A DNA stretch of 64,000 nt from an uncultured Thermoplasmata archaeon (GTDB taxonomy: Archaea; Thermoplasmatota; Thermoplasmata; Lutacidiplasmatales; UBA184). The stretch lies in assembly GCA_963749205.1 (NCBI GenBank), contig CAVVLW010000011.1, positions 4,367 through 68,366 of the forward strand. The letters are read 5' to 3'. Below the pieces are notes generated by a model. That model was not told where the DNA came from and did not search any database. It worked only from the letters and a program-made list of their open reading frames with translations. The translations under genes were made by a program, and so were the position numbers. This document shows positions 1 through 64,000 of the stretch, piece by piece; within the stretch, counting starts at the first letter, position 1; every line of letters begins with the position of its first letter.

Positions 1-211
1 GGTCGTGTACGCGGCGCGGACGATGCACGTCCAGGCAGTGGCCGGGTACGCGCACGACCTCGCCGATCAGTTCAACCGGTTCTATCACGCCGTCCCGGTG
101 ATCCGGTCGGGCGCGGAACGCGAGAGCCGCATCGCGCTCGTCGCGGCGGTGCGACAAACCTTGGGAAACGCCCTTCTCCTGCTCGGAATCCCCCGACTCG
201 AGACGATGTGA
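1..211 (+). CDS. argS: arginine--tRNA ligase, C-terminal fragment; the gene starts upstream of the window
   Basis: Translation ...YAHDLADQFNRFYHAVPV...RIALVAAVRQTLGNALLLLGI..ETM* resembles the C-terminal anticodon-binding (DALR) end of class-I ArgS. Stop at 209-211. Confidence 0.55.
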   Translation, partial: VVYAARTMHVQAVAGYAHDLADQFNRFYHAVPVIRSGAERESRIALVAAVRQTLGNALLLLGIPRLETM

Positions 212-268
212 CGGGCGAAGTCGGAACGTCCAAATAGCTCGCGTACGTCCGACTCCCTCGAGAAGGCC

Positions 269-712
269 ATGGCATCGATCAAAGAGGACTTCGTCGCGTT
301 CATCACCAAGGGGAACCTCGTCCAGCTCGCGATCGCCTTCGTCATGGGTGCGGCGTTCACCGTGCTCGTCACCGCGATGGTGTCAGACATCTTCACCCCC
401 CTGATCGGGATCGCCGGGAACTTCAATTTCGCCTCGTGGAGCTACACGGTCCACGGAAGTACGATCATGCAAGGGGCGTTCCTCAACTCGCTCATCTCGT
501 TCCTCACGATCGCGCTGGTGGTCTTCTTCGTGATCGCCTTACCCTACCAACGGTGGGTCGACCGACAGGCGGCGAAGGCGCCCGCTGCCACCCCGACCAC
601 ACGGCCGTGCCCGGAATGCCTCTCTCAGATCCCGCTCGCCGCCCGACGCTGCTCGTTCTGCACCTCGGTTGTAACGCCGGTTTCGCCCGCCGTGTCGGCG
701 CCCGCGACCTAG
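269..712 (+). CDS. mscL: large-conductance mechanosensitive channel MscL
   Basis: 147 aa. N-terminus [30 protein letters not shown] followed by two TM helices matches the MscL family signature (FKEFAxKGNVxDLAVGVIIGAAF). Confidence 0.85.
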
Positions 713-1400
713 TGCGACTGCGCGAGCGGGTCCGCAACGGCCGCCTCAGCGAACCCTCGAGCCCGCAGGCGACAGGAATCGCACGTCCCGCAGGGAGTTC
801 GACCACCGGCGTAGCAGCTCCAGGTGAGCGACCAGGGCACACCGAGCCGTTCTCCCCAGCGAACGATGTCGGCCTTGGATTTGGTGAGCAGGGGGGCGCG
901 AACGCGGAAGCGCACCTTCCCCTCTACCCCTGCCTTGGTCGCCACGCGCGCCAGTCGTTCGAATGCCTTCAGGAACGCGGGCCGGCAGTCCGGGTAGCCG
1001 GAGTAGTCGATGGCATTCGCCCCGATCACGATCGTGTCGAGTCGGTGGCTTTCGGCGTACCCCAGCGCGATCGCAAGGAGGATCGTATTCCGGGCGGGAA
1101 CGTAGGTGGACGGGATCTTTTCCTGGCGCACCGGCCGGGAGGAATCCTTCGCCGTCGGTCGGTCAACGACGAATCGAGCAGGGGACCGAGCGGGAGGTGG
1201 AGGACGACGTGGCGTTGGACCCGGTAACGCCGCGCGAGGGCGCGCGCGGACCGTACCTCTCGCGCATGCCGTTGCCCGTAGACGACCGTGAGCGCATGCA
1301 CCGGTCCGCGTTCCCTAGCGACGAGCGCGAGGCAGGCCGCCGAGTCCATGCCTCCCGAGAGGAGGACGACGTTCCCGTGCCGGGTCCGGGCAGAGCTCAT
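709..1400 (-). CDS. queC: 7-cyano-7-deazaguanine synthase QueC (archaeosine/queuosine precursor); reading frame broken near 1105-1140
   Basis: N-terminal part ([24 protein letters not shown]...YGQRH...) sits in the frame of ORF 1026..2168. C-terminal part ([14 protein letters not shown]...[10 protein letters not shown]...CGTCDSC zinc site) sits in ORF 709..1131. Total length of 692 nt is not a multiple of 3, so one indel is implied. ATGA overlap with the next gene at 1397-1400. Confidence 0.8.
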
Positions 1401-2059
1401 CCGACCCCTCCCCACGCGGCAACTATCACCGCCGCGATCGCGACCGCCGAGAGCATCCCGAGGAAGTTCGTGGCGCCTTTCGAAAGATAACCGCGGTTCT
1501 CGAGCGTCTCCCCGAGGACGGAGTCGACCTGGCAGCCGAGGAACCCCGCCACGACCACCGCGCCGAGGAAGACGGGCGCCGCCGGCACCGCCGCGGCGAA
1601 CAGCCGGAATAGCGCGAGGCCGACGATCGCGGTGAGACCTGCGCCCACGAATCCCCAGGCCTCCCCGACGGCCGAGACCCCTCCGTTGGTGCCGGGCGTG
1701 ACGGGCCGTAAGGTGAGGATGCTGCGTGCTTTGCCCGCGAGCACGCCGAGCTCGCTCGCAAAGGTGTCCGCTGCGCCGAACGCGAGGGCGCTCGCGTAGA
1801 GCACCGCGAGCGTCGGGGCAGGGATCAACGGTGGGGCCCAGCCACCGGCGATCGCGAGGCCGGTGGGAAGGACGATGTGCGCGACGACGTTCGAGACCCC
1901 CCGCTCCCCCGCCGTGCCCTCCTGCACGTTCTTGCTTCGTTTCTCCTGGATCCGGAACCGGGTGGCCAGTACGCTTGCGACGACGAAGAGGATCAGGAGC
2001 GCGAGGAAGGGGAAACCTACCAGGACCACGATCACGACCCCGAAGGCCGCGGCGACCAC
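1397..2059 (-). CDS. DUF92/TMEM19-like integral membrane protein
   Basis: 220 aa, 5-6 predicted TM helices, conserved basic loop RFRIQEKRSKNVQEGTAGERG. Start ATG overlaps the queC start region. Confidence 0.5.
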   Translation of the reverse strand: MVAAAFGVVIVVLVGFPFLALLILFVVASVLATRFRIQEKRSKNVQEGTAGERGVSNVVAHIVLPTGLAIAGGWAPPLIPAPTLAVLYASALAFGAADTFASELGVLAGKARSILTLRPVTPGTNGGVSAVGEAWGFVGAGLTAIVGLALFRLFAAAVPAAPVFLGAVVVAGFLGCQVDSVLGETLENRGYLSKGATNFLGMLSAVAIAAVIVAAWGGVG

Positions 2060-2225
2060 CCCCGCGAGAGGGGTCAGCGCCCGCGCCGCGACAGCGCCGA
2101 CGGCAAGTGCAACGGTGAAGATGACTCCGAAGGAGGCGGGGATGATTCCGATACCACGATCCGCCCACGGTCGCCAGAGGGCGGAGGGTTTAACGCCTTC
2201 CGAACAACCGGCGGCGATTCCCGTC

Positions 2226-2813
2226 CTAACCTCTCGCGAGAATGCGCAGTACGGCGTTCTCGAACGTACCGGCGAGTAGGTCGGGACTCAAGTCCCCTTT
2301 TGCGAACTCGGCGAAGGATTCCTCGGTGCGGGTTCGATTCGGCACGAGTGCGGTCAGGAGTCCGAGTTTACGTCCGGCTTCGATATCCAATCGGCGGTCG
2401 CCGACGATCGCACTCGAAGAGAAATCGATATTCCAGTCCCGTTGGGCCTCCTCGAAGAGCAGGGTGCCGGGCTTGCGGCAAGCGCAGTGGCGCTCGGGCG
2501 CGTGCGGGCAGTAATAGAACCCGTCAATCTCGGCGCGCTTCCGGCGAAGAAGCTCGTTCAGACGACGGTGGACTCGTTCCACGTCCTCCCGCGTATAGAG
2601 CCCTCGGTCGACTCCGGATTGGTTGGTGACACAGATGACCAGGTACCCGTGCTGACGCGCGAGCGAGAGCGCATCCCCCACGCCGCGGAACAGGTCGAGG
2701 CGTTCTGCTTCCTTGAGATAGTGCAGGTCGGGGTTGAGCGTCCCATCGCGGTCCGTGAAGAGCGCTCGACGGACCGGCCGGGCCGGCGGCGCCCGCCCTC
2801 CGTTGGTTCCCAT
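2226..2813 (-). CDS. gmhB: HAD-IIIA phosphatase (D,D-heptose-1,7-bisphosphate / histidinol-phosphatase-like, GmhB family)
   Basis: Internal start MGTNGG...; HAD motif I FTDRDGTLN; motifs CVTNQSG and DxxYCPH...C.CRKP typical of the GmhB/HisB-N family. The long upstream extension of the ORF is arginine-rich and judged spurious. Confidence 0.7.
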   Translation of the reverse strand: MGTNGGRAPPARPVRRALFTDRDGTLNPDLHYLKEAERLDLFRGVGDALSLARQHGYLVICVTNQSGVDRGLYTREDVERVHRRLNELLRRKRAEIDGFYYCPHAPERHCACRKPGTLLFEEAQRDWNIDFSSSAIVGDRRLDIEAGRKLGLLTALVPNRTRTEESFAEFAKGDLSPDLLAGTFENAVLRILARG

Positions 2814-2844
2814 TGCCGCAGGGCATCGCCACGAACGATAAGAG

Positions 2845-3657
2845 TTGAGGCGGGGTGAGAATCCTGTCATGACGTTTCGGCAGGACGGTCCGCTCGACAT
2901 GCGGGACGAGCACCGATTTTCCACCCTCGATGCAGCCTTTGAACGCGCCATCTCGCCTTGGGAAAAGCCCGAAACCCCGGTAACGCTCCTTTTCTCCGGT
3001 GGTGTTGATTCCGGTCTGCTCGCCTGGGCGCTGCGGCACCACCCCGGCCTCACGCTCATCACGGTCGGGGTGCGCGGCAGTCCCGACCTTCGTGCCGCGG
3101 AGGAGAGCGCGGCCCTCATCGGGACCCGATGGGTGTCCTCCGAGATCACCGCCCCCGAGGTCCGGGAGCTGGCGGACCGGACCCGTGCCGATACCGTCGA
3201 CCTCCCGCGAACGACTCGCAACGTCCTCATCGCGTTCGCGCTCGCTCTCGACCGCGCGCCCCGAACGCCGATCCTCTGTGGCCAAGGCGTGGACGAACTC
3301 TTTCTGGGCTACGCTCACTTCCATGGGCTGGGTCCCGCCGAGGCCGCGAAACGATCCCAAGCCGACCTCCGCGTTCTCCTCGAGCGCGACTGGCCCCGGT
3401 CCCAGCAGATCGCACGGCGGACCGGACGGACGGTGGTCGCGCCGTATCTACACCCGGAATTCGTCGCGGCGGCGGGCGAGGTGCCTATCGAGCGTCGGAT
3501 GTCCGAACCGGTACCGAAGGGTTTTTTCCGGGAGTGGGCAATGCGACGGGGATTGCCCGCAGTGATCGCGACCCGTCCGAAGCGGGCGCTCCAGTACGGG
3601 AGTGGCGTGGATCGCCTCGTTCCCGAGGAGGCGAGGGGCAATCCGGGTCCTCGATAA
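2845..3657 (+). CDS. asparagine-synthetase-like PP-loop ATP pyrophosphatase (AsnB C-terminal domain only; no glutaminase domain)
   Basis: PP-loop SGGVDSGLLAWAL and CGQGVDELFLGY motifs as in the AsnB synthetase domain (PF00733). Start could instead be the ATG at 2869. Confidence 0.6.
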   Translation: MRRGENPVMTFRQDGPLDMRDEHRFSTLDAAFERAISPWEKPETPVTLLFSGGVDSGLLAWALRHHPGLTLITVGVRGSPDLRAAEESAALIGTRWVSSEITAPEVRELADRTRADTVDLPRTTRNVLIAFALALDRAPRTPILCGQGVDELFLGYAHFHGLGPAEAAKRSQADLRVLLERDWPRSQQIARRTGRTVVAPYLHPEFVAAAGEVPIERRMSEPVPKGFFREWAMRRGLPAVIATRPKRALQYGSGVDRLVPEEARGNPGPR

Positions 3658-3724
3658 GCGGGTGTGGCCCCGTTTTCTTCGTCATCGACAGTAGCCCTAT
3701 ATATCCGGGCCCGGGTCCCGGGCC

Positions 3725-5092
3725 GTGGCGGACGATTCCTCCGATCTCTTCTGCCCGCTCGAGTTTCGATACGGACGGGAGAACGTCCGCGCCCTGTTCT
3801 CCCGAGGCGCCCGACTCGCTCGAGCCCTGCGGGTCGAGGCGGCGCTCGCCGCGACCGAGGCCGAGGTCGGGATGATCCCCCCGGAGGCCGCCGTCGCGAT
3901 CGGCCGGGTGGCCGACCTCGACCACGTCTCCATCGACACGGTCGACGTGTTCGAGCGGTCCCTGCGCCACGACGTCATGTCGATGACCCGCGCCCTCGCC
4001 GAAGCCGCGGGGCCGGACGGTCGATGGGTCCACTTCGGCGCCACGAGCGTGGACATCACCGACACAGCCTTGGCGCTTGAACTGAAGGAGAGCGCGGTGG
4101 TCCTTCGCCAGGACCTGACCGAGCTGGCGCGTGCGCTGGTCGACCTAGCGAAGCGCCATCGAGCGACCCCCGAGATCGGACGGACTCACGGTCAACACGG
4201 GATTCCGATCAGCTTCGGCTACAAGGCCGCGGTCGGCGCCGCGGAAGTGATGCGCCACCGTCGAAGGTTGGACGAACTGCTCCCCCGTCTCGCGGTCGGG
4301 AAGATGGCGGGAGCGGTCGGCACGGGCGCGGGCTTTGGGCGACACGCGGTCGCGGTCGAGACGGGCGTGATGCACCGACTGGGCCTGACCGCCGACGAGG
4401 CCCCGACCCAGCTCGTGGGGCGGGACCGACTCGCCGAATTCACCAACTGGATGGCGCTCGTCGCCGCGACGGCGGAGCGCCTGTCCACGGAGGTTCGCAA
4501 CCTGCAACGCACCGAGATCTCGGAGGTCTCCGAGCCGTTCGACGAGGTCCATCAGGTCGGCAGCTCCACGCTGGCCCAGAAACGGAACCCGATCGTCTCC
4601 GAGAACGTGAGCAGCTTGGCCCGCCTCGTACGTGCGTTCGCCTTGCCTCCGCTCGAGAACATGGTCCAATGGCACGAACGAGACCTGGCGAACTCGGCCA
4701 ACGAGCGGATCGTGATTCCGCACGCGATCGTGCTCGAAGATGATTTGCTCTCCAAGCTCGTCGATATTTTCCGGGGCCTGCACGTCGACCCGAAGCGCAT
4801 GGGGGAGGAGTTGGCCCGCACCGGCGGCGCAGCCATGACGGAGAACCTGATGCTCGCCCTCACGTCCAAGGGCCTCGCGCGGTCCGAGGCTCACGAGGCC
4901 CTCCGAAAGCTCACACGGAACCCGGCAGAGGGCCCACCGCTCGCCGACCGCGCCCGAGCCGATACGGCGATCCAGAAACTCCTGACGGCCCACGAGATCG
5001 ACGAGCTCCTCGACCCGGCCAGCTACGTGCGTGCGGCGGCCGAGAAGACCGACCGGGTAGTGGCGGTCCTCGAGGGCGAGCTAAAGGGATGA
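3725..5092 (+). CDS. purB: adenylosuccinate lyase
   Basis: 455 aa. Fumarate-lyase superfamily signature GSSTLAQKRNP and full-length ASL-like alignment (...TSVDITDTA...RTHGQHG...). Confidence 0.9.
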   Translation: MADDSSDLFCPLEFRYGRENVRALFSRGARLARALRVEAALAATEAEVGMIPPEAAVAIGRVADLDHVSIDTVDVFERSLRHDVMSMTRALAEAAGPDGRWVHFGATSVDITDTALALELKESAVVLRQDLTELARALVDLAKRHRATPEIGRTHGQHGIPISFGYKAAVGAAEVMRHRRRLDELLPRLAVGKMAGAVGTGAGFGRHAVAVETGVMHRLGLTADEAPTQLVGRDRLAEFTNWMALVAATAERLSTEVRNLQRTEISEVSEPFDEVHQVGSSTLAQKRNPIVSENVSSLARLVRAFALPPLENMVQWHERDLANSANERIVIPHAIVLEDDLLSKLVDIFRGLHVDPKRMGEELARTGGAAMTENLMLALTSKGLARSEAHEALRKLTRNPAEGPPLADRARADTAIQKLLTAHEIDELLDPASYVRAAAEKTDRVVAVLEGELKG

Positions 5093-5382
5093 GCGTCGAG
5101 GGCGAACCCTGGACCGCCACGGTGACCGTTCGGACCCGCAACGACCGTCTCACGGCGATGCTCGAGCGCTCGTTGCGCCCCGAGGCGGACCGGGAAGTGC
5201 CCCGCGCGCGCGCCACGCTGCGACGGCCCTCCCCCCACATCGTCGAGCTTGCGATAACCGCACGTGATTCCGGCGCCATGCGGGCCGCATTGAACACGTA
5301 CCTCGGTTGGGTTTCGTTGGCACTCACCACCCTGCGATCCGCCACGCGGGCGGGCTCATCGCCCGAGCCGCGTGCCCGCTAA
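5089..5382 (+). CDS. pcc1: KEOPS complex subunit Pcc1
   Basis: 97 aa. ...PHIVELAITARDSGAMRAALNTYLGWVSLA matches the Pcc1 family (A.D..ALRAS.NSYLRWI). ATGA overlap with the purB stop. Confidence 0.6.
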   Translation: MSVEGEPWTATVTVRTRNDRLTAMLERSLRPEADREVPRARATLRRPSPHIVELAITARDSGAMRAALNTYLGWVSLALTTLRSATRAGSSPEPRAR

Positions 5383-5800
5383 CGTTCCGCCGAAGCGCTT
5401 ATGTTCCGCGCCGGGTCAGGCGGCCGTGGCCCTTCCCGCGAAGCTCCAAAACGACCTGAAGCAGTTCCAGCGCCTTCAGCAGGAGCTGGGGAACGCCCAA
5501 CAGCAGCGCATGCAGATCGACCTCAAGTTGCGTGAGGTCACGCACACGCTCGAGGAACTGAAGACCATCGCCGACGATGCGGTCCTCTACCGGCCGATTG
5601 GTGGCCTCCTCGTCCGCGCGAAGAACAAGAAGGAGGTCGAGGACCTGCTCTCGGAAGAGAAGGAGACGGCCGAGGTGCGGGCGAAGGCGATCGAACGCCA
5701 GGAAAATCACCTGAAAGATCGCTACACGACGATGCAGCAGGAACTCACCCAGGCCCTGCAGGCCGCGGGCATTCAGCCCTCGGGTTCGACCTCGGAATAG
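5372..5800 (+). CDS. pfdB: prefoldin beta subunit
   Basis: Coiled-coil protein LPAKLQNDLKQFQRLQQELGNAQQQRMQIDLKLREVTHTLEELKTIADDAVLYRPIGGLLVRAKNKKEVEDLLSEEKE... typical of archaeal prefoldin beta. Apparent GTG start. Confidence 0.85.
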   Translation: MPANVPPKRLCSAPGQAAVALPAKLQNDLKQFQRLQQELGNAQQQRMQIDLKLREVTHTLEELKTIADDAVLYRPIGGLLVRAKNKKEVEDLLSEEKETAEVRAKAIERQENHLKDRYTTMQQELTQALQAAGIQPSGSTSE

Positions 5801-5804
5801 CCCT

Positions 5805-6866
5805 TTACGATTTCCGGCGGACCAGCCGGTCGGCGATCTCCCGGATCAGGGGTTTGCCTCGGCGTCCTAGGCTACGGCTCCGGTCGAGTCGTTTGAGCGC
5901 GCGGGTGGTCAGTTCGGCGATCCGCCGTTCGGAGTACGCGAGGCTTCCGGTGGCGCGGATGACCTCGCGCGCGCGCTCCACGTCCTCCGGGGTCGCCTCG
6001 GCGTTACCGAGCACTCGAGTGAGGCGGGTCCGGTCCGCTTCGCTAGCCGACGCCCATGCCCGCACGACGAGCAGCGTCCGCTTCCCCTCCGCGAGGTCGT
6101 TCGCGCTCTTCCCGGACTCGTCGGCATCGAAGCCGGCGCCGAGCACGTCGTCCCGCAACTGGAACGCGATCCCAAGGTCGGTCCCGATGGACTCGAGGTC
6201 CGCGAGTCCTGCGCGAGACATGCCGCCGAGGACCGCACCGATCCGCAACGGGCACGCCACCGTGTACATCGCGGACTTGAGACGATGGACGTTCAGGACG
6301 TCGGCTTCCGTCACCGACCCGGGGTCGAGGGTCCCATTTCGGATGTCGAGCAGCTGTCCGTAGGCGGTGAGCCGGGTCATCCGCACGTACTCGGCCAGGG
6401 CGGCGAGCCGGGCCGCAGCGGGCACGGACGTCGAGAGGATCGCCTGCACGGTGAACGGCTCCTCGAGGTCGCCGAGGGTGATCGCGATCCCCATCCCGTA
6501 TTCCTCGCTGGAGCCCTCGCGTCGCTCCTTGCGATGGCTCGCGCTGACCGCGCGGTGCACGGTGGGCCCCCCCCGACGCTCTTCGGAGTGGTCGATGATG
6601 TCGTCGTGGATCAACATCCAGCTCTGGAAGTGCTCGAGCGCCGCCGCCGCCGGGACCGCGGGCCGAGGGGCGCGCCCGGTCGCGAGGTGATACCCCGCAA
6701 GCAGGAGGACCGCCCGGAGCCGCTTCCCTCCCCGAAGGGTGAATTCGCTGTTCACCTCCAGATACGGTCGGACAGTGAGGGGGGCGGTTTTTCGTTCTCG
6801 GCGATACGAGGCCCGCAGTTCCGCCTCGACCGGGCGAAGGTACCGATAGAGTTCGGAGAGATTCAC
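5805..6866 (-). CDS. idsA: polyprenyl (geranylgeranyl) diphosphate synthase
   Basis: 353 aa. First and second aspartate-rich motifs LIHDDIIDHSEERRG and FQLRDDVLG; trans-isoprenyl diphosphate synthase fold. Confidence 0.85.
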   Translation of the reverse strand: MNLSELYRYLRPVEAELRASYRRERKTAPLTVRPYLEVNSEFTLRGGKRLRAVLLLAGYHLATGRAPRPAVPAAAALEHFQSWMLIHDDIIDHSEERRGGPTVHRAVSASHRKERREGSSEEYGMGIAITLGDLEEPFTVQAILSTSVPAAARLAALAEYVRMTRLTAYGQLLDIRNGTLDPGSVTEADVLNVHRLKSAMYTVACPLRIGAVLGGMSRAGLADLESIGTDLGIAFQLRDDVLGAGFDADESGKSANDLAEGKRTLLVVRAWASASEADRTRLTRVLGNAEATPEDVERAREVIRATGSLAYSERRIAELTTRALKRLDRSRSLGRRGKPLIREIADRLVRRKS

Positions 6867-6891
6867 GAAGATTGCGTGTGGACACCCGCGT

Positions 6892-6898
6892 ATTTAAT
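6892..6898 (+). promoter_or_regulatory. TATA-like element TATTTAA upstream of the TPR gene
   Basis: AT-rich heptamer in an otherwise 68% GC background, located between the divergent idsA and TPR genes. Confidence 0.3.
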
Positions 6899-8048
6899 GC
6901 ACCCGGGTTTCCGACTGAGTCGTGGCGTCCACGGCATTCGTCCAGCTCTCGGGGGACTCGTCGAGGCGATGGGTCAACGGCTCGACGCGGCGAAGCCACT
7001 CCCCGAGGGTCTGGTCCTCCGAACCGAGGACGGTTTCCTCTATGCCTTCCTCGAGGACCCCGACCAGGTTTCCCTCGATACGATCCGCCGCGTGTTCGAG
7101 GCCGGCGATGGTACTCCCGCGCACCTGGTCGTACTGACACCCGGGCACCTGCCCCTCGCGATCGCCGCCGAGGTGCAACAGCGCTCGGGTACCCTGGTCG
7201 AGGGAGCGCGCTTCGCGGAGCTTGCGCGTCAGCTCGGGCTCGAGTCGCTGCTGGGGGAGGAACCCCGGGCTCCCGGCGCCGCCCGACCCCGGCTCCTTCC
7301 GAGCGCCCGGCTTTTGGACGCGGCGATGAGTCGGGCTCGAACCTGGCTCGAATGGGGAGTTCCCGCTCTCGCATTGCGATTCTACCGTCAGGCCACCGAT
7401 CTCAAGCCGGGCTTCCTTCCGGCCAAGATCGGCGTCGGACGTTCCTTGCTGGGCCTGGGGCTGACGGACGATGCCGACCGCGCGTTCATGGAGGTGATCG
7501 CGGTCCGACCCGCGGACCTCGATGCGTGGCTAGGCAAGGCGGCCGTGCTCGGCGCCCGGGCGAGGCCGAAGGAGGAGATCGAGGTCTATCGGGCGTTGCT
7601 CGCGGAGGACGATGCGCGTGTCGAGGTCCGGGCTCACCTGGTCGCCGCGCTCGTCGAGCTCGGCGACTGGGCGGCGGCGCGGGTAGAGGTGGAAGCGATG
7701 CTCTCGACCACCCCGGAGGACCCCCAGCTCCGGTTCCTGCATTCGGTGACGCTCACTCGGACCGGGGAGAAAGAGGGCGCCGACCAGGAGCGGGACGAGG
7801 CTCGGCAGCTGGGACTCACCCTAGAACGAGAGACCGCGCTGTGCCTCCACCTCGGTCTTCCCCCGCCTTCTCCGCCGACCACAAGGGGGATGGCTCCGAC
7901 CATCGCGGGTCCGGTCCGCCGCGCCCGTTCGCCGCCGCGGCCGAAGCCGCGCCGCCGTGCGGTGGGAAAACCCGTCCTTGCGCCAAAGGCCCCCGCGGCG
8001 AGGGCTCGGACTCCCGTCCGGCGACCGGCGCACCGAAAACGTAACTAA
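6897..8048 (+). CDS. TPR-repeat protein with a proline/arginine-rich C-terminal tail
   Basis: Central region has TPR-like repeats (LRFYRQATDLKPGFLPAKIGVGRSLLGLG...AWLGKAAVLGARARPKEEIEVYRALLAEDDA...). The upstream part of ORF 6285..8048 is antisense to idsA and ignored. Start chosen at the first ATG after the idsA end; alternatively 6969. Confidence 0.45.
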   Translation: MHPGFRLSRGVHGIRPALGGLVEAMGQRLDAAKPLPEGLVLRTEDGFLYAFLEDPDQVSLDTIRRVFEAGDGTPAHLVVLTPGHLPLAIAAEVQQRSGTLVEGARFAELARQLGLESLLGEEPRAPGAARPRLLPSARLLDAAMSRARTWLEWGVPALALRFYRQATDLKPGFLPAKIGVGRSLLGLGLTDDADRAFMEVIAVRPADLDAWLGKAAVLGARARPKEEIEVYRALLAEDDARVEVRAHLVAALVELGDWAAARVEVEAMLSTTPEDPQLRFLHSVTLTRTGEKEGADQERDEARQLGLTLERETALCLHLGLPPPSPPTTRGMAPTIAGPVRRARSPPRPKPRRRAVGKPVLAPKAPAARARTPVRRPAHRKRN

Positions 8049-8083
8049 GCGTCCGCCGACTCGACGCGTACCCCGAGGTCGCG

Positions 8084-8992
8084 ATGCGTGTCGTTTCCGT
8101 GCTCCCGAGCGCGACGGAGATCGTGTATGGCCTGGGTCACGGCGCGGAGCTAGTGGGGCGGAGCTCGGAGTGCGACTTCCCCCTCGAGGCGACCTCGCTG
8201 CCAGTGGTGATGCGCCCACGAACCTGGGATTCGGCCCAACCTTCCCGGGAGATCGACGCACGGGTCCGGAACGTGCGCGGGCGGCGCGAGAGCCTCTACG
8301 AGCTCGACATCGACCTGTTGGCCCGGCTCGAACCGGACGTGCTCTTAACGCAGGACCTCTGCGGCGTCTGTTCGGTCACGGACGCGGAGGTCGCCGCGGC
8401 CTGTGCGAAGGCCGACGTCGCTCCGCTCATCGTCTCCCTGACCCCCCGCACCCTCTCGGAGGTTTGGTTCAGCATCGAGACGGTGGCAGGTGCACTCGAC
8501 GATCCGTTTCGGGGGCGGGAGTTCAGGCGCACACTCCAAGCCCGAACGGCCCCGAACCGACTCCCCGCTCGGCCGCCCCGGGTCGCGGTGGTGGAATGGC
8601 TCGATCCCCCGATCCTCGCCGGTCTCTGGGTACCGGAGATGGTCCGAGCCGCGGGAGGGTCCGTCGTGGGCACTCGGCGCGGGAAGCCCGGCGTCCGCAC
8701 CACGTGGAAGGAGATCGCGGAGGGCTCCCCGGACCTCCTCGTCCTGAGTCCGTGCAGTTTCTCCGTGGAACGGAGCCGGCGAGAGCTCCTCGATGAGGAG
8801 TTGCGGCGGGCCATCTCGGAGGTCCCGGCGCCGAAGGGCGTCTACGTCGCCGATGAAGCGTACTTTTCCCGTCCCGGACCGCGCCTCGCGGACGGCGTAG
8901 ACCTCGTGCGACACCTCCTCACGGGCGCGTCCTGGCGTCCCCCGATCCCCGTGGAGCCGTTCGCCCGCCCGTCGGAGGCCGCCTCCGCATGA
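8084..8992 (+). CDS. Peripla_BP_2-like (cobalamin/Fe-siderophore binding-protein fold) protein without a signal peptide
   Basis: RVVSVLPSATEIVYGLGHGAELVGRSSECDFP... aligns with BtuF/FhuD-type binding proteins (RIVSLAPSNTEIL.ALG..D.VVGV...CDYP). No hydrophobic N-terminal leader. Confidence 0.55.
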   Translation: MRVVSVLPSATEIVYGLGHGAELVGRSSECDFPLEATSLPVVMRPRTWDSAQPSREIDARVRNVRGRRESLYELDIDLLARLEPDVLLTQDLCGVCSVTDAEVAAACAKADVAPLIVSLTPRTLSEVWFSIETVAGALDDPFRGREFRRTLQARTAPNRLPARPPRVAVVEWLDPPILAGLWVPEMVRAAGGSVVGTRRGKPGVRTTWKEIAEGSPDLLVLSPCSFSVERSRRELLDEELRRAISEVPAPKGVYVADEAYFSRPGPRLADGVDLVRHLLTGASWRPPIPVEPFARPSEAASA

Positions 8993-9702
8993 GCTCGGGC
9001 CAACCACTGCCGTACGGGTACTCGTGGAGTTCGCCCCTCCCGCAGACGGGACACGTCACGACTTCGCGGGGCGAAGTGGTGCAGATCACGGTCGCGTTCG
9101 CGGTCCTCACGCTCGACCTGGTGCTGTTGTTGAGCGGCTCGGACCTCCTCTTCGGCACCAACGTATCGAGCGTGACCTACCTCGTCACCCCCACGATCGT
9201 GGCGGTCGCCGCGACGGCGGCCCTCACGGGGTTCCTCGCGCACGAGATGGCCCACAAGGTCGTCGCGCAACGACGCGGGTACTGGGCGGAGTTCCAGTGG
9301 TCTCCGGTCGGCCTCCTGTTTTCCGTGTTCACCGCCGCCTTTGGGTTCCTCTTCGCGGCACCGGGGGCCACGCGGGTCGGCGGAATGTCCGACCCTCGGG
9401 AGTGGGGTCGCACGGCCCTGGCCGGCCCGGTGATCAATCTCGTTTTCGGGGGAATGTTCTACGCCACCGCCGTGGTCGCCTGGAGCGCCGGGGCATCCGC
9501 CTTCCGTTGGCTCCTGCTCCTCGCGTTCATCAACTCGTGGTTCGCCGTGTTCAACCTCATCCCATTCGGCGTCCTCGACGGAGCGAAGGTCGCGCGCTGG
9601 AGCTGGGGAATCTGGGCCGCGGTCATGACGGTCGCGGTCGCGGTGGGGGCGGTCAGCTGGCTCTCCTTCTTCTACTACGGGACTCCCTTCCTGCACGGCT
9701 GA
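8989..9702 (+). CDS. M50-family (site-2 protease-like) membrane zinc metalloprotease
   Basis: HEMAHKVVAQRRG (HExxH) within TM helix 3, a second metal-ligand region ...FAVFNLIPFGVLDG..., about 6 TM helices. Confidence 0.75.
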   Translation: MSSGQPLPYGYSWSSPLPQTGHVTTSRGEVVQITVAFAVLTLDLVLLLSGSDLLFGTNVSSVTYLVTPTIVAVAATAALTGFLAHEMAHKVVAQRRGYWAEFQWSPVGLLFSVFTAAFGFLFAAPGATRVGGMSDPREWGRTALAGPVINLVFGGMFYATAVVAWSAGASAFRWLLLLAFINSWFAVFNLIPFGVLDGAKVARWSWGIWAAVMTVAVAVGAVSWLSFFYYGTPFLHG

Positions 9703-9714
9703 GGTCAATCGAGC

Positions 9715-10668
9715 GTGCCGCGGCCCAGGGTCCTCGAGCTCGGACAGGGACGCCTGCTCGTCGACATCGATTTTCGCGATACGGAGGGGCTCGTCGCGGC
9801 CTATTTGCTCCCGGAGGAGGACGGATGGTCCCTGATCGAGACCGGGCCCACGTCCTGTCGCGACGCCCTGCTCGAGGGCATCCGACATGCGGGGGTCGCC
9901 CGGGAGGAGATCCGGCGTGTCTTCGTCACCCATATCCATCTTGACCATGCGGGGGGCGTGGGGGCGCTGGCGGACCAACTCCCCCGGGCTACCTTCTATG
10001 CGCACGAACTCGGGGTGCCGCATCTGATCGACCCGACGAAGCTGATTGCGAGCGCCCGCCGCGCGTGGGGCGCGGCGGCGGATCCCCTGTGGGGAGCGAT
10101 ACTACCGGTACCTCCGCCGCGGATCGTGGCGCTGCACGGCGGCGAACGCTTTCCGCTCCGAGGCGGCGAGCTCTCGGTCCTCGCGACCCCCGGGCACGCC
10201 AAGCATCATCTCGCGTTCTTCGATTCCGCGACCCGCGGGATATTCGCCGGGGACGGCGCCGGGGTCCGGCTCGAGCGGAGTGCGCGGATCCGGCCCGCGG
10301 TGCCTCCGCCGGACCTCGACCTCGAACTCCTGTTCTCCAGCCTAGAGGCCATGCGGCGAATGGACCCGGCGCTCGTCCTCTACAGCCATTTCGGACCGAG
10401 CCCCGATGGCGCGGTCGACCTGGTGCGCTACCGAACGATCGTGGAGGAATGGCGGGACGTGGCGCTCGCTGCCGCGCGAGAGAAACCCGAGGCAAACTAT
10501 ATCGCGGAACGATTGCGGGAGCACGATACTCCTTCCGCGGGAGGGGAACAGAGGGATGCCCCGGCCCCGGATGACCGGTCGGTACTTGTCTCGGGGTACG
10601 ACCTCGCCGCGCAGGGCTTCCTCCGCTACTTCGAGACCCGCGGGTCGCTTCGAGAGGGGTTAGCCTGA
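9715..10668 (+). CDS. MBL-fold metallo-hydrolase
   Basis: THIHLDHAGG (HxHxDH), downstream His/Asp ligands (TPGHAKHH, GDG). Confidence 0.75.
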   Translation: MPRPRVLELGQGRLLVDIDFRDTEGLVAAYLLPEEDGWSLIETGPTSCRDALLEGIRHAGVAREEIRRVFVTHIHLDHAGGVGALADQLPRATFYAHELGVPHLIDPTKLIASARRAWGAAADPLWGAILPVPPPRIVALHGGERFPLRGGELSVLATPGHAKHHLAFFDSATRGIFAGDGAGVRLERSARIRPAVPPPDLDLELLFSSLEAMRRMDPALVLYSHFGPSPDGAVDLVRYRTIVEEWRDVALAAAREKPEANYIAERLREHDTPSAGGEQRDAPAPDDRSVLVSGYDLAAQGFLRYFETRGSLREGLA

Positions 10669-10709
10669 CGGAGATCGACGCGCGTTCCCGCCGCCGCGCC
10701 GCCTTCACC

Positions 10710-11948
10710 TTGTTTCTCGCCCGGGCGGTCTACGCGTTCAGCTGGTACAACGTTGGAGCCGTGCTACCGCTCATCGGTTCCGGGCTCGATATCCATACGG
10801 CCGAACTGGGGCTCGTGCTCGGCTCGTTCCTCCTCGGCGCCGCCGTGTTCCAGATCCCTGCGGGATTTGCCGCCCTCCGATGGGGGAGCCGACGCGTCTG
10901 TCTCGCCGCGCTGGCGATGATGGGCGCCTTCGCCCTCGCCTCCGCGTTCTCTCCGGATTGGTACGTCCTCGCCGCTCTCCGCTTCGGTACCGGCGCCGGC
11001 GCTGCGTTCTTCTTTGCCCCCGCCCTCGGACTGGTGGCAACGTACTATCCGGCGGGAACCCGGGGTCCCATCTTTGGCCTCTACAACGCGGGGTTCAGCG
11101 CGGGAGCGGCGGCGGGAATTCTGATCGGTGCCGTGCTCGGGAGCGAGTTCGGATGGCCGTGGGCGCTCGCGGTCGGTGGGCTCGGTCTCCTCGTGCCGGC
11201 GGCGGGGGCTGCGTTCGTCCTGCCCGAGACCCCCGTCCCGATCGCCCGTCGAACCGTTTCCGAACTCGTCCACGCCGCCACGCCGGTCCTTCGGTCGCGC
11301 CCGCTCTGGGCGCTCGCCTTGGCGCTCACCGGGGTCTGGGCTGCGTTCTACATCGTGGCGCAGTACTTTGTCGAGTTCGCCGCGACGGTCCATCCAACCT
11401 GGAGCCTCACGCTTGCAGCGAGCCTCCCGACCGTAATGATCCTCGTGGAGATCGTGGGCGGCCCGATCGGCGGCATCTTCGGCGAGCAGCGGCGCGACAT
11501 GCGCTATGCGCTCCTGATCTTCGGGGTCCCGGCTGCCCTCGCGGTCATCCTCATCCCATTCGTGCCGCTCGCGGGACTCGTTGCGGTCTTTGTTTTCCTC
11601 GGATTCGCCGACGGGGTGGTATTCGCCGTCCTCTATCTCATCCCCTCCTACTACGCCGAGGCGGCCGGAGACGGCCTCGCCCTAGCGCTCGCCCTCGTCA
11701 ACTGCGTTCAGATCTTTGCCGGTAGTGCCCTAGCGATCGCGTTCGGATTCATCGCGGCCGGGTACGGATACACCGTTGCGTGGGTCTTCGCCGGGGTCGT
11801 CGGGGTCGCGACTCTGCCGCTCTTGATCTGGGTCCAAGGTTCCCACAGCGACGCCGCGACGACACCGGACGTCGAAGTTCGGGGTACCGGGCATCCGGGC
11901 GAGCGTAGTGCGGAATCCCCCGGGGAACCTCGGGAGTTCGGTCTTTAG
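10710..11948 (+). CDS. MFS transporter (12 TM)
   Basis: 412 aa, 12 predicted TM helices, MFS-type GxLaDrxGrR-like loop (AALRWGSRRV). TTG start in the ORF track; a start further upstream is possible. Confidence 0.7.
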   Translation: MFLARAVYAFSWYNVGAVLPLIGSGLDIHTAELGLVLGSFLLGAAVFQIPAGFAALRWGSRRVCLAALAMMGAFALASAFSPDWYVLAALRFGTGAGAAFFFAPALGLVATYYPAGTRGPIFGLYNAGFSAGAAAGILIGAVLGSEFGWPWALAVGGLGLLVPAAGAAFVLPETPVPIARRTVSELVHAATPVLRSRPLWALALALTGVWAAFYIVAQYFVEFAATVHPTWSLTLAASLPTVMILVEIVGGPIGGIFGEQRRDMRYALLIFGVPAALAVILIPFVPLAGLVAVFVFLGFADGVVFAVLYLIPSYYAEAAGDGLALALALVNCVQIFAGSALAIAFGFIAAGYGYTVAWVFAGVVGVATLPLLIWVQGSHSDAATTPDVEVRGTGHPGERSAESPGEPREFGL

Positions 11949-11974
11949 TATCCCCCCGACCGTGGAGACGGTGC

Positions 11975-12047
11975 AGCCCCGTGGTGTAGTGGCCAAGCAT
12001 GCTGGCCTTTGGAGCCGGCGACAGCGGTTCGAATCCGCTCGGGGCTA
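11975..12047 (+). tRNA. tRNA-Gln (anticodon TTG), intron-less, CCA not encoded
   Basis: Manually folded: acceptor AGCCCCG/CGGGGCT; D-arm GTGT-AGTGGCCAA-GCAT; anticodon arm CTGGC-CTTTGGA-GCCGG (U33, anticodon UUG, R37); variable loop CGAC; T-arm AGCGG-TTCGAAT-CCGCT; discriminator A. Confidence 0.85.
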
Positions 12048-12283
12048 GTTCACACCACTCGCCTTCTGGCTAGGGCGTTCCGCGGGCGGCGCCTGAAGAA
12101 CCGACCGTCCCGGAAGGGGTTGCTTGAGTACGTCCCCGCAGTGAGCGAAGTTCACTCCACGAATCACTGGCTCCCGCCGCGACAAAGTTGCTGAGGCCGG
12201 CCCTCTTGGCTGCGAGAGATCTTGATGCAGGGGGATGGCTCCGCCGGATCAACAAAGGCCGAAGTCGGCAGTCGAAACGACGG

Positions 12284-12919
12284 CTACGGGTACTGCTCGC
12301 AGGTGATATCGAAGACGAACGTAGGAGTGTACACTCCGTTCTGTGAGGGCAGCGTGACGTTCAGCCAGAGGGACGCTGGGGGGTTGGAGTTGGCGTTCTC
12401 CCCCGAGAAGTTCAGTGGGAACGGGTGAGCGCTCCAGACGCCACTCTTGAGCTGTGCCTCCAACGATAGAATCGCAAAGGGGGAGAGCGCGACGATCCCG
12501 TTCACACTGCAGTTCACTGGGACGCCGGGGGGAAAGAGGTCTTCATAGATTGTCAGGCCGAGCCGCACCGCGCTTCCTGCGGGAGCCTGAATTGTCCAAA
12601 CAGAGGGCGATTCGCTGGTGGCATTGAACCAAGCTCCGACGTATTCGAAAACATTCGTCGCCGTCTTACCCGCCGGCACATTGGTGTAGTTGAACCATAG
12701 ATTTGCACCGTTAACGAGCACGTCCGTCGGTCCACTCGCCCGGGTCTCCAGGTAGAACGTGGCGAATACGACGCTCAGGACCACGACTACGACGGCGGCG
12801 ATGGCTGCCCAACGTCGGACTCGATGCGGTTTTTGAGTGATACCGGTTGGTCGCGGCCCACCGGGTTCTAGAGAGGATCCGGGGGGCGGTGTGCCGGCCG
12901 ATCCGACGAGCGCCGCCAT
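12284..12919 (-). CDS. membrane-anchored secreted protein with multiple N-glycosylation sequons (hypothetical surface protein)
   Basis: N-terminal TM/signal anchor (WAAIAAVVVVVLSVVFATFYL) followed by a beta-rich domain carrying NYT, NAT, NCS, NFS, NVT sequons. No recognisable family. Confidence 0.45.
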   Translation of the reverse strand: MAALVGSAGTPPPGSSLEPGGPRPTGITQKPHRVRRWAAIAAVVVVVLSVVFATFYLETRASGPTDVLVNGANLWFNYTNVPAGKTATNVFEYVGAWFNATSESPSVWTIQAPAGSAVRLGLTIYEDLFPPGVPVNCSVNGIVALSPFAILSLEAQLKSGVWSAHPFPLNFSGENANSNPPASLWLNVTLPSQNGVYTPTFVFDITCEQYP

Positions 12920-12964
12920 CCATTCGCCCCGCCGGGATTCGGCTCCGAGGTATTCAACCTATCC

Positions 12965-12979
12965 GTGTCAGGCTGCGGT
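12965..12979. repeat. left 15-bp target-site duplication GTGTCAGGCTGCGGT
   Basis: Identical 15-mer occurs at 14134..14148 immediately outside the right IS end. Confidence 0.7.
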
Positions 12980-14133
12980 TCTGGAGTACGGAAATTAGTT
13001 CCCTCTCCCGCCCAAGAAGAACCTGCCCTCCTGCCTTCCACTGGAAAGGGGGGTTCGAAGGGGGGACCGACCTTCGGTTCCTGGCAGCGTCTCCTTCCCC
13101 CGAGGTCCTTCGGTCGCGTGACCAAGCTCACCGACCGTCGCATCGAGTGGCTGATCCGCCAGGCGCAAGGAACCGTTCGGCCTCGCGAGACGGTCGGTCA
13201 GATGGCCGCCCGCTGGGGCGTCACGCCTCGCTGGCTGAGGAAGCTCCTTCAACGGTGGCGCCAGTCCGGGGTCGTGCCCCACCTCAACCCCCGACGGCGA
13301 CCTCCCGGGCCTCCGCTGACCGACGAGGAGAAGCAGGCGATAGAGGAGGAACACCGTCGGTCGCCTCGCGGCGCCACGAAGCTCTGGCGAGCTCTGGCGC
13401 GACGCGGAGTCCGCATCCCGCACGAGAAGGTCTACCGCTACGCCCGGAGCCAAGGCTGGGCGGTACCCAACCCGCGCAAGCAGCGACCCCGGGGCCGATG
13501 TCGATACGAGCGGGAGCACACGGGCTCTCTGGTGCACACCGACTTCCACCGAACCAGCCTGGACCATCCCCACGTCATCCTCTACGAGGACGACGCCAGT
13601 CGGAAGGTGCTGGCCGGGGGCGAGTTCCCCGAGCAGTCGACCGAGCATGCGATCGAGATGCTCGAGGAGGCGATCGCGGAGGCGGCGAGCTGGGGCCTCT
13701 CGATCCGCGAGGTGAACACCGACCGGGGGACGGAGTTCTTCGTCAGTCCGAAGGTCGACCGGCCGGACGCCAGCCCGGGGCAGTTCCAGCGATTCCTGGC
13801 GGAGCACGGGATCCGCCATGTCGTCAGTCGGCTGAAGAACCCACAAACCAACGGCAAGCTAGAGCGGTTGTGGTACCAGTACCGACCGCCATCGGTGGCG
13901 GTTCCCCACGCTGGGGGAGTTCATCGAGTGGTACAACGACCAGATCCACGACGCGCTGTGGCTGGAGATGTACGAGACCCCGCGGGAGGCGTTCCAGCGG
14001 AAGCTACCCCCCGAGGTCCTCCTGGGACTCCACCTACGTCAGGTCGCGGCGATCGCAGGAGAGGCATGACCGACGGAGATCCTCCCCCGAACCCCCACCG
14101 TTCAAGTACCGGAACTAATACCCGTACTCAACA
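12980..14133 (+). mobile_element. IS481-like insertion sequence (about 1154 bp) with imperfect terminal inverted repeats
   Basis: Left end TCTGGAGTACGGAAATTAGTTCC (12980-13002) against the reverse complement of the right end TGTTGAGTACGGGTATTAGTTCC (14111-14133): 19/23 matches, with a core 17-mer matching 15/17. Flanked by perfect 15-bp direct repeats. Encodes one rve-type DDE transposase. Confidence 0.75.
13118..14069 (+). CDS. DDE transposase/integrase (rve core), frame broken near 13880-13900
   Basis: N-terminal HTH (VTKLTDRRIEWLIRQAQG...), catalytic core ...HTDFHRT...NTDRGTEFF...NGKLERLW. The C-terminal ...FPTLGEFIEWYNDQIHDALWLEMYETPREAF is in a different frame (F P T L starts at 13902). 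GTG start assumed. Confidence 0.75.
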
Positions 14134-14148
14134 GTGTCAGGCTGCGGT
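14134..14148. repeat. right 15-bp target-site duplication GTGTCAGGCTGCGGT
   Basis: Identical to 12965..12979. Confidence 0.7.
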
Positions 14149-14308
14149 ACTGAGCCTTGAGCGGTTTTCTAGCGCCGGGGGTGTGCAAAGAGGCCGGTCT
14201 CCGAAGGGAGGGCGGAGTCCGGCTTTTCGCGGGTGGGCTAGGTCTTCTCCTTCCTGCGTCGCTCGGCCCGTGGCTGGGGCCCCATTTCCTTCGGACCGCA
14301 GCACGCGT

Positions 14309-14725
14309 TTAGGGATTCCGAGCCGGAAGAACCTGGAAACCAGCCTCCGAAAAATTGTGGTCGAAGGTGAAGGCGCGACCGATTTCGAGCTCTTGCATCA
14401 GGACAAAGCTCGTGCAATCGGTCAGGCTCCACCGCTTGTCCTCATGAGCGAGCATCAGCTCGACCGCATGGTCGAAGTCGCGCTCGGAGACCCGCAGCAT
14501 TTGCAGGTTTGACGAGCCGGTGAGAAGGCCTCGCAGACTTCGCACTGGACCGATTCCGAGCCGCATACGAAGGAGCGTGTAGGTCTCATCGAGAACATAA
14601 TCCGTGGTCAGGATTCTGCCGAACTCCCCCTCGGTCACGCGCCCGAAGAGCTTGACCGCATCCTCGTTGCGGCGCTCACGATTGTCTGCGAGCGCGTACC
14701 AAGCGCTCGAGTCGACAAGGATCAT
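14309..14725 (-). CDS. vapC: PIN-domain ribonuclease toxin VapC
   Basis: MILVDSSAWYALADNRERRNEDA... (PIN acidic residues D5, E...; ...DYVLDET...). Internal start chosen; ATGA overlap with the vapB stop. Confidence 0.75.
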   Translation of the reverse strand: MILVDSSAWYALADNRERRNEDAVKLFGRVTEGEFGRILTTDYVLDETYTLLRMRLGIGPVRSLRGLLTGSSNLQMLRVSERDFDHAVELMLAHEDKRWSLTDCTSFVLMQELEIGRAFTFDHNFSEAGFQVLPARNP

Positions 14726-14961
14726 TCTAGGGGACCATACAGGATTTCGTCGTGATGCTCGGCCACGTTCGTCCTCGGTCCCTTTCTCCGGACGAGAGGG
14801 AATGCGGTAAAAAGCGGATCTGACGGGTCCACGTTGTCCGGCAACAGCTGCGCCCGAAGGGCGGCCCGAATCCAATCCTGCATCGTCTTACCTTCACCGC
14901 GTGCCTTCCGGCGGAGGAGCTCGTACTCTGCTTCCGGAACTCGGGTTTGGATTAACTTCAT
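14722..14961 (-). CDS. vapB: ribbon-helix-helix-type antitoxin VapB
   Basis: 79 aa. MKLIQTRVPEAEYELLRRKARGEGKTMQDWIRAAL is an RHH/CopG-like N-terminus; located directly upstream of vapC and overlapping it. Confidence 0.65.
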   Translation of the reverse strand: MKLIQTRVPEAEYELLRRKARGEGKTMQDWIRAALRAQLLPDNVDPSDPLFTAFPLVRRKGPRTNVAEHHDEILYGPLE

Positions 14962-15242
14962 ACAATCTGCTATCTGTTACTGACTATATGAGGGTGCCCG
15001 GCCCTGGTTGAGCCTGGCGAGTGCGGATGGGAGCCTCCACCGCCGTCGCCGGGGTCGGACCCGGACCGATTCCGATCATTGAAATGGGTTCATGGAGCGG
15101 CCGAGGAGGCCCCCCGAGAGTTGGACGCGCAAAGTTCCGTGGGTTTGATCGGCCAGCATGCGTATGCACGCCGCGGATGTATCCAACTTATCCCGTTGCG
15201 GCAGGCGAATCCGCTCAGGGCGATATCCCCCTCCTGAGTGGT

Positions 15243-16210
15243 TTACGGCGCGCCCGCCCCTGTGGAACTCGCGAGCACGGCAGGAAACCCTTGACGGACG
15301 GTGGGAAACTTGAGTTCCAGACCCAACAGGTCCTTCGCCCGCTGATTGCGGGCTCTACGAGAGCTCGTGAACGTCTCCGCATTCACGCGCCCTACCATGA
15401 GGGACGCGAGCCATACCGGGACGGTCCGCCGAACCGGAGGTCGTCCGAGGCTTGCTGCCAAGCTTGCTTGCCACGCAGATTGGGTCAGCGGCTCGTCGTC
15501 GACGATGAGGAACTCCTCTCCCCGGTGAGCGCGCTCCACCGCGGCCCGAATCCCTTCCCCGACGTCCGTCGACGACACCAACGACGAGTAATTGGACCCG
15601 AGGCCGACCAGCACCCCCCGGTTCTGGCGAATTCGGTTAGCGAATCCCGGGAACCAGCCGGACGGCCCGTAAATGAGTCCCATCCGGAGCGTGACGAGCG
15701 GAAGCCCCCACTCCCGCTGCGCCTCGGCGAGGAGCGCACGGGAGAGGACACTGAGGTGCGAATAACCGCTGGGCGCCGAAGCGCGGGGCGTGGATTCGTC
15801 GAACCATGCTTCGCCCGTCGGGGCGTAGTCTTCGAGGCCGCTCAGTGCCACATAGGTATGGAGCGAGGCCGCCTGGGCACGCACCTTCGAGAGGAGGAAG
15901 GCGACCATTCGTCGCCGCACCTCCGCCCCACGACGGGCCTTGCCCAAAGTCAGCGGCCGGAGAATCGGACCTGCGTTGCGTCCACGACGGCCGTGATCCC
16001 TTCCATCGCCGCTTGCCAGTCGCCTTGGCCCGACAGGTCTCCGACGACCGTGGCAACTTGTTGGCCCTGGAATAGTTTCGCTGCCTCGGGTCGCCGGATC
16101 AGCGCCCGAACGGTGTGGCCGTGCGCAGCCAGTGCCCGGGTGGCCGCTTCGCCCACCAGGCCGGTCGATCCGACGACGAGGACGGTCTCGGACACCACAA
16201 CCTCGCTCAA
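15243..16210 (-). CDS. NmrA-like NAD(P)-binding SDR-family protein (atypical epimerase/dehydratase); frame broken near 15948
   Basis: N-terminal Rossmann motif VLVVGSTGLVGEAATRALAAHGHTVRALIRRPE (ORF 15950..16210) continues as ...PLTLGKARRGAEVRR...YG... in ORF 15243..15947. The two ORFs are in different frames. Confidence 0.65.
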
Positions 16211-16318
16211 GGGCCGGGCAGAATAAAGCGTGGGGTTGGTCCGCCCTTCCCCCCCAGAGGCCTATGCCCGGTCCGGCGAGGGCTTAACCTCCGGGCCTGA
16301 TACCGTCCGGGTGGTTCC

Positions 16319-17379
16319 ATGGCAGTCGATCCAGACAAGTTGAACCAGTTCGTCGGAAAGTTTCTCGGCGATGTCGGTGCTGCTATCCACGGACCGACCA
16401 TCTTGATCGGAGAACAACTCGGTCTCTACAAGGCCCTGGCCGCGGGCGGACCAATGAGCTCGGAGCGACTCGCGGAAAAGACCGGCATTCCAGAACGCTA
16501 CGCCCGCGAGTGGCTCGCGGGGCAGGCAGCTTCCGGGTACGTCAGAGTACCAGTGCCGGCGCCGGACGTTACTGGATGACGCCCGAACAGGCGTTCGCCT
16601 TGACGGTGGAGGACAACCCGGTCTACATTCCGGGGGTGTACTACACGATCGGGTCCGTCTACAAGGACCAACGGAAGATCGCCGAGGCGATCAAGTCCGG
16701 CAAGGGGTTCGGCTGGCACGAACACCACAACGACCTCTTCATCGGCACGAAGAAGTTCTTTCGACCCGGCTATCTCGCCAATCTCGTGAGTTCCTGGCTC
16801 CCGAGCCTCGAGGGGGTCGTGCCGAAGCTCGAGGCGGGCGCCCGCGTCGCTGATGTCGGCTGCGGTCTCGGCGCCTCGACCATCATCATGGCCAAGGCGT
16901 TTCCGAAATCCAAGTTCATCGGCTTCGACTACCACTTGGAGTCGATCGAATGGGCCCAGAACGATGCGGTGACGGCGAGTGTGACCCCCAACACGGACTT
17001 TGAGGTCGCGACCGCGAAGGATTTCCGGGGGAAGGACTACGACCTCATTTGTTTCTTCGACTGTCTCCACGACATGGGCGACCCCGTCGGTGCGGCGCAC
17101 CACGCGCTCAAGACGCTCAAACCGGACGGGACGCTGATGGTCGTCGAACCGTTTGCCCACGACCGGGTCGAACAGAACATGAATCCGGTCGGCCGGATCT
17201 TCTATAACGCGTCCCTCTTGGTCTGCGTCCCCGCGTCCCTATCTCAGGAGGTCGGGAAAGGTTTGGGGGCTCAGGCGAGCGATGCGAGCCTGTTCGAAGT
17301 GTTCCGCGACGCGGGATTCACGCGGGTTCGGAAGGCGATCGAGACGCCATTCAACCGGGTCTTCGAAGCACGGCCCTGA
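16319..17379 (+). CDS. SAM-dependent methyltransferase with N-terminal winged-helix dimerisation domain; frame broken near 16545-16560
   Basis: The wHTH part (...ERLAEKTGIPERYAREWLAGQAASGYV) lies in ORF 16319..16579. The methyltransferase part with motif I VADVGCGLGAST and ...ICFFDCLHDMGDP lies in ORF 16510..17379, in another frame. Confidence 0.7.
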
Positions 17380-17506
17380 ACCCAGTGAGCCGGTGGCGCA
17401 TTCGGCCCTCCCAACGTTCAAAAGGCAGGCGTAGCTGTCGGGAGCCGGGGTCGAAGAACGACATGGGCCGCTACGTCTTCACCCGGTCATCGGTAGAGGA
17501 CCTCCC

Positions 17507-18899
17507 ATGACCGGCATTCGAAAGGAGACCGACAGCCTCGGCGAGGTCGACGTTCCCGCAGACAAGCTTTGGGGAGCGCAGACCCAGCGATCCCTTGAAT
17601 ACTTCAGCATCGGCCAAGACCTCATTCCGCGGGAGATGATCACCGCTTACGCGACGCTGAAGAAGGCCGCCGCGATCGCCAACCATGACGGCCATCGGCT
17701 GGCCGAGGGACCCTACCGGTTGATCGGTACAGGTCTGCGACGAGATCCTTGCCGGCCAGCATCACGACATGTTTCCGCTTCACGTTTGGATGACGGGGAG
17801 CGGCACCCAGTTCAACATGAACGTGAACGAGGTGATCTCCAACCGCTGCTGCCAACTTGCTGGGACGCCGCTCGGAAGCAAATTGCCGGTGCACCCGAAC
17901 GACCACGTTAACATGGCCCAATCGACCAATGACACCTTCCCGTCCGCCATGTACATCGCCGCGGCCATGAGCGTGAAGCAGAAGCTGGTCCCGGCGGTAA
18001 AGGCGCTCGAGGCGGCGATCGCTTCGAAGGCCGAAGCGTGGCGCGACATCGTGAAGATCGGGCGGACTCACCTGCAGGACGCCACGCCCCTGGCCCTCGG
18101 CCAAGAGTGGTCCGGTTATGCGGGAATGCTGGCGGAGGACCTGGAGCGGATCGAGGACGCATTGAAGGGCGTGTACCGACTCGCCTTGGGCGGGACCGCG
18201 GTCGGGACCGGCATCAATTCGGCGCCCGGTTTCGGCGAGGCGGCGGCGGCCGAGATCGCCCGGTCCACGGGTCTGCCCTTTGTAAGCGCACCCAACAAGT
18301 TCGCGGTGCAGGGCGCCCACGACGCGCTGGTGCAGCTTTCCGGTACGCTTCGTACGCTCGCCGGCTCGCTCTACAAGATCGCGAATGATATCCGACTTTT
18401 GTCCTGCGGTCCTCGAGCGGGGTTCGCCGAGCTGTCGATCCCGGAGAACGAGCCCGGGTCGTCCATCATGCCGGGCAAGGTGAACCCGACGCAGGCCGAG
18501 GCGCTGACGATGATCGCGGTCCAGGTGATGGCGAACGACGTCGCCGTCGGCTTCGGCGGCGCAGGAGGTTACCTCGAGATGAACGTCTACAAGCCCCTGA
18601 TGATCTACAACGTCACCCACTCGATCACGATCATGGCGGACGGGTGTACCAACTTCCGCAAGTTCTTGATCGAGGGGACGGAGCCGAATCGGAAAAAGAT
18701 CCAGGAGTACGTCGACCGCTCCCTCATGCTCGTGACCGCTCTCTCGCCGGTCATCGGCTACGACAAGGCGTCACAGATCGCGCACTATGCCTTGGAAAAC
18801 GACCTCACACTGAAGGCCGCCGCGCTGAAGCTGGGCTTCGTGACCGAAGAAATGTTCGACCGAGTGGTCGACCCGGCGAAGATGATCAAACCGCAGTAG
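17507..18899 (+). CDS. fumC: fumarate hydratase class II; frame broken near 17727-17731
   Basis: [33 protein letters not shown]... (ORF 17507..17911) then ...[35 protein letters not shown]...[13 protein letters not shown] (ORF 17769..18899). Class-II fumarase signature. Confidence 0.9.
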
Positions 18900-19207
18900 C
18901 ACGACCCCCTGCGCGGTCTGAAACCGCGAGTTTCAAGAGGGCCGAGATGCCGACATCCCTAGGTCCTGACGAGGGAACCCCAATCGGTGGGTCCTCGTCC
19001 CGAGGATCAGCCCCGTACCGACCTCCACAACTCGACGGAGAACCCATCCGACACCACCCTGCTGCAGGTCCCCAAGGTCGGTCCTGCTCCGCGCCGGGGG
19101 CCGCGGTACACGCTGAAGCATCTGAATCTCCTCACAATCAGGCCCTCGGCCTTCGACCGGATTTATCCACCACGCGCGACCGCACGCCCCGCCGTGAGAT
19201 CGACCGT

Positions 19208-20102
19208 TCAAGGGCCCGTCCCGGGCGGAGGCATGAGCTTCGGCTGGATGGCTTCGGCGGGACTCGTCGGCGCGGTCGGCTTTTCCGGTAGGGGAAGGAA
19301 TTCCTGAAGTCGGCCTTGAGCCGCCTGGACCGCGGGCAGGTCCCCCCCGGGACCCCGTAGGACGTACGCCACGCCGACCGCCAGCAGCGCTCCGGCGAGC
19401 GGACCCGCGAGGTAAATCCAGTAGTGAGCGAAGTTCCCGAGGATGAGGTCGGGCCCGAACGACCGCGCCGGATTTCATCGACGCGCCGCTGATCGGGCTC
19501 CCCCAGAGGCCCGCGAGAGCGATGTATCCTCCCACCGCGAGCGCTGCGATCGGACCCACGTTCTGTGCCTTGGAGGCCGTTCCGAGGATGACGCTCACGA
19601 GCCCGAGCGTGAGGACCAGCTCCATGACCAGCGCCTGGACGTCCGAAATTCCCGGACCGGGGTGGGTCGCACCCAGCATCCCGACCCTACCGAACATCAG
19701 GGCGAGGAACCCGCACGCCAGCGCCGCCCCGAAGAGTTGGGAGCCGATGTACCCGGGGACTCGCCTCCAGGGAAAGTCCCCTCGGGCCGCAAAGGCGATG
19801 CTCACAGCCGGATTGAGGTGCGCTCCCGAAACCGCTCCCATGAACAGGATTACGGCCATCACCATGAGGCCGGGCGCCACGACGGCCGCGGTGGGAGAGA
19901 CCGAACCCGGGACTACCGCGTTCACTACCGTCGCGCCGGCAGCGACGACGACCAGGAAGAACGTTCCGATGACCTCGGCGAACAGCCGCCGCCACTCGAG
20001 TCGAGGGTCGTCGAATGCTTGGCGGTTGATCGGAAACCGCCATAGCAGGCTCGTCACCGTGGTCCGATCGGCCACCACGTCGGGGGGAGTTGCGACCGTC
20101 AT
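19208..20102 (-). CDS. aqpM: aquaporin/aquaglyceroporin (MIP family); second NPA motif lost to a 1-nt homopolymer frame change at about 19471-19478
   Basis: First motif SGAHLNPAVSIAFA is in the frame of ORF 18933..20267. After ...GSPISGASM the read frame gives KSGAVV..., but the +1 frame gives NPARSFGPDLILGNFAHYWIYLAGPLAGALLAVGVAYVL (canonical NPAR plus TM6). The minus-strand sequence atgAAAtcc would read atgaatcc (M-N-P) with one A fewer. Confidence 0.85.
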
Positions 20103-20556
20103 GGCGAAAGAGTCCTCCGGAAGCGCACCCTGGGTAACGAGCGGGGTCGGGAGTCCGCTTCCCCCATGCCGTGAGGGGATTGGGGGGAGTGATATCCGCC
20201 TTTCGAACGGTCGAATCTCCCAACCCCAAGATCCCCCGTCCCTCGGCATGCCGGGACCCTTCCACATTCGTCATCACGGTGAGCATCTGACCGAGAGGGG
20301 ACGCACGAGTTCCCCGTGAAATTGATCGGCGGGGTGAATCAGTCCAGTCCGTCTCCGGGCGACGCGTCCCGGGCGGATTCCGCCGTCATCCTCTCCTCAA
20401 GGACGCTGCGGACCACGATCATCCCGGAGAATGGCATCGGGCGGCAGCCCGTGTGATGAGTGCATTACGATCGGCAGGGCTCGAACGATACACCCCCAGC
20501 GGGTGCCGTTCCGGGCCCCGCCACCTTTTCCTCCTTCCGGTGTTCCCGCACCAACA

Positions 20557-22648
20557 ATGAGCGACCGGGACCAGACATGCATCAACACGATTCGATTCCT
20601 CGCAGTGGATTCGGTTGAAAAGGCAAAATCGGGTCATCCCGGCCTTCCTCTTGGTGCCGCTCCGATGGCCTACGTCCTCTGGGACCGCTTCCTCCGCCAC
20701 AACCCGGCCGATCCCCACTGGCCGAATCGCGACCGATTCGTCCTCTCGGCCGGCCACGGGTCGGCCCTGCTCTACGCGCTGCTCCACCTCACGGGCTACG
20801 ACCTTCCCATCGAGGAACTCCAACGATTTCGGCAGTGGGGTAGCCGGACCCCGGGCCACCCCGAGTACGGCCGCACGCCCGGCGTCGAGGCAACGACCGG
20901 CCCGCTCGGACAGGGATTCGCGATGGGGGTCGGGATGGCGATCGCCGAGCAGCACCTGGCGGCGGCGTGGAATCGGGACGGGTATCCGCTCGTCGACCAC
21001 TGCACGTACGGGATCGTCTCCGACGGCGACCTCATGGAAGGCATCTCCTCCGAGGCCGCGTCGCTCGCCGGCGCACCTCGGGCTCGGGAAGTTGATCTAT
21101 CTTTACGACGATAACCACGTCTCGCTCGAAGGGCCGACCATCTGGGCCTTCACGGAGGACGTCGGGCGTCGATTCGAGGCCTACGGTTGGCAGGTGCTGC
21201 GGGTGGCCGGACGGCAACGACCTCGCGGCCATCGAGAAGCGCCCTCGGGAAGCGCAGAGCGGACACCGCACGACCCAGCCTCGATCTGCGTCCGTACCCA
21301 CCTCGGCTACGGCAGCCCCGTCCAGGACACCCGCGAGGCCCACGGCGAGCCCCTCGGGCCCGGCCAATCTGCGGGCGACGAAGGAGAAGCTGGGCTGGCC
21401 TCTCGAACCCACGTTCCTCGTGCCAGCGGAGGCCCGTGCTCACTTTCGTGAGGCGCTGGAACGCGGCGCTCGGTGGCAGAAGGAGTGGGAGACGCTCCGT
21501 GACCGCTTCGGTCTCAGCAACCGGCCGAGCGGGCGCGGACAGATCGAAGACCAGTACGCGGGAACGCTCCCGGCAGGCTGGGACTCGGACCTGCCCGCGC
21601 TTTCGTCCGAGCGACGGACCGACTGGCGACCCGCGACGCCTCCCAGAAGGTACTCACCGCACTCGGACCCAAGCTCCCCGCGCTCATCGGGGGCGCAGCG
21701 GACCTTTCCCCTTCTACGAAGACGCTGCTCCCCGGGTTCCCGGATTACTCCGCGACCGACGGGCTTGGACGTAATTTCCACTTCGGCGTCCGGGAGCACG
21801 CGATGGTCAGCGCGCTCAACGGCATGGCGCTCCACGGCGGGCTCCTCCCGTACGGGGGGACGTTCCTCGTCTTCTCGGACTACGCCCGGGGGGCGCTCCG
21901 GCTCGCTGCGCTGCAGCAAACGCACGCGATCTTCGTCTTCACCCACGACAGCATCGGCATGGGGGAGGACGGACCGACCCACCAACCCATCGAACAGCTC
22001 GTGAGTCTACGCGCGATCCCGGACTTCTGTCTCTATCCGGCCGGCCGACGCGAACGAGACCACCGCAGTTTGGCGGCTCGCCGTCCAGCGACCGGGTCCC
22101 ACGGCACTCGTCTTCACTCGTCAAAAAGTCTCCGTCCTCGACCCGGCTCGCTATCCGATCGCGGAGGGGGTCCCTCGGGGCGGATACGTTCTCTCGGAGG
22201 CGCCGGCGGGTCCGCCAGGCGGTCGTCCTCGTCGCGACCGGTTCGGAGGTCTCCCTCGCCCTCGATGCGCAGGCGAAGCTCGGCGACCTCGGTGTGGCGG
22301 CGCGGGTCGTGTCTCTGCCGTGCTGGCGCCTGTTCGACGAGCAATCGCCGGCGTACCGCGACTCGGTCCTCCCCCCCGGCACTCCCGAAGGTCTCCATCG
22401 AAGCGGGGACGACCCTCGGGTGGGCGCGGTACGTCGGTCCCGGCGGGGCATCGATCGGGATCGACCATTTCGGTGCCTCGGCTCCCGGGCCGGTGCTTCA
22501 GCGGGAGTTCGGCTTCACCATGGACCACGTCGCTCGAAGTGACGATGCGAGTGCTGGGGCGGCCGAAGCGGGGCGGGTCCGCCGTGACCAGTCTCTCCGA
22601 GCTTCTCTCCCGCGGCCAATCGCCGTGGCTGGATTACATCCGACGTAG
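20557..22648 (+). CDS. tkt: transketolase; several frame changes; 3' end uncertain (about 22560-22648)
   Basis: [42 protein letters not shown]...[20 protein letters not shown]... then pieces in ORFs 20615..21451, 21420..22004, 21803..22648 (...[12 protein letters not shown]..., ...[34 protein letters not shown]..., ...[10 protein letters not shown]). Confidence 0.85.
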
Positions 22649-25352
22649 CTTCTCGACGAGCGGCGAGCTCGAGCGGATGGTCGAAGAAGGACGGGATCAC
22701 CGGGGTAACGATCAATCCGACGATCTTCGAGAAGGCGATCGCAGGAAGCCATGATTATGACGACGCGTTGAAAGATCTCCTCGACCCACGAACCCCACCT
22801 CGGTCCGGCCGAGCTCTATGAGCGGCTGGCGGTGGAGGATGTCCGTCCGCGCGGCGGACGTCCTGCGGCCGGTGTTCGACCGCACCGAGGGCAAGGACGG
22901 TTTCGTCAGCCTCGAGGTCGCTCCCGGCCTCGCCCACGATACTGCGGGCACTGTCGCCGAGGCGCGCCGGCTCTGGGCTGAGGTCGATCGGCCCAACCTG
23001 CTGATCAAGGTCCCGGGAACGCCCGAAGGGGTCCCAGCGATCGAGGAGTTGCTCTCCGAAGGGATCAACGTCAATGTGACCCTTCTGTTCTCCCTCTCTC
23101 AGTACGAGGCCGTCGCCCAGGCGTACCTGCGTGGGGTCGCGCGGGCCCGGGACCCGGCGCGGGTCGCGTCGGTCGCGTCCGTCTTCGTCAGCCGGATCGA
23201 CACCGCCGTGGACCGCGCCCTCGACGCCGCGAACGTGGCGACGGCTACCGCCCTCAAGGGAACGGTCGCCCTCGCCAACTGTCGCGTGATCTATGCGCGA
23301 TTCCAGGAGATCTTTCAAGGGCCGCTCGTTCGCCACTCCGAGTGCCCGGGGAGCGCGGCCTCAACGTGTGCTCTGGGCCAGCACGAGCACGAAGGACCCC
23401 CACTACCGCGACACGCTCTACGTCGAGGAGCTCATCGGACCCGAGACCGTCGACACGATCCCTCCCGCGACTCTTGCCGCGTTCGAGGACCACGGAGTCG
23501 TCCGTGGGGACACGGTGACCCAAGGGATCGCGCAGTCGCTCGAACAGCTCGTCCATGTGGCCGCGGTCGGGGTCAATCTCGCCCAGATCACCGAGGACCT
23601 GCAGACCGAGGGGGTCGGGCTGTTCGCGGACTCGTACGCCCTTCTGCTCCGAACCCTCGCGAGTAAGAAGGAAGCGACTTCTCGCGGGAAACCTCGACCC
23701 CGAATCCTGGAACCTCGGTAGCAGATAGCGGCCGGGTCGAGGCGGTTGAGGCAAGCTGGCAGGCGGCGCGGACCGCCGAGCGATTCTGGAAACTGGATGC
23801 GACCCTCTGGCCCGCTGCCCCCCGGAGCGACGTCGTCTCTCGCATGGGGTGGCTTCAGCTCCCCGAACTGATGCACGACCAGCTTCCCCGGCTCGAGCAC
23901 TTTCGCGGAAGAGGTCCGTTCCGAGGGATTCCGCCACGCCGTGGTTCTGGGGATGGGTGGCTCGAGCCTCGCTCCCGACGTCCTACGCGGGATATTTGGC
24001 AGCCGTCCGGGGTATCCCGAGCTGCTCGTTCTCGATAGCACTCATCCCGGACGCGATCGCCGCGGTCCATCGGAGTATCGACCCGGCGCACACCCTCTTC
24101 CTGGTCTCGAGCAAGTCGGGCACGACCACCGAGCCGCTCGCGTTCTACCGGGTACTTCTCGGAGACAGTCCGCGCGAGCGGCATCGCGCCGGGACGTTGT
24201 TTCGTCGGCGGTCACGGACCCAGGTACTCCGCTCGAGAAGCTCGCTCACGACGAAGGGTTTCGCGCAGTCTTCCTCGCCGTCCCGACGGTCGGGCGGAGG
24301 TACTCTGCGCTCACGATGTTCGGCCTCGTCCCCGCGGCAGCTCATCGGGTTCGACGTGCGTCTGCTCCTCGACCGCGCGTGGACGATGGCCGAAGGCGTG
24401 CGCGCCCTCGGTGCCGGTCGATGAAAATCCTGGGCTATCGCTCGGCGCGGTCCTCGGCGAACTCGCTACCCACGGCAGAGACAAGCTCACGTTCTACGCG
24501 GGGAAGAGCTTCGCCCCGTTCCCGGTCTGGGTCGAGCAATTGGTCGCCGAGAGCACTGGCAAGATCGGCAAGGGGATCGTGCCGGTCGTCGACGAGCCGC
24601 GGGTCGCTCTCGAGCACTACGGGGCGGACCGACTGTTCGTGGAGATCCAGGAAACCGGCCACCTCGACGGTCCGCTCGCGACGCACACGAGTCGACTCGA
24701 GGCTGCGGGTTTTCCGGTGGTGCGCATCCGGGCGCCGGACCGGCTCGCCGTCGGCGAGGAATTCTTCCGCTGGGAGATGGCCGTGGCGAGTGCCGGGATC
24801 GTCCTCGGGATCAACCCGTACGACCAGCCCGATGTCGAGTTCGCCAAGGAGCTCGCTCGCAAGGCGATGGCGCAGCCGTCCGGCGCCACGGGAGCGGCCG
24901 ATGTGGTGACGGTTCGAATCGATAGCGGGGCAGACTTCCACGCGGCCGTCCGGGAATGGCTCGATTCGGCCCGCCCCGGGGATTACGTCGGGATCCAGGC
25001 CTATCTGGCGCCCACCACCGAGACCTCGAGCGCCCTCGATCGGGTGCGCCGCCGACTCCTCGAGCTTCTGAACGTCGCGACGACGCTGGGCTACGGTCCC
25101 CGCTTTCTCCATTCCACCGGGCAGCTGCACAAGGGCGGTCCGAACACCGGGCTCTTCCTCCAGCTGATCGACGCACCCCAGCACGACCTCTCGGTGCCAG
25201 GAGCCGGGTACACGTTCGGGGAGCTCATACGGGCCCAATCGCTCGGGGACTACCAGGCGCTCCGTCAGAAGCAGCGCCGGATCCTTAGAGTGGACCTCGG
25301 GTCCGACGTCCGCGGCGGCCTTCATCATCTCATCGAGGTGCTGCGTGCCTGA
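22545..25352 (+). CDS. tal-pgi: probable bifunctional transaldolase / glucose-6-phosphate isomerase (Tal-PGI fusion type); several frame changes, including an in-frame TAG near 23719 that may be an artefact
   Basis: Tal part: ...[33 protein letters not shown]..., ...[66 protein letters not shown]... PGI (SIS) part: ...[11 protein letters not shown]...GWLQLPELM...[22 protein letters not shown]...[22 protein letters not shown]... Total about 936 aa, the length of known Tal-PGI fusions. Confidence 0.75.
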
Positions 25353-25963
25353 GTGTCTCGCTCCTCCTGTGGGACGTCGGAGGAGTGCTGCTCTCGAACG
25401 GCTGGGACCGGACCGCCCGCGCAGCCGCGGCCGCTCGACTTCAACCTCGACGTCGGCGGAACTGGAACGACGACACCAACTGGTCGAGACGGCGTTCGAG
25501 ACCGGACGGCTCGATTGGGAACGGGTATCTCGCAGCGACCGTCTTCTATGCGCCCCGGTCGTTCACCTCGGACGCGTTCCGGAAGTTCATGCGGGAGCAG
25601 TCCCGAGGCAATACCCCGCTCTCGCGACTGCCCGAGCGCTCCGGAGCGAGGGAAGGTACGTGATGGCGGCGCTGAACAATGAATCCCGAGAGCTGAACGA
25701 GTACCGCATCCGGACCTTCGGACTCACCGAGGTGTTCCACGCGTTCTTCAGCTCGTGTTATACCGGCTACCGGAAGCCCGACCCCGCCGCCTACCGGTAC
25801 GCGCTCGACATCGCTGCAACGTACGCCCCCTGAGACCCTCTTCCTCGACGACCGGCCCGAGAACATCTCGGCCGCCGCCCGGCTCGGTCTTCGCACGCTC
25901 GAAGTGCGGGACCCCGAGCGACTTCGGGAAGAGCTGGCGCTCGCGGGCGTCACGTCGGGGTAG
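25353..25963 (+). CDS. HAD-superfamily phosphatase (DxGGVL subtype); several frame changes
   Basis: LLWDVGGVLLSNGWD (HAD motif I variant), ...YRKPDPAAYRYALDIA... (motif III region), ...LFLDDRPENI... (motif IV). Stop TAG 25961-25963. Confidence 0.55.
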
Positions 25964-25973
25964 GAGGAGAACG

Positions 25974-26883
25974 ATGGAACTGGGAATGGTCGGGCTCGGA
26001 AAAATGGGCGCGAACATGACGGTACGGTTGGTCGAGGGAGGACACCACGTGGTGGGCTACGCTCGGACGAAGGCCGTGGTCGACGCGGTCGTAGCGCAGG
26101 GGGCCTCCGGCGCGGACTCGCTCGCGAATCTCGTGCAGCAGCTCGAGCCCCCACGGGTCGTCTGGCTGATGATCCCGTCGGGCGACCCCGTCGACCAGAC
26201 GCTCGACCAGCTCCATCCGTTGCTCGCGCCCGGCGACCTCGTCGTGGACGGGGGAACTCCTACTACCGGGACACGCTCCGTCGATCCGCCCGGGTCACCG
26301 GTTGGGGCATTCCGGTACGTGGATGTCGGGTACGAGCGGAGGGATCTGGGGGCTCAAGGAAGGGTATTCGATGATGGTCGGCGGCGACGACGCCGATGTC
26401 GAGCGCGTTCGGCCGATCCTCGAGACGCTCGCGCCCGGCCCCAAGCTCGGGTGGGGCCACATGGGTCCCGTCGGCTCCGGTCATTTCGTCAAGATGGTCC
26501 ACAACGGGATCGAGTACGGAATGATGCAGGCGTACGCCGAAGGCTTTGCCGTGCTCCAGGGGAAGACGGAGTTCGCGTTGGACCTGCATCAGGTCGCGGA
26601 GGTCTGGAGGTACGGCAGCGTCATCCGGTCGTGGCTGCTCGAGCTGACCGAGGACGCGCTCGCCGAGAATCCGACGCTCGCCGGCATCGAACCGTGGGTC
26701 GCGGACTCCGGGGAGGGTCGATGGACGGTGACGGAGGCGATGGACCTCAACATCCCCGCCCCGGTGATCACGCTCGCCCTGCAAGCGCGGCTGCGATCGA
26801 GGGAGGCCGACCCGTTCACCGAGCGGCTCCTCGCAATGATGCGCAACAAGTTCGGCGGCCACGACGTGAAGCGGGAGAGCTAG
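25974..26883 (+). CDS. gnd: 6-phosphogluconate dehydrogenase, decarboxylating (short Gnd/YqeC-type); frame change near 26270-26300
   Basis: MELGMVGLGKMGANMTVRLVEGGHHVVGYAR... (NAD(P)-binding) then ...GIWGLKEGYSMMVGGDDADVERVRPILETLAP...HFVKMVHNGIEYGMMQAYAEGF... GGAGGAG box 25964-25970 precedes the ATG. Confidence 0.85.
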
Positions 26884-26885
26884 GC

Positions 26886-28344
26886 ATGGGGAGCCCCGGT
26901 CCCGAGCGGCACTTGTTCGTGGTGTTCGGCGCGACCGGGGACCTGATGCAGCGCAAGCTCCTTCCCGTGCTGTACCGACTGAACGCGAGGGGAAAGCTCC
27001 CGACCGGAACGGTCGTCCTCGGGGTCGCGCGCCGGCCGATGGACGACTCGGCCTTCCGTGGCATGGCCCTCGCGCTCGCTCACTGCGGAAAAGGTCGCAG
27101 AGCCCGGGCCGCTCCGCTCCTTCTGCGATGCGACTCTCTTCTACCAAGCGGTCGCGGACGAAACTGCGCCGAGCTTCGCGGGCCTGCGGCGACGGGTCGA
27201 ACAACTGGAGCAGGAGCACGGTCTGGTGGGAAATCGAATCTTTTACCTCGCGCTGCCCCTCGAAGCGTTCGCCCCCACCCTGGCCGGGCTGGGCGAAGCG
27301 GGGCTGAACGCCGGCCCCGGCTGGACCCGCGTCGTGATCGAGAAGCCGTTCGGGCGGGACCTCGCATCTGCCGAAGCACTGAACGGGCTCGTCCACCGGT
27401 ACTTCGAGGAGAAGCAGGTATTCCGGATCGACCACTATCTCGGCAAGGAGACCGTGCAGAATCTCCTGGTCTTCCGGTTTGCCAATATGTTCATCGAGTC
27501 GCTCTGGACGCGCGAACGGATCGACCACGTGACGATCACCGTCGCGGAGTCGCTCGGCGTGGAAGGGCGCGCCCGCTACTACGAAACGTCGGGGGCACTG
27601 CGTGACATGATCCAGAACCACGTGACGCAGGTCCTGACGCTCATCGCGATGGAGCCTCCCGCGACCCGGGACGAGGACTCGATCCGGAACGAGAAGGTCA
27701 AGGTGCTCCAAAGCATCGTCCGCTTCGGACCCGGTGACGTGGTTCGGGGCCAGTACACCTCGGGGAACATCGACGGAGCGCCGGTCTCGGGTTATCGGGA
27801 GGAACCCGGAGTCGCTTCCGAATCGGACACCGAGACGTTCGTTGCGCTCCGGTCTGAAAATCGCGAACTGGCGGTGGCAGGACGTCCCGTTCTTCCTGCG
27901 AACGGGCAAGCGACTCCCCGCGAAGTCAAGCTGGGTCGTGCTGACCTTTAAGGCCCCCCCGTGACGTTCTTTCAGACGGCCCAGGAGTACAACGCGAACC
28001 CGGACCGCATCTCGATCCTCATCCAGCCCGACGAGGGGTTCGAGCTCGCGTTCGAGGTGAAGGTGCCCGGCCGGGAGATGCGCCTGCAGACCCATCGGAT
28101 GAAGTTCAACTATGCCGAGGTGTTCGGCGAGCTTCCGGACGGGTACGAGACGCTCCTGATCGACGTGATGCTGGGGGACCCCACCCTCTTCGTCCGCGCC
28201 GACGAGGTAGAGGAGTCGTGGCGCCTCTACGAACCGCTGCTCCGGTCGCCTCCCCCGCTGAAGTTCTATCCTGCGGGTTCGTGGGGACCCGAGGAGGCTC
28301 AGACGCTCGTCCAGGGGTGGGGGCACCGTTGGTATTACGGTTAG
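26886..28344 (+). CDS. zwf: glucose-6-phosphate 1-dehydrogenase (canonical Zwf); frame changes near 27060 and 27900-27960
   Basis: [22 protein letters not shown] (N-terminal dinucleotide motif), EKPFGRDL and the strictly conserved RIDHYLGKE at 27424-27450; C-terminal domain in ORF 27961..28344. Confidence 0.9.
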
Positions 28345-29110
28345 ACCGTAGGGCGCTCGTCTTCCCGGATCTCGATACCGCCAGCGCGGCCCTCGCCCGT
28401 CATCTCGTCACCACCGCGATCGCCTCCGTGCGTGAGCGAGGCGGCTTCTCGCTCGTAATCTCGGGCGGACGCACCCCGCTCGGACTCTACCGGCGCCTCG
28501 GAGGAGCCGCCGGTCGCCGTTTTCCGTGGAAGTCGACCGACCTGTTCTTCGCGGACGAACGCTGTGTTCCATCGCGGAATCCCGAGAGCAATTTCGGCGT
28601 GGCGTGGGACACGTTCCTTTCCCGGGTGACGATCCCGCGCCACCGGATCCACCGACTGCGCGGGGAGCTGAAGCCTCCCTCGGAAGCCGCGGCGCGGTAC
28701 GCGCGCGCACTCGGGCATCTCGCGCTCCCGGGAAACTCGCTTCCTCCACGTTTCGACGTGGTCTTGCTGGGGATCGGTCCGGACGGTCACACCGCGTCCG
28801 TGTTCCCCGGGCAGTCCCGCGGCGCACGAGGAGCGGCGCGCCGTGGTCGCGGTGCCGCATTCGGGGTTGCGTCCGTTCGTCCCCCGGTTGACGTTGACGC
28901 CCCCGGCCCTCTCCTCGTCCCGAGAGGTCTGCTTCCTCGTCGCGGGAGCGGACAAGGCGGACGCGGTAGCCGGCGTCTTCGAACCGGTCCTGCGGGGGAC
29001 CTCGGCCTTCCGGCGAGCCTGTGCGGCCCCCGGGGCCCGCATTCTGGTTTCTGGATTCTGCGGCGGCGGACGGGCTTCCGTCCCCGAGGGCGGGTCGCCG
29101 CTCCAACTAG
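28329..29110 (+). CDS. pgl: 6-phosphogluconolactonase (Pgl/DevB); frame changes near 28830 and 28990
   Basis: ...FSLVISGGRTPLGLYRRL...DLFFADERCVP...FDVVLLGIGPDGHTASVFPG..., then ...VCFLVAGADKADAVAGVFEP..., and in the +1 frame ...LPASLVRPPGPAFWFLDSAAADGL*. Probable TTG start overlapping the zwf stop. Confidence 0.8.
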
Positions 29111-29121
29111 CTCCGGGCCCG

Positions 29122-29819
29122 TCACACGGGTCGGGCCGGAGTGACGTCGGCCCAGAGCCGAACCCCGCCGACCATCGCGTTCCGATTATCGCCGCGCTCC
29201 GCCCGGGGCGGGAGCTCTCGGAGCTTGCGAACGTTCCCCCTCCCAGCACCACGTAGTCGGGTTCGAGCGCGTCCGAGAGGGTCTTCGTGACGGCGAAGAC
29301 CTCCTTCTGCCACTTCCTCCGACCGAGGCGCTCCAGACCATCCTCGCCAACAAAATCCTCGTACGTCTTTCCTTTCTTGTACGGGAGATGGGCGAGTTCC
29401 ATGGGCTCGAGCTTCCCCTCGACGATCATCGCGCTTCCTCGGCCGGTCCCGAGTCCGAGGAAGAGCATCCGCCCGCCGTGGTAGCTCCCGAGGGCCTGCA
29501 TGGCCGCGTCGTTCACGACCCGGGTCGGGCGACGGAACGCGTTCTCGAACCCGAACCCCACCCACCCTTTCCCGAGGTTCGGGGGTTCGGCCACGGGCCG
29601 GCCGTGGACGACAAGCCCGGGGTAGCCGACCGACACCAGGTCGTACCGTTCTCCTCTCAATCGTCGAGCCAGCCTCTTCACCATCTCACCGGGTTCAAAG
29701 TTCGGGCCGGAAGGGATCTTGATTTCTCTCCCCCCGTCCGAGAAACCCGCCTTCACGTGGCTCCCACCGACGTCGAGGACGAGAATTCGCTTCGGTCGTG
29801 GCGGACGTTTCGACCCCAT
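29122..29819 (-). CDS. glk: ROK-family glucokinase (polyphosphate/ATP glucokinase-like); frame change near 29170-29200
   Basis: RILVLDVGGSHVKAGF... (ROK N-terminal ATPase motif), ...RVVNDAAMQALGSYHGGRMLFLGLGTGRGSAMIV..., C-terminal ...GGGNVRKLRELPP...RGDNRNAMVGGVRLW in another frame. Only the first 230 codons of ORF 28341..29819 are real. Confidence 0.7.
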
Positions 29820-29926
29820 CGGGGGCCGCCAACCGCCAGAGGCGGTTAAAACTCCCGGTGGTCAGCGGGTCAACGGTGTCTCCGCCGAATCGTGGACCCG
29901 CTGGCCGCTGAAGGTGACCTACGACG

Positions 29927-30583
29927 CTAAGAGAGAACTCGGAAGGCGATATTGAAGTTGCCCAGCTTCATCGCCACTCGCACCCAGAGAGGTACGAGGG
30001 CCTCGAGCCACCGGGCCCCTTCGATGCCTCCAAGGTCCACCGACCCGGACCATCCGAACTCCCGAAGGATGCGGTCGACTTCGGCCTTGGCCCCGTCGTC
30101 GTTTCCCGCGATGATCATGGTGGGGCTGGCCCCGTGGATGGCCGGATGGGTCATCACATTCGCCGGAACGATGTTGAAGCACTTCACGACGCGCGACCCT
30201 GGCAGCTTTCGCTGGTGACGCTCGCCGAGGGAGTCGGTCATGCCTACGAAAAGACCGGGGGGCGGTCCGTGGGAGAAGTCGAGGGCGTTCGTCGCGTCGA
30301 TGAGGACCTTCCCGTCAAAGTGTTCGGGCCCGGCGAGCGCGATGACCTCTTCACTTGCGGTACCCAAGCAGGCGAGGACGACGACCTCCCCATGCTGCGC
30401 GGCCTCGGCGAACGTCCCCGTCGAGACCTTTCCCGGAGTAGCCTTCTTCCACGCTACGAGCTCCGGCTTGTCCGGTGTCTTCGACCCGATCTGGACATCG
30501 TGCCCGTGCTCGGCGAAGCCCGTCCCGAGCGTTTGACCGACCACGCCACTACCGAGGATTCCGACGCGCATGACCGCCGGCAC
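29927..30583 (-). CDS. NADP oxidoreductase, coenzyme-F420-dependent family (NpdG/ProC-like dinucleotide-binding protein)
   Basis: MRVGILGSGVVGQTLGTGFAEHGHDVQIGSKTPDKPE... (Rossmann fold), about 215 aa, PF03807-like. Confidence 0.6.
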   Translation of the reverse strand: MPAVMRVGILGSGVVGQTLGTGFAEHGHDVQIGSKTPDKPELVAWKKATPGKVSTGTFAEAAQHGEVVVLACLGTASEEVIALAGPEHFDGKVLIDATNALDFSHGPPPGLFVGMTDSLGERHQRKLPGSRVVKCFNIVPANVMTHPAIHGASPTMIIAGNDDGAKAEVDRILREFGWSGSVDLGGIEGARWLEALVPLWVRVAMKLGNFNIAFRVLS

Positions 30584-30708
30584 GGGGGCTCCGACGATAA
30601 GGGTTGCCGTTCACAAACTCCGCCCCGGAGGCCGCCCTCCACGACGGGTGAGCCGCGCAGGTGAGTTCCAACTTTATCTACGCCGAGGGTTGCCCTGACT
30701 GGTCTCCG

Positions 30709-31731
30709 ATGTCGGATCCGATCGTGTCCGAGCACCTCGTCAAGGTCTACGGCGGGAAGATCCGCGCCGTCGACGACGTCAGCTTCAGCATCCAGGACGG
30801 GGAATTGTACGGCTTCCTCGGCCCGAATGGCGCGGGCAAGACGACCACGGTTCAGATGCTCACGGGGAACTTGCGCCTGACCGGCGGGCATGCGACCGTC
30901 GCCGGGGTGGACGTGGCCCGAGATCCGCTCAAGGTGAAGGAACGCATCGGCCTCGTCTTCCAGGAGTCGACGGCCGACCCCGACCTCACCGGTCGCGAGA
31001 ACCTCGAGCTCGCGGCCGCGCTGTTCCGTGTGCCGCTGCGGACGACGAAGTCCACGATCAATTCCCTGCTGGAGCGGATGCAGATCGGGGACGCTGCCGA
31101 CCGGCTCGTGAAGACGTATTCGGGGGGAATGCGCCGACGACTCGAGCTCGCGGTCGGGATCGTCCACTCTCCACAGGTCCTGTTCCTAGACGAGCCGACG
31201 CTCGGGCTCGACCCCCAGGGACGGGCGGGATTCTGGCGCTACGTGCTGGAGCTTCGGAAGGACCATGGGGTGACGGTCTTCGTCACCACCCACTACCTCG
31301 ATGAGGCCGATACGATGTGCGACCGCATCGCGATCATCGACCACGGCAAGATCGTCGCCACCGGCACTCCCTCCGAGCTCAAGGACCGGCTCGGCGGCGA
31401 CATCGTCACGGTCCGTACCGACCGGCCGCTCGGGCCGGAGGTGGAGACCCTGCTCAAGGGACTGCCCGGTGTCGTGTCGGTCACTTCCTCGGAGGGAAGC
31501 TACCGCGTCAAGGTGCCTCGGGGCGAGGAGTTGATCCCGATCCTGGTGGACGCCTGCACTCGCGCCGGGATCGGACTGGCCGGGGTCTCGCTCAAGCGTC
31601 CCAGCCTGGACGAAGTCTTCCTCGAGTTCACGGGCCGCGAGTACCGGGAGGACGAGGGAGGAATGAATGCGACCGACCGCGCGGTGCGGATCGGTCAGGT
31701 GCAGCAGGCGTTCGGGAGGAGCCGGCGATGA
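30709..31731 (+). CDS. ABC transporter ATP-binding protein (ABC-2/DrrA-type)
   Basis: Walker A GPNGAGKTT, signature YSGGMRRRLELA, Walker B VLFLDEPTLGLD, H-loop TTHYLDEAD. ATGA overlap with the downstream permease. Confidence 0.85.
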   Translation: MSDPIVSEHLVKVYGGKIRAVDDVSFSIQDGELYGFLGPNGAGKTTTVQMLTGNLRLTGGHATVAGVDVARDPLKVKERIGLVFQESTADPDLTGRENLELAAALFRVPLRTTKSTINSLLERMQIGDAADRLVKTYSGGMRRRLELAVGIVHSPQVLFLDEPTLGLDPQGRAGFWRYVLELRKDHGVTVFVTTHYLDEADTMCDRIAIIDHGKIVATGTPSELKDRLGGDIVTVRTDRPLGPEVETLLKGLPGVVSVTSSEGSYRVKVPRGEELIPILVDACTRAGIGLAGVSLKRPSLDEVFLEFTGREYREDEGGMNATDRAVRIGQVQQAFGRSRR

Positions 31732-32551
31732 TCCGGGAACTGAGCGCCCTCACCCATCGCGAACTGCTACGCCTCGCGCGGAACCCGCAGGCGATCATCA
31801 CCTCGCTCATGCTACCGATCCTCTACCTGATCCTCTTCGGACAGGCCTTCAACCTGGGCGCCGTCATCCCTAAGGCAGGACTGCTAACACTCACCCGCGG
31901 CGCTCCGACCTACTTCTCGTACTTCGCGGCAGGGATGGTCGGGTTCGTGGCGGTGACCGCGACGCTGTTCATCGGGGCGAACGTCATCTTCGACCGTCTC
32001 TTCGGTACGCTCAAGCGGATCGCGGCATCGCCGGCGACCGCGACCGAGATCTTCGGCTCGCGCCTCTTGGCGGGCATGATCCAGCCGGTCGGACTCGCCT
32101 TCCTCGTCCTCGGCCTCGCGGTCGTCCTGGGCCATGTCGGGCTCACGGGCCTGAGATCACCGCGTCGTTCTCGGCCGTCGGCGCGGTCGAGATCGTGCTC
32201 GCGATCGTGATCCTGTCGGCGATGTTCGCCTCGTTGTTCCTCGCGGTCGGGTTCTCCATCGAGCAGCCCCAGTCCTACTTCGCGGTCGTGAACGCGATCA
32301 ACCTGCCGGTCCTGCTAACGTCGGCGGCCCTCTTCCCCTGGGGGACGATGCCGGTGTGGTTCCGTAACATCGCCTCGTACAACCCGATCACGCTCGCGGT
32401 CAACGTCATCCGGGAGAATCTCTTCTCCGGGGCCACCGCCTATCATCCGGACACCCCCGCCGTTTACCTCCTGGGCCTCTTCGTGTGGGCCATGGCGATG
32501 TTCCTCCTCGCGACGCTGCTCGCGCGCCGCGCGCTCGCCCCCAAGGCGTAG
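31728..32551 (+). CDS. ABC-2-type transporter permease; frame change near 32150
   Basis: 6 TM helices; ...IITSLMLPILYLILFGQAF... then ...AVGAVEIVLAIVILSAMFASLFLAVGFSIEQPQSY... Confidence 0.7.
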
Positions 32552-32563
32552 GCGCGCCCGAGG

Positions 32564-34015
32564 TCAGTCCCCCGCCTCGGGGGCGGGTTCCGCGAGGGCC
32601 GGCGGAGGCCTCCCGCGAAGGGCGATCGGGATCAGCGACAGCAGGACCACCGCCGCCGAGACGAAGAAAATCAGGTGGATCGACTCCAGGAATCCGGCCG
32701 CCGCCGCGGCGGACCCGTTCGCGATGGTGCCGCCGGTGAGGATGATCTCCAGCGTCGACCGGGGAACGACGGTCGACATGATCACGAGCGTAAGGCCGAG
32801 GCTCACGACCGCCCCGGTGTTGAGGAAGGTCGTTCCGATGCCCGACGCGACCCCCCGACGGTTGGGAGGTACCGCTGTCATCATCGTCGCGCGATTCGGG
32901 GCGGCGAACAGTCCCATCCCTGCTCCGACGAGGATCAACGGTGGGGTCAGCTGGAGAAACGAATCCATCGGGCCGATCGTCCCGAGCCAGAGGAATCCGG
33001 AGGCCGAGATGAGGAGACCGAACACGGTGAACCAGGTCGGTCCGTACCGGTCCGAGAGCCATCCGCTCACGGGGCCGAAGGTCGCGAGCGATGCGGACAC
33101 CGGGATCAGGAAGAGACCGGCGGTGAACGGGCTGAGGTATCGCGGCGGGCCCTGGAGGTAGAACACGAGGACGAAGACGAAGGCGCCGCGGGCAAGGGAA
33201 TTCATCAAGGTCGCCGTAGTGGAGGTGGAGAATACCCGGTTCCGGAAGAGGGAGAGGTCGAGCATCGGCGACGGGACCCAGCTCTCGATCCAAACGAACG
33301 CGACGAGCACGGCGCCGCCGACGACCACCGTGGTGATCGCCGCGGCTCCGCTCAGGTTGCCGAGGGCGCCGAGGGTGATCCCGGCCAGGATCAGCGTGAG
33401 GCCGACGGCGAAGGCAACGTTCCCCAACCAGTCAATGTGGGGTTCCTGCTCCCGGGGGACGAGCTCCTTGAGGTCGACGCGCGCTCGCAGGGTCGCGACG
33501 ATCCCGATCGGGACGTTGACGAAGAAGATCCATCGCCAGCCGATGGTGGACGTGATCACGCCTCCGAGCACCAGGCCCGCCACGGCGCCGACGACGATTG
33601 ATATCTGGTTGATCCCGAGCGCGCGCCCACGCTCGTTGGGAGGAAAAGCGTCCGTGATGATCGCCGCAGAGTTGGCGAAGAGGAATCCGGCGCCGATCGC
33701 CTGGATCAGCCGGAACAGGACAAGCTCGAGCCCGGTCTGGGAGAGACCGCAGACGAGGGAGCCGACCGTGAAGATCGCGAAGCCGAGCACGTAGAGGCGT
33801 ACGCGCCCGAACATGTCGGAGAGGCGGCCAAAGTTGAGGAGAACGACCGCGGTAAGGAGAGAATAGCCGAGGAGGATCCAGAGGAGCGTCGTGGCGTTCG
33901 TGTCGGGGAGCTGTCGTCCGATCGTGGGCAGCGAGATCAGCACGATGTTGGTGTCGATGGCCGCCATGAGGGTGGCGACGGTCGTGTTGGAAAGGACGAG
34001 CCACTTGTACTTCAT
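32564..34015 (-). CDS. MFS transporter, DHA2/EmrB-like (14 TM)
   Basis: Start MKYKWLVLSNTTVATLMAAIDTNIVLISLPTI (typical DHA2 N-terminus), 14 predicted TM helices. The upstream 197 codons of the ORF are R/G-rich and judged spurious. Confidence 0.75.
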   Translation of the reverse strand: MKYKWLVLSNTTVATLMAAIDTNIVLISLPTIGRQLPDTNATTLLWILLGYSLLTAVVLLNFGRLSDMFGRVRLYVLGFAIFTVGSLVCGLSQTGLELVLFRLIQAIGAGFLFANSAAIITDAFPPNERGRALGINQISIVVGAVAGLVLGGVITSTIGWRWIFFVNVPIGIVATLRARVDLKELVPREQEPHIDWLGNVAFAVGLTLILAGITLGALGNLSGAAAITTVVVGGAVLVAFVWIESWVPSPMLDLSLFRNRVFSTSTTATLMNSLARGAFVFVLVFYLQGPPRYLSPFTAGLFLIPVSASLATFGPVSGWLSDRYGPTWFTVFGLLISASGFLWLGTIGPMDSFLQLTPPLILVGAGMGLFAAPNRATMMTAVPPNRRGVASGIGTTFLNTGAVVSLGLTLVIMSTVVPRSTLEIILTGGTIANGSAAAAAGFLESIHLIFFVSAAVVLLSLIPIALRGRPPPALAEPAPEAGD

Positions 34016-34128
34016 CGTCGGAAGCGAGGGAACGACCGGCCCGGGCCACCTTGGGCCGTCACGACGGAACCGGCATCGGCCGGCCAGAGGTACTCGCCGG
34101 AAGTCGGGCTCGACACTCGTACCCGCCG

Positions 34129-34569
34129 TTAACCGAGGGTCGACGGGTTGGTCTGGAATCCTGCGATCTCGGACGACACCTTGTCGACGTACTCGCGGAA
34201 CATCCGCAGCACGGTCCGCGCCGTGATGATCCCCAAGACCTGGTCGCCCGAGCGGACGACCATCCGGCGGACCCCCTTCTCGGACATGGTCGCCACCACG
34301 ACGTCGGTCGGAGTGTCGGGAGGACAGGAGTCCACGACCGTCGTGGCGATCTCGCGGACCCCGACCTTCGCCGGGTCGAGACCGGGAGCCACGACCTTCG
34401 AGAGGTAATCCCACTCGGTCACGATCCCGGCGATCGTCCCGGGAGACCGGATCAGCACGGCGTAGCCCTTGTGCTGCTGGACCATCGTGCGGGCGCAGGT
34501 CAGCGCATCCACGCCCTCGTCCACGGTCAGTACCGTCTTCTCCATGATGTCCTTGGCCACGAGCACCAT
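34129..34569 (-). CDS. CBS-domain pair protein
   Basis: 146 aa; two CBS motifs (...VLTVDEGVDALTCARTMVQQHKGYAVLIRS..., ...MVVRSGDQVLGIITARTVL...). Confidence 0.7.
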   Translation of the reverse strand: MVLVAKDIMEKTVLTVDEGVDALTCARTMVQQHKGYAVLIRSPGTIAGIVTEWDYLSKVVAPGLDPAKVGVREIATTVVDSCPPDTPTDVVVATMSEKGVRRMVVRSGDQVLGIITARTVLRMFREYVDKVSSEIAGFQTNPSTLG

Positions 34570-34629
34570 CGACCGCGGAGACGCCCGGGGGATTAATACC
34601 GTGCATGATTGGACCGCTCCGATGGACTC

Positions 34630-35698
34630 ATGACCGACTCGGCGAGCCCTGCCCCCGAGCTCGATGTCAGTCTGCTCGCAGGCTTCGGATTCGAATGCCC
34701 GGCCCGACTGCGGGCTCTGCTGCTACGCCCAGCCACGGGCCGTCGCGGCCGAACGGTCGCGCCTCCTCCAAATCGTCCCGGAACTCCAGTTCGTCGGAGA
34801 GGGTCCAGACCGCTTCATCGCCGGGCACGGGGAGGGGGGCGCCTGCCAGTTGCTCTCGGGAAATCGCTGCCGCGCCCACACCGCCCGGCCTCACCCTTGC
34901 CCGGGAGTTTCCCGTCACCGCTCACGTCGGCGACCGCCTGCAAGCGACGGTCGTACTCTCCTGTCCGGGGGTCGACCTCTCGATGCTTCACTCTTCGCAG
35001 AGCGGAGGGGGGGGTCACGCACGCCCGGGATTTCCGACGGAAGTCGCCGCACTTCGAGAACGGGTGGACGCACGACGACCCTGCGGCGCTTGGAGGCAAG
35101 TCGCCGCCGCCGTCGCAAGATCCTGCGCGCGCTCACCGAGGAGGGCCGTTGGGAGGAGGAGGAAGATGTTCGACGCACCGTCCGACGGTCCTTGCCGATG
35201 CCCCCCGACGACCAGTTCCCGGTCGCTGACCCACCTTCGGCGGACGACGGACTGGACCTCCTGCCCCTCTTCTTCGACGGACGGGGCGCACCGGTCGCCC
35301 TCGCACGCGCGCTGGGGGGGTGGGAGTTCCTCGAACTCCGTCCGGAGGGGGGAGTCGCCCGTTCCCTCGGCGTGGTGCCGCCGCCGGACCGGGCGCCGTC
35401 CCTCGAACCGAACGCCGCCCGACTATTGGAGGGATATCTCGGCTACTGGCTGCGGCGCGACGCGCTCTTTGGCGCCGTTCACCTCCAAATGCTGCGGTCG
35501 GCGGAGGCGGGCACGGTCACCGAGCGGGTCGAGGGGGAGCTCGAAGGAATCGGCGCGCTGGTCCTTTCGCGGGCGGAGGTTCGTGCAAAGCTCCGGAGGG
35601 GGACGGTGGACCGACTCTCGCGGTCGGAGGTCGCGGACGGGATCCGGGCGACCGACCAGGACCTCCTCGACCGCGACAGCTGGGGAGACCGGTTCTAG
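34630..35698 (+). CDS. hypothetical protein, possibly a YkgJ/UPF0153-like Cys-cluster protein; frame changes likely
   Basis: ...LAGFGFECPAR then, in another frame, CGLCCYAQP... together give a FxCxxxCGxCC-like motif; the C-terminal 200 aa (...LLEGYLGYWLRRDALFGAVHLQMLRSAEAG...) have no recognisable family. Confidence 0.3.
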
Positions 35699-36951
35699 GG
35701 CGACCCCACGGGGGGAAATTTTTGCCCGAGCAGCCGCTCGAGCTCCTCGGCCAGCTTCGCCGTGTGCTCCGGGCGCCAACGGGATCCGGTCGGCTCTTCG
35801 GGGTCGGCCCACGTCTTGGGCGAGAGCTCGCCCATCGTCTGGCGGTACTCGTTCCTCCACCGTTCCGGCAGCTCCTCGGAGTCGTCGGGGGGCGCCAGCC
35901 CCGCCAAGAGCACTCCCGCCCGAGCTAGGACCCGGCTGACGGAGCTTGCCCGGTATCCGCCGCCCCCCGTGACCACGAGGCGACCTCCGCACACCTCCTG
36001 GGCCAGCGCGAGCAAGGTGCGGTCGATCTCTGCATAGGCATGAGGGGTGTACTGCAGATGCGCGAGCGAATCTCCGACGTGCCCGTCCACGCCGTGTTGG
36101 AGGACGATCACGGCGGGCCGGAACGACCGGAGGAGTGGAGGGACGATGCGCCGGAACAGCGGAAGGAGTGCTTCGTCTCCCGAGAGCGGTGGGAGGGGCA
36201 GATTGACCTTCAATCCTTCTCCGTCCCCGCGACCCGTTTCGGGCGGGAACCCGGTTCCCGGGAACAAGGTCCGCCCGTCCTGATGCACGTCGATGTCGAG
36301 CACCCGCCCCGAGTCGTAGAATCCGTACATCACGCCGTCGCCGTGGTGCGCGTCGATGTCGATGTACGCCACCCGATGGCCCGCGCTCGCGGCGCGGCCG
36401 ACCGCGACGGCGACGTCGTTGAAGATGCAGAAACCACTCGCCCCCTCGGGTCGCGCGTGGTGCAGTCCTCCCGCCGGGTGAAACGCTGGACGGGAATCCC
36501 GCATCGCGTGGGCCAGCGCCCGGTCGGCCCCCTCGACGATCCGGGCGGCCTCCTCGTAGCACCCCGGGAACGACGGGGTATCCCCCCCGTCGAGGAGGAT
36601 CGGGTTCTCGTATCCGCTCGCCCGCTCGACGAACTCGACGTACTCGGGACGGTGGAACGATTCGAGTACGCTCCGCGATGCCGGCGGAACCTTCCGGACC
36701 CATTCGATCGCGTCCGGGTCGCGCGCCTCGCTCGCCGCCGCGAGAAGGTCGGCCGCCAGCGCCCGGCTCCGCTCGGAGAAGGGGTGCTCCGCCCCAAGGT
36801 CGTAGGCGCGGAACCGCTCGTCCCAGATGACCGTGAGGGACGGTGGGCTCACTCCTTGCCTCCCACCCACTGCGTACGGCGACGGTGCCCCATCATGCAG
36901 CGTCGAACGGGCAGTCGGATAAACCCGGCGCGCCAGTAGCGGCGCCTGCAA
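35695..36951 (-). CDS. histone-deacetylase/acetoin-utilisation (AcuC/HDAC) family protein
   Basis: ...CIFNDVAVAV...AYIDIDAHHGDGV...GTGFPPETG... (HDAC class zinc site). True start probably about 35-40 codons inside the ORF. Confidence 0.75.
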   Translation of the reverse strand: MQAPLLARRVYPTARSTLHDGAPSPYAVGGRQGVSPPSLTVIWDERFRAYDLGAEHPFSERSRALAADLLAAASEARDPDAIEWVRKVPPASRSVLESFHRPEYVEFVERASGYENPILLDGGDTPSFPGCYEEAARIVEGADRALAHAMRDSRPAFHPAGGLHHARPEGASGFCIFNDVAVAVGRAASAGHRVAYIDIDAHHGDGVMYGFYDSGRVLDIDVHQDGRTLFPGTGFPPETGRGDGEGLKVNLPLPPLSGDEALLPLFRRIVPPLLRSFRPAVIVLQHGVDGHVGDSLAHLQYTPHAYAEIDRTLLALAQEVCGGRLVVTGGGGYRASSVSRVLARAGVLLAGLAPPDDSEELPERWRNEYRQTMGELSPKTWADPEEPTGSRWRPEHTAKLAEELERLLGQKFPPVGSP

Positions 36952-36995
36952 GGCACTGTTAATAGCCGCGCCGGGTCGCGAGACCCGAGGCGAAG

Positions 36996-37220
36996 ATGGG
37001 GATCGATGACGACGTGTCGGCCAACGCGGTCAAAGTCTACAAGACGATGAAGGACCTCGGGAACGTCTCCGACGAAAAGATGGGAACCGCGGAACGGATC
37101 ACTCAGTCGGCGAAGCTGCCGAAGAACATGGTGCTGAACGCCCTCCAGGAGCTTCAGGCGAAAGCCTACGTCCGGCGCAAGGTCCGCGAGAAGGCCGCGG
37201 GTTACTATCTGATCCGCTAG
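36996..37220 (+). CDS. small winged-helix DNA-binding protein
   Basis: 74 aa. ...LPKNMVLNALQELQAKAYVRRKVREKAAGYYLIR resembles the recognition helix and wing of small archaeal wHTH regulators. 4-nt convergent overlap with the tfb stop. Confidence 0.4.
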   Translation: MGIDDDVSANAVKVYKTMKDLGNVSDEKMGTAERITQSAKLPKNMVLNALQELQAKAYVRRKVREKAAGYYLIR

Positions 37221-38221
37221 CTCGGCGAGTCGGGCCCGAGGGCCGTGGGCAGGCCGCGTCGGCCCCATACCTTCTCGAGGAGACGGCTGGTGGACCGCAG
37301 GGTCACTTCGGTCACGGCGCTGACCCGAGCGACCTGGGCTCGGGAGCGCCGCTCGCCGTGCTTCTCCGCCGCGAGGTAGATCAGTGCGGCGACCAAGCCG
37401 TGGGGAGAGAGGCCCGAGAGCTCGGGGTCGTCCCTGGCCTCGTCGAGCATCGCCTCGACGGTCGAGCGAACCCACGGGGAGAGCGCGAGTTCCTGCGCAT
37501 ACCGCCCAAGGAACGCCTTGGTCCCCACACTGGGCACGCTTTGCCCGGTCCCACGCTGAATGACCTTGAACGTACGACCGACCTCGGATCGTTTCGCGTT
37601 GACCGCCTCCGCCACCTCGCCGAGGGTGCGCGGAACCGAGTACCGACGGCAGGCGACGTAGAGGGCGGCGCCGACGCTGGCGGGAAGGCTGCGCCCGCGG
37701 AAAAGGCCGCGGTGTTTTGCTTCCCGGAAGACGTGCTCCGCTTCGGCCTGGATCACCGGCGGAAGCCCGAGGCGTTCCACGGCGACCACGATCTCGTTGC
37801 GCGCGGGGGAGCGGTCGAGAGGCCCGTCCGCGACCCGCGAGGTCTGCCGCTGCATGACGCGCTTGAGGTGCTGGAATTCGTACCGACGGTGCCAGTCGAG
37901 TCGCTTCCCCTGACCGTCGCGCGCGGTGGACAGGGTCGACCCGAGCGCTCGTTTGGACCCGCCGGGGGGAACGAACGGCCCGATCCCGCGGCCGCTGCCC
38001 TCGGAACCGGAGGCACCGACGGGTGGGGGGGGGACTGCCAGGATCTCGGAAGTTTCGAACACGAGGCCGCACTCCGCACAATGCGTCTCGGCCCGGATCG
38101 GGTCGACGATCCGGTGCCCGCTCCCGCACATGGGACATGTCGGGGCCTGCGCTCCAGCTCCGGTCGAAGCCGGCGCGGGACGCATGACACGGTCTGGCAC
38201 GGTACTACCGAGGGCCATCAC
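37217..38221 (-). CDS. tfb: transcription initiation factor IIB (TFB)
   Basis: N-terminal Zn ribbon CPMCGSG...HCAECGLV, B-reader/linker, two cyclin-fold repeats (...LGLPPVIQAEAEHVFREA..., ...AALIYLAAEKHGERRSRAQVA...). Confidence 0.9.
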   Translation of the reverse strand: MMALGSTVPDRVMRPAPASTGAGAQAPTCPMCGSGHRIVDPIRAETHCAECGLVFETSEILAVPPPPVGASGSEGSGRGIGPFVPPGGSKRALGSTLSTARDGQGKRLDWHRRYEFQHLKRVMQRQTSRVADGPLDRSPARNEIVVAVERLGLPPVIQAEAEHVFREAKHRGLFRGRSLPASVGAALYVACRRYSVPRTLGEVAEAVNAKRSEVGRTFKVIQRGTGQSVPSVGTKAFLGRYAQELALSPWVRSTVEAMLDEARDDPELSGLSPHGLVAALIYLAAEKHGERRSRAQVARVSAVTEVTLRSTSRLLEKVWGRRGLPTALGPDSPS

Positions 38222-38291
38222 TTGCTTAATAGCTGTCGGGCGGGTCTCACGTTTGGGAAAGGGGGTCTTTCGCCGGTAAACTTATTCTCGG

Positions 38292-38978
38292 GTGGCCGCT
38301 ACGTTCTCCCTCGTGCGGGCTGGTCTCTTTGCGGTGGGCGCCGCTATCGCCGTCATCGGCGTCGGTGTCCTGCTCGCCTCCCTCACGTTTTCCGGCGGGC
38401 CCACCGTCACCCAGATCGACACGGTCACGGTCGCGGGCCTCCTTGGGCACTCGTTCTATGAACGTGAGCTCGCGGGCGTGAGCCGATCCTCCGCCACCAC
38501 CCACGTGGTCTGGGACTCTACCCAGTCCCTACTCGTCGCGATCTACCCCTCGGTTCCCTGCCCGCAGAACAAAGGGGTCTGTCCGGGCGGGCAGGCGCTG
38601 CAATCGTGGTGGGACGATGCGGGGAGTTGGTCGGTCAGCGGAGGGCTCTCCTTTCCCCTGTTCCTGAATCTAACGAACCCGAACGGCACTACGGTGTCGT
38701 TCTCCGGATCCCTGGAGGAAACCTATTCCACGGGCGCTGCGACCAATCCTACGTGGGGACTCTGGGGGCTCTTCTTGCCCCTGATCGGTGCGATCGTCCT
38801 AGTCGCGATCGGGGGGGTGGGGATCTTTCTCGGACTGTTCCTTCCGCGGGGCGTCTACTCGGGTCCCGGCCCAGTCGAGCCGCTGTACGATGGCATAGAC
38901 GACGACGAATTCGATGACGTGGGCGAGGCCGACGACCTCGGCGAGGACGAAGGTCCTCCCCCCGGTGGGAACGGGTGA
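38292..38978 (+). CDS. hypothetical membrane glycoprotein (N- and C-terminal TM helices, acidic tail)
   Basis: TM at 10-35 and about 160-185; sequons NLT, NGT; C-terminal DDDEFDDVGEADDLGEDEG tail. Confidence 0.4.
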   Translation: MAATFSLVRAGLFAVGAAIAVIGVGVLLASLTFSGGPTVTQIDTVTVAGLLGHSFYERELAGVSRSSATTHVVWDSTQSLLVAIYPSVPCPQNKGVCPGGQALQSWWDDAGSWSVSGGLSFPLFLNLTNPNGTTVSFSGSLEETYSTGAATNPTWGLWGLFLPLIGAIVLVAIGGVGIFLGLFLPRGVYSGPGPVEPLYDGIDDDEFDDVGEADDLGEDEGPPPGGNG

Positions 38979-38995
38979 TCACGGCCCCGGAAAGT

Positions 38996-40780
38996 TCACT
39001 GGCCCCAGAACGGGTGAGCGGACCGGTGGAGCCGTGCGACCTCCTCAAGGATCTCCGCCTCTCGGGGCGTGAGCCCTTGGCCCCTCAATGCGCGTGCTGC
39101 GGATTCCGGGATCGACACGAGCAGCTGGTCCCCTTCCTTCACGTTCCGTCCGACGACGGCGCCCTCGATGGACGCCGCGAGCTCGGTCAGTTCCTCGGCC
39201 GACGCGACCGATTCCCCATCCTTCTGGAGGCCGCGGAGCACTCCCACCTCGGTGCCGTCCGTCTTCATGAGCCGAACCCCCGGTCGAAGGATGCCGCCGA
39301 GGACCTTCACCCCGACGATTGCCGGCTTCGACGCACGGAAGACGAACCCGGGGAGTATCTCGAGCTTCGCGGGATGGACGAGCTCCAGCCGGCGCTGCGC
39401 CTGCATCGCCCGCTGCCGCTCGTCGCGCCAGGTCGTGTACTCTTCGATGACGCGGTACATCACCTCGCCTCGGAAGATCCGCACCGGCCCTGCTTCGCCT
39501 TCCGGCTGGGCGTCCGGAAGCGATGGGCACATTGAACGCCAGCACGGCGCGATGGGTCGGGTCCTTCACGGTCGCCATGCGGATGACGGTCGGCCGTCCG
39601 ACGGGACCCACCGTCGCCTCGTGGACCGGGATCTTGCCCTCCCGGCACTCGAAGGCGAGCGCTTCCAGCCCGCCGAGCGCATCGGCACAGATCGCAACGC
39701 CACTCTCGGCGAGTTCCGCCACGGGCTGGGCCTCCTGGGCGAGCTCGGCCCGAACGCGCGCGGCCTCCTCGGCCGAGTGCACGACCTTGAGCAACCCCCC
39801 CGGCATCGCGTCCTCGATCCCGGGCGCTGCGAGGTAGACTCCCGCAGCGGCCAGGACCTCGTCGAACGACCGGAGCTTCACTTGCTTCGATGACGTGCCG
39901 GGTTTCAACGGGATGGGTCGATAGATCCCTCGGATCCGGGTCGAGAACGGTTCGGTCCGCCCCGTCGCGACGATCTCGTCGCCGACCTTCAAGCGGCCGC
40001 TGTACACGATGACGTTCCCGACCGGCCCGATCCCTTTCTGGTCGCTCCGTTCGAGGATCGTCGCCTCGCCGCCCTCGGTGACGAGTGCGAGCTCCTCCTG
40101 GAGGAATCGCTGGGCGAGTCCGACCAGCAGCGCGATGAGCTCCGGCACTCCGACCCCGCTCTTCGCCGAGACCGGAACGATCCCGACGTTCCGGGTGAAA
40201 TCACTCACCCGGTCGTACCGGTCGGCCGAGAATCCGAGCCGGACGACCTCTTCCGCGACCGAGTAAAGGTGCTGGTCGAGTGTCCGGGCGAACTCGGGCC
40301 CGCCCGCGCGCGATCTGGTCGGCGAGGGGAACCGGGGTCGGGGTCTTCCGCCATCCCGCCAGGAGGTCGATCTTCGTGAGGGCGATCGCGAACGGGGTCT
40401 TCTCGTGACGGAGGATCTGGATCGATTCCCGAGTCTGGGGCATCAGCCCCTCCCGGACATCCACGACCAGGATCGCGAGGTCCGCGAGCGCACCGCCCCG
40501 GCGGCGGAGCGTCTCGAACGACCGGTGGCCGGGCGTGTCGACGAACAGTAGGCCCGGGACCGCGAGCTGGTCCGTGGTCAGAATCCCTTCGCACAGTCGG
40601 CGTACCGTCGGTCCGGGGACCTCGATCGCGCCGATGTGTTGCGTGATGCCGCCGGCTTCCTTCGAAGCTCGGTACGCTCCCCGCGATGCGGTCCAGCAGG
40701 GTCGTCTTCCCGTGGTCGACGTGACCCAGCAGGGAGACGATCGGCTCTCGGAGGTCGACCACGCCCGTACGACGGGCCAT
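38996..40780 (-). CDS. infB: translation initiation factor aIF5B (IF-2 homologue); at least three frame changes
   Basis: G1 IVSLLGHVDHGKTTLLDRI (ORF 40205..40780); ...VDTPGH..., G4 ...LTKIDLL (ORF 40201..40464); domain II/III pieces in 39045..40208; C-terminal beta-barrel ...IVGVKVLGGILRPGVRLMKTDGTEVGVLRGLQKDGESV... (ORF 38996..39532). Confidence 0.85.
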
Positions 40781-40813
40781 GAACCATTAGGGTTTCTGAG
40801 CCCCCGGCCAGTC

Positions 40814-41825
40814 CTAGGCCCCGAGCCTGGCGCGGATCTCTGCGGCCGCGGTCTCCGGCGCGACCGGATTTACCGCGGTCCCCGCACCGAGCTCGAAGCC
40901 GTCGGCGCGAACGAGCCGCGGAGCGACCTCGACGTGCCAGTGGAACTCCGCCCCGGCGCCGGGTGCAGCCGCGAGGCCGTGGACGAACCAGTTGTAGGAC
41001 GCCTGTGGGTAGATCGCGTCGATCGCCCGGAGGACCGCCGGAAGCCGCTCGGCGAGCTGGTCGACCTCCGCGTCGGACGAGTCCGCGAAGCTGGTCGCAT
41101 GTCGCTTCGGTACCAACCAGACCTCGTAGGGGAATTCCGAGGCGAACGGGGCGAGGGTGGTGAACGCCCCGGCGTCCGAGACGATCCGCTCGTGGGCATC
41201 CCGCTCCGCGGCGACCATCGACTCGAGGAGGCATCCACCGGTCGCTCGGGATGCGTCCCGGCGAAATCCTTCCCGCTCCTCCTCGAACCTCGTCGGGACC
41301 TTCTCGGTCGCGACGAGCTGGGCGTGTGGGTGAGGGAGCGTTCCTCCGGATTCCGGCCCTCGGTTCTCGAACAACAGCACCGCACCGATGTCGGGCCGGG
41401 CGGTGAGGGACCGGACCCGCTCCCGAAAGAAGCGGAAGAGCGAGCGAAGCTGCTCGGGGGCGAGATAGGCCAGGTCGGGCGAGTGCTTCGGACCCGCGAC
41501 GATCACTTCGTGGACGCCCGCGGCCGGGGCCTGCTCGAAGAGAGGAGAGATTGGAGGGCGATCGGCGATCGACCTCGGCGATACCGTCGGAAACCGGTTG
41601 GGGATCGCCCGAACGGTCCACCCGGGTCCGTTGGGCGGGCTCCGGGCACCCCGAACGGCCGCGATCTCGAGGGGAGTGCTTCCCTCGTGACCCTCGCAGA
41701 ACGGGCAGTCCTCCTCAGCGGAACGAGGGGGAGGCGGGGCCGAGTAGTCGTTCGGCCGGGCGAGACCGGCCCTCGGCAACGATCCGCCAGTGCCCTGTGA
41801 GCGGGTCCTTCCGGAATTCGGACAT
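40814..41825 (-). CDS. galT: galactose-1-phosphate uridylyltransferase-like HIT-family nucleotidyltransferase (GalT family); frame change near 41780
   Basis: MSEFRKDPLTGHWRIVAEGR... (other frame) then ...CPFCEGHE... zinc site, ...HPHAQL (HxHxQ active site). 321+ aa. Confidence 0.7.
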
Positions 41826-41850
41826 GTACCGGGCCCGGAGCGGATGCACC

Positions 41851-42987
41851 CTATTGAAGGTCCGGCGATCGCGCTTGCTCCCGAATCCGCTCAGACGGAG
41901 GTCCGGGAAACTCGTCCAGCGAGACCTGCCGCTGGCGCCGTTCGGAGAGACGTTCGGTCTTTACCGACAGCGTCCGGACCGACCGACCCCGGGCCGACCG
42001 TTCGGCTTCCCAGAGCTCCCGGGCCAGACGGACCGCCGCCGCCTCGAGCGGCCCCGGGCCCTCCCGAGCGGCCCCGAGCGCGCGGCTCCGCTGAGACCTC
42101 GCGAAATCGCTCCACCGGTACGCGACCCCGACCGAGGCGTATCGAAGCTCTTCCTTCTCTAGGCTCCGCGCCAGCTCGGTCGCGAGCTCTCGCACCGCCG
42201 GTTCGATCTCTTCCCACCGGTCCACGTCGCGCGGAAAGGTGCGGTCAGTGGAGCGCGACCTCGGACCGGACTCCTCGTCGACGGGGTCTTTCCCCTCGCC
42301 CCGAGCCAACGCGACCCATTCACGGGCGAACGAACCGATCGTGGCGGGCGACGATCGAGGGCCGCTGGGCGGCGAGCTCTCCGATCGTCGCCACCCCCGC
42401 CGCACGGAACAGTTCCTCCGTCTTCGGCCCGACGCCCGGGATCGCCCGGACGGGCAGCGGCGCGAGGAACGCCGCCTCGGTGCCGGGAGCCACGACGAGG
42501 ACGCCCCCGGGCTTCGCCCGGTCGGTCGCGATCTTCGCCGACGGTACGGGTCGTCGCCACCCCGATCGACGCCGGCAGTCGAAGCTCGGCACGCAGTGCG
42601 CGCCTGGACTCGTTCCGCCACGTCGCGCGCTTCCTCGGGAGATTCGAGGTCGAACCCCAGCGCAGCCTCGTCGATGGAGAGAGGGACCAGGTCCTGCGAA
42701 AAACGGGCGAGGAGCGCACGCACCTCGGCGGCGACCCGACCGTACTTCGCGTGGTCCGGCGGGATCCAGACCGCCTCCGGGCAGAGCCGCGCCGCCTGGG
42801 CCGCCGGCTGCGCGCTATGGATGCCGAATTTCCGTGCCTCATAGCTCGCCGACAGGACGACGCCTCGGGTCGGGCCCCCGGTCTGGGGCGGTCCGACGAT
42901 CACCGGTTTGCCCACGAGGTCAGGTCGTTCTCGCAGCTCGCACGACACGTAGTACGCGTCCAGGTCGACGTACACCGTCCACCGCAT
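41851..42987 (-). CDS. dinB: Y-family DNA polymerase IV (DinB/Dbh); frame changes near 42300-42600
   Basis: MRWTVYVDLDAYYVSCELRERPDLVGKPVIVG...RGVVLSASYEARKFGIHSAQP...CPEAVWIPPD...PLSIDEAAL. Little-finger/thumb region ...LPVRAIPGVGPKTEELFRAAGVATIGELA is in ORF 42320..42592. Confidence 0.8.
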   Translation of the reverse strand: MRWTVYVDLDAYYVSCELRERPDLVGKPVIVGPPQTGGPTRGVVLSASYEARKFGIHSAQPAAQAARLCPEAVWIPPDHAKYGRVAAEVRALLARFSQDLVPLSIDEAALGFDLESPEEARDVAERVQARTACRASTAGVDRGGDDPYRRRRSRPTGRSPGASSSWLPAPRRRSSRRCPSGRSRASGRRRRNCSVRRGWRRSESSPPSGPRSSPATIGSFAREWVALARGEGKDPVDEESGPRSRSTDRTFPRDVDRWEEIEPAVRELATELARSLEKEELRYASVGVAYRWSDFARSQRSRALGAAREGPGPLEAAAVRLARELWEAERSARGRSVRTLSVKTERLSERRQRQVSLDEFPGPPSERIREQARSPDLQ

Positions 42988-42989
42988 GC

Positions 42990-43770
42990 GCAGACCTCTC
43001 GTCTCGCAGAGATGAGCTCGGCTTGGGGGTTTCTCTCGCGGGTCTACGCGCCGCCGAAGTCGACTGCCTTCGAGTCGACGATCAGGCCGGTCGGTCCGAT
43101 CGAGGTACGGCTGCACCGTCCGCGCATGGGCGGTCCTCCGCATCTTCAGGATCCGGAGGGAGAGACCCACCCGATGACCGTCCGGTCCCGTGCTGTATCC
43201 GAGGAGCAGCACCCCGTCCGAGACGTACTCCGAAAGCCCGTCCCGGCTGACCTCAGGGTGGAGGGGGTCGGCTTCCGCGGTGAGGACGGTGGTCGCTCCC
43301 GCCTGACGGCACGCACCCGCGAGCGCGAACAACGTCGCGCGCCGGCTGGGTTCGTCGTCGCTCAACATGTTCAGAAGAGAGACCGAATCGACGACGATCC
43401 GTTGCGCGCCGAGGCCGGCGAGTTCCTTGCCCAGCTCTCCCTGGACCCGATGCAGGCTCTGCCGGGTCTCCCGAGGGTCGAGCCGGACGACCTTGAGCAT
43501 CCCCTTTTCGACGGCGGCGTCGACCGGCCACCGGAACTGGCGGGCACTCTCGAGCAGCTGCGGGGTGTCTTCCTCGAGCGAGAGGAAGACGCCCTTCTCC
43601 CCGTTCGCGACCCCGGCAAGCAGGAATTGGAGGCCCAAACACGTTTTCCCGGTGCCGGGAAGTCCGGTGACGAGCACCACGTGGCCGCGAGGGAAACCCC
43701 CCCCGAGCATCTCGTCGAGACCGTCGATGCCCGTCGGCACCTTCGGGTGCGGCGGCTCAGACCCGCTCAT
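42990..43770 (-). CDS. KaiC-like RecA-superfamily ATPase, single domain; frame change near 43030-43100
   Basis: VPTGIDGLDEMLGGGFPRGHVVLVTGLPGTGKTCLGLQF (Walker A), Walker B ...IVVDSVSLL..., ...LSLRILKMRRTAH. The 3' boundary is approximate and abuts dinB. Confidence 0.7.
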
Positions 43771-44674
43771 ACTGCGTGGTCACCAACCCGTTCTTCGCAT
43801 TGACTCGGATGACGAACCGCCCCTGGTGCTCCGCGGGAAGGCGGGAAAGCACGGGCATGAATTTCTCGATGAGCATCGCGCGCTGCCGGTGCGAGTGGCT
43901 GGGGCTGGTCAGCCAGTTGAAGTGCAGCACCCCGTCCACCGAGTCCATCACGGCCTGTTCGACGGGCGGGGGCGCCACGCCCTCCGACAGGATCAGGTAG
44001 ACGAGCCCGCCCCATTCCTTCGCCCGTCGTCGGAGCCCCTTGACCAGCGTCAGCACGTCGGCCGCGTCCACCCCCCGCCGCACGAGCAGGTCGGTCAACG
44101 AGTCGACGATCACGAGATGGTTGTCGCCGCTCTCCTCGACCGCGTCGGCCAGGGCCCGCAGAGGGCCTTCGCTCGACGCCGCCCGGGCCGGAACGCCCGT
44201 GAGCAGCGAGTTCGAGACCGACGACCACGCCGACGGGACCGGAGTATCTGCGAAGTAGGCCGGCGAGATGTCCCGGAACGTGAGGTGTCGCCCGAGCACG
44301 CTCGGGTACGTCCCGTCGAACGCCCCGCGGAGTTCGCCCATTAGCTGTTCGCGGGAGCGACTGGTGCTGACGTAGACGACCGCGTCGGGGAAGACGAACG
44401 GCCCCTTCGCGTTCCCGAGGTAGAACTGGTGCAGGCGCGGGTCGTCGAATCGAAGCATGAGGTGGACCGCCGAGGTGAGGGCGAACTCCTGGTGACCCGC
44501 GCCCGCCGCACCGAAGAGGAGCACGACCGACCCCGCGGGAAGCCCGCCGGTCAGGTAGTCAAAGTCCGGAACCCCCGTCGGCACTCTCGCCGGCTGGTCG
44601 GACAGCTCGGGGGGACGGAACGGCCGCGAGCTGGTGCTCGGGAAGAGGAACGGGCGTGGTGACTCCGTCGCCAT
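43757..44674 (-). CDS. KaiC-like RecA-superfamily protein with degenerate Walker A (probable pseudo-ATPase partner)
   Basis: VPDFDYLTGGLPAGSVVLLFGAAGAGHQEFALT (GxxGxGHQ in place of GxxGxGKT), ...LVIVDSLTDLL..., C-terminal ...HRQRAMLIEKFMPVLSRLPAEHQGRFVIRVNAKNGL. 14-nt overlap with the downstream KaiC-like gene. Confidence 0.6.
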   Translation of the reverse strand: MATESPRPFLFPSTSSRPFRPPELSDQPARVPTGVPDFDYLTGGLPAGSVVLLFGAAGAGHQEFALTSAVHLMLRFDDPRLHQFYLGNAKGPFVFPDAVVYVSTSRSREQLMGELRGAFDGTYPSVLGRHLTFRDISPAYFADTPVPSAWSSVSNSLLTGVPARAASSEGPLRALADAVEESGDNHLVIVDSLTDLLVRRGVDAADVLTLVKGLRRRAKEWGGLVYLILSEGVAPPPVEQAVMDSVDGVLHFNWLTSPSHSHRQRAMLIEKFMPVLSRLPAEHQGRFVIRVNAKNGLVTTQYERV

Positions 44675-44739
44675 TGCGGAACCGCACCCGGGCGCATCGA
44701 GCCCGCGGCGAGGTATTAGTAGACTCGCCTCGACCCGTG

Positions 44740-46054
44740 CTACCCGGCCACGGGCTCGGCGCCGTTCTTCAGAAATTCGCGCAGTAGGACGGTCGCGTAC
44801 GCCCCTTTCGGGAGGGCAAATCGGAACCGGACCCCCTCGCCTTCCGCGACGATCGCGAGGGGAGGAGTGGGCACGAGGAGGGGCCTCCACGCACCGCGGC
44901 TCGCGACCTCAGGGGATGCGGGGACGCGGAACATCGATCGTTCCACCCCTTCGTCGCGGAGGATCCGATCGAGCTCCTCGCCCGGCACTCCGGCGCCGGG
45001 CGGGGTCTCGTAGCCGACCAACGGGCCGGCGACGAGCGCGCGTCCCCGGGCGACCAGCTCGCGGCATTCCGTGAGATTGTCCGACCCTACGGGGACGGAA
45101 TCGGTTCCTCGGATCGTTCCATCTCGCCCGATGCGCATGATACGGTCCCCCTCGGTCGGACGGTTCAAGGGAAGCTCCGCCGCATGACGGGCGTCGAGCC
45201 ACTTGTTGAAGACCAACGCCTGGAATGCGTGGACGAACAGCGTTCGCAGGTCGCGCGACAAGGCGCGGAACGCCCGCTCGGGTGGATGGCCGCGCGCGAG
45301 ATGCTCGAGGAGGCTGCGCTCGAACCGGTACTCCCGGGGGAACTCTCGCAACGCGCGCGCCGGGTCTCGATGCTCTCCGTACGCCCGGCGGGCCTCATCC
45401 CCGGCGCCGGGAATCCCGTCCTCGGGACGGTCGACCAGGTAAGCCTCGACCGCCCGGGCCAGGTCCCCCCGAACGACCCATCGGCCCACCTCGTGGGTGA
45501 TCGGCCGGACCTCCCCGAACCGTTGGGGGCCGAAGAAGTTCGGGACGCCGTCGCGAGTCCGGAGCTCCGTCTCGACCGATCGGAACGCGACGACGGCTTC
45601 CGTGGGCGAGCGCTCAAGCTCCCCGACCTTCACATCGAACACGTTGCCGTAGTGATGTCCGAGCACGAGGCCGTCTCGTGCGCGGTACGCTTCCAGCAGG
45701 GTGACGTCGTGGAGGTCGAGGTCGCCCGAGGGAAGGGTTCCCCGGTACGAAAACAGGCGTTCGGCGACCGCTCGTCGGTCCTTCGTCCCCGCCCACTGGA
45801 CCGAATGCGGAGGAAGGGACAAGCGCCGTGCGATCGCGGCGGCGAGTTCGTGCTGCTCCCAATCACGGCTCACCACCCGGAGGACAGACGAACGTGCCGG
45901 CCTCGTCCGGCAGCGGGTAGCTCGAGACTTCCGTCACCCGGAACTCCTCCGGGGTGATCTTTAGCCGCCCGGCCACGCCCGGGGATTCGGTGGCGTAGAA
46001 CTCGAGACCGATGTGTCGTTCTGCCGCCGGAGGCCGCCAGCGGTTATTCATCAC
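44740..46054 (-). CDS. truD: tRNA pseudouridine synthase TruD/Pus7 family; frame change near 45870
   Basis: N-terminus ...IGLEFYATESPGVAGRLKITPEEFRVTE (ORF 45863..46054), then ...SVQWAGTKDRRAVAERLFSY... (catalytic Asp region) and the C-terminal TRUD domain (ORF 44740..45876). Confidence 0.75.
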
Positions 46055-46114
46055 GGTCGCGCACTCAGGCCATGATTAATAGAAGGGGGGATGGTCCGCC
46101 CGGGGGAAGCGCCG

Positions 46115-46594
46115 ATGATCAAGGCGACCGCCCGCGTGCTCAAGAACGTCATCGAGATCGAGGTAGGCGACATCGTCTGGGACTGCCGTCCGGTCCAAGC
46201 GAGCCAGGAAGGGTTCGGGAGCCGGATCGCCGCCCTCTTCTCCCAGGACTATCACACCTTCGTCCCTCCCCGCTCCGAGGAAGTGCACTCCACGGTAACG
46301 TACCACCGGAAAAAGGACGAGATCCGGATCCACGTCGGCGACCAGACCTGGCGAACGGTCTCCACCACGTTCGGGCCGATGACGATCGATTACAACGGGG
46401 TGAAGTATACCATCAACGAGCGGCTCACGGGACGGTTCGCGATCCTGCGCGGGAGCGACCCCATGGGCGTGGGCCAGCTCGGGTTCCGGTCGTGCACGAT
46501 CGAGGAGTACCCGCCCGAGCTCGAGCCGTTTTTCGCCAACCTTGCGCTCGGTTACGTCATTCGGACCCTGGCGTGGGAAATGATCTTCGCGTGA
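46115..46594 (+). CDS. hypothetical protein (no recognised family)
   Basis: 160 aa, clean ORF, not arginine-biased: MIKATARVLKNVIEIEVGDIVWDCRPVQ...GVKYTINERLTGRFAILRGSDPMGVGQLGFRSCTIEEYPPELEPFFANLALGYVIRTLAWEMIFA. Confidence 0.4.
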   Translation: MIKATARVLKNVIEIEVGDIVWDCRPVQASQEGFGSRIAALFSQDYHTFVPPRSEEVHSTVTYHRKKDEIRIHVGDQTWRTVSTTFGPMTIDYNGVKYTINERLTGRFAILRGSDPMGVGQLGFRSCTIEEYPPELEPFFANLALGYVIRTLAWEMIFA

Positions 46595-46600
46595 CCCCGT

Positions 46601-48007
46601 TCATCGCCACTGGCGCGGAGGCTTCGGGGGAGGCGGCACCGTGGCCCGTGTGCTACGCGCGAGAGGGTGATGGTGGGCGGCGGAGTGGGGGATCTGGAAC
46701 ATATGGTAGGGGATCGGGAGCAGCAGGAGTCCACCGGCGATCACGGTGAATGCCCCGATCGAGTAGGCTAGGTGCACCCCGTACGTCGCGTAGAGCCACC
46801 CCCCCAGGAGGGTCCCGATGAGTCCCCCGGCCCCCGCGACCGCACTGTAGAGCCCGAGCGCTCGCCCCCGCGACGAACGTCCGACGAGTCGGACGAGGAA
46901 CAGCGTACTCGCCGTGCTGATGAACGCCCAGCTCACTCCCAGAAGGGCGTTGAGGAGGGTCAGCCAACCGAGGAGCGCGGGGCTGCCGAGGCCGAACAGG
47001 ATGTAGAGGGGCCCCCAGAGAAAGAGCAGCATCAGGAGGACGCGTGCCCCGAGGGACTCGAGGAACACTCCCTTCGGGGAGTGCTTGTCGACCGCCTTCC
47101 CGGAGTGGATGAAGAGCGCGGTGGACGCCGCCGCCGCCCCGAGGTACACGATGAAGATCCCGGCGTCGGTGAATTTCGCGTCCTGCCAGAGGAAAACCGG
47201 AAACGGTCCGTAGAAGATGTCGAACCCGACGCTCATCACCCCCAGGGCCACGAGGAAGAGGTACTCCTTCCCGGGGAGCTTCTCCGCGCTGGAGCGAGTG
47301 AGGTCGATCACCCCGACCACCCGGCTTCGCAGCTGGCGGACCCGTTCGTTGACGCTCCGGTGAAGATGCATCAGGTCGGACACGCTTCGGCGCTCGATCC
47401 GGCCGTTTGGCTCCTGGATCCAGGCCCAGGCGATCCCCGCCGAGAGGAGCGCGAGTCCCCCCGAGAGGATGAGCAGGGCCGTCATCCCCTGGATCACGCT
47501 CTGGTTCACGCCCACGACGAACAGCCAGACGAATCCGAGCGCGAGGCCAACCGTCGTACCGAGGCCCGAGATCAGCCCGAAGAGACCGATGTCGGTCGGC
47601 CACCAGCGCTTGTGGCGGGTCTCGAGCAGGAGCATCGTCCCGATCGGGGCGCTCGCGGCCGACGCGAGCCCCTCGACGATGTTCAGCCAGAAGTACGTGA
47701 GTATGTTCTGAGCGAGCGCGATCGCGATGATCGCGGCGCCAGTAGCGAGGAACGAGCCGACGAGGAAGTACTTGCGGTGCGCCACCCGGTCGGAGAGGTT
47801 TCCCCAGAGGATCGTGAACGGCACCTGACTCATGGCCGAGGCGGCGATGATGATCGTGACCGCGAACGGGGAGGCGTAGAACTTCTGGAGCGCGAGGAGC
47901 GGGATCAGGGGCGCGGCGATCCCGTCCGAGATCGCGAGCGGCAAGTACGCGAGGAACCAGAGGTCATTGGTCGACGGCCGAATCTTCGCGTGGGCCTTGA
48001 TGTCCAT
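46601..48007 (-). CDS. MFS transporter (12 TM)
   Basis: 468 aa, 12 TM helices; the antisense ORF 46772..48013 is spurious. Confidence 0.7.
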   Translation of the reverse strand: MDIKAHAKIRPSTNDLWFLAYLPLAISDGIAAPLIPLLALQKFYASPFAVTIIIAASAMSQVPFTILWGNLSDRVAHRKYFLVGSFLATGAAIIAIALAQNILTYFWLNIVEGLASAASAPIGTMLLLETRHKRWWPTDIGLFGLISGLGTTVGLALGFVWLFVVGVNQSVIQGMTALLILSGGLALLSAGIAWAWIQEPNGRIERRSVSDLMHLHRSVNERVRQLRSRVVGVIDLTRSSAEKLPGKEYLFLVALGVMSVGFDIFYGPFPVFLWQDAKFTDAGIFIVYLGAAAASTALFIHSGKAVDKHSPKGVFLESLGARVLLMLLFLWGPLYILFGLGSPALLGWLTLLNALLGVSWAFISTASTLFLVRLVGRSSRGRALGLYSAVAGAGGLIGTLLGGWLYATYGVHLAYSIGAFTVIAGGLLLLPIPYHMFQIPHSAAHHHPLARSTRATVPPPPKPPRQWR

Positions 48008-48133
48008 GGATGAGCGGCGAGCACCCCGGGGTAGGGGGAAGATTCCAGGGGTCGGACGATAAAGGCGGCGTTCTTATGGAACCCCCGGCGAGCCGGAGCT
48101 CGCTCGGTCCGACAGGGACCGGCGCTCGCCCGC

Positions 48134-48714
48134 CTACTTCGCGGAGACCCTGAGCTCCGCGAGGAGTTCGCGATGTTCCTTCGCAGAGATCCACTCGACC
48201 TTGAGGTACTCCCGGATGAAATCGTCCGCCACGCCGAGCGAGCGCGCCTCCTCGACGACGAAACGGTACGCTTCGACTTCGGTCCATCGCTTGACGTAAC
48301 TGACGCCGGGTTCCCAGAGGTTCGCGCCGCCCTGGCGTTGTCGCACGTGGCAGAGTTCATGGTAGATATCCATGAACAGCATCACCGCGGGGCTGTCGCG
48401 CAGGTGGCCCTTTCCGACCACGATACAATCGGACCCGGGGAGACGACCGGTTTCCATCGGCCGCGGAACGACTCGGGAATGTCGTGCGGGGCAACGTACA
48501 TCCACATGTCCGCATCGACGACCTCGACGCAGGTATCCTCGAAGAGTCGTTCTCGCTTCACCGGGTCGGGTTCGAGCCGCTTGGCCGGAGCCAACTGGTC
48601 GAGTCCGGGAAACACCGCGAGGAGTGGATGCCGCCCCGGCGGCATGTCGCGCGAGACACGAAATCCCGGAGGGTCGTCGGATTTCTTGGGTCGCTTCTTC
48701 GGGGCGGTGGGCAT
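48134..48714 (-). CDS. HExxH-motif putative zinc metallohydrolase (about 190 aa, YgjP/SprT-like guess); frame change near 48400-48480
   Basis: MPTAPKKRPKKSDDPPGF...VVDADMWMYVAPHDIPES (one frame) then ...MLFMDIYHELCHVRQRQGGANLWEPGVSYVKRW...EYLKVEWISAKEHRELLAELRVSAK (other frame). Confidence 0.45.
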
Positions 48715-48735
48715 CGACGGAAGGCGAGAACGGCC

Positions 48736-48746
48736 GATAGATAAAG
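48736..48746. promoter_or_regulatory. palindromic TATA-like element GATAGATAAAG shared by divergent genes
   Basis: Only AT-rich block in the 72-bp spacer between the starts at 48714 (minus) and 48787 (plus). Reads CTTTATCTATC on the other strand. Confidence 0.35.
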
Positions 48747-48786
48747 GGCACGGAATATCTCGCGGGACCCCGCTATCGCTTTTCCC

Positions 48787-49764
48787 GTGGACGACCTGCC
48801 GGCGTCCATGACGGCCCGGGCTCGTACGCTCACCCTCGTGCGAGGGCTCCGCGTCGGTCAGGTCGAGACGCCCGACGGGGCGAGCGGCGTGTCGGCCATT
48901 CTCTTCGACACACCGGCCCCGACGGTGGTCGATGTTCGCGGTGGGGCCTCGGCGACGTACGACACGGCGTCGCTCTCCCTGGATTCGACCTTCGGCCGCC
49001 GCTGGGCGATATTCTTCTCGGGCGGAAGCCTCTACGGACTCGATGCCGCCCGCGGGATTCGGACCCGCATCCTCGAGACCGGCGGTGGGCACCGGGCGTT
49101 CCGGAACCCTAACCCGGTCGTCCCGATCTCGGGCGCCGCCCTGTTCGACCTCCCGCGAAGGCGGGAGGGGCTTCCCGACTACCTGCCGCTGGGCTACGAG
49201 GCCGCCCGTCGGGCAAACCGTGGCCCCGTCGCCGTCGGAGCCGTGGGGGCGGGAGCCGGCGCGACGGTCGGAAAGTATCGGGGTCGCGCACGCGCGATGC
49301 ACGGAGGAGTGGGAAGCGCGGCCGCTCGACGCCGCGGTCTCGGTACGGTCGGTGTCATGGTGGTGGTCAACTCGGTCGGGGCGGTCCGTGACCCTGCCTC
49401 GGGGTCGTGGATCGCCGGTGCTCGAGGAGCCGGCGGCCGCGTCGTTCCTCCGGACCGACCGCGTAGCGGACGGGACTCCATCGCCGGAACTACACTCGGG
49501 ATCGTCGTGACGGACCTTGCGGTCGACCGACCCGCCCTCGCGCGCGTCGCCTCCATCGTCCACGCGGGGCTGTCCTCCGTCATTCGGCCGTTCCATAGTT
49601 CGACCGACGGGGACATTCTCTTCGTCGCCGCGACCGGGGTCGCCCAACCGGGGCGCGCCGAATCCCGACCGGGCGAGCTCGCCGACCGCCTCGGGATGTG
49701 GGCCGCTGAGCTCGCGGTGGAGGCCGTCCTGACTGCGATCCGGACCGCCAACCCGACCGACTGA
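48787..49764 (+). CDS. DmpA/L-aminopeptidase (peptidase S58, Ntn-hydrolase) family protein
   Basis: ...RVGQVETPDGASGVSAILFD...GGASATYDTASLS... and the C-terminal autoproteolytic region ...GTTLGIVVTDLAVD..., characteristic of the DmpA/OAT family. Confidence 0.65.
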   Translation: MDDLPASMTARARTLTLVRGLRVGQVETPDGASGVSAILFDTPAPTVVDVRGGASATYDTASLSLDSTFGRRWAIFFSGGSLYGLDAARGIRTRILETGGGHRAFRNPNPVVPISGAALFDLPRRREGLPDYLPLGYEAARRANRGPVAVGAVGAGAGATVGKYRGRARAMHGGVGSAAARRRGLGTVGVMVVVNSVGAVRDPASGSWIAGARGAGGRVVPPDRPRSGRDSIAGTTLGIVVTDLAVDRPALARVASIVHAGLSSVIRPFHSSTDGDILFVAATGVAQPGRAESRPGELADRLGMWAAELAVEAVLTAIRTANPTD

Positions 49765-49766
49765 GT

Positions 49767-50345
49767 TCAACCGGCCGGGGCTCTACGGAGGGGCGTCCCG
49801 CGCAATCCCCGGATCAGGTCGGCTTTGGTGACGATCCCTTGCAGGTCTCCTTTCCGTGCGACGAGGACGGCGGGATACCTCCCCAATAGCCCCGGCAAGA
49901 GGTCGGCGGGAAATCCTTCATCCACGACCGGATACGCGGGTTCCAGCACGTCCCGCACCCGGCCCCGCCGGGACGAGGGTTGGCCGAGCGCGCGAAGGAG
50001 CGCCGATTCCGAAAGGGAGCCGACGACCTTCCCTCCGTCGACGACGGGCAACTGGGAGAACGCGCCGCCTTCGAGGCGTTGGGCGGCGGTGGCCAGTGTC
50101 GCGGACGACTCGATCGTGACGAGCGCGCGATTCATCAGTTCGCCGACGGTGAGCCGCGGGGCGGCGAACCCCTCCTGGGCTTCCAAGTACGAGAGGATGT
50201 GCTGGACGAGGTCGTAGGAGGGCCGGATGCGGCCCCTTTCGATCCGTGAGAGGGTCGCGTCGCTGCGTCCCACGGCTCGCGCCAGCTCCCCAAGGGAGAT
50301 CCCGAGCGCGACGCGACGTTTACGGATCTCAGTGAAGGTGTCCAT
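49767..50345 (-). CDS. XRE-family HTH transcriptional regulator fused to a CBS pair
   Basis: MDTFTEIRKRRVALGISLGELARAVGRSDATLSRIERG (HTH_3) followed by two CBS motifs. The upstream ORF extension is judged non-coding. Confidence 0.7.
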   Translation of the reverse strand: MDTFTEIRKRRVALGISLGELARAVGRSDATLSRIERGRIRPSYDLVQHILSYLEAQEGFAAPRLTVGELMNRALVTIESSATLATAAQRLEGGAFSQLPVVDGGKVVGSLSESALLRALGQPSSRRGRVRDVLEPAYPVVDEGFPADLLPGLLGRYPAVLVARKGDLQGIVTKADLIRGLRGTPLRRAPAG

Positions 50346-50459
50346 CCGGGCTCGGACAATACGGCCGCCCGAGGTTATGGCGCTTCGGGCGTCCGGCAGA
50401 ACTGCTTCCGGCGCGCCCGAAAGGTAAAGGAGACGGAACGCGTTCCCTCGACCTGAGCG

Positions 50460-50720
50460 ATGGACGCCCCGTCCCGGCGCATTTCGTGGATCAGCCCGCC
50501 CCCCGAGATCTGCACGCTCTGCAAGGAGCCCCTCGGGCACCCGGAAGAGACGAGCTCGTGGAACGGAAGTCCCGCGCACCGAGACTGCGTCCGGGTCCAT
50601 CTCCTCCAGCGTGACCCGGCGTTCCGGGAGACTACGGAGGGATCAGAACCGAGCGACGACATCGGCGATTCGATCGATGGCGTCCTTCCCCGCGACGACG
50701 ACGAGACAGACTTCGAGTGA
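50460..50720 (+). CDS. small acidic protein with putative Cys2-His-Cys zinc ribbon (hypothetical)
   Basis: 86 aa: ...CTLCKEPLGHPEETSSWNGSPAHRDC... then DDETDFE tail. Lies between the regulator and the radical SAM gene. Confidence 0.25.
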   Translation: MDAPSRRISWISPPPEICTLCKEPLGHPEETSSWNGSPAHRDCVRVHLLQRDPAFRETTEGSEPSDDIGDSIDGVLPRDDDETDFE

Positions 50721-50829
50721 CCGGGGGATCTGTCTCGCTGGCGAAGACCCGTCCGCTCGCTTGCAACGCTTAAGAAGGGGGCCTTCGTGGCCGTCCTCAG
50801 CCACCGCGGCTTGCGTTCAGGGAGACCCC

Positions 50830-52422
50830 ATGCCCGAAGTTGTGATCACCTGTGACTGGACGATGATGAGTGACCACCACGGGAAGGAATTCCTGGGGTT
50901 CGGCACCACCACCCCGGCCTACCTCTTCCCGGAGGCCGTGTACGCCAAGATGTTCTTTCCCAAGATGCCGTGCGATGAGAACGGCTTCCCCAAGATGGCA
51001 CCGTACGGGATGCGGAAGATCGAAGCCTCCCTCATGGACGCCGGTTTCGATGCCCGCATCGTCCACCCGAGCCACCTTGACAAGTACATGCCGGGCGAGG
51101 CGAAGGTCCTGCTCATCTCGGGTCACGATTATTTCGGCCTCAACCCGCCGAGTTCGACGTTCGGCGGCGTGATGCACAAAGAGCCGCTCAACTCGGTGAA
51201 CTTCAAGCGGATGCTGCGTCAGCCCGCGGTTGTCGAGGCGCGGAAGCAGGGGCTCAAGATCATCGCGGGGGGCCCGTGCGCCTGGCAGCTCGCTCCGGCC
51301 ACCCGGATGAAGCTCCCCTGGATCCAGGAGTTCGTCGACTCGATCGGCGGGATCGACACGGTGGTCGAGGGGGAAGCCGACCTGTTCGTCCGCGAGATCG
51401 TCGGGAAGGCGCTCCGCGATGAGTTCCTTCCGCCCCACGTGGTCATGAGCGCGAAGGAGGCGCCGAGAGTCGACCAGATCTCTTCGATCCGTTTCCCGAG
51501 CGTGAACGGGCTCATTGAAATCGGGCGAGGCTGCTGCCGCGGCTGCTCGTTCTGTTCCGTCACGACCCGCCCGACGCGGTGGTACCCCCTCGAGAAGATC
51601 GAGGAGGAGCTCAAGGTGAACGCGAAGATCGGCGTTCGCAAGGGACTCCTGCACTCGGACGACGTATACTTCTACGGAAGCCCGAACGTCATGCCGCACG
51701 AGGAAAAGCTGATCCCCCTGCTGAAGCTCGCGAAGCGGTACTACGCTCAGGTCGGCTGGAGCCATGTCGCAATCGCGTCGCTCATGACCAAGCCGAAGCT
51801 GCTCCAGAAATGCGGCGAGGTCCTCCTCGACGAGAAACAGGACTGGTGGGGCGTCGAGGTGGGCGTCGAGACCGGATCGCCTCGCATGGTGACCGCCGCG
51901 ATGCCGGGGAAGGTCGCACCGTTCAAGGCATCCCAGTGGCCTGAGTTGGTAATCCAGGCCGCCGGCCTGATGAACGACAACAAGGTCTACCCGGCGTGTA
52001 CCTTCATCGTCGGACTCCCCCAGGAGACCGAGGACGACGTCGCGAAGACGATCGACCTGATCGACGACCTGTGGGACTTCAAGGCGATCCTCGTGCCGAT
52101 GTTCTTCGTGCCTCTCGGGCACCTGAAGTCGCGGGACTGGATGAAGCGCGACCGGCTTTCTCCCCTCCAGCAAGAGTTGCTGAAGCGCGCCCTGACCCAC
52201 GGCCTGCGCCAGTCACGTGCGCTGCTGCACGACTTCTTCGACTGGGAGGGAAACCACACCCGGCTGTACCGGACGGGCTTCCTCGGGTTCATCAATTTCC
52301 TCGAAGGAATCGCCAAGCTGAACGGCCTGTACAGTCCTGCGGTCCGCCGTGGCCGCGAGATCGCGGACCCGAACCTGTACCCCGACCGGCTGCCGATCCC
52401 GACGATCCCCGTCCGTGAGTAG
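50830..52422 (+). CDS. radical SAM protein with N-terminal B12-binding-like (Rossmann) domain
   Basis: CxxxCxxC at GRGCCRGCSFCS (about residue 240). The N-terminal domain (KVLLISGHDYFGL...GLKIIAGGPCA) resembles class-B radical SAM cobalamin-binding modules. 530 aa, uninterrupted frame. Confidence 0.7.
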   Translation: MPEVVITCDWTMMSDHHGKEFLGFGTTTPAYLFPEAVYAKMFFPKMPCDENGFPKMAPYGMRKIEASLMDAGFDARIVHPSHLDKYMPGEAKVLLISGHDYFGLNPPSSTFGGVMHKEPLNSVNFKRMLRQPAVVEARKQGLKIIAGGPCAWQLAPATRMKLPWIQEFVDSIGGIDTVVEGEADLFVREIVGKALRDEFLPPHVVMSAKEAPRVDQISSIRFPSVNGLIEIGRGCCRGCSFCSVTTRPTRWYPLEKIEEELKVNAKIGVRKGLLHSDDVYFYGSPNVMPHEEKLIPLLKLAKRYYAQVGWSHVAIASLMTKPKLLQKCGEVLLDEKQDWWGVEVGVETGSPRMVTAAMPGKVAPFKASQWPELVIQAAGLMNDNKVYPACTFIVGLPQETEDDVAKTIDLIDDLWDFKAILVPMFFVPLGHLKSRDWMKRDRLSPLQQELLKRALTHGLRQSRALLHDFFDWEGNHTRLYRTGFLGFINFLEGIAKLNGLYSPAVRRGREIADPNLYPDRLPIPTIPVRE

Positions 52423-52431
52423 GCCGTCGGC

Positions 52432-52968
52432 CTACGCCTCGTCTTCGGGAAAGGACTCGTCCGGCGGGGCGGTCAGCGCCGCGCGCAGGGGCACCGGCCT
52501 TCGGTAAGGCGCCGGGGCAGATTCGTAGGCCGCCCGCGGCGTCTCCACCACCCGCAGGGTCGTCTCGCTTCCGTTCCCGTCGTAGGCCCTCCACGCGCCC
52601 CGTCCGTACGGGGCTCCGAGGATCAGGTGCCGCCGACCCCAGCTGCGGAAGAGCCGGAGGTCCGCGTCCGACGGGCGGAGCGCGCCCGAGGGGTGGGAGT
52701 GCACGGTGCCGGCGACCGAGAGGTCGGCGTGGAGCATCCATAGCTGGAAGTTGGCGTGGCGACGGCCGGCGGTGGTACCAGGGAGCAGCAACAACTCGCT
52801 GATGACCCCCGGCGGGTCGGCCCGCAGCACCCCCCCGAACTCATTCGGGAGGGCGGACCGTGCGCTCGCGAGCGCGCTCTCGAGGGCCCGGCGAGTGATC
52901 GCGGTCGGGGTGTCTCCGAGGCGGGGCCCGCCAGGGGGGCGCTTACGTTGGGGACGGAAGATCGGCAA
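52432..52968 (-). CDS. JAMM/MPN+ domain metalloprotein (Mov34 family)
   Basis: JAMM motif E...HSHPSGALRPSDADL (HxHx7Sx2D), 178 aa. Confidence 0.7.
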   Translation of the reverse strand: MPIFRPQRKRPPGGPRLGDTPTAITRRALESALASARSALPNEFGGVLRADPPGVISELLLLPGTTAGRRHANFQLWMLHADLSVAGTVHSHPSGALRPSDADLRLFRSWGRRHLILGAPYGRGAWRAYDGNGSETTLRVVETPRAAYESAPAPYRRPVPLRAALTAPPDESFPEDEA

Positions 52969-53821
52969 TCGACGGCCCCTCCTCGGCGAACTCCTCGGAC
53001 CACGGCAGGATCTTCTTCCCTCGAAGCCGCTGGAAGAACCGGGACCCGAATCGCACGAGGACCGCGCGTCGGGGAGAGCGATAGATGGTGACGGGCTCGG
53101 AGGGCGAGAGCCGGTACTCCGTCTCGCCGTCCACGACCACGACGGCGCCGGGCTTTTCCTCGACCGGACGCAAGCGCACGGTCCGCATCGGCTCGAGGAC
53201 GAGCGCGCGGGGGTCGGTACGGAACGGCGCGATCGCCGCGAGGACGAGGGCGTCGATCGAGCTATCGACGATCGGACCGCGGGAGCTCAGGGAGTAGGCG
53301 GTCGAGCCGGTGGGGCTCGCGACGATGAGACCGTCGGCGCGCAGTCGTCCCGCGACGTGGCCATCGAACGCGAGCTCGAAGAGACCCATCTTCGCGACCG
53401 CGGCCGAGTGAACCACGAACTCGTTCGTCGCGTCCGGGAGCGGCTGGTTCCCGATCTCGGCGGCGAGCTTCATCCGCTCCTCGAGGAAGTAGAATCCCTG
53501 AAGAAGGCGCTCGATCGCCCACTCGAACTCCTTGGGGTGGCGCGTCTCCACTTCCGCGAGGACCCCCACCGTGCCGGCGTTGATCGGCAAGAGTGGAGCG
53601 TTCGAGCGCCGGAGCGTGTGCAGGAACGTTCCGTCCCCTCCGATCGCGACGAGCACGTCGCATCCGATCCGCTCGAGCGGGGCGTGAGGGCGCGAGGGGT
53701 CGGCCCGCGCGACCTCGTCGCTCAGGAGGACTTCGGCGCGGTCGCCGACCAGCCGGAGGAGCTCGGAGGCGAGGTCGAGCGCCTTCGGCTTGTCGGGATG
53801 GGCGGTGAGGCCGATCTTCAG
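52943..53821 (-). CDS. nadK: NAD(+) kinase
   Basis: GGDGT motif (VLVAIGGDGTFL), NE/D short motif, ...DGLIVASPTGSTAYSLS... Probable TTG start (MKIGLTAHPDKP). The start overlaps the stop of the upstream IMPase gene (TTGA). Confidence 0.85.
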   Translation of the reverse strand: MKIGLTAHPDKPKALDLASELLRLVGDRAEVLLSDEVARADPSRPHAPLERIGCDVLVAIGGDGTFLHTLRRSNAPLLPINAGTVGVLAEVETRHPKEFEWAIERLLQGFYFLEERMKLAAEIGNQPLPDATNEFVVHSAAVAKMGLFELAFDGHVAGRLRADGLIVASPTGSTAYSLSSRGPIVDSSIDALVLAAIAPFRTDPRALVLEPMRTVRLRPVEEKPGAVVVVDGETEYRLSPSEPVTIYRSPRRAVLVRFGSRFFQRLRGKKILPWSEEFAEEGPSIADLPSPT

Positions 53822-54627
53822 AGATATCCCTCCTCCGCGGCCTTCCGGAACCCTGGGTCTCCCCACGCGAGGACGCTCGTACGCCGCTCGAGCGTGAGGG
53901 GGAATGCGTCAAGGGATTTCCCGCGGGCGTCGGTGACCCCTCCGCCGGCCTCCTCCACGATCCGATACGCTGCGGCGATGTCGGTCGAGCGGAGATTTCG
54001 GGCGTCGGGGTCGTTCTCGAAAAAGAACCCGTCGGCGCCCCCCTGGGCCACCATCAAGAGCTCCTGGGAGGCGCAACCGAGCGAGCGCACGCGCCGCGCC
54101 TTGCCGGCGAGACGGACCGACCGTGCCGTCGCGTTGCGCCCGAGGTTCACGAACACCGTTTCCGTCTTCGGGTTCCATGGGCGGGTCTGGATCGGCCGTC
54201 CGTCCCGGAACGCTCCGGTCCCGCGGCTCGCCCACCAGGTCGTCCCGTGATGGAGGTCGCGGACCAGGCCCACGTCGATCCCCGCAAGATCCCCTCGGCC
54301 GAGAGCGAGGGAGACGGTGAAGAACGGCAGGTTCCGAAGCGCGTTGTGGCTCCCGTCGATCGGGTCGACGACGAGGGTTCGATCGCCCCCGCGCGAGACG
54401 TGGCCGATCTCCTCGGAGAGCAGATCCCAGTCGACCCCTTCCGCGTCCAGCACGCGGAGTATCTCCCCCTCGGCGAGTCGGTCCAGCTCCTCGGTCGGGG
54501 TCCCGTCCGCGCCCATCGCGACCACGTCGGCGCGGTGCGGCGAACTGCGGGCGTCCCGCACGACCCGGTGGACCGCGACGCTCACCCGGTAGAGCACCTC
54601 GAGCTCCGGCGGCGCCCCTCCGACCAC
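53818..54627 (-). CDS. suhB: inositol-monophosphatase-family phosphatase (IMPase/FBPase/NADP-phosphatase type)
   Basis: ...VVDPIDGSHNALRNLPFFTVSLAL... (DPIDGT motif), ...WASRGTGAF..., C-terminal ...WGDPGF... typical of archaeal IMPase/FBPase. Confidence 0.8.
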   Translation of the reverse strand: MVGGAPPELEVLYRVSVAVHRVVRDARSSPHRADVVAMGADGTPTEELDRLAEGEILRVLDAEGVDWDLLSEEIGHVSRGGDRTLVVDPIDGSHNALRNLPFFTVSLALGRGDLAGIDVGLVRDLHHGTTWWASRGTGAFRDGRPIQTRPWNPKTETVFVNLGRNATARSVRLAGKARRVRSLGCASQELLMVAQGGADGFFFENDPDARNLRSTDIAAAYRIVEEAGGGVTDARGKSLDAFPLTLERRTSVLAWGDPGFRKAAEEGYL

Positions 54628-54724
54628 GGACGCCGGACAGAGGGCGAATTAATGACCCCTTCTTCGGGTCCGACCGGCCCTCGACCCGGCATGACGTTAT
54701 CTGGGGACGCCGCTCGGCCGGGCG

Positions 54725-55957
54725 ATGGAACTCCAGTTTCTCGGGGGCGCTTCGGAGATCGGATCGCTCGGCCTCGTCGTGCGCGACCAAGGGCGCACCC
54801 TTCTCTTCGATTACGGGATGACGCCCACGGACCCGCCGACCTATCCGCGACCGGCGCCCGTGAACATCGACGTGGCGTTCCTCTCGCACGCCCATCTCGA
54901 CCATTCGGGAATGACCCCGGTCCTGAGCCGGCTCCCGAAAGCCCGCCTCGTCGCGACGTCGGTCACCATCGCGGTCGCGGACGTGCTGACCCGGGACGCG
55001 CTCAAGATCGCCCGGATCGAGGGGTACCTTCCCCCCTACACCTCCCAGGACATCCACTCGGTCGGTGAGCGGTTCACCGCGGTCGACCGGCACACCACGT
55101 TCCGGCACAAGGGGATCGAGGTCCAGATGACCTCGGCGGGTCACATCCCCGGAGCAGCGATGATGCTCTACAAGGGCGCGAAGGACGTACTGTTCACGGG
55201 CGACCTGCAGACGATGCCGACCCACTTGGTCGGGGGGGCCGAACCGCTCGAGTGCGACGTGCTCGTCATCGAATCGACCTACGCCGGCAAGGAGCACCCC
55301 GACCGGAAGGAGACGGAACGACGCTTCCGCGACAAGGTCGCGGAGACGATCGAACGCGGCGGGAAGGTGATCGTTCCGGCGTTCGCCGTCGGACGCGCGC
55401 AAGAGGTCCTGATGGCGCTCGCATCGTCCGGGTTCGAGACCTACCTCGACGGGATGGCTCGCAAGGTGAACTCGATCTACCTGAGCGCTCCCGAGTACCT
55501 CGCCGACGCGCGACGATTCCGCCGAGCGCTCGAAGCCGTGCACATGATCGAAGCCCCCGGCGACCGGAAGAAGGCGCTGCGAGAGGCCGACGTGATCGTC
55601 ACCACCGGCGGGATGTTGGACGGCGGCCCGGTCCTGTACTACATCGGCGAGCTCTACCGGGACGCGAACAGCTCGATCTTCCTGACGGGATACCAGGTCG
55701 AGGGGTCGAACGGCCGCCAACTCATGGATGAGGGAACGCTCACGATCGACGAAACGACGATCCATCCGGTGTGCGAGATCGAGAAGTTCGATTTCTCGGC
55801 CCATGCTGGCCACTCCGACCTCGTTCGATTCATCGAGGAAAGCCATGCCCAGACGGTCGTCCTCATGCACGGGGACCGCCGCGAGCTCCTGAAGGAAGCG
55901 CTCCCCGAATCGCTCAACGTGCTGCTTCCCGAGAACGGGGAGCCGTTCACGCTCTGA
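54725..55957 (+). CDS. beta-CASP MBL-fold ribonuclease (aCPSF/RNase-J-like, no KH domains)
   Basis: FLSHAHLDHSG (HxHxDH), beta-CASP motifs A/B/C (...VLVIESTYAG..., ...FDFSAHAGHSDL..., ...VVLMHGD). Confidence 0.8.
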   Translation: MELQFLGGASEIGSLGLVVRDQGRTLLFDYGMTPTDPPTYPRPAPVNIDVAFLSHAHLDHSGMTPVLSRLPKARLVATSVTIAVADVLTRDALKIARIEGYLPPYTSQDIHSVGERFTAVDRHTTFRHKGIEVQMTSAGHIPGAAMMLYKGAKDVLFTGDLQTMPTHLVGGAEPLECDVLVIESTYAGKEHPDRKETERRFRDKVAETIERGGKVIVPAFAVGRAQEVLMALASSGFETYLDGMARKVNSIYLSAPEYLADARRFRRALEAVHMIEAPGDRKKALREADVIVTTGGMLDGGPVLYYIGELYRDANSSIFLTGYQVEGSNGRQLMDEGTLTIDETTIHPVCEIEKFDFSAHAGHSDLVRFIEESHAQTVVLMHGDRRELLKEALPESLNVLLPENGEPFTL

Positions 55958-57068
55958 CTAGCGGGGACCCCGTTCGCGCCGGGCCCGGTCGCGCCGGGGA
56001 CGGGGTTCGACGATCTCGTCGTCCTCTCGCGCGCCGAGCATCGTCGATTCCGCTTCCACGGTCGCCTCCTGGAGCGGGGGAAGGTCGCCTCTTGGCCGCA
56101 TCAGGGTCCGCAGCGTTGTCCAGAGCGGTTCGATCCCCTCGCCCGTGGTCGCGGAGACCCGGGGCCGTTCGGTCGCGCGCCGGGCGAGGTCGGCCTTCGT
56201 CTCGACATCGATGATCGGGATCCCGGGATACTCCTCGCGCCATCGGGCGAGCAGGGCCTCCTGCTCCTCGAGGGTATAGCCGGACATTCCCGTGGGGTCG
56301 ATCACGAAGAGGACGACCGTCGCCGCTCGCCCGACCGCGGTGGTCGCCTCCTCCTCGGCCAGGTTCGCCCGGTGTTTTCGTCCGAGCACTCCGGGCGTAT
56401 CGAGGACCTGGAGCCGGTCGAAGCCGAGGTCGGCGTGGCCGACCGCGATCGAGAGGGTGGTGAACGGATAATCCGCGACCTTGGGGCGCGCGGTGGAGAG
56501 CCGGGCGACCAGCGAGGATTTGCCGACGTTCGGAAATCCCGCGACCACCAGGGTCGGGGCGGACGGGTCGAGGTGCGGTCGGTCGTGGAGGAAATCGGTG
56601 ATCGCCCGAAGACTCTCGATGTCCCGGTCGACCTCGCGCACGAAGCTCGAGAGGCGGCCGTAGTACGCACGGATCTGGTCCCCGAGCTCCTCCGAGCCCG
56701 ACGCCCGCCGGGTCGCCTGCTCCGCGTCGCGCGACAGTCCGCGGATCCGCTCCTCGGCACGCCGCAGGCGCAGCAGGGACCGGTCGAGCGTTCCGTCCCC
56801 GAACGCCCCCGCGACGAGCGCTTTCTCGAATTCGGTGAGACCGGGCTTCGCGAAACGTCGGGCCTCGATTCGAAGGTGTCGTGACGACGGTGGCGCCGCT
56901 CCGGACGACCTTCAACTTCGCGCGTAGGCGGTCGCGTTCGGGCTTCGTGTCACCGTGCGGCGTCGCGAGCGAGGCCCGGTGGAACGCGGTGTCCAGGATC
57001 TCGACGGACGGGGGCGGGCGACGCGGCGTCGACGCCCCCCGACGCCCCGGAACCCTCGCCCGTGCCAC
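55958..57068 (-). CDS. NOG1-family GTPase; frame changes near 56650-56900
   Basis: G domain LVVAGFPNVGKSSLVARLSTARPKVADYPFTTL...DTPGVL...ETKADL (ORF 55958..56641). The N-terminal NOG1 domain ...ILDTAFHRAS... / ...FRIEARRFAKPGLTEFEKALV... lies in other frames. Confidence 0.7.
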
Positions 57069-57142
57069 CGAAACTCCCCGCGCGGGGGAGGCGGGCCGCT
57101 CGAATACGTTTGCCCCGTCGCTCCCTCGGTCATCCGAACTGA

Positions 57143-57148
57143 TTTATT
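57143..57148 (+). promoter_or_regulatory. TATA-like TTTATT upstream of gcvPA
   Basis: AT-rich hexamer about 36-41 nt upstream of the GTG/TTG start candidates (57178/57184). Confidence 0.3.
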
Positions 57149-57183
57149 CCCGCCCCCGCTCCCTCGCTCCCCGGAGATTGGTC

Positions 57184-58566
57184 GTGTCTCGCTGGATTTC
57201 GAACGAGCCCGGCGAGGAGACCGCACTGCTCGAGGCCCTCGGCATCTCCTCGGTGGACCAACTGTTCACGGACGTCCCCAAGAAGGCCCGGATCGGACGC
57301 ATGGGCGTGGGACCGGGCCACGACGAACCCGAGGTCGTTCGCCTGGTCGACCAGATCCTGGAGCGGAACAAGCCCCTCGCCAAGTTCGCGAGCTTTCTCG
57401 GGGGACGCGTCTCGACGCGGTACACCCCGGCCGCCGTGGACGCGATCGTTTCCCGCAGCGAATTCTACACGGCCTACACGCCCTACCAGCCCGAGGCGAG
57501 CCAGGGGATGCTGCGGGTCCTGTTCGAGTTCCAGAGCCTCTGGGTCGAACTTACCGGCCTCGATGTCGCGAACGCCTCCCTCTACGACGGCGCCACCGCG
57601 GCCGGTGAGGCGCTCTTGTTCAGCCACCGGGTCCACGAGGGGCAACGGTTCCTCGTGCCCGCCAGCCTTCCGTGGGAGGAGAAGAGCGTCCTCCGGAACT
57701 ACGCGAGCGGACCCCGACTGACCGTGGAGGAGGTCCCGTACGACGATCGTACCGGACGTCTCGACGTCGATTTCATCCGGCGCGCCGTGGCGGCGGGCGA
57801 CGTCTTCGGGGTGCTCGCCGACGTGCCGAACGGTTTCGGCCACGTCGACGAAGGGGTCGCCGACCTGAAAGGGATCCTCGGAGAGATTCCCCTCGTCGTG
57901 GAAGCCGACCCGCTCGCCCTATCGGTCCTCGAACCTCCGGGAAGCTACGGCGCCGACGTCGTAATCGGCGAGGGGCAGGGTTTCGGGATCGCTCCCTCGT
58001 TTGGAGGGCCACTCCTCGGGTTGTTTGCATGCCGGTCCGAGCACGTGCGCTCTGCGCCGGGGCGGATCGTTGGGGCGACCCACGACGTGGATGGGCGCCC
58101 CGCGTTCACGCTCACGTTGCAGACGCGAGAGCAGCACATCCGCCGCTCGCGGGCGACGTCCAACATCTGCACGAACCAGTCCCTGATGGCCCTCGCCTTC
58201 GTCGTCTACGCGAGCCTCGTTGGACCCCGGGGCCTAGCAGAGCTTCAGGCGCGAGTCGCGGAGAAGGCACGAACGCTCGCGAGCGCCCTCGGCGGGATCG
58301 AGGGGATCCAGGCCCCCCGGTTCGACTCGCCGTACCTGGGGGAGTTCACGATCGAACTGACGCGCGGAACCGCCGCCGAATTCCTCGACCGCCTCCGCCG
58401 GAAGAAGATCCTGGGCGGTCACCCGCTCGCCGACCCACGTCCCGGTGCCGAGGGGACTCCGGAGCGGCTCCTCGTGGCCGCGTCCGACGCGACGACCGAG
58501 AAGGAGATCGAGAAATACACCCGGGCCGCCCGCGCCGCGATCGATGCGGTGGGGAGGAGCGCGTGA
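57184..58566 (+). CDS. gcvPA: glycine dehydrogenase (decarboxylating) subunit 1
   Basis: VSRWISNEPGEETALLEALGISSVDQLFTDVP...YTPYQPEASQG... (split-type P-protein N-terminal half). GTG start; the alternative is TTG 57178. Confidence 0.85.
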   Translation: MSRWISNEPGEETALLEALGISSVDQLFTDVPKKARIGRMGVGPGHDEPEVVRLVDQILERNKPLAKFASFLGGRVSTRYTPAAVDAIVSRSEFYTAYTPYQPEASQGMLRVLFEFQSLWVELTGLDVANASLYDGATAAGEALLFSHRVHEGQRFLVPASLPWEEKSVLRNYASGPRLTVEEVPYDDRTGRLDVDFIRRAVAAGDVFGVLADVPNGFGHVDEGVADLKGILGEIPLVVEADPLALSVLEPPGSYGADVVIGEGQGFGIAPSFGGPLLGLFACRSEHVRSAPGRIVGATHDVDGRPAFTLTLQTREQHIRRSRATSNICTNQSLMALAFVVYASLVGPRGLAELQARVAEKARTLASALGGIEGIQAPRFDSPYLGEFTIELTRGTAAEFLDRLRRKKILGGHPLADPRPGAEGTPERLLVAASDATTEKEIEKYTRAARAAIDAVGRSA

Positions 58567-60050
58567 CGTTCCGTCAGGCCCGGTGGGACGAGCCCTCCAT
58601 TTGGGACCTCTCCCCGCCCCGGGACGGGGTCGCCCCTCCCACGATCGCCGGGATTCCCGAGCGCCTCCGTCGCAAGGAGGCCGTTCGGTGGCCGGAGCTC
58701 TCCGAGCTCGAAGTGGTCCGCCACTACACTCGGCTCTCTCAGATGAACTTCGGGATCGACACGGCCCCCTACCCCCTGGGGTCGTGTACGATGAAGTACA
58801 ACCCGAAGGTCTCGGAACTGCTCGCCCGCCGACCGGGGGCCGCGAACCTCCACCCCTACCAACCGGAGGAGACGGTCCAGGGGGCGCTCGAGCTTCTCTG
58901 GCGACTCGAGCGGATCCTCACGAAAGTCACCGGACTCCCCGAGGTCTCTCTCCAGGCCGGCGCGGGGGCGCACGGGGAGTGGGCCGCCCTATTGATGGTC
59001 CGAGCCTTCCTCCGTGACCGGGGAGAGATCGACCGGCGGACCGAGGTGCTCCTTCCCGACACGGCCCACGGAACCAATCCGGCGTCGGCGATGATGGCCG
59101 GCTTCACGACCCGCGAGATCCGGTCCAAGGAAGGGTGCGTCGACCTCGATGCCCTTCGTGCGGCCGTCAGCGACCGGACCGCCTGTTTCATGCTCACCAA
59201 CCCGAACACGGCCGGGTTGTTCGAGAGCGACATCCTCGAGATCGCGGAGATCGTCCACGGAGCGGGGGGGACGCTCTATTACGATGGAGCAAACCTGAAC
59301 GCGATCCTCGGGATCACGCACCCGGGACGGATGGGGTTCGACGTCGCGCACCTGAACCTCCACAAGACGTTCGCGACGCCCCACGGGGGCGGGGGCCCGG
59401 GCGCGGGGGTGCTGGGAGCGAGCGAGGCGCTCGCGCCGTACCTTCCCGTCCCCCGGGTGGTCAAGAACGGGAGGAAGTTCCGTCTCGATTACGACCGACC
59501 GAAGTCGATCGGCAAGATCAAGACGGCCTACGGAAATTTCGGGCTCGACGTCCGGGCCTACGTCTTCGCTCTCACGCACGGGGAGGAAGGCCTCAACCAC
59601 GTGGCCCGTCGGGCCGTGCTCAACTCGAACTACCTCGCCCTCCGAATGGGAAAGAGCCTGCCCCGACCATTCCGGGCGCTGGTGAAGCACGAGTTCTTGC
59701 TCTCCGGGGCCCCACTGAAGGTCCACGGGGTGCGGACCCTCGACCTCGCGAAACGTCTCCTCGACGAAGGGGTGCACGCCCCGACCGTCTACTTCCCGTC
59801 CCTCGTAGAGGAGTCATTGATGGTCGAGCTCCCCGAGACCGAGTCCAAGCGCGAGCTCGACAACTACGTCGCCGCGTTCGAGCGCGCGGTCTCCGACACT
59901 CCCGAGAACCTCCGGGCAGCGCCCCGTTGGCTCGCCGTCGGCCGGATCGACGAGGTGCAAGCCGCTCGCGAACCCCGCCTCTCCTGGAAGGACCTCCGCG
60001 CGGCGGGGGCAAAGGTTGAAACCCCGGGGCCGGTGGGTTCGGGGCGATGA
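58563..60050 (+). CDS. gcvPB: glycine dehydrogenase (decarboxylating) subunit 2
   Basis: ...LGSCTMKYNP..., PLP-lysine region ...AHLNLHKTFATPHGGGGPG...; GTGA overlap with the gcvPA stop. Confidence 0.9.
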   Translation: MTFRQARWDEPSIWDLSPPRDGVAPPTIAGIPERLRRKEAVRWPELSELEVVRHYTRLSQMNFGIDTAPYPLGSCTMKYNPKVSELLARRPGAANLHPYQPEETVQGALELLWRLERILTKVTGLPEVSLQAGAGAHGEWAALLMVRAFLRDRGEIDRRTEVLLPDTAHGTNPASAMMAGFTTREIRSKEGCVDLDALRAAVSDRTACFMLTNPNTAGLFESDILEIAEIVHGAGGTLYYDGANLNAILGITHPGRMGFDVAHLNLHKTFATPHGGGGPGAGVLGASEALAPYLPVPRVVKNGRKFRLDYDRPKSIGKIKTAYGNFGLDVRAYVFALTHGEEGLNHVARRAVLNSNYLALRMGKSLPRPFRALVKHEFLLSGAPLKVHGVRTLDLAKRLLDEGVHAPTVYFPSLVEESLMVELPETESKRELDNYVAAFERAVSDTPENLRAAPRWLAVGRIDEVQAAREPRLSWKDLRAAGAKVETPGPVGSGR

Positions 60051-61154
60051 AGCCCCGAGTCCTCAAGATCTTCGCGCAGCTCGACCCGAAACCGGAGGCG
60101 GTCCTCTTCTCGAACGCGATCGACCCGCACCTCGACCAGACGTTCTTCTACCTGTTCGACGTGCCCGCGGGCCTCTTCGAGGGGTCGATCGCGATCGGCC
60201 ACCCGGACGGGGAACTCGACGTCTTCTCTTCGCCGCTCGAGGCCGAGACCGCGCACGAGGCGGCGAAGCGCGACCCCCATGTGACCGTCCACGTCGTCGC
60301 GCGCGACGAGACGGCCGCCGCCGCCCGCAAGCTCCTCGGGCCGAGGACCACGCTCGGGCTCAACTACCGAGAATTGACCCACGAATGGTTCCTGCGCCTG
60401 GATTCGGCGTTCGGCGGACCGAAGTGGGTCGACTGCTCGAACGCAATCCGGCGCGCGCGCGTGACCAAGGATGCCAACGAGGTGGAACTCCTCCGGAAGG
60501 CAGGGGAGATCGGCTCGAAGGTCGGTCGAGGAGATCCCGGGGCTGCTCAAGGCCGGCATGTCCGAGCTCGAGCTCGCCGCGGAGATGGAGTACCGGATGA
60601 ACCGACACGGCGCGAGCGGGCGCTCGTTCGCCACGATCGTCGCGTTCGGTCCCCACAGCGCCGAGCCGCACTACGCGCCGGCCGAAACGAAACTGAAAGC
60701 GGGCGACTCGATCGTCTGCGACTTCGGCGCGTACTACCGGCGCTACGCGAGCGACATCACCCGCTCGTTCCATTTCGGGCGACGGGACGACGAGATGAAG
60801 AAGGTCCACGAGACCGTGCTCAAAGCCCAGCAGGCCGCCCTGGCGGTCGTTCGACCAGGAGTCCCTTCGAAGGAGGTCCACCTCGCCGCCGCGAAGGTGA
60901 TCGACGACTCTCCGTGGAAGGGCCGCCTGACCCATGGGGTCGGTCACTCCATCGGCCTGGTCGTACACGACGGATGGGCCTACGGGGCCACGGCCGAGGA
61001 TGCGCTGGAAGTGGGGATGGCGATCACGGTCGAACCCGGCATCTACCTGCCCGGCCACGGAGGGGTCCGGATCGAGGACGACATCGTCGTCACGAAGAAC
61101 GGATACGAGTTCCTTACCACCGCTCCGCGAGAGTACCTCGAGGTCCCGGCGTGA
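60047..61154 (+). CDS. pepP: Xaa-Pro aminopeptidase/prolidase (M24B); frame change near 60520
   Basis: Creatinase-type N-domain, then the pita-bread core with metal ligands ...DFGAYYRRYASDITRSF..., ...HGVGHSIGLVVHD..., ...VEPGIY..., ...IEDDIVVT. ATGA overlap with the gcvPB stop. Confidence 0.8.
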
Positions 61155-62173
61155 GGTTCGGCGTCCTCACGGGCGGGGGAGACTGTCCGGGGCTCAACCC
61201 GGCAATCCGCGCCATCGTCCAGCGGTCCGCCCTCTTCGGCCACGAGACCGTGGGATTCCTCGACGGCTGGAAAGGACTCCGCGACGACCTCTCGCGTCCG
61301 CTCGACCTCGCGAGCGTTCACGGCCTCCTCGCACGCGGTGGAACGATCCTCGGAACTTCCCGGACGAACGCGTTCGCCAAAGAGGCCGACGCGGCGCGGG
61401 TCGTCGCGACGCTCGCCCGGCACAGGATCGACGCGCTGGTCGCGGTCGGGGGAGACGATACCCTCTCTGCGGCGCGAGAACTCCATCGACGGGGAGGAAA
61501 GGTTGTCGGGGTCCCGAAAACGATGGATAACGATGTGGCGGGGACCGACTGGACGTTCGGCTTCCATTCGGCGGTCGCGGTCTCGGTCGATGCGCTCGAA
61601 CGGTTGCGGGACACGGCTGACAGCCACCGCCGGGCGATCGTGCTCGAAGTGATGGGTCGCCACGCCGGATGGGTCGCCCTCGCGACCGGCCTCGCAGGCG
61701 GGGCGGACGCGACCCTGCTTCCCGAGGAGCCGTTCGATGAGGAACTCCTGTTCGCGAAGGTCCGCCGGGCCATCGCCGCCCGCGGATACGCGCTTGTCGT
61801 AACGAGCGAAGGGATCGAGCTCGGCCCTCGGAAGGGTGCCCCCGGAGCGAAGGACGAGTTCGGTCACGAACTCCTGCGGGAGCGGGAGGTCGGAGCGGAG
61901 CTCGCCCGGCGCATCCAGGAGCGGACCGGTGTGGAGTCTCGCAGTGCCCAGATCGGTCACATCCAACGTGGAGGGTCGCCCGAACTCTTCGACCGGATCC
62001 TCGCCACCCGGCTCGGCGCGGGCGCGGTGGACCTCGCGCTGGCCGGCCGGTTCGGGGAGGTGGCGGTGCTCCGGGGACCGTCGGTGGTCGGCATTCCCCT
62101 CGACGACGCGCTCGGGACCACGAAGACCGTCTCGGCGGACTGGCTCGACCTGTTGCACACTTTCGACGCCTAG
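61151..62173 (+). CDS. pfk: 6-phosphofructokinase, PfkA family, with PPi-type specificity residues
   Basis: GVLTGGGDCPGLNPAIRAIV, VGGDDT (61448-61462), PKTMDNDV (61514-61534), MGRHAG, ...HIQRGG... GTGA overlap with the pepP stop. Confidence 0.85.
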   Translation: MRFGVLTGGGDCPGLNPAIRAIVQRSALFGHETVGFLDGWKGLRDDLSRPLDLASVHGLLARGGTILGTSRTNAFAKEADAARVVATLARHRIDALVAVGGDDTLSAARELHRRGGKVVGVPKTMDNDVAGTDWTFGFHSAVAVSVDALERLRDTADSHRRAIVLEVMGRHAGWVALATGLAGGADATLLPEEPFDEELLFAKVRRAIAARGYALVVTSEGIELGPRKGAPGAKDEFGHELLREREVGAELARRIQERTGVESRSAQIGHIQRGGSPELFDRILATRLGAGAVDLALAGRFGEVAVLRGPSVVGIPLDDALGTTKTVSADWLDLLHTFDA

Positions 62174-62181
62174 GGAGGCCG

Positions 62182-63176
62182 ATGCCGGTTCGGGCGCTCT
62201 GGTACCGTAACGGAACTCTCTTTCTTCTCGACCAGCGAGAGCTCCCCTCCCGGACGGTCGTCCGCCGACTTCGGACGCTGCGGGCGACCGCCGACGCCAT
62301 ACGCACGATGGCGGTTCGGGGCGCTCCGTCGATCGGGGTGGCCGCCGCGTACGGGATGGTCCTCGGACAGCGGGAGGGGATCTACACCCCCGAGCGGGCG
62401 GCGAGGGTGCTTCGGGCGACCCGCCCGACCGCGGTCGACCTGTTCGTCGGGATCGAGACCGTGCGACGCGCCTGGGCCTCGGGCGAAGACCCACAGGTCT
62501 CCGCGGATGCCTACCGCGCCCGGATCGTGGAAGAGTGTCACCAGATCGGGGTCGCTGGAGCCCCTCTGCTCGCCGACTCGAAGCGGGTCCTGACGCATTG
62601 CAACGCCGGCGCCCTCGCGACGGTCGAATGGGGCACGGCCCTCGCACCGATTCGGGTGGCCCGGGACCGGGGAGCGAAACTGTTCGTCTGGGTCGACGAG
62701 ACTCGCCCCCTCCTCCAGGGCGCCCGCCTCACCGCCTGGGAGCTGGCGCGCGAACGAATCCCGCACGCGGTCATCGCCGACAACGCCGCCGGCCACTTCT
62801 TCCGAACCGGACAGGTGGACGCGGTCATCGTCGGAGCCGACCGGATCGCCCGGAACGGAGATTTTGCGAACAAGATCGGAACGTATGAGAAGGCCGTGGT
62901 CGCCCGGGAGAACGGGGTGCCGTTCTATGTCGCGGCCCCGTGGAGCACGTTCGACGCCGCGCCGCGCCACGGGCACGGCGATCCCCGTAGAGGAACGCGC
63001 CGAGTCCGAGGTGCTCGAGTACGGAGGGCGACGGACGACGCCCGCTACGGTCCCACGCCCGGAACCCCGCCTTTGACGTGACGCCGGCGAAGTACGTCAC
63101 CGCCTTCGTCACCCCGCTCGGTGTCGTTAGACCCCGAGCGCTCGCGCGCGCCCTATCGGACCGGGGGCGCACGTGA
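62182..63176 (+). CDS. mtnA: aIF-2B-like isomerase (methylthioribose-1-phosphate isomerase MtnA / ribose-1,5-bisphosphate isomerase family); frame changes near 62940-63060
   Basis: MPVRALWYRNGTLFLLDQRELP...MAVRGAPSIGVAAAYGMVL...HCNAGALAT...GARLTAWEL...AVIVGADRIARNGDFANKIGTY...; C-terminal ...NPAFDVTPAKYVTAFVTPLGVV in a shifted frame. GGGAGG box precedes the ATG. Confidence 0.8.
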
Positions 63177-63186
63177 GTCGCGCGCC

Positions 63187-63339
63187 CTAGAAAGTGAGCA
63201 GCGGCCGGCCGAGGAACTGTTCGGTGCCGTGGAGGAACGACCCGATGGCCGACATGACATCGACCCCGAGGTGGTTCAGCGCGAGTACGAGGCCGAGGAC
63301 GGCCATCACCGAAATAAACCAGCTCATTACCGCGGTCAT
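63187..63339 (-). CDS. possible small membrane protein (50 aa)
   Basis: MTAVMSWFISVMAVLGLVLALNHLGVDVMSAIGSFLHGTEQFLGRPLLTF; the rest of ORF 63187..63519 is arginine-rich and probably non-coding. Confidence 0.25.
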   Translation of the reverse strand: MTAVMSWFISVMAVLGLVLALNHLGVDVMSAIGSFLHGTEQFLGRPLLTF

Positions 63340-63548
63340 CGTCTTCACCGGCTCGGGCGGAGGTCTGTTCCGGCGCTTCCGATACATAAATCGCGACCTC
63401 GACTCGCACGACGGGTTGCGCGGCCACGACGTTCGGGCTCGGTCGAACGCGCGCGCGCAGCGCGCGCTCGGGCGCGGGCGCGGGCGCGTCGGCGCGCGAG
63501 CACGTTCGGCAAGATTCATACCATGCAGTGGTTAGGCCAGCGGGGTTG

Positions 63549-63654
63549 CCCTGGTAGTCTAGCGGTCTAGGATGTAGGTCTGTCGAGCCTGCGACTCGGG
63601 TTCGAAGGCGCGGAGGGGTCGCCCCCCTCCGCCCGGAACTCCCGACCAGGGCGC
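63549..63654 (+). tRNA. tRNA-Asp (anticodon GTC) with a 33-nt intron (63608-63640) between nucleotides 59 and 60 of the T-loop
   Basis: Exons 63549-63607 + 63641-63654 = 73 nt. Fold: acceptor GCCCTGG/CCAGGGC; D-arm GTCT-AGCGGTCTA-GGAT; anticodon arm TAGGT-CTGTCGA-GCCTG (U33, GUC, G37); variable loop CGAC; T-arm TCGGG-TTCGAA^T-CCCGA; discriminator G. The intron itself folds as GCGGAGGGG-tcgcc-CCCCTCCGC. Confidence 0.8.
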
Positions 63655-63726
63655 CTCCCTACCCGGGATGGGCCGTTCGCCGCGGCGGCCCCCCACCCCT
63701 TATCCTGCCAGAGACATCTCTACATC

Positions 63727-64000
63727 GTGGCCGACGCCAAGAAGGTCGAGAAGGAGAGCTCGTCCCCCTACCTCTCCCACATCGTCGGCGATACGCTTCG
63801 GGACCTGACCGAAAAGCGCCTCGCCGAGCTCGTGCGGACCGAACCGGTCCCGAAGCACCTCGCGATCATCATGGACGGCAACCGTCGGTTCGCGGGCGAG
63901 CGCGGCCTGGATGTCCAGGACGGCCACCAAGCGGCCGGGACACTCTCGAGGAACTCCTCAACTGGTGCCTCGACCTCCAAATCCGGATCCTGACGGTCTA
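63727..64000 (+). CDS. uppS: undecaprenyl/di-trans,poly-cis-prenyl diphosphate synthase (UppS), 5' part; frame change near 63930; continues beyond the window
   Basis: ...[24 protein letters not shown] (cis-prenyltransferase motif), and in the next frame ...[20 protein letters not shown]. Confidence 0.8.

Follow-up and report, generated by a model that had tools for sequence, protein, structure and literature searches.

Results

The aquaporin gene and its frame break

The window, the 64,000-nucleotide stretch of archaeal DNA analysed here, contains at positions 19208–20102 an aquaporin (MIP) gene on the minus strand. This interval spans the aquaporin alone, whereas the first-pass annotation had filed all the affected genes of the window under it. 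One reading frame opens with an ATG at 20102, passes the first NPA box (HLNPAVS), and reads up to ...SPISGASMKSGAVV; a second frame takes over as NPARSFGPDLILGNFAHYWIYLAGPL... and ends at the stop at 19208. The break had been placed at the second NPA box, and this is confirmed: the frame switches at ATG AAA TCC (19472–19478), and dropping one A of the AAA at 19473–19475 gives S-M-N-P-A-R-S, restoring M-N-P-A-R. Both marks of the MIP family, a Pfam MIP match and two NPA boxes, were found, with HLNPAVS in frame and SMNPARS only once one A is removed. The spliced protein produces a single Pfam MIP alignment through the junction (residues 54–258, HMM positions 8–219 of 222, E=1e-42). Frameshift-aware alignment to six intact homologs called a single surplus nucleotide, near 19472, and no stop codons. 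The corrected 297-aa protein has more than 100 intact homologs at 80–87% identity, the closest of which are about 296–297 aa long, and those carrying names are mostly labelled Thermoplasmata archaeon. No near-identical copy of the corrected aquaporin was found in the protein database searched.

Frame breaks across the window

The window has a GC content of 67% and carries the archaeal markers TFIIB, aIF5B, Nog1, and TruD; its nearest relatives are Thermoplasmata MAGs. Codon usage, Pfam matches, and orthologue alignments together place approximately 65 frameshifts in 26 of its approximately 63 genes (Table 1), bearing out the earlier count of more than 25 broken genes. Filtering whole ORFs by GC3 proved too coarse to segment frames and gave way to a codon-usage Viterbi model with six coding frames and one non-coding state, which detected dozens of same-strand frame switches in the window. 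Since the same model found no frame switches within 34 annotated genes (42 kb) of the relatives' contigs, the switches go far beyond chance.

Pfam searches were run on frame-spliced protein reconstructions. A single Pfam alignment crosses the junction or junctions in queC, SDR, the methyltransferase HTH, fumC, the aquaporin, tkt, tal-pgi, HAD, gnd, pepP, mtnA, and uppS. For fumC, the Lyase_1 match covers HMM positions 1–311 when spliced versus 70–311 from the ORF alone; the transposase junction falls outside every Pfam domain. Frameshifts per gene were counted with our own frameshift-aware protein-to-DNA alignment (DP) to orthologues. In tkt and tal-pgi, each of the 23 events adds one base, and seven other genes aligned to the orthologues of the two syntenic relatives described below have no frameshifts in the window. 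The 5,628 aligned codons contain no in-frame stop, in keeping with the earlier remark that premature stops do not cluster. The remark that essential genes are hit also held, as the single-copy core genes aIF5B, Nog1, and TruD are affected.

Table 1. Genes of the window with frame breaks, with positions, strand, and the nature of each break or the evidence for it.
Feature	Coordinates	Strand	Frame breaks and evidence
queC	808..1402	-	at least 1 frameshift, ~1155-1176; Pfam QueC 11-197 crosses junction
rve-type transposase	13118..14065	+	probable +1 at ~13880, after integrase core; coding potential and motif continuity
SDR/epimerase	15249..16198	-	1 frameshift, one C missing at 15953; DP vs L084 Epimerase; intact in L127 (317 aa)
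HTH_65 + methyltransferase	16334..17369	+	1 frameshift, ~16543; Pfam HTH_65 23-90 crosses junction 70
fumC	17507..18899	+	one extra nucleotide, ~17729; DP and Pfam Lyase_1
aquaporin (MIP)	19208..20102	-	297 aa after correction; one extra nucleotide at second NPA box
aquaporin frameshift site	19472..19475	-	minus strand ATG AAA TCC, one A fewer gives M-N-P-A-R; +1 at 19472 by DP
transketolase (tkt)	20551..22583	+	11 frameshifts, each a single-base insertion
transaldolase-PGI fusion (tal-pgi)	22584..25352	+	12 frameshifts, each a single-base insertion
HAD hydrolase	25345..25960	+	5-6 frameshifts
6-phosphogluconate dehydrogenase (gnd)	25974..26883	+	3 frameshifts: 26249, 26308, 26328
glucose-6-phosphate dehydrogenase (zwf)	26886..28344	+	3 frameshifts: ~27075, 27853, 27953
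6-phosphogluconolactonase (pgl)	28329..29101	+	3 frameshifts: 28809, 28977, 29020; Logan L089 and ENA contig both differ there
ROK glucokinase (glk)	29084..29819	-	2 deletions: 29142, 29235; intact (256 aa) in Logan L089 and ENA contig
ABC-2 permease	31728..32551	+	1 deletion, 32153
CxxCxxCC-domain protein	34630..35698	+	3 frameshifts: 34698, 34900, 35070-35072; intact (354 aa) in L086
aIF5B (infB of the first-pass annotation)	38999..40762	-	3 insertions: 39521, 40302, 40671
galT	40817..41849	-	1 insertion, 41763; intact (344 aa) in ENA contig
dinB (IMS polymerase)	41854..42987	-	3 insertions: 42339, 42538, 42600; intact (377 aa) in ENA contig
KaiC-like gene B	43047..43770	-	1 insertion, 43104, near C-terminus
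truD	44743..46051	-	1 insertion, 45886; unbroken 436-aa ORF in ENA contig
HExxH protein	48137..48714	-	at least 1 deletion, 48436
HTH + CBS protein	49788..50521	-	1 deletion, 50410
Nog1-type GTPase	56006..57007	-	probable frameshift ~56880; NOG1_N Pfam match over junction sub-threshold
pepP (M24 peptidase)	60036..61147	+	1 frameshift, ~60525; Peptidase_M24 150-352 crosses junction 162
mtnA (IF-2B family)	62173..63127	+	2 frameshifts, ~62966 and ~63022; IF-2B 48-316 crosses both junctions
uppS N-terminus (gene runs off window)	63718..64000	+	1 frameshift, ~63940; Prenyltransf 51-93 crosses junction 74

Two genes required adjustment of what had been claimed. The queC break was found, although nearer to 1155–1176 than to the 1105–1140 given earlier. 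The KaiC-like gene is indeed broken, by the single event at 43104, while the frame change at 43757–43770 was rejected as a frameshift and is a real gene boundary, at which neighbouring KaiC-like genes meet with a 14-nt overlap. Another real gene boundary that resembles a frameshift lies at 14722–14725, where a 79-aa antitoxin-like gene and a PIN-domain gene share an ATGA overlap. A 680-aa minus-strand ORF at 32564–34606 was likewise rejected as a frameshifted gene; its length comes from an upstream extension that stays open by chance, as is typical in high-GC DNA. Within its region, orthologues place an MFS transporter at 32567–34015 (483–485 aa) and, in another frame, a CBS protein at 34132–34569 (146 aa). 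Exact-protein look-ups with four apparently intact ORFs returned no match, probably owing to a start-codon choice that differs from the recorded gene call.

Orthologues in syntenic relatives

The window was compared with two syntenic Thermoplasmata relatives, L081 (NCBI GCA_049802875.1) and L084 (JGI 3300062790), at approximately 85% amino-acid identity. All 16 syntenic genes are intact in these relatives, in the gene order of window 20.5–38.1 kb. The shared order is tkt, tal-pgi, HAD, gnd, zwf, pgl, ROK, F420-oxidoreductase, ABC ATPase, permease, MFS, CBS, CxxCxxCC, and HDAC, with TrmB and TFIIB following in L081. Beyond these two relatives, zwf, the aquaporin, and aIF5B each have more than 100 full-length homologs; those retrieved with the reconstructed zwf protein (more than 100) are nearly all 483–490 aa long. 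A JGI metagenome scan with the tal-pgi C-terminus yielded no same-species contig, its best full-length matches reaching 73–74%. A scan with fumC returned only bacterial-labelled relatives at 85–87% identity; with no synteny beyond fumC, they were rejected as a reference genome.

The first seven of these genes form a complete, bacterial-type oxidative pentose-phosphate cluster (tkt, the tal-pgi fusion, HAD, gnd, zwf, pgl, and ROK glucokinase) at 20551–29819 of the window, 3691–12921 of L081, and 3173–12401 of L084, and their order is kept in both syntenic Thermoplasmata relatives examined. The named near-full-length zwf homologs, among more than 100 in all, are labelled Thermoplasmata. To our knowledge, the oxidative branch is usually described as absent from Archaea.

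A segment of lower GC content, 63–65% versus 67–69% elsewhere in the window, extends over approximately 12000–20500 and includes the rve transposase, a VapBC-like pair, the methyltransferase, the aquaporin, and fumC. The fumC protein is 85–87% identical to fumC of MAGs labelled Acidobacteriota or Alphaproteobacteria (L001, L078). In L084, the SDR gene directly adjoins tkt. The methyltransferase–fumC–aquaporin block therefore looks like an insertion, possibly acquired horizontally.

Near-identical sequences from the same population

Three short Logan contigs of SRA run SRR28061373, found by exact-protein look-ups, total 5.6 kb and are 99.6–99.9% identical to the window. L086 matches window 34038–35723 at 1679 of 1686 positions (99.6%), and its three gap events all fall at the frameshifts of the CxxCxxCC gene, which is intact in this contig. 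L089 (window 28658–30848, 99.6% identity) has five indels, all within pgl or ROK; ROK is intact there and pgl is covered only in part. L127 (window 14695–16465, 99.94%) shows a sole difference, the C absent from the window at 15953, and encodes an intact epimerase; the break previously proposed at 15948 is thus matched to within 5 nt. The nine Logan indel differences are confined to genes for which a frameshift had already been inferred, and none of these genes is broken in the Logan contigs. No break persists where sequence of 99.6% identity or more to the window was found. A literature search on the run and analysis accessions found no publications.

A longer comparator, the 37.8-kb ENA contig ERZ25039509 contig_96347 (L087/L088), was reached through a 100%-identical fragment in the aIF5B search. 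Its merged sequence aligns to window 19899–50441 (30.5 kb) at 99.14% identity; the two differ by 162 substitutions and by 101 indels of one base. Each indel was assigned according to whether swapping in the other allele raised or lowered coding potential, which gave at least 47 window errors, at least 36 ENA errors, and 18 undecided. The same 16 genes carry 44 frameshifts in the window versus 15 in the ENA contig, at different sites. Of the genes broken in the window, galT, dinB, ROK, and the permease are intact in the ENA contig, and truD forms an unbroken ORF there. Conversely, frame breaks of the ENA contig hit the MFS transporters, HDAC, the S58 peptidase, and both KaiC-like genes, which the window has intact. 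Each window frameshift checked in the overlap at 29–50.4 kb is a difference from the ENA contig. Breaks of the ENA contig itself split aIF5B (112 + 481 aa), MFS (211 + 256), and the S58 peptidase (85 + 161); gnd and zwf are fused in one 655-aa call, and the aquaporin has a different indel, at 19941. As the lesions shift from one assembly to the other, they are not properties of the organism. Additionally, compensating +1/-1 pairs 13–25 nt apart distinguish the window from the ENA contig at 45364–45389 (truD) and 31418–31431 (ABC ATPase), leaving one assembly with a short out-of-frame patch and an unbroken ORF.

The only site discordant in both assemblies is 35066–35072, where the window reads GTGGACGCACGACGAC, the ENA contig GTCGACGCCGACGAC, and the Logan contig GTCGACGCGACGAC. 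Judging from these three readings, it is a local consensus-error hotspot around a GTCGAC site.

Substitutions between the window and the ENA contig fall at codon position 3 in 63% of cases, which indicates genes under purifying selection. Their density is approximately 1.8% over tkt–tal-pgi–HAD (19899–26000) versus approximately 0.2% elsewhere. For 20.5–26 kb, the ENA contig is the only same-population comparator and, at approximately 1.8% divergence, represents another strain. The substitutions in this stretch appear to be real polymorphism between strains, shaped by purifying selection, and the step in divergence near 26000 suggests, from the aligned sequences, a strain-level haplotype switch or a recombination tract.

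Error spectrum and density

Located window errors comprise 41 insertions and 6 deletions. Their density is approximately 1 per kb window-wide and 1 per 1–2 kb outside 21.0–25.9 kb. Within 21.0–25.9 kb (tkt, tal-pgi, and HAD), it rises approximately fivefold, to about 1 per 170 nt, and this stretch coincides with the approximately 1.8% divergence from the sister assembly. No consistent sequence motif was found at the insertion sites. Methylation-linked miscalls at GATC/TCGA were considered and dropped, given a weak enrichment of 5 in 50 mismatches inside GATC versus 3.3% expected.

Discussion

Weighing the explanations

The broken frames are almost certainly consensus errors in the assembled sequence, with the organism's genes intact. 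The breaks at 19.9–50.4 kb and the SDR break at 15953 are absent from independent same-population sequence, their positions are specific to the assembly, and the coding sequence is otherwise undamaged. The absence of these breaks from independent sequence, together with the lack of stop codons, supports the reading of assembly indel error that the first-pass annotation had preferred. Outside 14.7–16.5 and 19.9–50.4 kb, the assignment draws on homologs, Pfam matches, and analogy, and the breaks at 1–14.7, 16.5–19.9, and 50.4–64 kb are probably errors as well; by the same reasoning, the aquaporin break is presumably an assembly error too. The specific mode proposed earlier, in which the errors would mainly be homopolymer-length miscalls, fared less well and seems unlikely. 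It describes the aquaporin, where AA is read as AAA, and other short runs: two-base runs are likewise read as three at 34698 and 34900 (CC to CCC) and at 28809 (GG to GGG), and run lengths also change at 29235 (C6 to C5), 26249 (G6 to G5), and 15953 (CC to C). The majority of sites speak against it, since 30 of the 47 precisely located window errors lack an identical adjacent base and runs of four or more hold only four of the 47. Moreover, the C7 and C8 runs are the same in the window and L086, and 35066–35072 carries a 2-nt non-repeat insertion with an adjacent mismatch. This is also a point against the error reading in general: classic Nanopore R9 errors typically lie in homopolymers, and the window's errors, mostly outside them, are atypical in this respect.

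Two biological readings would leave the base calls standing. In genuine pseudogenisation, the strain, or at least its pentose-phosphate operon, would truly be decaying. The case for it is the tkt–tal-pgi–HAD block, which has 28–29 frameshifts and whose closest comparator is approximately 98.2% identical. In true decay, nonsense codons and deletions occur alongside relaxed substitution patterns, and all sequences of a lineage share the lesions. The lesions here are not fixed in the lineage, and they show neither a mixed spectrum nor relaxed constraint: nonsense codons are lacking throughout the aligned genes, substitutions concentrate at codon position 3, and identity to orthologues is undiminished (for tkt, 552/671 versus 549/669 for the ENA copy). 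Prokaryotic pseudogenes are biased towards deletions, the opposite of the 41:6 excess of insertions seen here. The breaks also affect core genes, among them aIF5B and TruD, and they disappear wherever sequence at least 99.6% identical is available. Decay is therefore highly improbable. The narrower version, in which a minor strain represented in the window truly carries the 28–29 single-base indels of tkt, tal-pgi, and HAD, has an equally slight chance of being correct; if it were, the oxidative pentose-phosphate operon would have been freshly silenced in one Thermoplasmata strain. Alternatively, programmed ribosomal frameshifting, transcriptional slippage, or other recoding could read through the breaks, many of which shift one way, by one extra base, with the protein conserved on either side. 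A single gene would then need as many as 12 shifts, at sites that share no slippery motif or homopolymer and lie in heterogeneous contexts. Orthologues are single-frame and lack the shift sites, as does near-identical DNA from the same population, so the difference lies at the DNA level and is specific to the assembly. The probability of recoding is accordingly negligible.

Origin of the consensus errors

Assembly error thus remains the preferred explanation, and its course may be outlined as follows. Single-base indels, mostly insertions, were left in a contig probably built from noisy long reads. The window's proteins are also reported, in an exact-protein index, on a contig of 0.2–1 Mb, which fits a long-read assembly as the source. 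Across the dense stretch at 21.0–25.9 kb, the assembler may have followed a low-coverage strain path whose consensus was poorly polished; the combination of high error density and approximately 1.8% divergence suggests a segment that varies among strains and was assembled from few reads. The sequencing platform is inferred, as is low coverage as the cause of the local density. Frameshift-ridden gene calls have been documented in long-read assemblies below approximately 40-fold coverage (PMC9262707), and this problem motivated tools such as proovframe (10.1101/2021.08.23.457338).

As biology, the breaks have no consequence, the genes being intact in the organism. Their importance is as a data-quality flag, as automatic annotation would mis-call, truncate, or label as pseudogenes approximately 40% of the window's genes. 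The public sister contig ERZ25039509 contig_96347 has the same problem at other positions. Other findings from the window that rely on intact ORFs, on gene length, or on a call of "pseudogene" should be discounted, or assessed anew once the frames have been corrected.

Comparison with known systems

The large share of recognisable genes that are interrupted recalls the reductive genomes of Mycobacterium leprae and recent endosymbionts. Unlike in reductive decay, stop codons are absent here, insertions and third-position substitutions dominate, and the breaks are missing from near-identical sequences. Recoding in prfB, dnaX, and IS3 transposases, and the poly(A) rescue of endosymbionts, relies on slippery or poly(A) sites that are conserved in orthologues, as a rule with a single site in each gene. 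The window resembles these systems in that an open frame carries on in a different phase and the product stays conserved over the junction, but it has neither the conserved sites nor the one-per-gene pattern. Furthermore, the shift in the window's transposase follows the integrase core and does not lie at an orfA/orfB junction.

The likeness to long-read (Nanopore or PacBio CLR) assembly errors covers several traits: single-base indels fragment conserved genes without nonsense mutations, the sites vary among assemblies of one organism, and the breaks vanish in more accurate sequence. Two features depart from the long-read norm, namely the predominance of insertions outside homopolymers, in place of the classic deletions in long homopolymers, and the very uneven density, which peaks over 21.0–25.9 kb.

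Follow-up and report, generated by a model that had tools for sequence, protein, structure and literature searches.

A bacterial-type pentose phosphate gene cluster conserved in the archaeal order Lutacidiplasmatales, in a copy whose frameshifts are almost certainly assembly errors

The 64,000-nucleotide stretch of archaeal DNA analysed here (the window) carries a cluster of genes for a bacterial-type oxidative pentose phosphate pathway (PPP), and the explanation that we favour, with a probability of roughly 85%, is that this is a conserved cluster of the UBA184 lineage, gained long ago from bacteria, and that the frameshifts interrupting its genes are assembly errors. We assign the window to the Lutacidiplasmatales / GTDB UBA184 lineage, as DNA of a soil Thermoplasmata archaeon with high GC, on the basis of its synteny, its GC content and the identity of its proteins to those of MAGs labelled Thermoplasmata. 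The acquisition of genes of this cluster, which is conserved across the order, is already known: Sheridan et al. 2022, Nat Commun 13:4110 (PMC9287336, Supplementary Notes) report that the ancestor of the Lutacidiplasmatales gained zwf and gnd. The archaeal surroundings described in the first-pass annotation of this DNA hold up, with TFB, prefoldin and aIF5B all found in the window (Table 1), which also encodes TruD, KaiC, beta-CASP and an IF-2B-family protein; the intron-containing tRNA listed there (52589-52679) is called by ARAGORN as a 91-nt gene, but Rfam did not recover it at the gathering score.

Homology places tkt, tal-pgi, the HAD phosphatase gene, gnd, zwf and pgl on the plus strand at 20557-29121, with Pfam matches on that strand to Transketolase_N/pyr/C, TAL_FSA, PGI, NAD_binding_2 and G6PD_N. 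At this level the gene identities, coordinates and shared direction first proposed are right, both by Pfam and, after frame correction, by the NCBIfam equivalog cut-offs. The corrected Tkt, which in a frameshift-aware alignment is 78.5% identical to the L006 orthologue with zero stops, matches TIGR00232 over its full length (824 bits, cut-off 682.25). The corrected Tal-PGI scores 1153 bits on NF007080 (cut-off 712, profile positions 4-945 of 949), and it exists as one polypeptide elsewhere, in single ORFs of 918-972 aa in the relatives L001, L005 and L006 and, in the sibling contig L116, as a gene call of 897 aa that contains TAL_FSA and PGI domains. The HAD phosphatase reaches 41 bits on TIGR01509 (cut-off 29), and its slot between pgi and gnd is kept in the Thermoplasmata loci and in the Armatimonadota locus L015. 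Gnd is matched in full by NF007161 (445 bits, cut-off 271) and TIGR00872 (373 bits, cut-off 297), and its scores on the long-form models TIGR00873 and NF006765 lie under their cut-offs. Zwf scores 564 bits on TIGR00871 after correction (cut-off 400.6, profile positions 2-483 of 486) and Pgl 193 bits on TIGR01198 (cut-off 124.45, profile positions 1-232 of 234), with the motifs ISGGKTP, FADERCVP and LLGIGPDGHTASLFPG in the L006 orthologue of the latter. Both Zwf motifs pointed out earlier, FGATGDL (the dinucleotide-binding GxxGDL, 26925-26945) and the catalytic RIDHYLGKE (27424-27450), are present, but they sit in different frames of the sequence as given; the EKPxG motif appears as VVIEKPFG in the corrected sequence.

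Table 1. Positions of the cluster genes, archaeal context genes and sequence anomalies in the window
Feature	Description	Position	Strand	Basis or remark
prefoldin	archaeal context gene	5372-5800	+	
tkt	transketolase, ~673 aa frame-corrected	20557-22581	+	Pfam fragments, frameshift-aware alignment
Insertion patch	dense single-base insertions	21073-25816		~31 window-private insertions, 1 per ~155 nt
tal-pgi	bifunctional transaldolase / glucose-6-phosphate isomerase, ~918 aa	22584-25349	+	Pfam, frameshift-aware alignment, NF007080
HAD	HAD-IA family phosphatase, 204 aa	25345-25960	+	frameshift-aware alignment, TIGR01509
gnd	short-type 6-phosphogluconate dehydrogenase, ~300 aa	25959-26880	+	frameshift-aware alignment, NF007161/TIGR00872
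zwf	canonical glucose-6-phosphate dehydrogenase, ~485 aa	26874-28344	+	motifs, frameshift-aware alignment, TIGR00871
C7 run	homopolymer in zwf	27948-27954	+	-1 frameshift
pgl	6-phosphogluconolactonase, ~255 aa	28329-29121	+	frameshift-aware alignment, TIGR01198
ROK	ROK-family sugar kinase, ~236 aa	29110-29819	-	weak Pfam ROK match; place conserved in relatives
TFB	archaeal context gene	37217-38221	-	
aIF5B	archaeal context gene	~39.0-40.78 kb	-	

The seventh gene was initially read as a divergent ROK glucokinase. A ROK-family kinase is indeed encoded on the minus strand, but it lies tail-to-tail (convergent) with pgl, and the models that would define it further stay below their cut-offs, Pfam ROK at 19.7 bits (cut-off 22.9) and the best NCBIfam model, NF045942 (polyphosphate-glucose phosphotransferase), at 54 bits (cut-off 250). 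The resemblance is at the family level, and a glucokinase function is suggested by the genomic context. The reported absence of opcA from the cluster is borne out: with pgl beginning at ~28329 and zwf running to 28341-28344, the two genes abut or overlap and leave no room for it between them; the relatives likewise lack opcA at this junction. Throughout the cluster, neighbouring genes touch or share a few bases, which makes co-transcription probable.

The cluster had been described as complete, which overlooked the frameshifting of every gene in it: as given, none of the seven is an uninterrupted ORF. Frameshift-aware alignment maps ~41 frameshifts over the seven genes, chiefly single-base insertions, with 11 in tkt (10 of them +1 insertions), 12 in tal-pgi (all +1, leaving the C-terminal 313 aa at 24411-25352 as the sole intact ORF), 6 in the HAD gene, 3 in gnd, 3 in zwf (27075, 27853 and 27954), ~2-3 in pgl and 3 in the ROK gene, where a -1 frameshift in a C5 run at 29239 lets the ORF continue antisense through pgl to 28341. 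Of the ~41 frameshifts, 31 fall in the patch at 21.07-25.82 kb, where disruptions are ~16 times denser than in its flanks. The inserted bases can be any base and are untied to homopolymers, whereas the deletions fall in C/G runs. We attribute the lack of an uninterrupted zwf ORF to sequence error and, judging from comparison with related sequences, the ~41 frameshifts are almost certainly errors of assembly and not biology. The window's aIF5B, fumarase and TruD are frameshifted as well, which argues for assembly noise rather than decay. The frameshifts would stem from a metagenome assembly, probably of long reads, that is prone to single-base indel errors, and would pile up in a poorly resolved 4.7-kb patch. 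Against this reading it counts that insertion-dominated noise outside homopolymers differs from the textbook nanopore error profile, and that the patch shows ~2% substitutions relative to the sibling contig, to which the window is otherwise ~99.9% identical.

These same ~2% substitutions, together with the disruption of all seven genes and the crowding of the disruptions into one patch, could also be expected if numerous small indels had lately put the entire oxidative PPP cluster of this strain out of action, a scenario that we consider very unlikely. Prokaryotic pseudogene decay is deletion-biased, whereas the spectrum here consists of nearly nothing but 1-nt insertions of arbitrary bases, of a kind also seen in aIF5B, fumarase and TruD; the ~2,900 corrected codons contain no in-frame stop, and no indel of more than 2 nt was seen in the cluster genes. 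Nor is there a surplus of amino-acid or conserved-site divergence, as the corrected tkt-to-zwf identities to relatives are 72-90%, which is as high as or higher than the 62-85% among the relatives themselves, and the patch has a private-substitution rate of 0.045 in the window and 0.043-0.078 in the relatives. The window has 31 private indels there, and every one of the relatives has 0. Moreover, the insertions are missing from L116, which is 98.95% identical to the window over 21 kb: 50 extra bases of the window are lacking there, essentially all window insertions are absent, and the zwf frameshifts at 27075 and 27853 either do not occur or have the opposite sign. L116 has errors too, with 10 frameshifts in these genes, its private ones at sites other than those of the window; it may stem from the same project or technology as the window, so that it is no clean reference. 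Within the patch, relatives back 67 window alleles and 44 L116 alleles; as the alleles of both contigs are seen in relatives, some real strain divergence is mixed into it. Insertion-noise patches of this kind look complete when read by homology and would be reported as pseudogenes by gene callers, and either reading could yield false discoveries, be they pseudogenised pathways, gene fusions or recoding.

One frameshift has to be weighed separately. The -1 at 27954, in the C7 run of zwf, is the only one found in the same state in the window and in L116, and in both assemblies it splits off a separate 127-aa G6PD_C ORF. This raises the possibility that most indels are errors but that this one is real in the species, in which case Zwf would be truncated after ~360 residues and inactive while the rest of the operon is kept or, alternatively, transcriptional or translational (programmed) slippage at the C-run would provide full-length G6PDH. 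We regard a real deletion as unlikely. At a run of seven C, systematic under-calling of the homopolymer by long reads is a classic error, and two assemblies of the same technology would therefore share the -1; the frame downstream is perfectly conserved and without stops, and all Illumina-assembled relatives are in frame at the site. We give a distinctly low chance to a broader proposal that takes the -1 at 27954 as real and, separately and more probably, has pgi-HAD-gnd-zwf (with or without pgl) pass en bloc from an Armatimonadota- or Gemmatimonadota-like soil bacterium into the UBA184 ancestor, with the Tal fusion following later.

From tkt onwards the window is collinear with L001 and L003-L006 at ~75% nucleotide identity, and in L001, L005 and L006 the collinearity extends to the TFB region. 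The same gene order, with intact ORFs, is present in ~15 Thermoplasmata MAGs (L001-L014 and L019), the last being AcS11-62, a Lutacidiplasmataceae / o__UBA184 MAG of 67.1% GC. In a neighbor-joining tree of Zwf, drawn without support values and from taxa picked by similarity to Zwf, the window has L001 as its sister within a clade made up of 16 Thermoplasmata sequences (at least 16 species), and this archaeal clade is nested among bacterial Zwf sequences. The window Zwf is 77-86% identical to its archaeal orthologues; the nearest non-archaeal homologs are from Armatimonadota and Gemmatimonadota, with identities of 56-64%. Because the archaeal Zwf are nested within bacteria and the nearest bacteria share the gene order, we take the ultimate origin of the cluster to be bacterial. 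Its order-wide conservation, the single Zwf clade and a composition like that of the flanks (tetranucleotide distance 0.0136, other chunks 0.009-0.024) point to an ancient transfer, and we propose that it took place, with bacteria as the source, no later than the base of the order and that descent of the cluster has been vertical from then on.

The first-pass annotation, noting that canonical Zwf and Pgl are rare in archaea, had suggested a laterally acquired operon. The bacterial type of the genes and their bacterial ultimate origin stand, but the cluster is neither unusual nor recent for the organism. A recent transfer, or a chimera of a bacterial fragment with archaeal DNA, would be in keeping with gene families that are typically bacterial, with the similar gene order in the Armatimonadota and Gemmatimonadota that hold the nearest non-archaeal Zwf, with the end of synteny with relatives just upstream of the cluster (~20495) and with an IS/integrase element at 12.9-14.5 kb. 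However, the ABC transporter, MFS and TFB neighbours are linked to the cluster in L001, L005, L006 and L116 as well, and independent MAGs likewise have it joined to this archaeal TFB, which indicates that the contig is not chimeric, contrary to a possibility raised at the outset. The tetranucleotide comparison proposed at that time leaves the cluster indistinguishable from its flanks, and Zwf falls, with conserved synteny, inside a vertically inherited archaeal clade, an outcome named beforehand as one that would speak against the original proposal. We therefore consider a recent transfer or chimera extremely improbable.

In the actinobacterial and cyanobacterial operon the genes are arranged as tkt-tal-zwf-opcA-pgl. 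The window shares with it co-directional tkt, tal, zwf and pgl and the canonical Zwf motifs, but the cluster cannot be said to have this layout, as had been thought, for it lacks opcA, has tal fused to pgi and has gnd and the HAD gene embedded; cyanobacterial Zwf is ~50% identical and lies in another part of the tree. Parallels in gene order are seen in the bacterial loci that we compared, from Armatimonadota, Gemmatimonadota and Phycisphaerae (L015-L017, L022, L027, L030), with pgi-HAD-gnd-zwf in the first and gnd-zwf-pgl in the other two, in the same order as in the window and with Zwf 52-56%, Gnd 58-63% and Pgl 38-43% identical; in L015, PGI and the HAD gene occupy the same positions. The PGI matches in these loci span the PGI half of Tal-PGI only, and no tkt or ROK matches were found in them. 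Basal lineages carry a gene that matches the PGI half alone, in contrast to the Tal-PGI fusion of the crown group.

The haloarchaeal oxidative PPP consists of Azf plus GndA, with Azf non-homologous to Zwf. Both it and the window represent archaeal routes from glucose-6-phosphate to ribulose-5-phosphate with a short-type 6-phosphogluconate dehydrogenase, but the window encodes canonical Zwf (TIGR00871) and canonical Pgl in place of Azf, an NAD+-dependent G6PDH (PMC11976288). The Lutacidiplasmatales of PMC9287336 (TMEG, o__UBA184) are the same lineage as the window, with the same genes, the same high GC (~67-69%) and the same inferred gain at the last common ancestor of the order, and the AcS11-62 genome of that study carries the cluster. 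Only zwf and gnd are named there, in a supplementary note, and the pathway table includes hxlB, rpe, rpiA, tkt and tal and leaves out zwf, pgl and gnd; the operon tkt - tal-pgi - HAD - gnd - zwf - pgl / ROK, the Tal-PGI fusion and the bacterial gene-order parallels do not appear in it.

As predicted from the sequences, the kinase may supply glucose-6-phosphate, which Zwf, Pgl and Gnd would oxidise to ribulose-5-phosphate and CO2, yielding two NAD(P)H, while Tkt and Tal-PGI, with rpe and rpiA encoded elsewhere, would return pentoses to fructose-6-phosphate and glucose-6-phosphate. The outcome would be a complete, potentially cyclic, bacterial-type PPP. An aerobic soil archaeal order would then use a canonical bacterial, NADPH-generating oxidative PPP and not the RuMP route alone, as one among several gains from bacteria that are reported to have gone along with its shift to an aerobic heterotrophic lifestyle. 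Beyond the published work the biological import is small, although the operon-level picture could guide a proper phylogenetic study. The additions are modest: the tight packing of the genes from tkt to pgl, the HAD gene shared with Armatimonadota, the basal PGI half as against the crown Tal-PGI fusion, and a gene for an F420-dependent NADP oxidoreductase that adjoins the cluster.

As read in the window, the oxidative pentose phosphate genes are present but not intact. Mechanical ORF lists and GC3 frame analysis yielded no gene-length ORF of consistent coding signature at 20.4-24.4 kb, and ORF fragments only from there up to 29.8 kb. Pfam placed Transketolase_N, Transket_pyr, Transketolase_C, TAL_FSA, PGI, NAD_binding_2 (6PGDH) and G6PD_N pieces on the + strand, each partial on its profile and spread across different frames; one 616-aa "ORF" holds both a gnd piece and a zwf piece, and the Zwf motifs FGATGDL (26925-26945) and RIDHYLGKE (27424-27450) lie in different frames. 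Hence the complete operon of the first-pass annotation holds for the genes and motifs, but not for the sequence, in which the genes are frameshifted. Its remark that opcA is missing from the cluster was correct, while the ROK gene that it called divergent is in fact tail-to-tail, i.e. convergent, with pgl. The start and stop codons from tkt through pgl abut or overlap, which suggests that these genes are co-transcribed.

To map the frameshifts, proteins of the related locus L006 were compared with the window using a purpose-written, frameshift-tolerant protein-to-DNA aligner. The count covers the syntenic block; a reference-free Viterbi frame caller was too crude outside it. After correction, the window proteins aligned to L006 contain no in-frame stops and are 63-84% identical to their references. 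With the same aligner, five relatives were frameshift-free across tkt, tal-pgi, HAD, gnd and zwf, and four further relatives were also put through the frameshift comparison. In a nucleotide multiple alignment, the indels private to the window are 35 insertions of 1 nt, one insertion of 2 nt and six deletions, each of 1 nt, with 31 insertion events falling within 21076-25815 (hereafter the noisy patch).

Features of the window, with frameshifts counted in the syntenic block and NCBIfam scores of the frame-corrected proteins
Feature	Position	Strand	Frameshifts	NCBIfam model: bits (cut-off)
Prefoldin	5372-5800	+		
tRNA-Gln	11975-12047			
rve-family integrase/transposase, 515 aa	12965-14512			
PIN-domain protein	14309-14875	-		
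Fumarase	17507-18899	+		
Transketolase (tkt)		+	11	TIGR00232: 824 (682)
Tal-PGI		+	12	NF007080: 1153 (712)
HAD-IA hydrolase		+	6	TIGR01509: 41 (29)
Gnd (short type)		+	3	NF007161: 445 (271); TIGR00872: 373 (297)
Zwf		+	3	TIGR00871: 564 (401)
Pgl		+	3	TIGR01198: 193 (124)
ROK protein	29819-29110	-	3	
F420_oxidored, 218 aa	29927-30583	-		
ABC ATPase			0	
ABC-2 permease			1	
MFS transporter			0	
TFB	37217-38221	-	0	
aIF5B	38996-40780	-		
KaiC/RadA-DinB ORF, 639 aa	41851-43770	-		
TruD	44740-46089	-		
tRNA-Gly(UCC) call, 91 nt	52589-52679	-		

We interpret the approximately 41 frameshifts of this region as assembly noise, because four independent lines of sequence evidence converge on that reading: the window copies show no relaxed selection, the indel spectrum is wrong for decay, housekeeping genes are struck as well, and a same-species contig does not have the insertions. 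With regard to selection, the corrected proteins from tkt through zwf are 72-90% identical between the window and its relatives, against 62-85% among the relatives themselves. At positions of the noisy patch that are invariant in the other five genomes, the private substitution rate is 0.045 in the window versus 0.043-0.078 in the relatives, yet the same patch holds 31 private indels in the window and none in the relatives. Classical pseudogene decay is rejected by this lack of excess divergence, by a spectrum consisting almost entirely of 1-nt insertions (maximum 2 nt) with zero nonsense codons, and by the absence of the insertions from the 99%-identical contig. Programmed or recoded frameshifting is likewise rejected, since the roughly 40 sites have no common motif, carry an arbitrary base, are confined to patches and are missing from that contig. 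Homopolymer slippage fails as the cause of the insertions: only the private deletions sit in homopolymers (C/G runs), whereas the insertions mostly do not extend homopolymers and, in a hand count from their contexts, duplicate a neighbour in about one third of cases, close to random expectation. All four bases occur among the insertions (A/C/G/T = 10/10/7/8); by hand calculation this does not differ significantly from genome composition (chi-square about 6, 3 d.f.), so that base composition speaks neither for nor against non-biological noise.

The same type of error as in the cluster strikes fumarase, where an extra G near 17722 (ATC-G-GTA) results in two frames, and TruD, where an extra T near 45880 (GTC-T-GTC) does so. 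The aIF5B gene is fragmented over different frames into four or more ORFs, which carry GTP_EFTU profile positions 5-33, GTP_EFTU 101-134, domain 2 plus IF-2, and domain 4; the extra bases of this gene at 39521, 40302 and 40671 are all missing from the same-species contig, so that this region forms a second, small patch of insertion noise.

That contig, L116 (ENA ERZ25039509:contig_96347), came up through a 99%-identical protein when the intact ABC ATPase nearby served as protein query; a metagenome scan with the PGI part had returned no same-species contig, its best match being 74%. Over window positions 20633-41729, L116 is 98.95% identical to the window; the differences are 146 mismatches and 75 indel events, 50 of which are extra bases of the window at the mapped frameshift positions, including the three in aIF5B. 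The other 25 are extra bases of L116, and several of them restore the homopolymer deletions of the window. Tal-PGI is a single 897-aa gene call in L116. Frameshifts specific to L116 number 10 in the seven cluster genes, with two more in the MFS gene, and they lie at sites different from those of the window; the sole frameshift in the same state in both is a -1 in the C7 run of zwf at 27954. Since L116 does not have the window insertions and errs elsewhere, the two contigs represent, on this comparison, a single population with intact genes, each contig with its own noise, and zwf 27954 is the one possible exception. Mismatches to L116 concentrate in the noisy patch (103 in 5 kb versus 0-7 per kb elsewhere), and polarising them by the relatives gave an ambiguous result (67 against 44), both alleles being supported; the patch may therefore plausibly stem from strain heterogeneity and a consensus that is poor at this place. 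Sporadic internal frameshifts also occur in L011, a MAG of the lineage whose contigs follow the "contig_<number>" naming usual for long-read assemblers, and were not seen in relatives that, judging by isolate or contig names, come from short-read (Illumina) assemblies.

The frame-corrected Tkt, Tal-PGI, HAD, Gnd, Zwf and Pgl proteins all score above the curated NCBIfam cut-offs across their full length. For the ROK protein, annotated earlier as a glucokinase, similarity holds at the family level only, as judged by profile scores: the Pfam ROK score is below cut-off, and the best NCBIfam match, a polyphosphate-glucose phosphotransferase model, scores 54 bits where the cut-off is 250. Going by what members of these families are known to do, the sugar kinase would supply glucose-6-phosphate, which Zwf, Pgl and Gnd would convert to ribulose-5-phosphate, releasing CO2 and reducing two nicotinamide cofactors; hexose phosphates would be regenerated by Tkt and Tal-PGI, and the PGI half could close the cycle. 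The HAD phosphatase is a conserved member of the cluster. The rpe and rpiA genes lie outside it, and both are reconstructed for the ancestor of the order in the published pathway table (PMC9287336).

When one genome per species was searched with the longest Zwf fragment that is intact, the best matches were about 18 "Thermoplasmata archaeon" MAGs (55-84% identity), followed by Armatimonadota and Gemmatimonadota (56-64%) and cyanobacteria (about 50%). Several of the MAG contigs are collinear with the window from 20.5 kb on at about 75% nucleotide identity, extending to 37.9-38.9 kb (the TFB region or slightly past it) in L001, L005 and L006. The collinear relatives have intact genes for tkt (about 673 aa), tal-pgi (918-972 aa), HAD (204 aa), gnd (about 305 aa) and zwf (about 490 aa), a clear pgl and a ROK-family gene on the opposite strand. 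L001-L014 share the order tkt - tal-pgi - HAD - gnd - zwf - pgl / ROK, as does L019, the isolate AcS11-62 (JAKIVR; Lutacidiplasmataceae, GTDB o__UBA184, 67.1% GC per Sheridan et al. 2022, PMC9287336). In the more basal Thermoplasmata loci L010, L014, L018 and L020, the gene following tkt aligns just with residues about 370-917 of Tal-PGI, its PGI half, whereas the crown group (L001-L009, L011-L013, L019 and the window) has the full fusion; the Tal-PGI fusion, or a replacement, may thus postdate acquisition of the cluster.

In a neighbor-joining tree of 79 Zwf sequences and the corrected window protein, the latter is sister to L001 inside a clade of 16 Thermoplasmata sequences nested among bacterial Zwf; the tree has no support values and its sampling is biased to Zwf similarity, so it does not fix the donor. 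Zwf of L018 (DASRSV010000020.1, Thermoplasmata-labelled; tkt-pgi-gnd-zwf-pgl) falls outside this main clade with Armatimonadota and could reflect an additional, separate transfer, deep branching or mis-binning of the contig. Bacterial neighbors have gene orders like that of the cluster, pgi-HAD-gnd-zwf in Armatimonadota (L015) and gnd-zwf-pgl in Gemmatimonadota and Phycisphaerae. GC content is about 67% over the window and does not shift at the borders of the cluster, and the tetranucleotide composition of the cluster is indistinguishable from that of the remainder, so that the compositional anomaly sought was found in neither measure. The nested archaeal clade, the bacterial gene-order parallels and the flank-like composition fit an old bacterial-to-archaeal transfer, possibly as one block, with subsequent vertical inheritance. 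The ultimate bacterial origin proposed in the first-pass annotation is thereby supported, but there is no sign of recent acquisition or of chimerism, and the cluster is an ancient, vertically inherited trait of the order. The archaeal context given in that annotation (TFB, prefoldin and aIF5B) is confirmed, and the flanks also encode TruD, ATPases of KaiC type, a beta-CASP nuclease and a member of the IF-2B family.

The core finding, that a Thermoplasmata lineage gained the canonical oxidative pathway, is already known because of Sheridan et al. 2022 (PMC9287336), who describe Lutacidiplasmatales as aerobic acid-soil Thermoplasmatota of about 69% GC. Their pathway table names no genes beyond hxlB, hps-phi, rpe, rpiA, prsA, tkt and tal, and the operon structure is not described in the text as far as this was available. 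For Angelarchaeales, Diamond et al. 2022 report instead that oxidative pentose phosphate enzymes are absent.

Elsewhere in the window, GC is lower (about 0.64) and the coding signature atypical at 11975-14875, where tRNA-Gln is followed by the integrase/transposase and PIN-domain genes; a mobile element has probably integrated here. A second error patch was considered for the blurred coding signal at 12-16 kb and rejected, as this signal reflects an IS/integrase element and PIN toxin of different composition. Synteny with the relatives begins only at about 20495. The 639-aa ORF joins a KaiC/RadA-like ATPase (residues 11-222) to a DinB-type polymerase (IMS and IMS_C, residues 268-618) and, given the indel noise in the window, may be two genes fused by error rather than a real fusion; L116 ends before it. 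The "intron-containing tRNA" noted earlier corresponds to an ARAGORN call of tRNA-Gly(UCC), but the Rfam tRNA model does not report it at gathering score and the sequence has no obvious T-loop, which leaves the call uncertain. The gene directly upstream of ROK, in the same orientation, is intact and encodes an F420-dependent NADP oxidoreductase; ORFs of like size occupy this position in L001 and L005, the gene is called in L116, and no such ORF is found there in L003 or L006. Beside the cluster, this enzyme could link pentose phosphate NADPH to the F420 pool.

Follow-up and report, generated by a model that had tools for sequence, protein, structure and literature searches.

The question raised by this locus concerns the phosphoryl donor of a PfkA-family 6-phosphofructokinase (PFK) from an uncultured soil archaeon, a Lutacidiplasmatales-like member of the Thermoplasmata. 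In the window, the whole 64-kb stretch of DNA that was analysed, the gene is intact and encodes a protein of 340 residues, for which a first-pass annotation had proposed the use of pyrophosphate (PPi) based on an Asp and a Lys in its motifs GGDDT and PKTMDND, at the positions of Gly104 and Gly124 of E. coli PfkA. Every sequence test that we have run agrees with a PPi-dependent PfkA-family enzyme, and we consider it probable that the gene encodes a non-allosteric PPi-dependent fructose-6-phosphate 1-phosphotransferase (Pfp, EC 2.7.1.90) of the short, mixed-substrate group III branch of about 37 kDa. The integrity of the gene, its family, its residue states and their conservation, its synteny and its phylogenetic neighbourhood were obtained directly, and its donor specificity, the lack of allostery and a bidirectional physiological role are what we infer.

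The gene is part of an operon, gcvPA-gcvPB-M24 peptidase-pfp-mtnA, which is conserved in 29 Thermoplasmata species and which in the window is composed of:

57180 to 58566, plus strand: gcvPA, glycine dehydrogenase subunit 1, at the head of the conserved block, with an approximate start
58563 to 60050, plus strand: gcvPB, glycine dehydrogenase subunit 2
60047 to 61154, plus strand: M24 Xaa-Pro-type peptidase (Creatinase_N and Peptidase_M24), directly upstream of pfp
61151 to 62173, plus strand: pfp/pfk, PfkA-family 6-phosphofructokinase of 340 residues, predicted to be PPi-dependent, whose GTG start overlaps the upstream TGA (GTGA)
62182 to 63081, plus strand: mtnA, S-methyl-5-thioribose-1-phosphate isomerase of the IF-2B family, downstream of pfp

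The reading frame of pfp ends with its stop codon at 62173 and remains open upstream as far as 60047, as a consequence of the few stop codons in a sequence with 68% GC. Homology to PFKs begins at the GTG at 61151, which must be the true start since all 120 of the closest homologues consist of 340 residues and share the N-terminus MRFGVLTGGGD. The assembly behind the window is prone to single-base indels, with 32 indels in 11.8 kb when it is compared with another assembly from the same population. The PFK gene contains none of these, and its protein is identical in both assemblies and to the gene product in locus L001. A 1-nt insertion at 60530 splits the peptidase gene in the window, whereas the copy in L001 is uninterrupted (368 aa), and mtnA, with a frameshifted C-terminus in the window, is intact (332 aa) in locus L005. 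The assignment of the latter as MtnA is defined by a score of 372 bits for TIGR00512 (cut-off 279), and its reading as ribose-1,5-bisphosphate isomerase, which would have pointed to a role of the PFK in pentose-bisphosphate metabolism, was rejected with 172 bits against a cut-off of 314 for the respective model. Scans for promoters and terminators around the operon gave nothing above shuffled expectation, with models that are bacterial and do not apply to archaea, and genes related to PPi (PPase, H+-PPase, PPDK) were not found within the 64-kb window. The pentose-phosphate genes of the window form a cluster at a distance of 32 kb from pfp in a different operon, transaldolase is present as a bifunctional tal/pgi (NF007080, 350 bits), and fructose-1,6-bisphosphatase (FBPase) activity could conceivably come from an IMPase-family gene at 53818-54627.

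Membership in the PfkA family is established by a match to Pfam PF00365 that is far above chance (315.7 bits, E=3.4e-94), which extends over residues 2-295 of the protein and positions 1-276 of the 277 of the profile. It is also reflected in an AF2 model (pLDDT 93.9, pTM 0.90), whose top Foldseek matches are all PFKs with TM values of 0.84-0.95. The best family model is TIGR02483 (PFK_mixed), where the query with 365.3 bits falls below the cut-off of 430.55, as does T. tenax Pfp with 429.6, whereas A. methanolica Pfp with 501 bits is above. The model of the group-I enzymes, TIGR02482 (PFKA_ATP), gives 264.9 bits with a cut-off of 371.35 and thus does not assign this equivalog, and the group-I motif GGDGSxxG with Gly104, Gly108 and Gly124 is absent, the query carrying Asp, Ala and Lys instead. 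In neighbour-joining (NJ) trees with bootstrap, the query groups with the enzymes of A. methanolica, T. tenax, M. tuberculosis and S. coelicolor and is split from those of E. coli and Bacillus at 97% bootstrap. A placement inside the group-I ATP-dependent PFKs, which the first-pass annotation had named as the outcome that would contradict its proposal, is therefore ruled out by the HMM scores and this split. The Thermoplasmata sequences form a clade with 99-100% bootstrap, whose nearest 12-23 neighbours are all of the Asp104 type. The deep nodes of the trees are unsupported, with bootstraps near zero where the archaeal clade joins the bacterial Asp104-type PFKs, for which reason we have given up naming a donor phylum. 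By identity, the closest bacterial proteins, at 50-56%, are from Caldisericota, Elusimicrobiota and Armatimonadota.

The donor site was compared in an alignment of the query with six references, each sequence having been confirmed by exact look-up or against the PDB. These comprise the PPi-dependent enzymes of A. methanolica and T. tenax and the ATP-dependent enzymes of M. tuberculosis, S. coelicolor, G. stearothermophilus and E. coli, with the E. coli sequence being identical to PDB 1PFK over 320 residues. The relevant features, in query numbering, are:

61268 to 61270, plus strand: Trp40, equivalent to E. coli Tyr41 (from the alignment and cluster representatives)
61358 to 61369, plus strand: SRTN, residues Ser70-Arg71-Thr72-Asn73, with Arg71 equivalent to E. 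coli Arg72 and Thr72 to Phe73
61448 to 61462, plus strand: GGDDT motif, Gly100 to Thr104, with Asp103 (GAT, 61457-61459) equivalent to E. coli Gly104 in the ATP alpha-phosphate site
61469 to 61471, plus strand: Ala107, equivalent to E. coli Gly108 in the adenine cleft (from the alignment), a non-Gly residue as in every tabulated PPi-PFK
61514 to 61534, plus strand: PKTMDND motif, Pro122 to Asp128, with Lys123 (AAA, 61517-61519) equivalent to E. coli Gly124

Within the last motif, the alignment places Thr124 at Thr125, Asp126 at the catalytic Asp127 and Asp128 at Asp129 of the E. coli enzyme. The Asp and Lys of the earlier proposal are thus found at their assigned positions, yet only one of them is informative. 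Position 104 (E. coli numbering is used for residue positions from here on) is occupied by Asp in the query and in both PPi-dependent references and by Gly in the four ATP-dependent ones. Alignments of purified enzymes contain Gly104 in all ATP-PFKs and Asp in PPi-PFKs, and in published motifs GG(D/E)D(S/T) denotes the use of PPi, GGDGSxxG that of ATP and GGDGSxxI that of ADP. In contrast, Lys124 is found alike in A. methanolica, T. tenax, M. tuberculosis and S. coelicolor and, since it is common to PPi- and ATP-dependent enzymes of the subfamily, it does not discriminate between them. This residue (PKTIDxD) is described as necessary in known PPi enzymes but not specific, and a 2025 review does not regard the P(G/K)T motif alone as an indicator of the donor. 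We have consequently dropped Lys124 as diagnostic feature, as it also occurs in M. tuberculosis, S. coelicolor and T. brucei enzymes that use ATP.

Additional positions vary with residue 104. Trp41 is found in both verified PPi enzymes and in 28 of 30 Asp104-type cluster representatives, with Tyr or Phe at this place in ATP-dependent enzymes. Similarly, Thr73 is present in both verified PPi enzymes and in 23 of 30 Asp104-type, compared to 4 of 58 Gly104-type, representatives. Among the references, A. methanolica Pfp and T. tenax Pfp are the only ones in which Trp41 and Thr73 of the query recur. The association of both residues with Asp104 is pronounced in the 88 Lys124-bearing representatives of clusters at 50% (Fisher P of 2e-10 for Trp41 and 3e-11 for Thr73, uncorrected for phylogeny). 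At position 108, PPi enzymes always contain a residue bulkier than Gly and most Asp104-type relatives a Val. The Ala of the query is the smallest possible non-Gly residue, which would leave the adenine cleft less obstructed than in typical PPi enzymes, and it is also found in T. tenax Pfp and in the ATP-dependent enzymes of M. tuberculosis and S. coelicolor. GGDDT and VPKTMDND are present in all 120 closest homologues and the combination of Asp104 and Lys124 in each of the 80 retrieved loci (29/29 Thermoplasmata, 51/51 bacterial). We thus regard Asp104 as the predicted discriminator of the donor, with Trp41, Thr73 and the non-Gly residue at 108 as added support, a rule that is empirical and derived from characterized enzymes which are all at most about 51% identical to the query.

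The substrate site is strongly conserved, with all 11 checked fructose-6-phosphate (F6P) and catalytic positions agreeing with the verified E. coli sequence. The conserved residues are Asp127, the Mg2+-associated Asp129 and Asp103, Thr125, Arg162, Met169-Gly170-Arg171, Glu222, Arg243, His249 and Arg252, and they include the Arg residues for F6P binding to which the earlier proposal had pointed as a check. The effector site does not follow this pattern: of the group-I residues for ADP and PEP, Arg21 and Arg154 are kept, whereas positions 25, 54, 187, 211 and 213-215 are not conserved, with Gln, Leu, Asp and Arg in place of Arg25, Arg54, Glu187 and Lys213. The allosteric site is degraded and the enzyme would presumably not be regulated in this manner.

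Among the alternatives, the assignment as an ATP-dependent 6-phosphofructokinase, which in a glycolysis of lateral origin would perform the irreversible, committing reaction, deserves most attention, as it corresponds to the name given by the NCBI pipeline and to the interpretation of Sheridan et al. The query passes NF002872 'ATP-dependent 6-phosphofructokinase' with 347 bits (cut-off 253) and its close homologues are named 'ATP-dependent 6-phosphofructokinase [Thermoplasmata archaeon]'. However, A. methanolica Pfp (420 bits) and T. tenax Pfp (332 bits), both with proven PPi dependence, also exceed the cut-off of this model, whose name is thus void of information on the donor, and after this control we have no longer used database names as evidence of ATP dependence. 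Equally, the definition of K21071 reads 'ATP-dependent / diphosphate-dependent'. The subfamily does contain genuine ATP-dependent enzymes at 45-48% identity, those of M. tuberculosis and S. coelicolor, which share Ala108 with the query, and the hosts are aerobes or facultative anaerobes that contain pyruvate kinase. These similarities are opposed by the Asp at position 104, which is Gly in every characterized ATP-PFK of the alignments and reviews used, and by Trp41 and Thr73, which match the PPi enzymes. An irreversible PFK would also leave the lineage lacking any listed FBPase. We consequently regard ATP dependence as unlikely.

[quoted passage not shown] Several PPi-PFKs, such as those of E. 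histolytica and cellulolytic clostridia, are described to phosphorylate S7P and thereby to replace transaldolase, and pentose-phosphate genes are contained in the same window. Since transaldolase is encoded in the window as tal/pgi and was reconstructed in the ancestor of Lutacidiplasmatales (Sheridan et al., 2022; PMC9287336), such a bypass would not be needed. In addition, the residues binding the 6-phosphate of F6P are all canonical and pfp is not linked to the pentose-phosphate cluster, which is 32 kb away in another operon, so that we view this role as very improbable.

We attribute a similarly low probability to longer polyphosphates (tripolyphosphate or polyP) as preferred donor of the PFK, which in combination with a polyP-dependent ROK glucokinase would result in a polyP-driven upper glycolysis. 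The PPi-PFK of T. maritima reportedly accepts tripolyphosphate and polyphosphate (Ding, Ronimus and Morgan 2001), and the window contains a short ROK kinase, conserved in the lineage, whose best NCBIfam match is a polyphosphate-glucose phosphotransferase (PPGK). This kinase was the basis of the suggested link to PPi/polyP-dependent sugar phosphorylation, which is not supported: its score is 60 bits compared to a cut-off of 250 for the PPGK model, its donor is not readable from the sequence, and it is located in another cluster, 32 kb from pfp, without co-location in the related loci examined. Moreover, a polyP kinase or other polyP gene was not seen within the window, and nothing in the PFK sequence would separate the use of polyP from that of PPi. 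In the KEGG-based table of Sheridan et al. (PMC9287336), ppgK (K00886) is found in no genome or ancestor of the Thermoplasmatota and glk is called instead. Finally, an ADP-dependent PFK-A as in cyanobacteria and alphaproteobacteria can hardly be reconciled with our data, because the query contains GGDDTLSA in place of the defining GGDGSxxI and does not cluster in the NJ tree with the Gly104/Ile108 sequences, despite the presence of Gly104/Ile108/Lys124 representatives among its distant relatives and reports that the short ADP-PFK-As lie nearer to short PPi enzymes than to the classical ATP-dependent ones.

For the PPi-dependent enzyme, homology suggests that F6P would be bound via Arg162, Arg243, His249, Arg252, Glu222 and Met169-Gly170-Arg171, with Asp127 acting as catalytic base. 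The carboxylate of the Asp at position 104 (Asp103 of the query) would occupy the pocket of the ATP alpha-phosphate and thereby exclude nucleotides, placing PPi in register with the positions of the beta- and gamma-phosphates, and Lys124 (Lys123 of the query) would stabilize the phosphoryl group during its transfer. For the E. histolytica enzyme, a shift towards ATP upon mutation has confirmed this mechanism. Since the PPi reaction is near equilibrium, the enzyme would most likely operate in both directions, serving glycolysis by converting F6P to fructose-1,6-bisphosphate (FBP) and gluconeogenesis by the reverse reaction. Its gene was probably taken from Bacteria at the base of the Lutacidiplasmatales and is now fixed in the gcvPA-gcvPB-M24 peptidase-pfp-mtnA operon, where it is translationally coupled to the upstream peptidase gene.

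This proposal can be related to a published reconstruction (Sheridan et al., 2022; PMC9287336), which traces pfk (K21071, labelled 'ATP-dependent') to Bacteria, with its entry at the base of Lutacidiplasmatales, and describes it as typical of this order and of Thermoprofundales. In its Supplementary Data 8, the ancestors of both groups contain K21071 and lack the archaeal FBP aldolase/phosphatase, K01622, and the class-I FBPase, K03841, an absence that fits a reversible PPi enzyme and refers to an ancestral reconstruction covering only these two FBPase families. The same work describes Lutacidiplasmatales as aerobic or facultative, whereas a correlation with anaerobic lifestyles has been stated for PPi-PFKs. 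According to a 2025 review of PFKs, a single PPi-PFK serving both directions in an aerobic or facultative host has not yet been demonstrated in any organism. It is conceivable, albeit tentative, that the Lutacidiplasmatales, a globally common soil order with aerobic or facultative metabolism, run their acquired Embden-Meyerhof pathway on one reversible PPi-PFK that replaces the ancestral archaeal FBP aldolase/phosphatase. In a bolder version, the short ROK kinase conserved in the lineage would join it with polyP as donor, and hexoses would be activated without ATP.

Our work does not describe a new kind of enzyme but constitutes a sensible re-annotation of a gene that was already reported in the lineage under the label 'ATP-dependent'. 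A search of the accessible literature for PPi-PFKs in Thermoplasmatota gave nothing relevant. The initial view that such enzymes are unusual in archaea applies to characterized proteins, which are represented by T. tenax and by the 2025 structures from Ca. Prometheoarchaeum, but not to the gene as such, since K21071 was known from Lutacidiplasmatales and Thermoprofundales. If the prediction is correct, metabolic reconstructions of Lutacidiplasmatales, and probably of Thermoprofundales and other K21071-bearing archaeal MAGs, would need correction: for each glucose, glycolysis would yield one extra ATP, PFK would catalyse a reversible step instead of a 'committed' control point, and the apparent absence of FBPase would cease to be a gap in gluconeogenesis. 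The lineage would be the third in archaea with a PPi-PFK and the first that is mesophilic and respires oxygen, which bears on the debate of whether PPi-PFKs are tied to anaerobiosis. As proven PPi enzymes receive the name of NF002872 just as readily, residue 104 should be the basis on which MAG studies assign the donor.

The relationship to known systems further illustrates these properties. The group-I, allosteric, ATP-dependent enzymes of E. coli and G. stearothermophilus share the fold of the query (TM 0.88-0.95, 41-42% identity) and its catalytic and F6P residues but differ in Gly104, Gly108, Gly124, an intact effector site and the absence of an insertion after residue 222. The PPi-PFK of Ca. 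Prometheoarchaeum syntrophicum (PDB 9CIR/9CIS/9CIT, 2025), another archaeal enzyme deposited as PPi-dependent, superimposes on the AF2 model of the query with a TMq of 0.84-0.87 (Foldseek E about 1e-33), although with 424 deposited residues (about 365-390 modelled per chain) and 31-33% identity it belongs to another branch of PFK-A. Closer in sequence, the ATP-dependent S. coelicolor PfkA2 (PFKA2_STRCO) and M. tuberculosis PfkA of the same subfamily (45-48%) resemble the query in length class, the insertion, Lys124, Ala108 and, except for Lys243 in S. coelicolor, the F6P and catalytic residues, and they differ in Gly104 (GGEGT), in position 41, which is Tyr or Phe, and in position 73, which is Leu or Val. 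'Candidatus Lutacidiplasma silvani' AcS3-62 contains an orthologue (K21071, PMC9287336) that is 73-74% identical, with identical synteny. Sheridan et al. (PMC9287336) have read pfk as ATP-dependent and solely as a marker of glycolysis and did not discuss the donor residues, reversibility or the coincident absence of FBP aldolase/phosphatase.

The closest characterized counterpart is A. methanolica Pfp (Q59126), a short group III PPi-PFK of 341 residues, compared to 340 in the query, with 50-51% identity over the full length. Both proteins share the insertion after E. coli residue 222, Trp41, Arg72-Thr73-Asn74, Asp104, Lys124, all F6P and catalytic residues and a like ranking of NCBIfam models, TIGR02483 followed by NF002872. 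The enzyme from A. methanolica carries GGEDT, Val108 and PKTIDND in place of GGDDT, Ala108 and PKTMDND and, coming from an actinobacterium, is part of a different sub-clade, in which ATP enzymes are also found. T. tenax Pfp (G4RK16), the first archaeal PPi-PFK to be characterized, is non-allosteric, contains 337 residues and equals the query at GGDDT, Ala108, PKT, Trp41 and Thr73-Asn74. Its identity to the query is 43-44%, and in NJ trees it does not branch as sister to the Thermoplasmata clade, which fits separate origins of the enzymes in this hyperthermophilic crenarchaeote and in the mesophilic soil Thermoplasmata that harbours the query.

The gene of the PfkA-family phosphofructokinase, here termed pfp, is intact in the window:

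61151-62173, plus strand: pfp, PfkA-family phosphofructokinase, complete gene with its stop codon at 62171-62173

Its GTG start and the TGA that ends the preceding gene overlap (gcGTGAgg), and the reading frame remains open upstream as far as 60047, since stop codons are scarce in DNA of 68% GC. All 120 of the closest database homologues share the length of 340 residues, and Pfam PF00365 matches residues 2-295 (E=3.4e-94). The integrity of pfp is worth stating since its neighbours, an M24 peptidase gene and mtnA, are frameshifted in the window, the former by an insertion at 60530 and the latter at 62384, 62961 and 63041. The window belongs to an assembly rich in single-base indels. Between it and L001, in which the same population was assembled a second time, there are 24 substitutions and 32 single-base indels over 11.8 kb (52230-64000), differences that are the signature of long-read consensus errors. 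None of the 32 indels is located in pfp, and both assemblies encode an identical protein. In L001, the thermosome gene and mtnA are split, and apparent pseudogenes in the window should not be accepted at face value.

The donor preference of the encoded protein, the query of our searches, is predicted from residues that were assigned by a MAFFT alignment to E. coli PfkA, whose reference sequence matches PDB 1PFK at each of 320 residues and whose literature numbering leaves out the initiator Met. Asp103 of GGDDT (residues 100-104) aligns with Gly104, Lys123 of PKTMDND (residues 122-128) with Gly124 and Asp126 with the catalytic Asp127. The first two are exactly as claimed in the first-pass annotation, which had regarded the Asp/Lys pair as a predictor of PPi dependence. 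For comparison, we used references verified by exact look-up, which include the characterised PPi enzymes of A. methanolica (Q59126) and T. tenax (G4RK16), the ATP enzymes M. tuberculosis PfkA and S. coelicolor PfkA2 and the PFK of G. stearothermophilus. Lys124 is found in all four short group III references irrespective of their donor, and it is position 104 alone that splits them, with Asp in the two PPi and Gly in the two ATP enzymes. The predictive value of the pair thus resides in Asp104, whereas that of Lys124, which is also present in ATP enzymes of the subfamily, had been overrated. The literature agrees with this. A 2024 JBC study assigned the motifs GGDGSxxG to ATP, GGDGSxxI to ADP and GG(D/E)D(S/T)xxx to PPi and found the S. 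coelicolor ATP enzyme nested within the short PPi cluster, and in a 2023 alignment of purified enzymes, all ATP-PFKs carry Gly104 and PPi-PFKs an Asp at this position. According to a 2025 review, the P(G/K)T motif alone is no donor indicator, and PPi enzymes always carry a residue larger than Gly at position 108. The query combines Asp104, Ala108 and Lys124.

Two further positions, 41 and 73, line the nucleotide site in the 1PFK structure of the E. coli enzyme. At position 41, the query and both PPi references share a Trp, for which the four ATP references have Tyr or Phe, and at position 73 they share a Thr, where the ATP references contain Phe, Cys, Val or Leu. Of the 50%-identity cluster representatives recovered along with the query, 88 bear Lys124; in these, Trp41 is present in 28 of 30 Asp104 compared to 14 of 58 Gly104 sequences and Thr73 in 23 of 30 compared to 4 of 58, an association with Asp104 that corresponds to a Fisher P of ~1e-10 if shared ancestry is ignored. 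A large cluster of distant relatives (P0142-P0160, P0181, P0189, P0196 and others), which accounts for 20 of the 58 Gly104-type representatives, combines Gly104 and Lys124 with the Ile108 that features in GGDGSxxI, the motif published for ADP-dependent PFK-A.

The 11 positions examined for catalysis and F6P binding are all conserved, and F6P is therefore the expected sugar substrate. In the effector site, most of the E. coli residues are replaced, from which the enzyme is predicted to be non-allosteric. Such lack of allostery is typical of PPi-PFKs. The most probable function of the protein is that of a non-allosteric PPi:F6P 1-phosphotransferase, and we are fairly confident that PPi is its physiological donor. 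In the proposed mechanism, Asp103 would occupy the alpha-phosphate pocket, thereby excluding nucleotides and setting PPi in register at the beta and gamma positions, while Lys123 would stabilise the transition state and Asp126 act as base, as demonstrated structurally for the enzymes of B. burgdorferi and T. vaginalis.

The gene is not new to this lineage. Sheridan et al. 2022 (PMC9287336), who described the order Lutacidiplasmatales from acidic soils, inferred two independent gains of pfk from Bacteria (AU test P=0.02), with the class-I aldolase fbaB acquired alongside. In their Supplementary Data 8, K21071, defined as 'ATP-dependent / diphosphate-dependent', is assigned to exactly two ancestral nodes, Thermoprofundales and Lutacidiplasmatales. 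K01622 (archaeal FBP aldolase/phosphatase) is absent in the ancestors of Thermoprofundales, Lutacidiplasmatales, Poseidoniales and SG8-5, K03841 is absent everywhere and ppgK in all genomes listed, and the Lutacidiplasmatales ancestor contains glk (glucokinase), pyruvate kinase, transketolase and transaldolase. Among the papers searched, none ties a PPi-dependent PFK to Thermoplasmatota, and reviews still cite T. tenax as the archaeal example. The rarity in archaea emphasised in the first-pass annotation was nevertheless overstated, as the gene had been published for the lineage under a misleading name, and the query is a new uncharacterised enzyme of a known kind.

Since the PPi-PFK reaction is near equilibrium (2025 review) and neither an FBP aldolase/phosphatase nor a class-I FBPase is credited to the lineage, we think that the enzyme works in gluconeogenesis as well as in glycolysis. 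That it would constitute the main route from FBP to F6P, with these two FBPase classes considered, is a tentative proposal to which we assign slightly less than even chances. It would be weakened if the first of two overlapping genes, a candidate class-IV FBPase gene, encoded such an enzyme:

53818-54627, minus strand: IMPase/FBPase-family gene, adjoining and overlapping the NAD kinase gene
52943-53866, minus strand: NAD kinase

The arrangement recalls the pairing of NADP phosphatase and NAD kinase in archaea. It is possible that a single reversible PPi-PFK does the work of an FBPase in a whole order of oxygen-respiring soil archaea.

In a scan with one genome per species, the PFK was found in 29 'Thermoplasmata archaeon' species at 62-83% identity, including several long-read MAGs and 'Candidatus Lutacidiplasma silvani' AcS3-62, whose protein is 73-74% identical. 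The next matches, at 48-57%, are from bacterial genomes (Caldisericota/Cryosericum, Elusimicrobiota, Armatimonadota, Coprothermobacterota and others). Asp104 and Lys124 are present in 80 of 80 loci and the full Trp41/Thr73/Asn74 set in 75, and GGDDT and VPKTMDND are found in all 120 of the closest metagenomic homologues. The order gcvPA-gcvPB-M24 peptidase-pfp-mtnA, in which the genes lie on the same strand and overlap or almost touch, is shared by all 29 archaeal species and by none of the 51 bacterial loci. The downstream gene encodes MtnA; an assignment as ribose-1,5-bisphosphate isomerase was rejected. A contig labelled 'bacterium isolate clean3188' (L002, DAIDCO010000070.1) shows the full archaeal synteny gcvPA-gcvPB-M24-pfp-mtnA-uppS-MFS at 63-83% identity, apart from one short 97% fragment, and almost certainly belongs to a mislabelled Lutacidiplasmatales-like archaeon. 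The succession of pfp and mtnA with the same 5-6 nt spacing is found in Lutacidiplasmatales-like genomes (L003-L030) and in the Thermoplasmata MAG KM4338-14 (L033:6001-8064), and mtnA adjoins pfp in none of the 51 bacterial loci. KM4338-14 has a GC content of 41% and an IS6 transposase directly upstream of its PFK, which is ~63% identical to bacterial sequences compared to ~54% to the Lutacidiplasmatales clade. This is difficult to reconcile with the gene having been acquired from Bacteria on two fully independent occasions; the pair may have moved jointly between archaea, or one acquisition at an earlier time may account for it.

The remainder of the window contains ordinary archaeal housekeeping genes (TFB, KaiC/RadA-like ATPase, DinB, TruD, NOG1-type GTPase, beta-CASP nuclease, besides the NAD kinase and IMPase-family genes), and neither a pyrophosphatase nor PPDK or a polyphosphate kinase was found in its 64 kb. 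A block at 12900-30000 has a GC content of ~63%, compared to 67-69% elsewhere, and holds a SAM methyltransferase, fumarase C, a MIP channel and a bacterial-type pentose-phosphate cluster. Further features are:

12965-14512: rve-type integrase ORF, start of the lower-GC block
20431-22648: transketolase, pentose-phosphate cluster
22818-25352: bifunctional transaldolase/phosphoglucose isomerase, same cluster
25755-26883: 6-phosphogluconate dehydrogenase, same cluster
27058-28344: glucose-6-phosphate dehydrogenase, same cluster
~29.2-29.9 kb, minus strand: ROK-like short sugar kinase, one frameshift near its 3' end
40814-41779, minus strand: GalT-like gene (galactose-1-phosphate uridylyltransferase family, HIT-type)
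52589-52679, minus strand: tRNA-Gly(TCC), 91 nt, ARAGORN

A canonical Zwf/Gnd oxidative branch is unusual in archaea. In most genes of the block, the reading frame is broken up, probably by indels of the assembly. The GalT-like gene, a further gene of sugar-nucleotide metabolism, is unlinked to the PFK operon. The tRNA, not reported by the Rfam tRNA model at gathering threshold, may contain an archaeal intron, or an indel at 52645, where the window and L001 differ, may have altered it. Homologues of the ROK kinase, for which an intact, identical 256-residue version exists (P0387), are common at 64-84% identity. All those with a named source bear the label 'Thermoplasmata archaeon', and the gene is therefore native to the lineage. 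The protein is short and lacks the Cys motif, and polyphosphate-glucose phosphotransferase, its top NCBIfam model, scores 60 bits against a cut-off of 250. Together with tkt, tal/pgi, gnd and zwf, its gene forms part of a different cluster of lower GC, 32 kb from pfp, and it speaks neither for nor against PPi as donor of the PFK. The initial interpretation as PPi-dependent PFK is largely right, and the polyphosphate link drawn from this kinase is unsupported.

The best NCBIfam model of the query is TIGR02483 'PFK_mixed' (365 bits, below the cut-off of 430.55, which T. tenax Pfp also narrowly misses at 429.6), followed by NF002872 'ATP-dependent 6-phosphofructokinase' (347 bits, above the cut-off of 253), whereas the group-I equivalog TIGR02482 remains below threshold (265 against 371). 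Close homologues are named 'ATP-dependent' by NCBI because they pass NF002872. In a control scan of the four group III references, the proven PPi enzymes of A. methanolica (420 bits) and T. tenax (332 bits) pass it as well, and the database name is therefore uninformative on the donor. A neighbour-joining tree was computed from 114 sequences, namely the query, the six references and representatives of 50% clusters that an exhaustive HMMER search had yielded. It separates the E. coli/Bacillus group from all other sequences with 97% bootstrap, which places the query outside the group-I ATP-PFKs, contrary to the placement by which the first-pass reading would have been refuted. The Thermoplasmata clade is monophyletic (100%) and its nearest 12-23 neighbours are all of the Asp104 type, with deeper nodes being unsupported; a second tree of 80 genomic loci gave the same picture. 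The AlphaFold2 model of the query (pLDDT 93.9) shows a standard PFK fold with the Bacillus and E. coli PFKs as best structural matches (TM 0.89-0.95), and the next-best are crystal structures, released in 2025, of the PPi-PFK from the Asgard archaeon Ca. Prometheoarchaeum syntrophicum.

Follow-up and report, generated by a model that had tools for sequence, protein, structure and literature searches.

A T-loop intron with a strict bulge-helix-bulge motif predicted in the tRNA-Asp gene of Lutacidiplasmatales-like archaea

Results

An interrupted tRNA-Asp gene

The window analysed here, a stretch of 64,000 nucleotides, carries what is very probably a functional tRNA-Asp(GUC) gene of an archaeon of the Lutacidiplasmatales (TMEG), with an intron in the T-loop that is predicted to be spliced through a strict bulge-helix-bulge (BHB) motif. 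These 64 kb are the portion of the genome covered for tRNA-Asp gene content, and a second tRNA-Asp copy lacking the intron may exist outside them. A previous sequence-only reading had proposed a tRNA-Asp(GTC) with a 33-nt intron between tRNA positions 59 and 60, in the T-loop. Its identity is borne out by ARAGORN on the 73-nt spliced form, and the intron and its site by the BHB geometry and by an insertion at the same site in 17 relatives. Gene and intron were thus both real, but had each been placed one base off, the correct positions being 63548-63653 and 63607-63639. The gene and its parts are as follows:

63548-63653, + strand: tRNA-Asp(GTC) gene, complete, pre-tRNA body of 106 nt (sequence; ARAGORN on the spliced form)
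63548-63606, + strand: 5' exon, tRNA positions 1-59 (sequence, ARAGORN, alignment A1)
63582-63584, + strand: anticodon GTC (ARAGORN cloverleaf; invariant in alignment A1)
63607-63639, + strand: intron of 33 nt, GGCGCGGAGGGGTCGCCCCCCTCCGCCCGGAAC, between tRNA positions 59 and 60 (BHB geometry, invariant T60)
63640-63653, + strand: 3' exon, tRNA positions 60-73 (sequence, ARAGORN, alignment A1)
63510-63521, + strand: putative BRE/TATA promoter, CAAGATTCATAC, 27-38 nt upstream of tRNA-Asp (conservation)

The gene is laid out as GCCCTGG TA GTCT AGCGGTCTA GGAT G TAGGT CTGTCGA GCCTG CGAC TCGGG TTCGAA (33 nt) T CCCGA CCAGGGC G. The 5' exon holds the acceptor 5' strand GCCCTGG, whose first base is 63548, the D arm, the anticodon arm, the variable region, the 5' strand of the T stem and T-loop nucleotides 54-59. 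The 3' exon holds U60, the 3' strands of the T stem and of the acceptor, and the discriminator G73 (63653), CCA being absent from the gene sequence. Removal of the intron between both predicted cut sites gives a canonical tRNA. The earlier statement that deleting 63608-63640 leaves a canonical 73-nt tRNA-Asp could be reproduced, since removal of either 63607-63639 or 63608-63640 leaves 73 nt that ARAGORN folds into a normal cloverleaf and identifies as tRNA-Asp(gtc). The two registers differ in the mature T-loop, which is TTCGAAT in the first case and TTCGAAG in the second. The intron is fixed as 63607-63639 by the BHB geometry together with the invariant T at the 3' junction and the variable base at the 5' junction. 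The spliced tRNA-Asp then has, besides the TTCGAAT loop, a G15:C48 pair, G18G19 and G73.

Upstream of the gene, AAGRTTCATA or a near variant is found at equal distance in most of 18 genomes, in flanks that are otherwise unalignable, and we infer that this motif is a BRE/TATA promoter. It and the 5' end of a minus-strand ORF for a small membrane-protein-like product (63187-63519) are arranged back to back.

Splice sites and the BHB motif

The BHB has been defined as a 4-bp helix between two 3-nt bulges, the first two anticodon bases lying in the helix in canonical introns (PMC4090602); by this definition, each cut falls after the second bulge nucleotide. In the constrained fold, the T arm and the intron form a strict 3-4-3 hBHBh' motif with flanking helices on both sides, composed of the following elements:

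63596-63600, + strand: T stem 5' strand TCGGG, outer helix h (pairs with CCCGA, 63641-63645)
63601-63604, + strand: central BHB helix, exon strand T54 T55 C56 G57 (pairs with 63634-63637)
63634-63637, + strand: central BHB helix, intron strand CGGA (pairs with UUCG)
63605-63607, + strand: 5' bulge, A58 A59 / G (constrained fold; splice site 63606/63607)
63638-63640, + strand: 3' bulge, A C / T60 (constrained fold; splice site 63639/63640)
63608-63633, + strand: intron hairpin, helix h' (folds, covariation in 18 genomes)

Helix h' has a closing pair G63608:C63633, a bulged C63609, nine base pairs (63610-63618 with 63624-63632) and a loop (63619-63623). The nine pairs are those of the 9-bp GC hairpin already recognised in the intron by the sequence-only reading, and its strands are GCGGAGGGG (63610-63618) and CCCCTCCGC (63624-63632). 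In the modelled precursor, U54-G57 is paired with the 3'-proximal CGGA of the intron in place of forming the T-loop. The BHB fold of the T arm has an energy of -27.5 kcal/mol for the window sequence, 3.9 above the local minimum-energy fold (-31.4), in which the pairs G63607:C63634 and G63608:C63633 form and UUCGAA stays open; selection of the BHB would therefore fall to tertiary context or to the enzyme. At three related loci (L005, L012 and L018), the exact BHB is itself the unconstrained minimum-energy fold.

The intron had initially been taken to imply an endonuclease with relaxed BHB recognition, and a fold across the junctions had been suggested as a check. Such a fold does reveal a BHB motif, but a strict one instead of a relaxed hBH or HBh' form. 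That the motif is after all relaxed (hBH, HBh' or BHL) and needs a broad-specificity EndA, either an (alpha-beta)2 enzyme with the crenarchaeal loop or an epsilon2 enzyme, is very unlikely. Such a reading would agree with the usual association of non-canonical introns with relaxed motifs and enzymes of this sort (PMC4033280, PMC5829648), with the hBH type of the 59/60 intron in ARMAN-2 tRNA-Cys (PMC3239211), and with 4 of 18 genomes in which helix h' beside the 5' bulge consists of one closing pair and then an internal loop. Against it, the complete set of elements, two 3-nt bulges around a 4-bp central helix and a flanking helix at either end, is present in the window and in nearly all variants. 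Each bulge is exactly 3 nt long with pairs on either side of it, both in the window and in 14 of the 18 genomes; the remaining 4 retain one closing pair. In the window, neither a bulge nor a flanking helix is missing or replaced by a loop. The EndAs of high-GC, Thermoplasmata-like contigs described below, none of them from known intron carriers, would also speak against it, being two-unit and alpha'2-like.

Detection by annotation tools

Standard finders miss the gene. ARAGORN did not report the unspliced tRNA-Asp in a search of the window, nor did its intron mode return a tRNA on the unspliced region. Searched over the whole window at the gathering threshold and at E<=1, Rfam gave only tRNA-Gln (11975-12047); in a 241-nt search around the gene, the Rfam tRNA model gave a sub-threshold 19-bit match to the 5' part (63548-63610), and the sole other match in that region was 10-bit noise. 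At six related loci (L002, L007, L008, L014, L018 and L020), ARAGORN does call the interrupted tRNA-Asp, with wrong boundaries: the misplaced models are 74-92 nt long and use intron sequence as T arm or acceptor. Automated annotation of the clade may thus hold malformed tRNA-Asp calls. Since the gene is missed or misbounded by ARAGORN and Rfam, genomes of this clade, which is abundant in acidic soil and peat, can seem to have no tRNA-Asp if the search is not an intron-aware archaeal one.

ARAGORN also proposes a 91-nt tRNA-Gly(tcc) at 52589-52679 on the minus strand, a probable false positive that Rfam does not support even at E<=1; the region is GC-rich, coding-like DNA.

Conservation in relatives and metagenomes

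The 106-nt precursor was used as BLAST query against 80 syntenic loci. Of the 20 closest species genomes, 17 have an interrupted tRNA-Asp, always downstream of mtnA and with the insert at the identical site. In alignment A1 of 18 sequences, also used for pair counting, 66 of 73 exon columns are invariant as compared with 3 of 33 intron columns, and those three are a C, a G and an A in the 3' portion of the BHB. The bulge A and T60 are invariant in the 18 genomes, the first intron base being variable. Acceptor, D and T stems show zero variation, the five T-stem pairs included, and the anticodon stem has two compensatory pairs, 26:44 (G:C/C:G) and 29:41 (G:C/A:U/U:A). The central BHB helix is paired in 100% of the 18 genomes, with U-A/U-G alternation, and 8 pairs of the intron hairpin changed on both sides, as counted in a gapped and imperfect alignment. 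Overall covariation was 0.176, as compared with 0.086 in shuffles; none of 500 shuffles reached the observed value, and the peak was at slide 0.

Scanning metagenomes for the two exon flanks, set 15-45 nt apart, returned at least 120 contigs with the interrupted gene, mostly from peat and soil. Pooling the metagenome matches listed with the genome loci gave at least 126 distinct introns of 28-35 nt. Among these listed matches, the central helix is fully paired with UUCG in 123 of 126 distinct introns; its intron strand is CGGA in 88, CGAA in 28, CGGG in 3 and CGAG in 3 (122/126). Again among the matches listed, 125 of 126 introns have complementary bases at the closing position of the inner helix (G:C 117, C:G 6, G:U 2), the third base of the 5' bulge is G in 89, C in 28, T in 6 and A in 3, and the 3' bulge begins with AC in 110 of the 126. 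The hairpin of the introns among the matches listed averages 8.4 bp, with a mean z of -2.9 against shuffles.

Judged by these alignments, the recurrence of the interrupted gene across genomes and metagenomes is far beyond chance, the structure of the intron is conserved while its sequence is free, the sole apparent constraint being the maintenance of the BHB, and the intron is, on its distribution, fixed since before the clade diversified. As nothing beyond the BHB positions is conserved, a guide-RNA or other sequence-specific role seems unlikely. On the same grounds, we rejected the intron as an attachment site or integration scar, as a terminator hairpin and as a box C/D guide. A self-splicing group I or II intron was rejected as well, the insert measuring 28-35 nt against a core of hundreds of nucleotides, and no Rfam intron family being matched.

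These data bear on two further readings. In the first, the gene would be disabled and never spliced, either a pseudogene or a scar left in the T-loop by an inserted mobile element, as might be suspected from the failure of standard finders to see it and from the frameshifted genes around it in the window. This is extremely unlikely: exons are near-invariant with compensatory stem changes, the insert varies freely but always keeps the BHB (18 genomes and at least 126 variants), and the promoter-like motif upstream is conserved. In addition, AcS3-62, a carrier of the gene (L018), was reported to have tRNAs for all 20 amino acids, found with tRNAscan-SE -A (PMC9287336). In the second, the 33 nt would stay in the mature RNA as an expansion of the T-loop, or the locus would encode a different structured RNA. 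The minimum-energy fold of the 106 nt, which is not a cloverleaf (-59 kcal/mol, z -3.5), would suit this, a reading that we find scarcely credible for three reasons. The weak tRNA match and the 10-bit noise are the only Rfam matches; what is conserved in the insert amounts to a BHB and nothing more, and its length varies between 28 and 35 nt among the matches listed; and a T-loop sequestered in a helix is unable to make D-loop contacts. D-loop/T-loop contacts are needed by every elongator tRNA.

The preferred interpretation is thus a functional tRNA-Asp(GUC) with a spliced intron, for which the following pathway can be proposed. EndA would recognise the BHB without need of the mature domain and cut at 63606/63607, after A59, and at 63639/63640, at the 3' end of the intron; the exons would then be joined by an RtcB-type ligase, restoring the T-loop UUCGAAU, and CCA would be added post-transcriptionally by the CCA-adding enzyme. 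EndA cleavage, RtcB ligation and CCA addition are established steps of archaeal tRNA splicing. With U54-G57 sequestered in the precursor, docking of the T-loop to the D-loop, and T-loop folding and modification, would have to follow splicing.

Organism and genomic context

The window has a GC content of 67.5% and encodes an archaeal-type tRNA-Gln, GcvP subunits, an M24 peptidase, PFK, an MtnA/eIF-2B-like protein and UppS. The best match of the MtnA homologue is a Thermoplasmata MAG (92% identical), and it shares 76-80% identity with the Lutacidiplasmatales MAGs AcS1-45, AcS1-3 and AcS3-62. The last of these is the type genome of Candidatus Lutacidiplasma silvani and carries the interrupted tRNA-Asp. 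Genomes of the Lutacidiplasmatales (TMEG) have 67-71% GC and come from acidic soils (PMC9287336). By composition and protein matches, the window is from a high-GC Thermoplasmata lineage close to Candidatus Lutacidiplasma (Lutacidiplasmatales/TMEG). The hint of Thermoproteales or Korarchaeota that had been drawn from the intron position is not supported, the MtnA matches placing the window near Candidatus Lutacidiplasma.

With respect to the closest relative (L001), single-base uncompensated indels occur at 60529, 62957, 63040 and 63932. They fall in the M24 peptidase, the MtnA C-terminus and UppS, and each gene is frame-split; they are probably assembly errors, perhaps from long-read data, or else mark pseudogenes. 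Given such indels in neighbouring genes, small errors in the intron loop are possible.

A further feature of the window is a patch at 11975-18000, directly 3' of the intron-less tRNA-Gln(TTG) (11975-12047), in which GC drops to 0.60-0.64 against a mean of 0.675. Its ORFs include an rve/HTH_32 transposase-like one at 12965-14512 (+ strand) and a PIN-domain one at 14309-14875 (- strand), and by its content the patch looks like a mobile element.

Candidate splicing endonucleases

The strict hBHBh' motif has been reported as cleaved by every archaeal EndA type (PMC4033280, PMC4090602). With a strict motif, any of the four EndA architectures should suffice, and a broad-specificity enzyme would be unneeded (PMC4033280, PMC5829648). 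A tblastn search with the Methanocaldococcus jannaschii EndA, whose sequence was checked against PDB 1A79, matched nothing in the window, nor in loci totalling 1.3 Mb. Two protein searches returned EndAs of about 350 amino acids made of two units with an N-C-N-C Pfam architecture, whose named relatives are Thermoplasmata and Methanomassiliicoccales archaea. Three members (P0101, P0229 and P0234) are encoded on contigs of 65-67% GC and have no insertion before the catalytic His; P0229 aligns across both units with the fused enzyme of M. kandleri and the alpha'2 enzyme of A. fulgidus. The records of these two-unit EndAs (CAZXJU01, CAYVGY01, Ga0613688 and Ga0395771) lie outside the genomes shown to have the intron. 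The EndAs of the P0229 group, from genomes other than those shown to carry the intron, would fit the alpha'2 type by their architecture and alignment. EndA of Thermoplasmatales has been reported to be of the alpha'2 type. At the EndA loci L201-L205, on Thermoplasmata-like contigs of 65-67% GC, the two-unit endA lies in a conserved purL-purQ-endA-(PKD)-alaX neighbourhood.

Discussion

The order-wide occurrence of a strict-BHB T-loop intron in tRNA-Asp is new in placement and lineage only, the mechanism being ordinary. The same motif and geometry are known from canonical introns at position 37/38, such as those of Haloferax tRNA-Trp and Methanocaldococcus tRNA-Met. As in these, there is a 5-bp stem, four nucleotides of the loop pair with the 3' portion of the intron, the cuts, here predicted ones, fall after the second base of each of two 3-nt bulges, the intron forms a hairpin, and the insertion site, 59/60 like 37/38, separates the sixth loop nucleotide from the seventh. 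T arm and anticodon arm are of equal shape, with a 5-bp stem and a 7-nt loop, which makes the T-arm motif the exact counterpart of the one at 37/38. The two differ in the arm concerned: the 37/38 introns lie in the anticodon arm and mask the anticodon, whereas the tRNA-Asp intron lies in the T arm, sequesters U54-G57 and blocks the T-loop.

The 59/60 site itself is shared with tRNA-Pro(GGG) and tRNA-Cys(GCA) of ARMAN-2 (Candidatus Micrarchaeum), where the intron of tRNA-Cys is of the relaxed hBH type and tRNA-Pro combines a strict hBHBh' intron with one at 53/54 (PMC3239211). Isoacceptor (Pro and Cys versus Asp) and lineage (ARMAN-2 versus Thermoplasmata) differ from the present case. Furthermore, ARMAN-2 tRNA-Pro has two adjacent T-loop introns, whereas the Lutacidiplasmatales-like tRNA-Asp has a single one, and the relaxed hBH of ARMAN-2 tRNA-Cys is cut by an epsilon2 enzyme, whereas the motif found here is strict. 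The multi-intron tRNAs of Thermoproteales and Thaumarchaeota likewise have introns at non-canonical sites, including the T-loop, and undergo protein-dependent BHB splicing. These lineages differ in having many introns per genome, often relaxed, and an (alpha-beta)2 EndA with a specificity loop, as opposed to one strict case here: a brute-force scan of 1.38 Mb for other tRNAs with a strict-BHB intron at 59/60 returned only tRNA-Asp.

Within the Euryarchaeota, tRNA introns have been described as essentially canonical (PMC4090602), and Korarchaeum was stated to be the only archaeon with an alpha2 enzyme and non-canonical introns (PMC4033280). Table S7 of the tRNAscan-SE 2.0 survey gives 25 non-canonical introns in 6970 euryarchaeal tRNA genes, among them 6 in 3 genomes of Methanomassiliicoccales and 1 in 5 genomes of Thermoplasmatales (PMC8450103). 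As tabulated there, these cases belong to the same class, Thermoplasmata, and are, as here, rare BHB introns at non-canonical positions; the Lutacidiplasmatales fall outside the survey as represented in that table (PMC8450103). The paper describing the Lutacidiplasmatales genomes does not mention tRNA introns (PMC9287336).

Our results indicate that an intron at a non-canonical position can stay fixed for long, across many genera, in a lineage of the Euryarchaeota type. As the strict canonical splicing signal is rebuilt in the T arm, intron position and endonuclease specificity need not co-evolve. The at least 126 natural variants of the intron also constitute a ready mutational data set on the tolerance of the BHB.

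Whether the intron is more than a neutral passenger is a matter for speculation, and we consider it very unlikely that it acts as an integrase barrier or splicing checkpoint or that it records an exchange between DPANN and Thermoplasmata. As the intron hides U54-G57 and splits the segment from the T arm to the 3' end, it might, throughout the order, keep out integrases whose attachment sites are tRNA 3' halves. As a checkpoint, it would make T-loop modification and folding into the L-shape dependent on splicing. In the third case, the likeness in site and flanking exons to Micrarchaeota-like tRNA-Asp would point to an exchange in acidic habitats, with DPANN symbionts on one side and Thermoplasmata hosts on the other.

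The exon flanks of tRNA-Asp recur around a 59/60 intron on contigs of lower GC, and the site is therefore common to this clade and DPANN lineages, whether by convergence or by transfer. Two metagenome contigs of 47-48% GC, L124 (2538-2662) and L198, each have a tRNA-Asp in which T arm and acceptor are unchanged and an intron sits at 59/60, and in both a D-loop insert of about 21 nt also needs to be removed; the DnaK encoded on L124 is closest to that of Candidatus Micrarchaeota. A contig of 35% GC (L087) carries another tRNA-Asp variant, with an AT-rich 59/60 intron of 34 nt.
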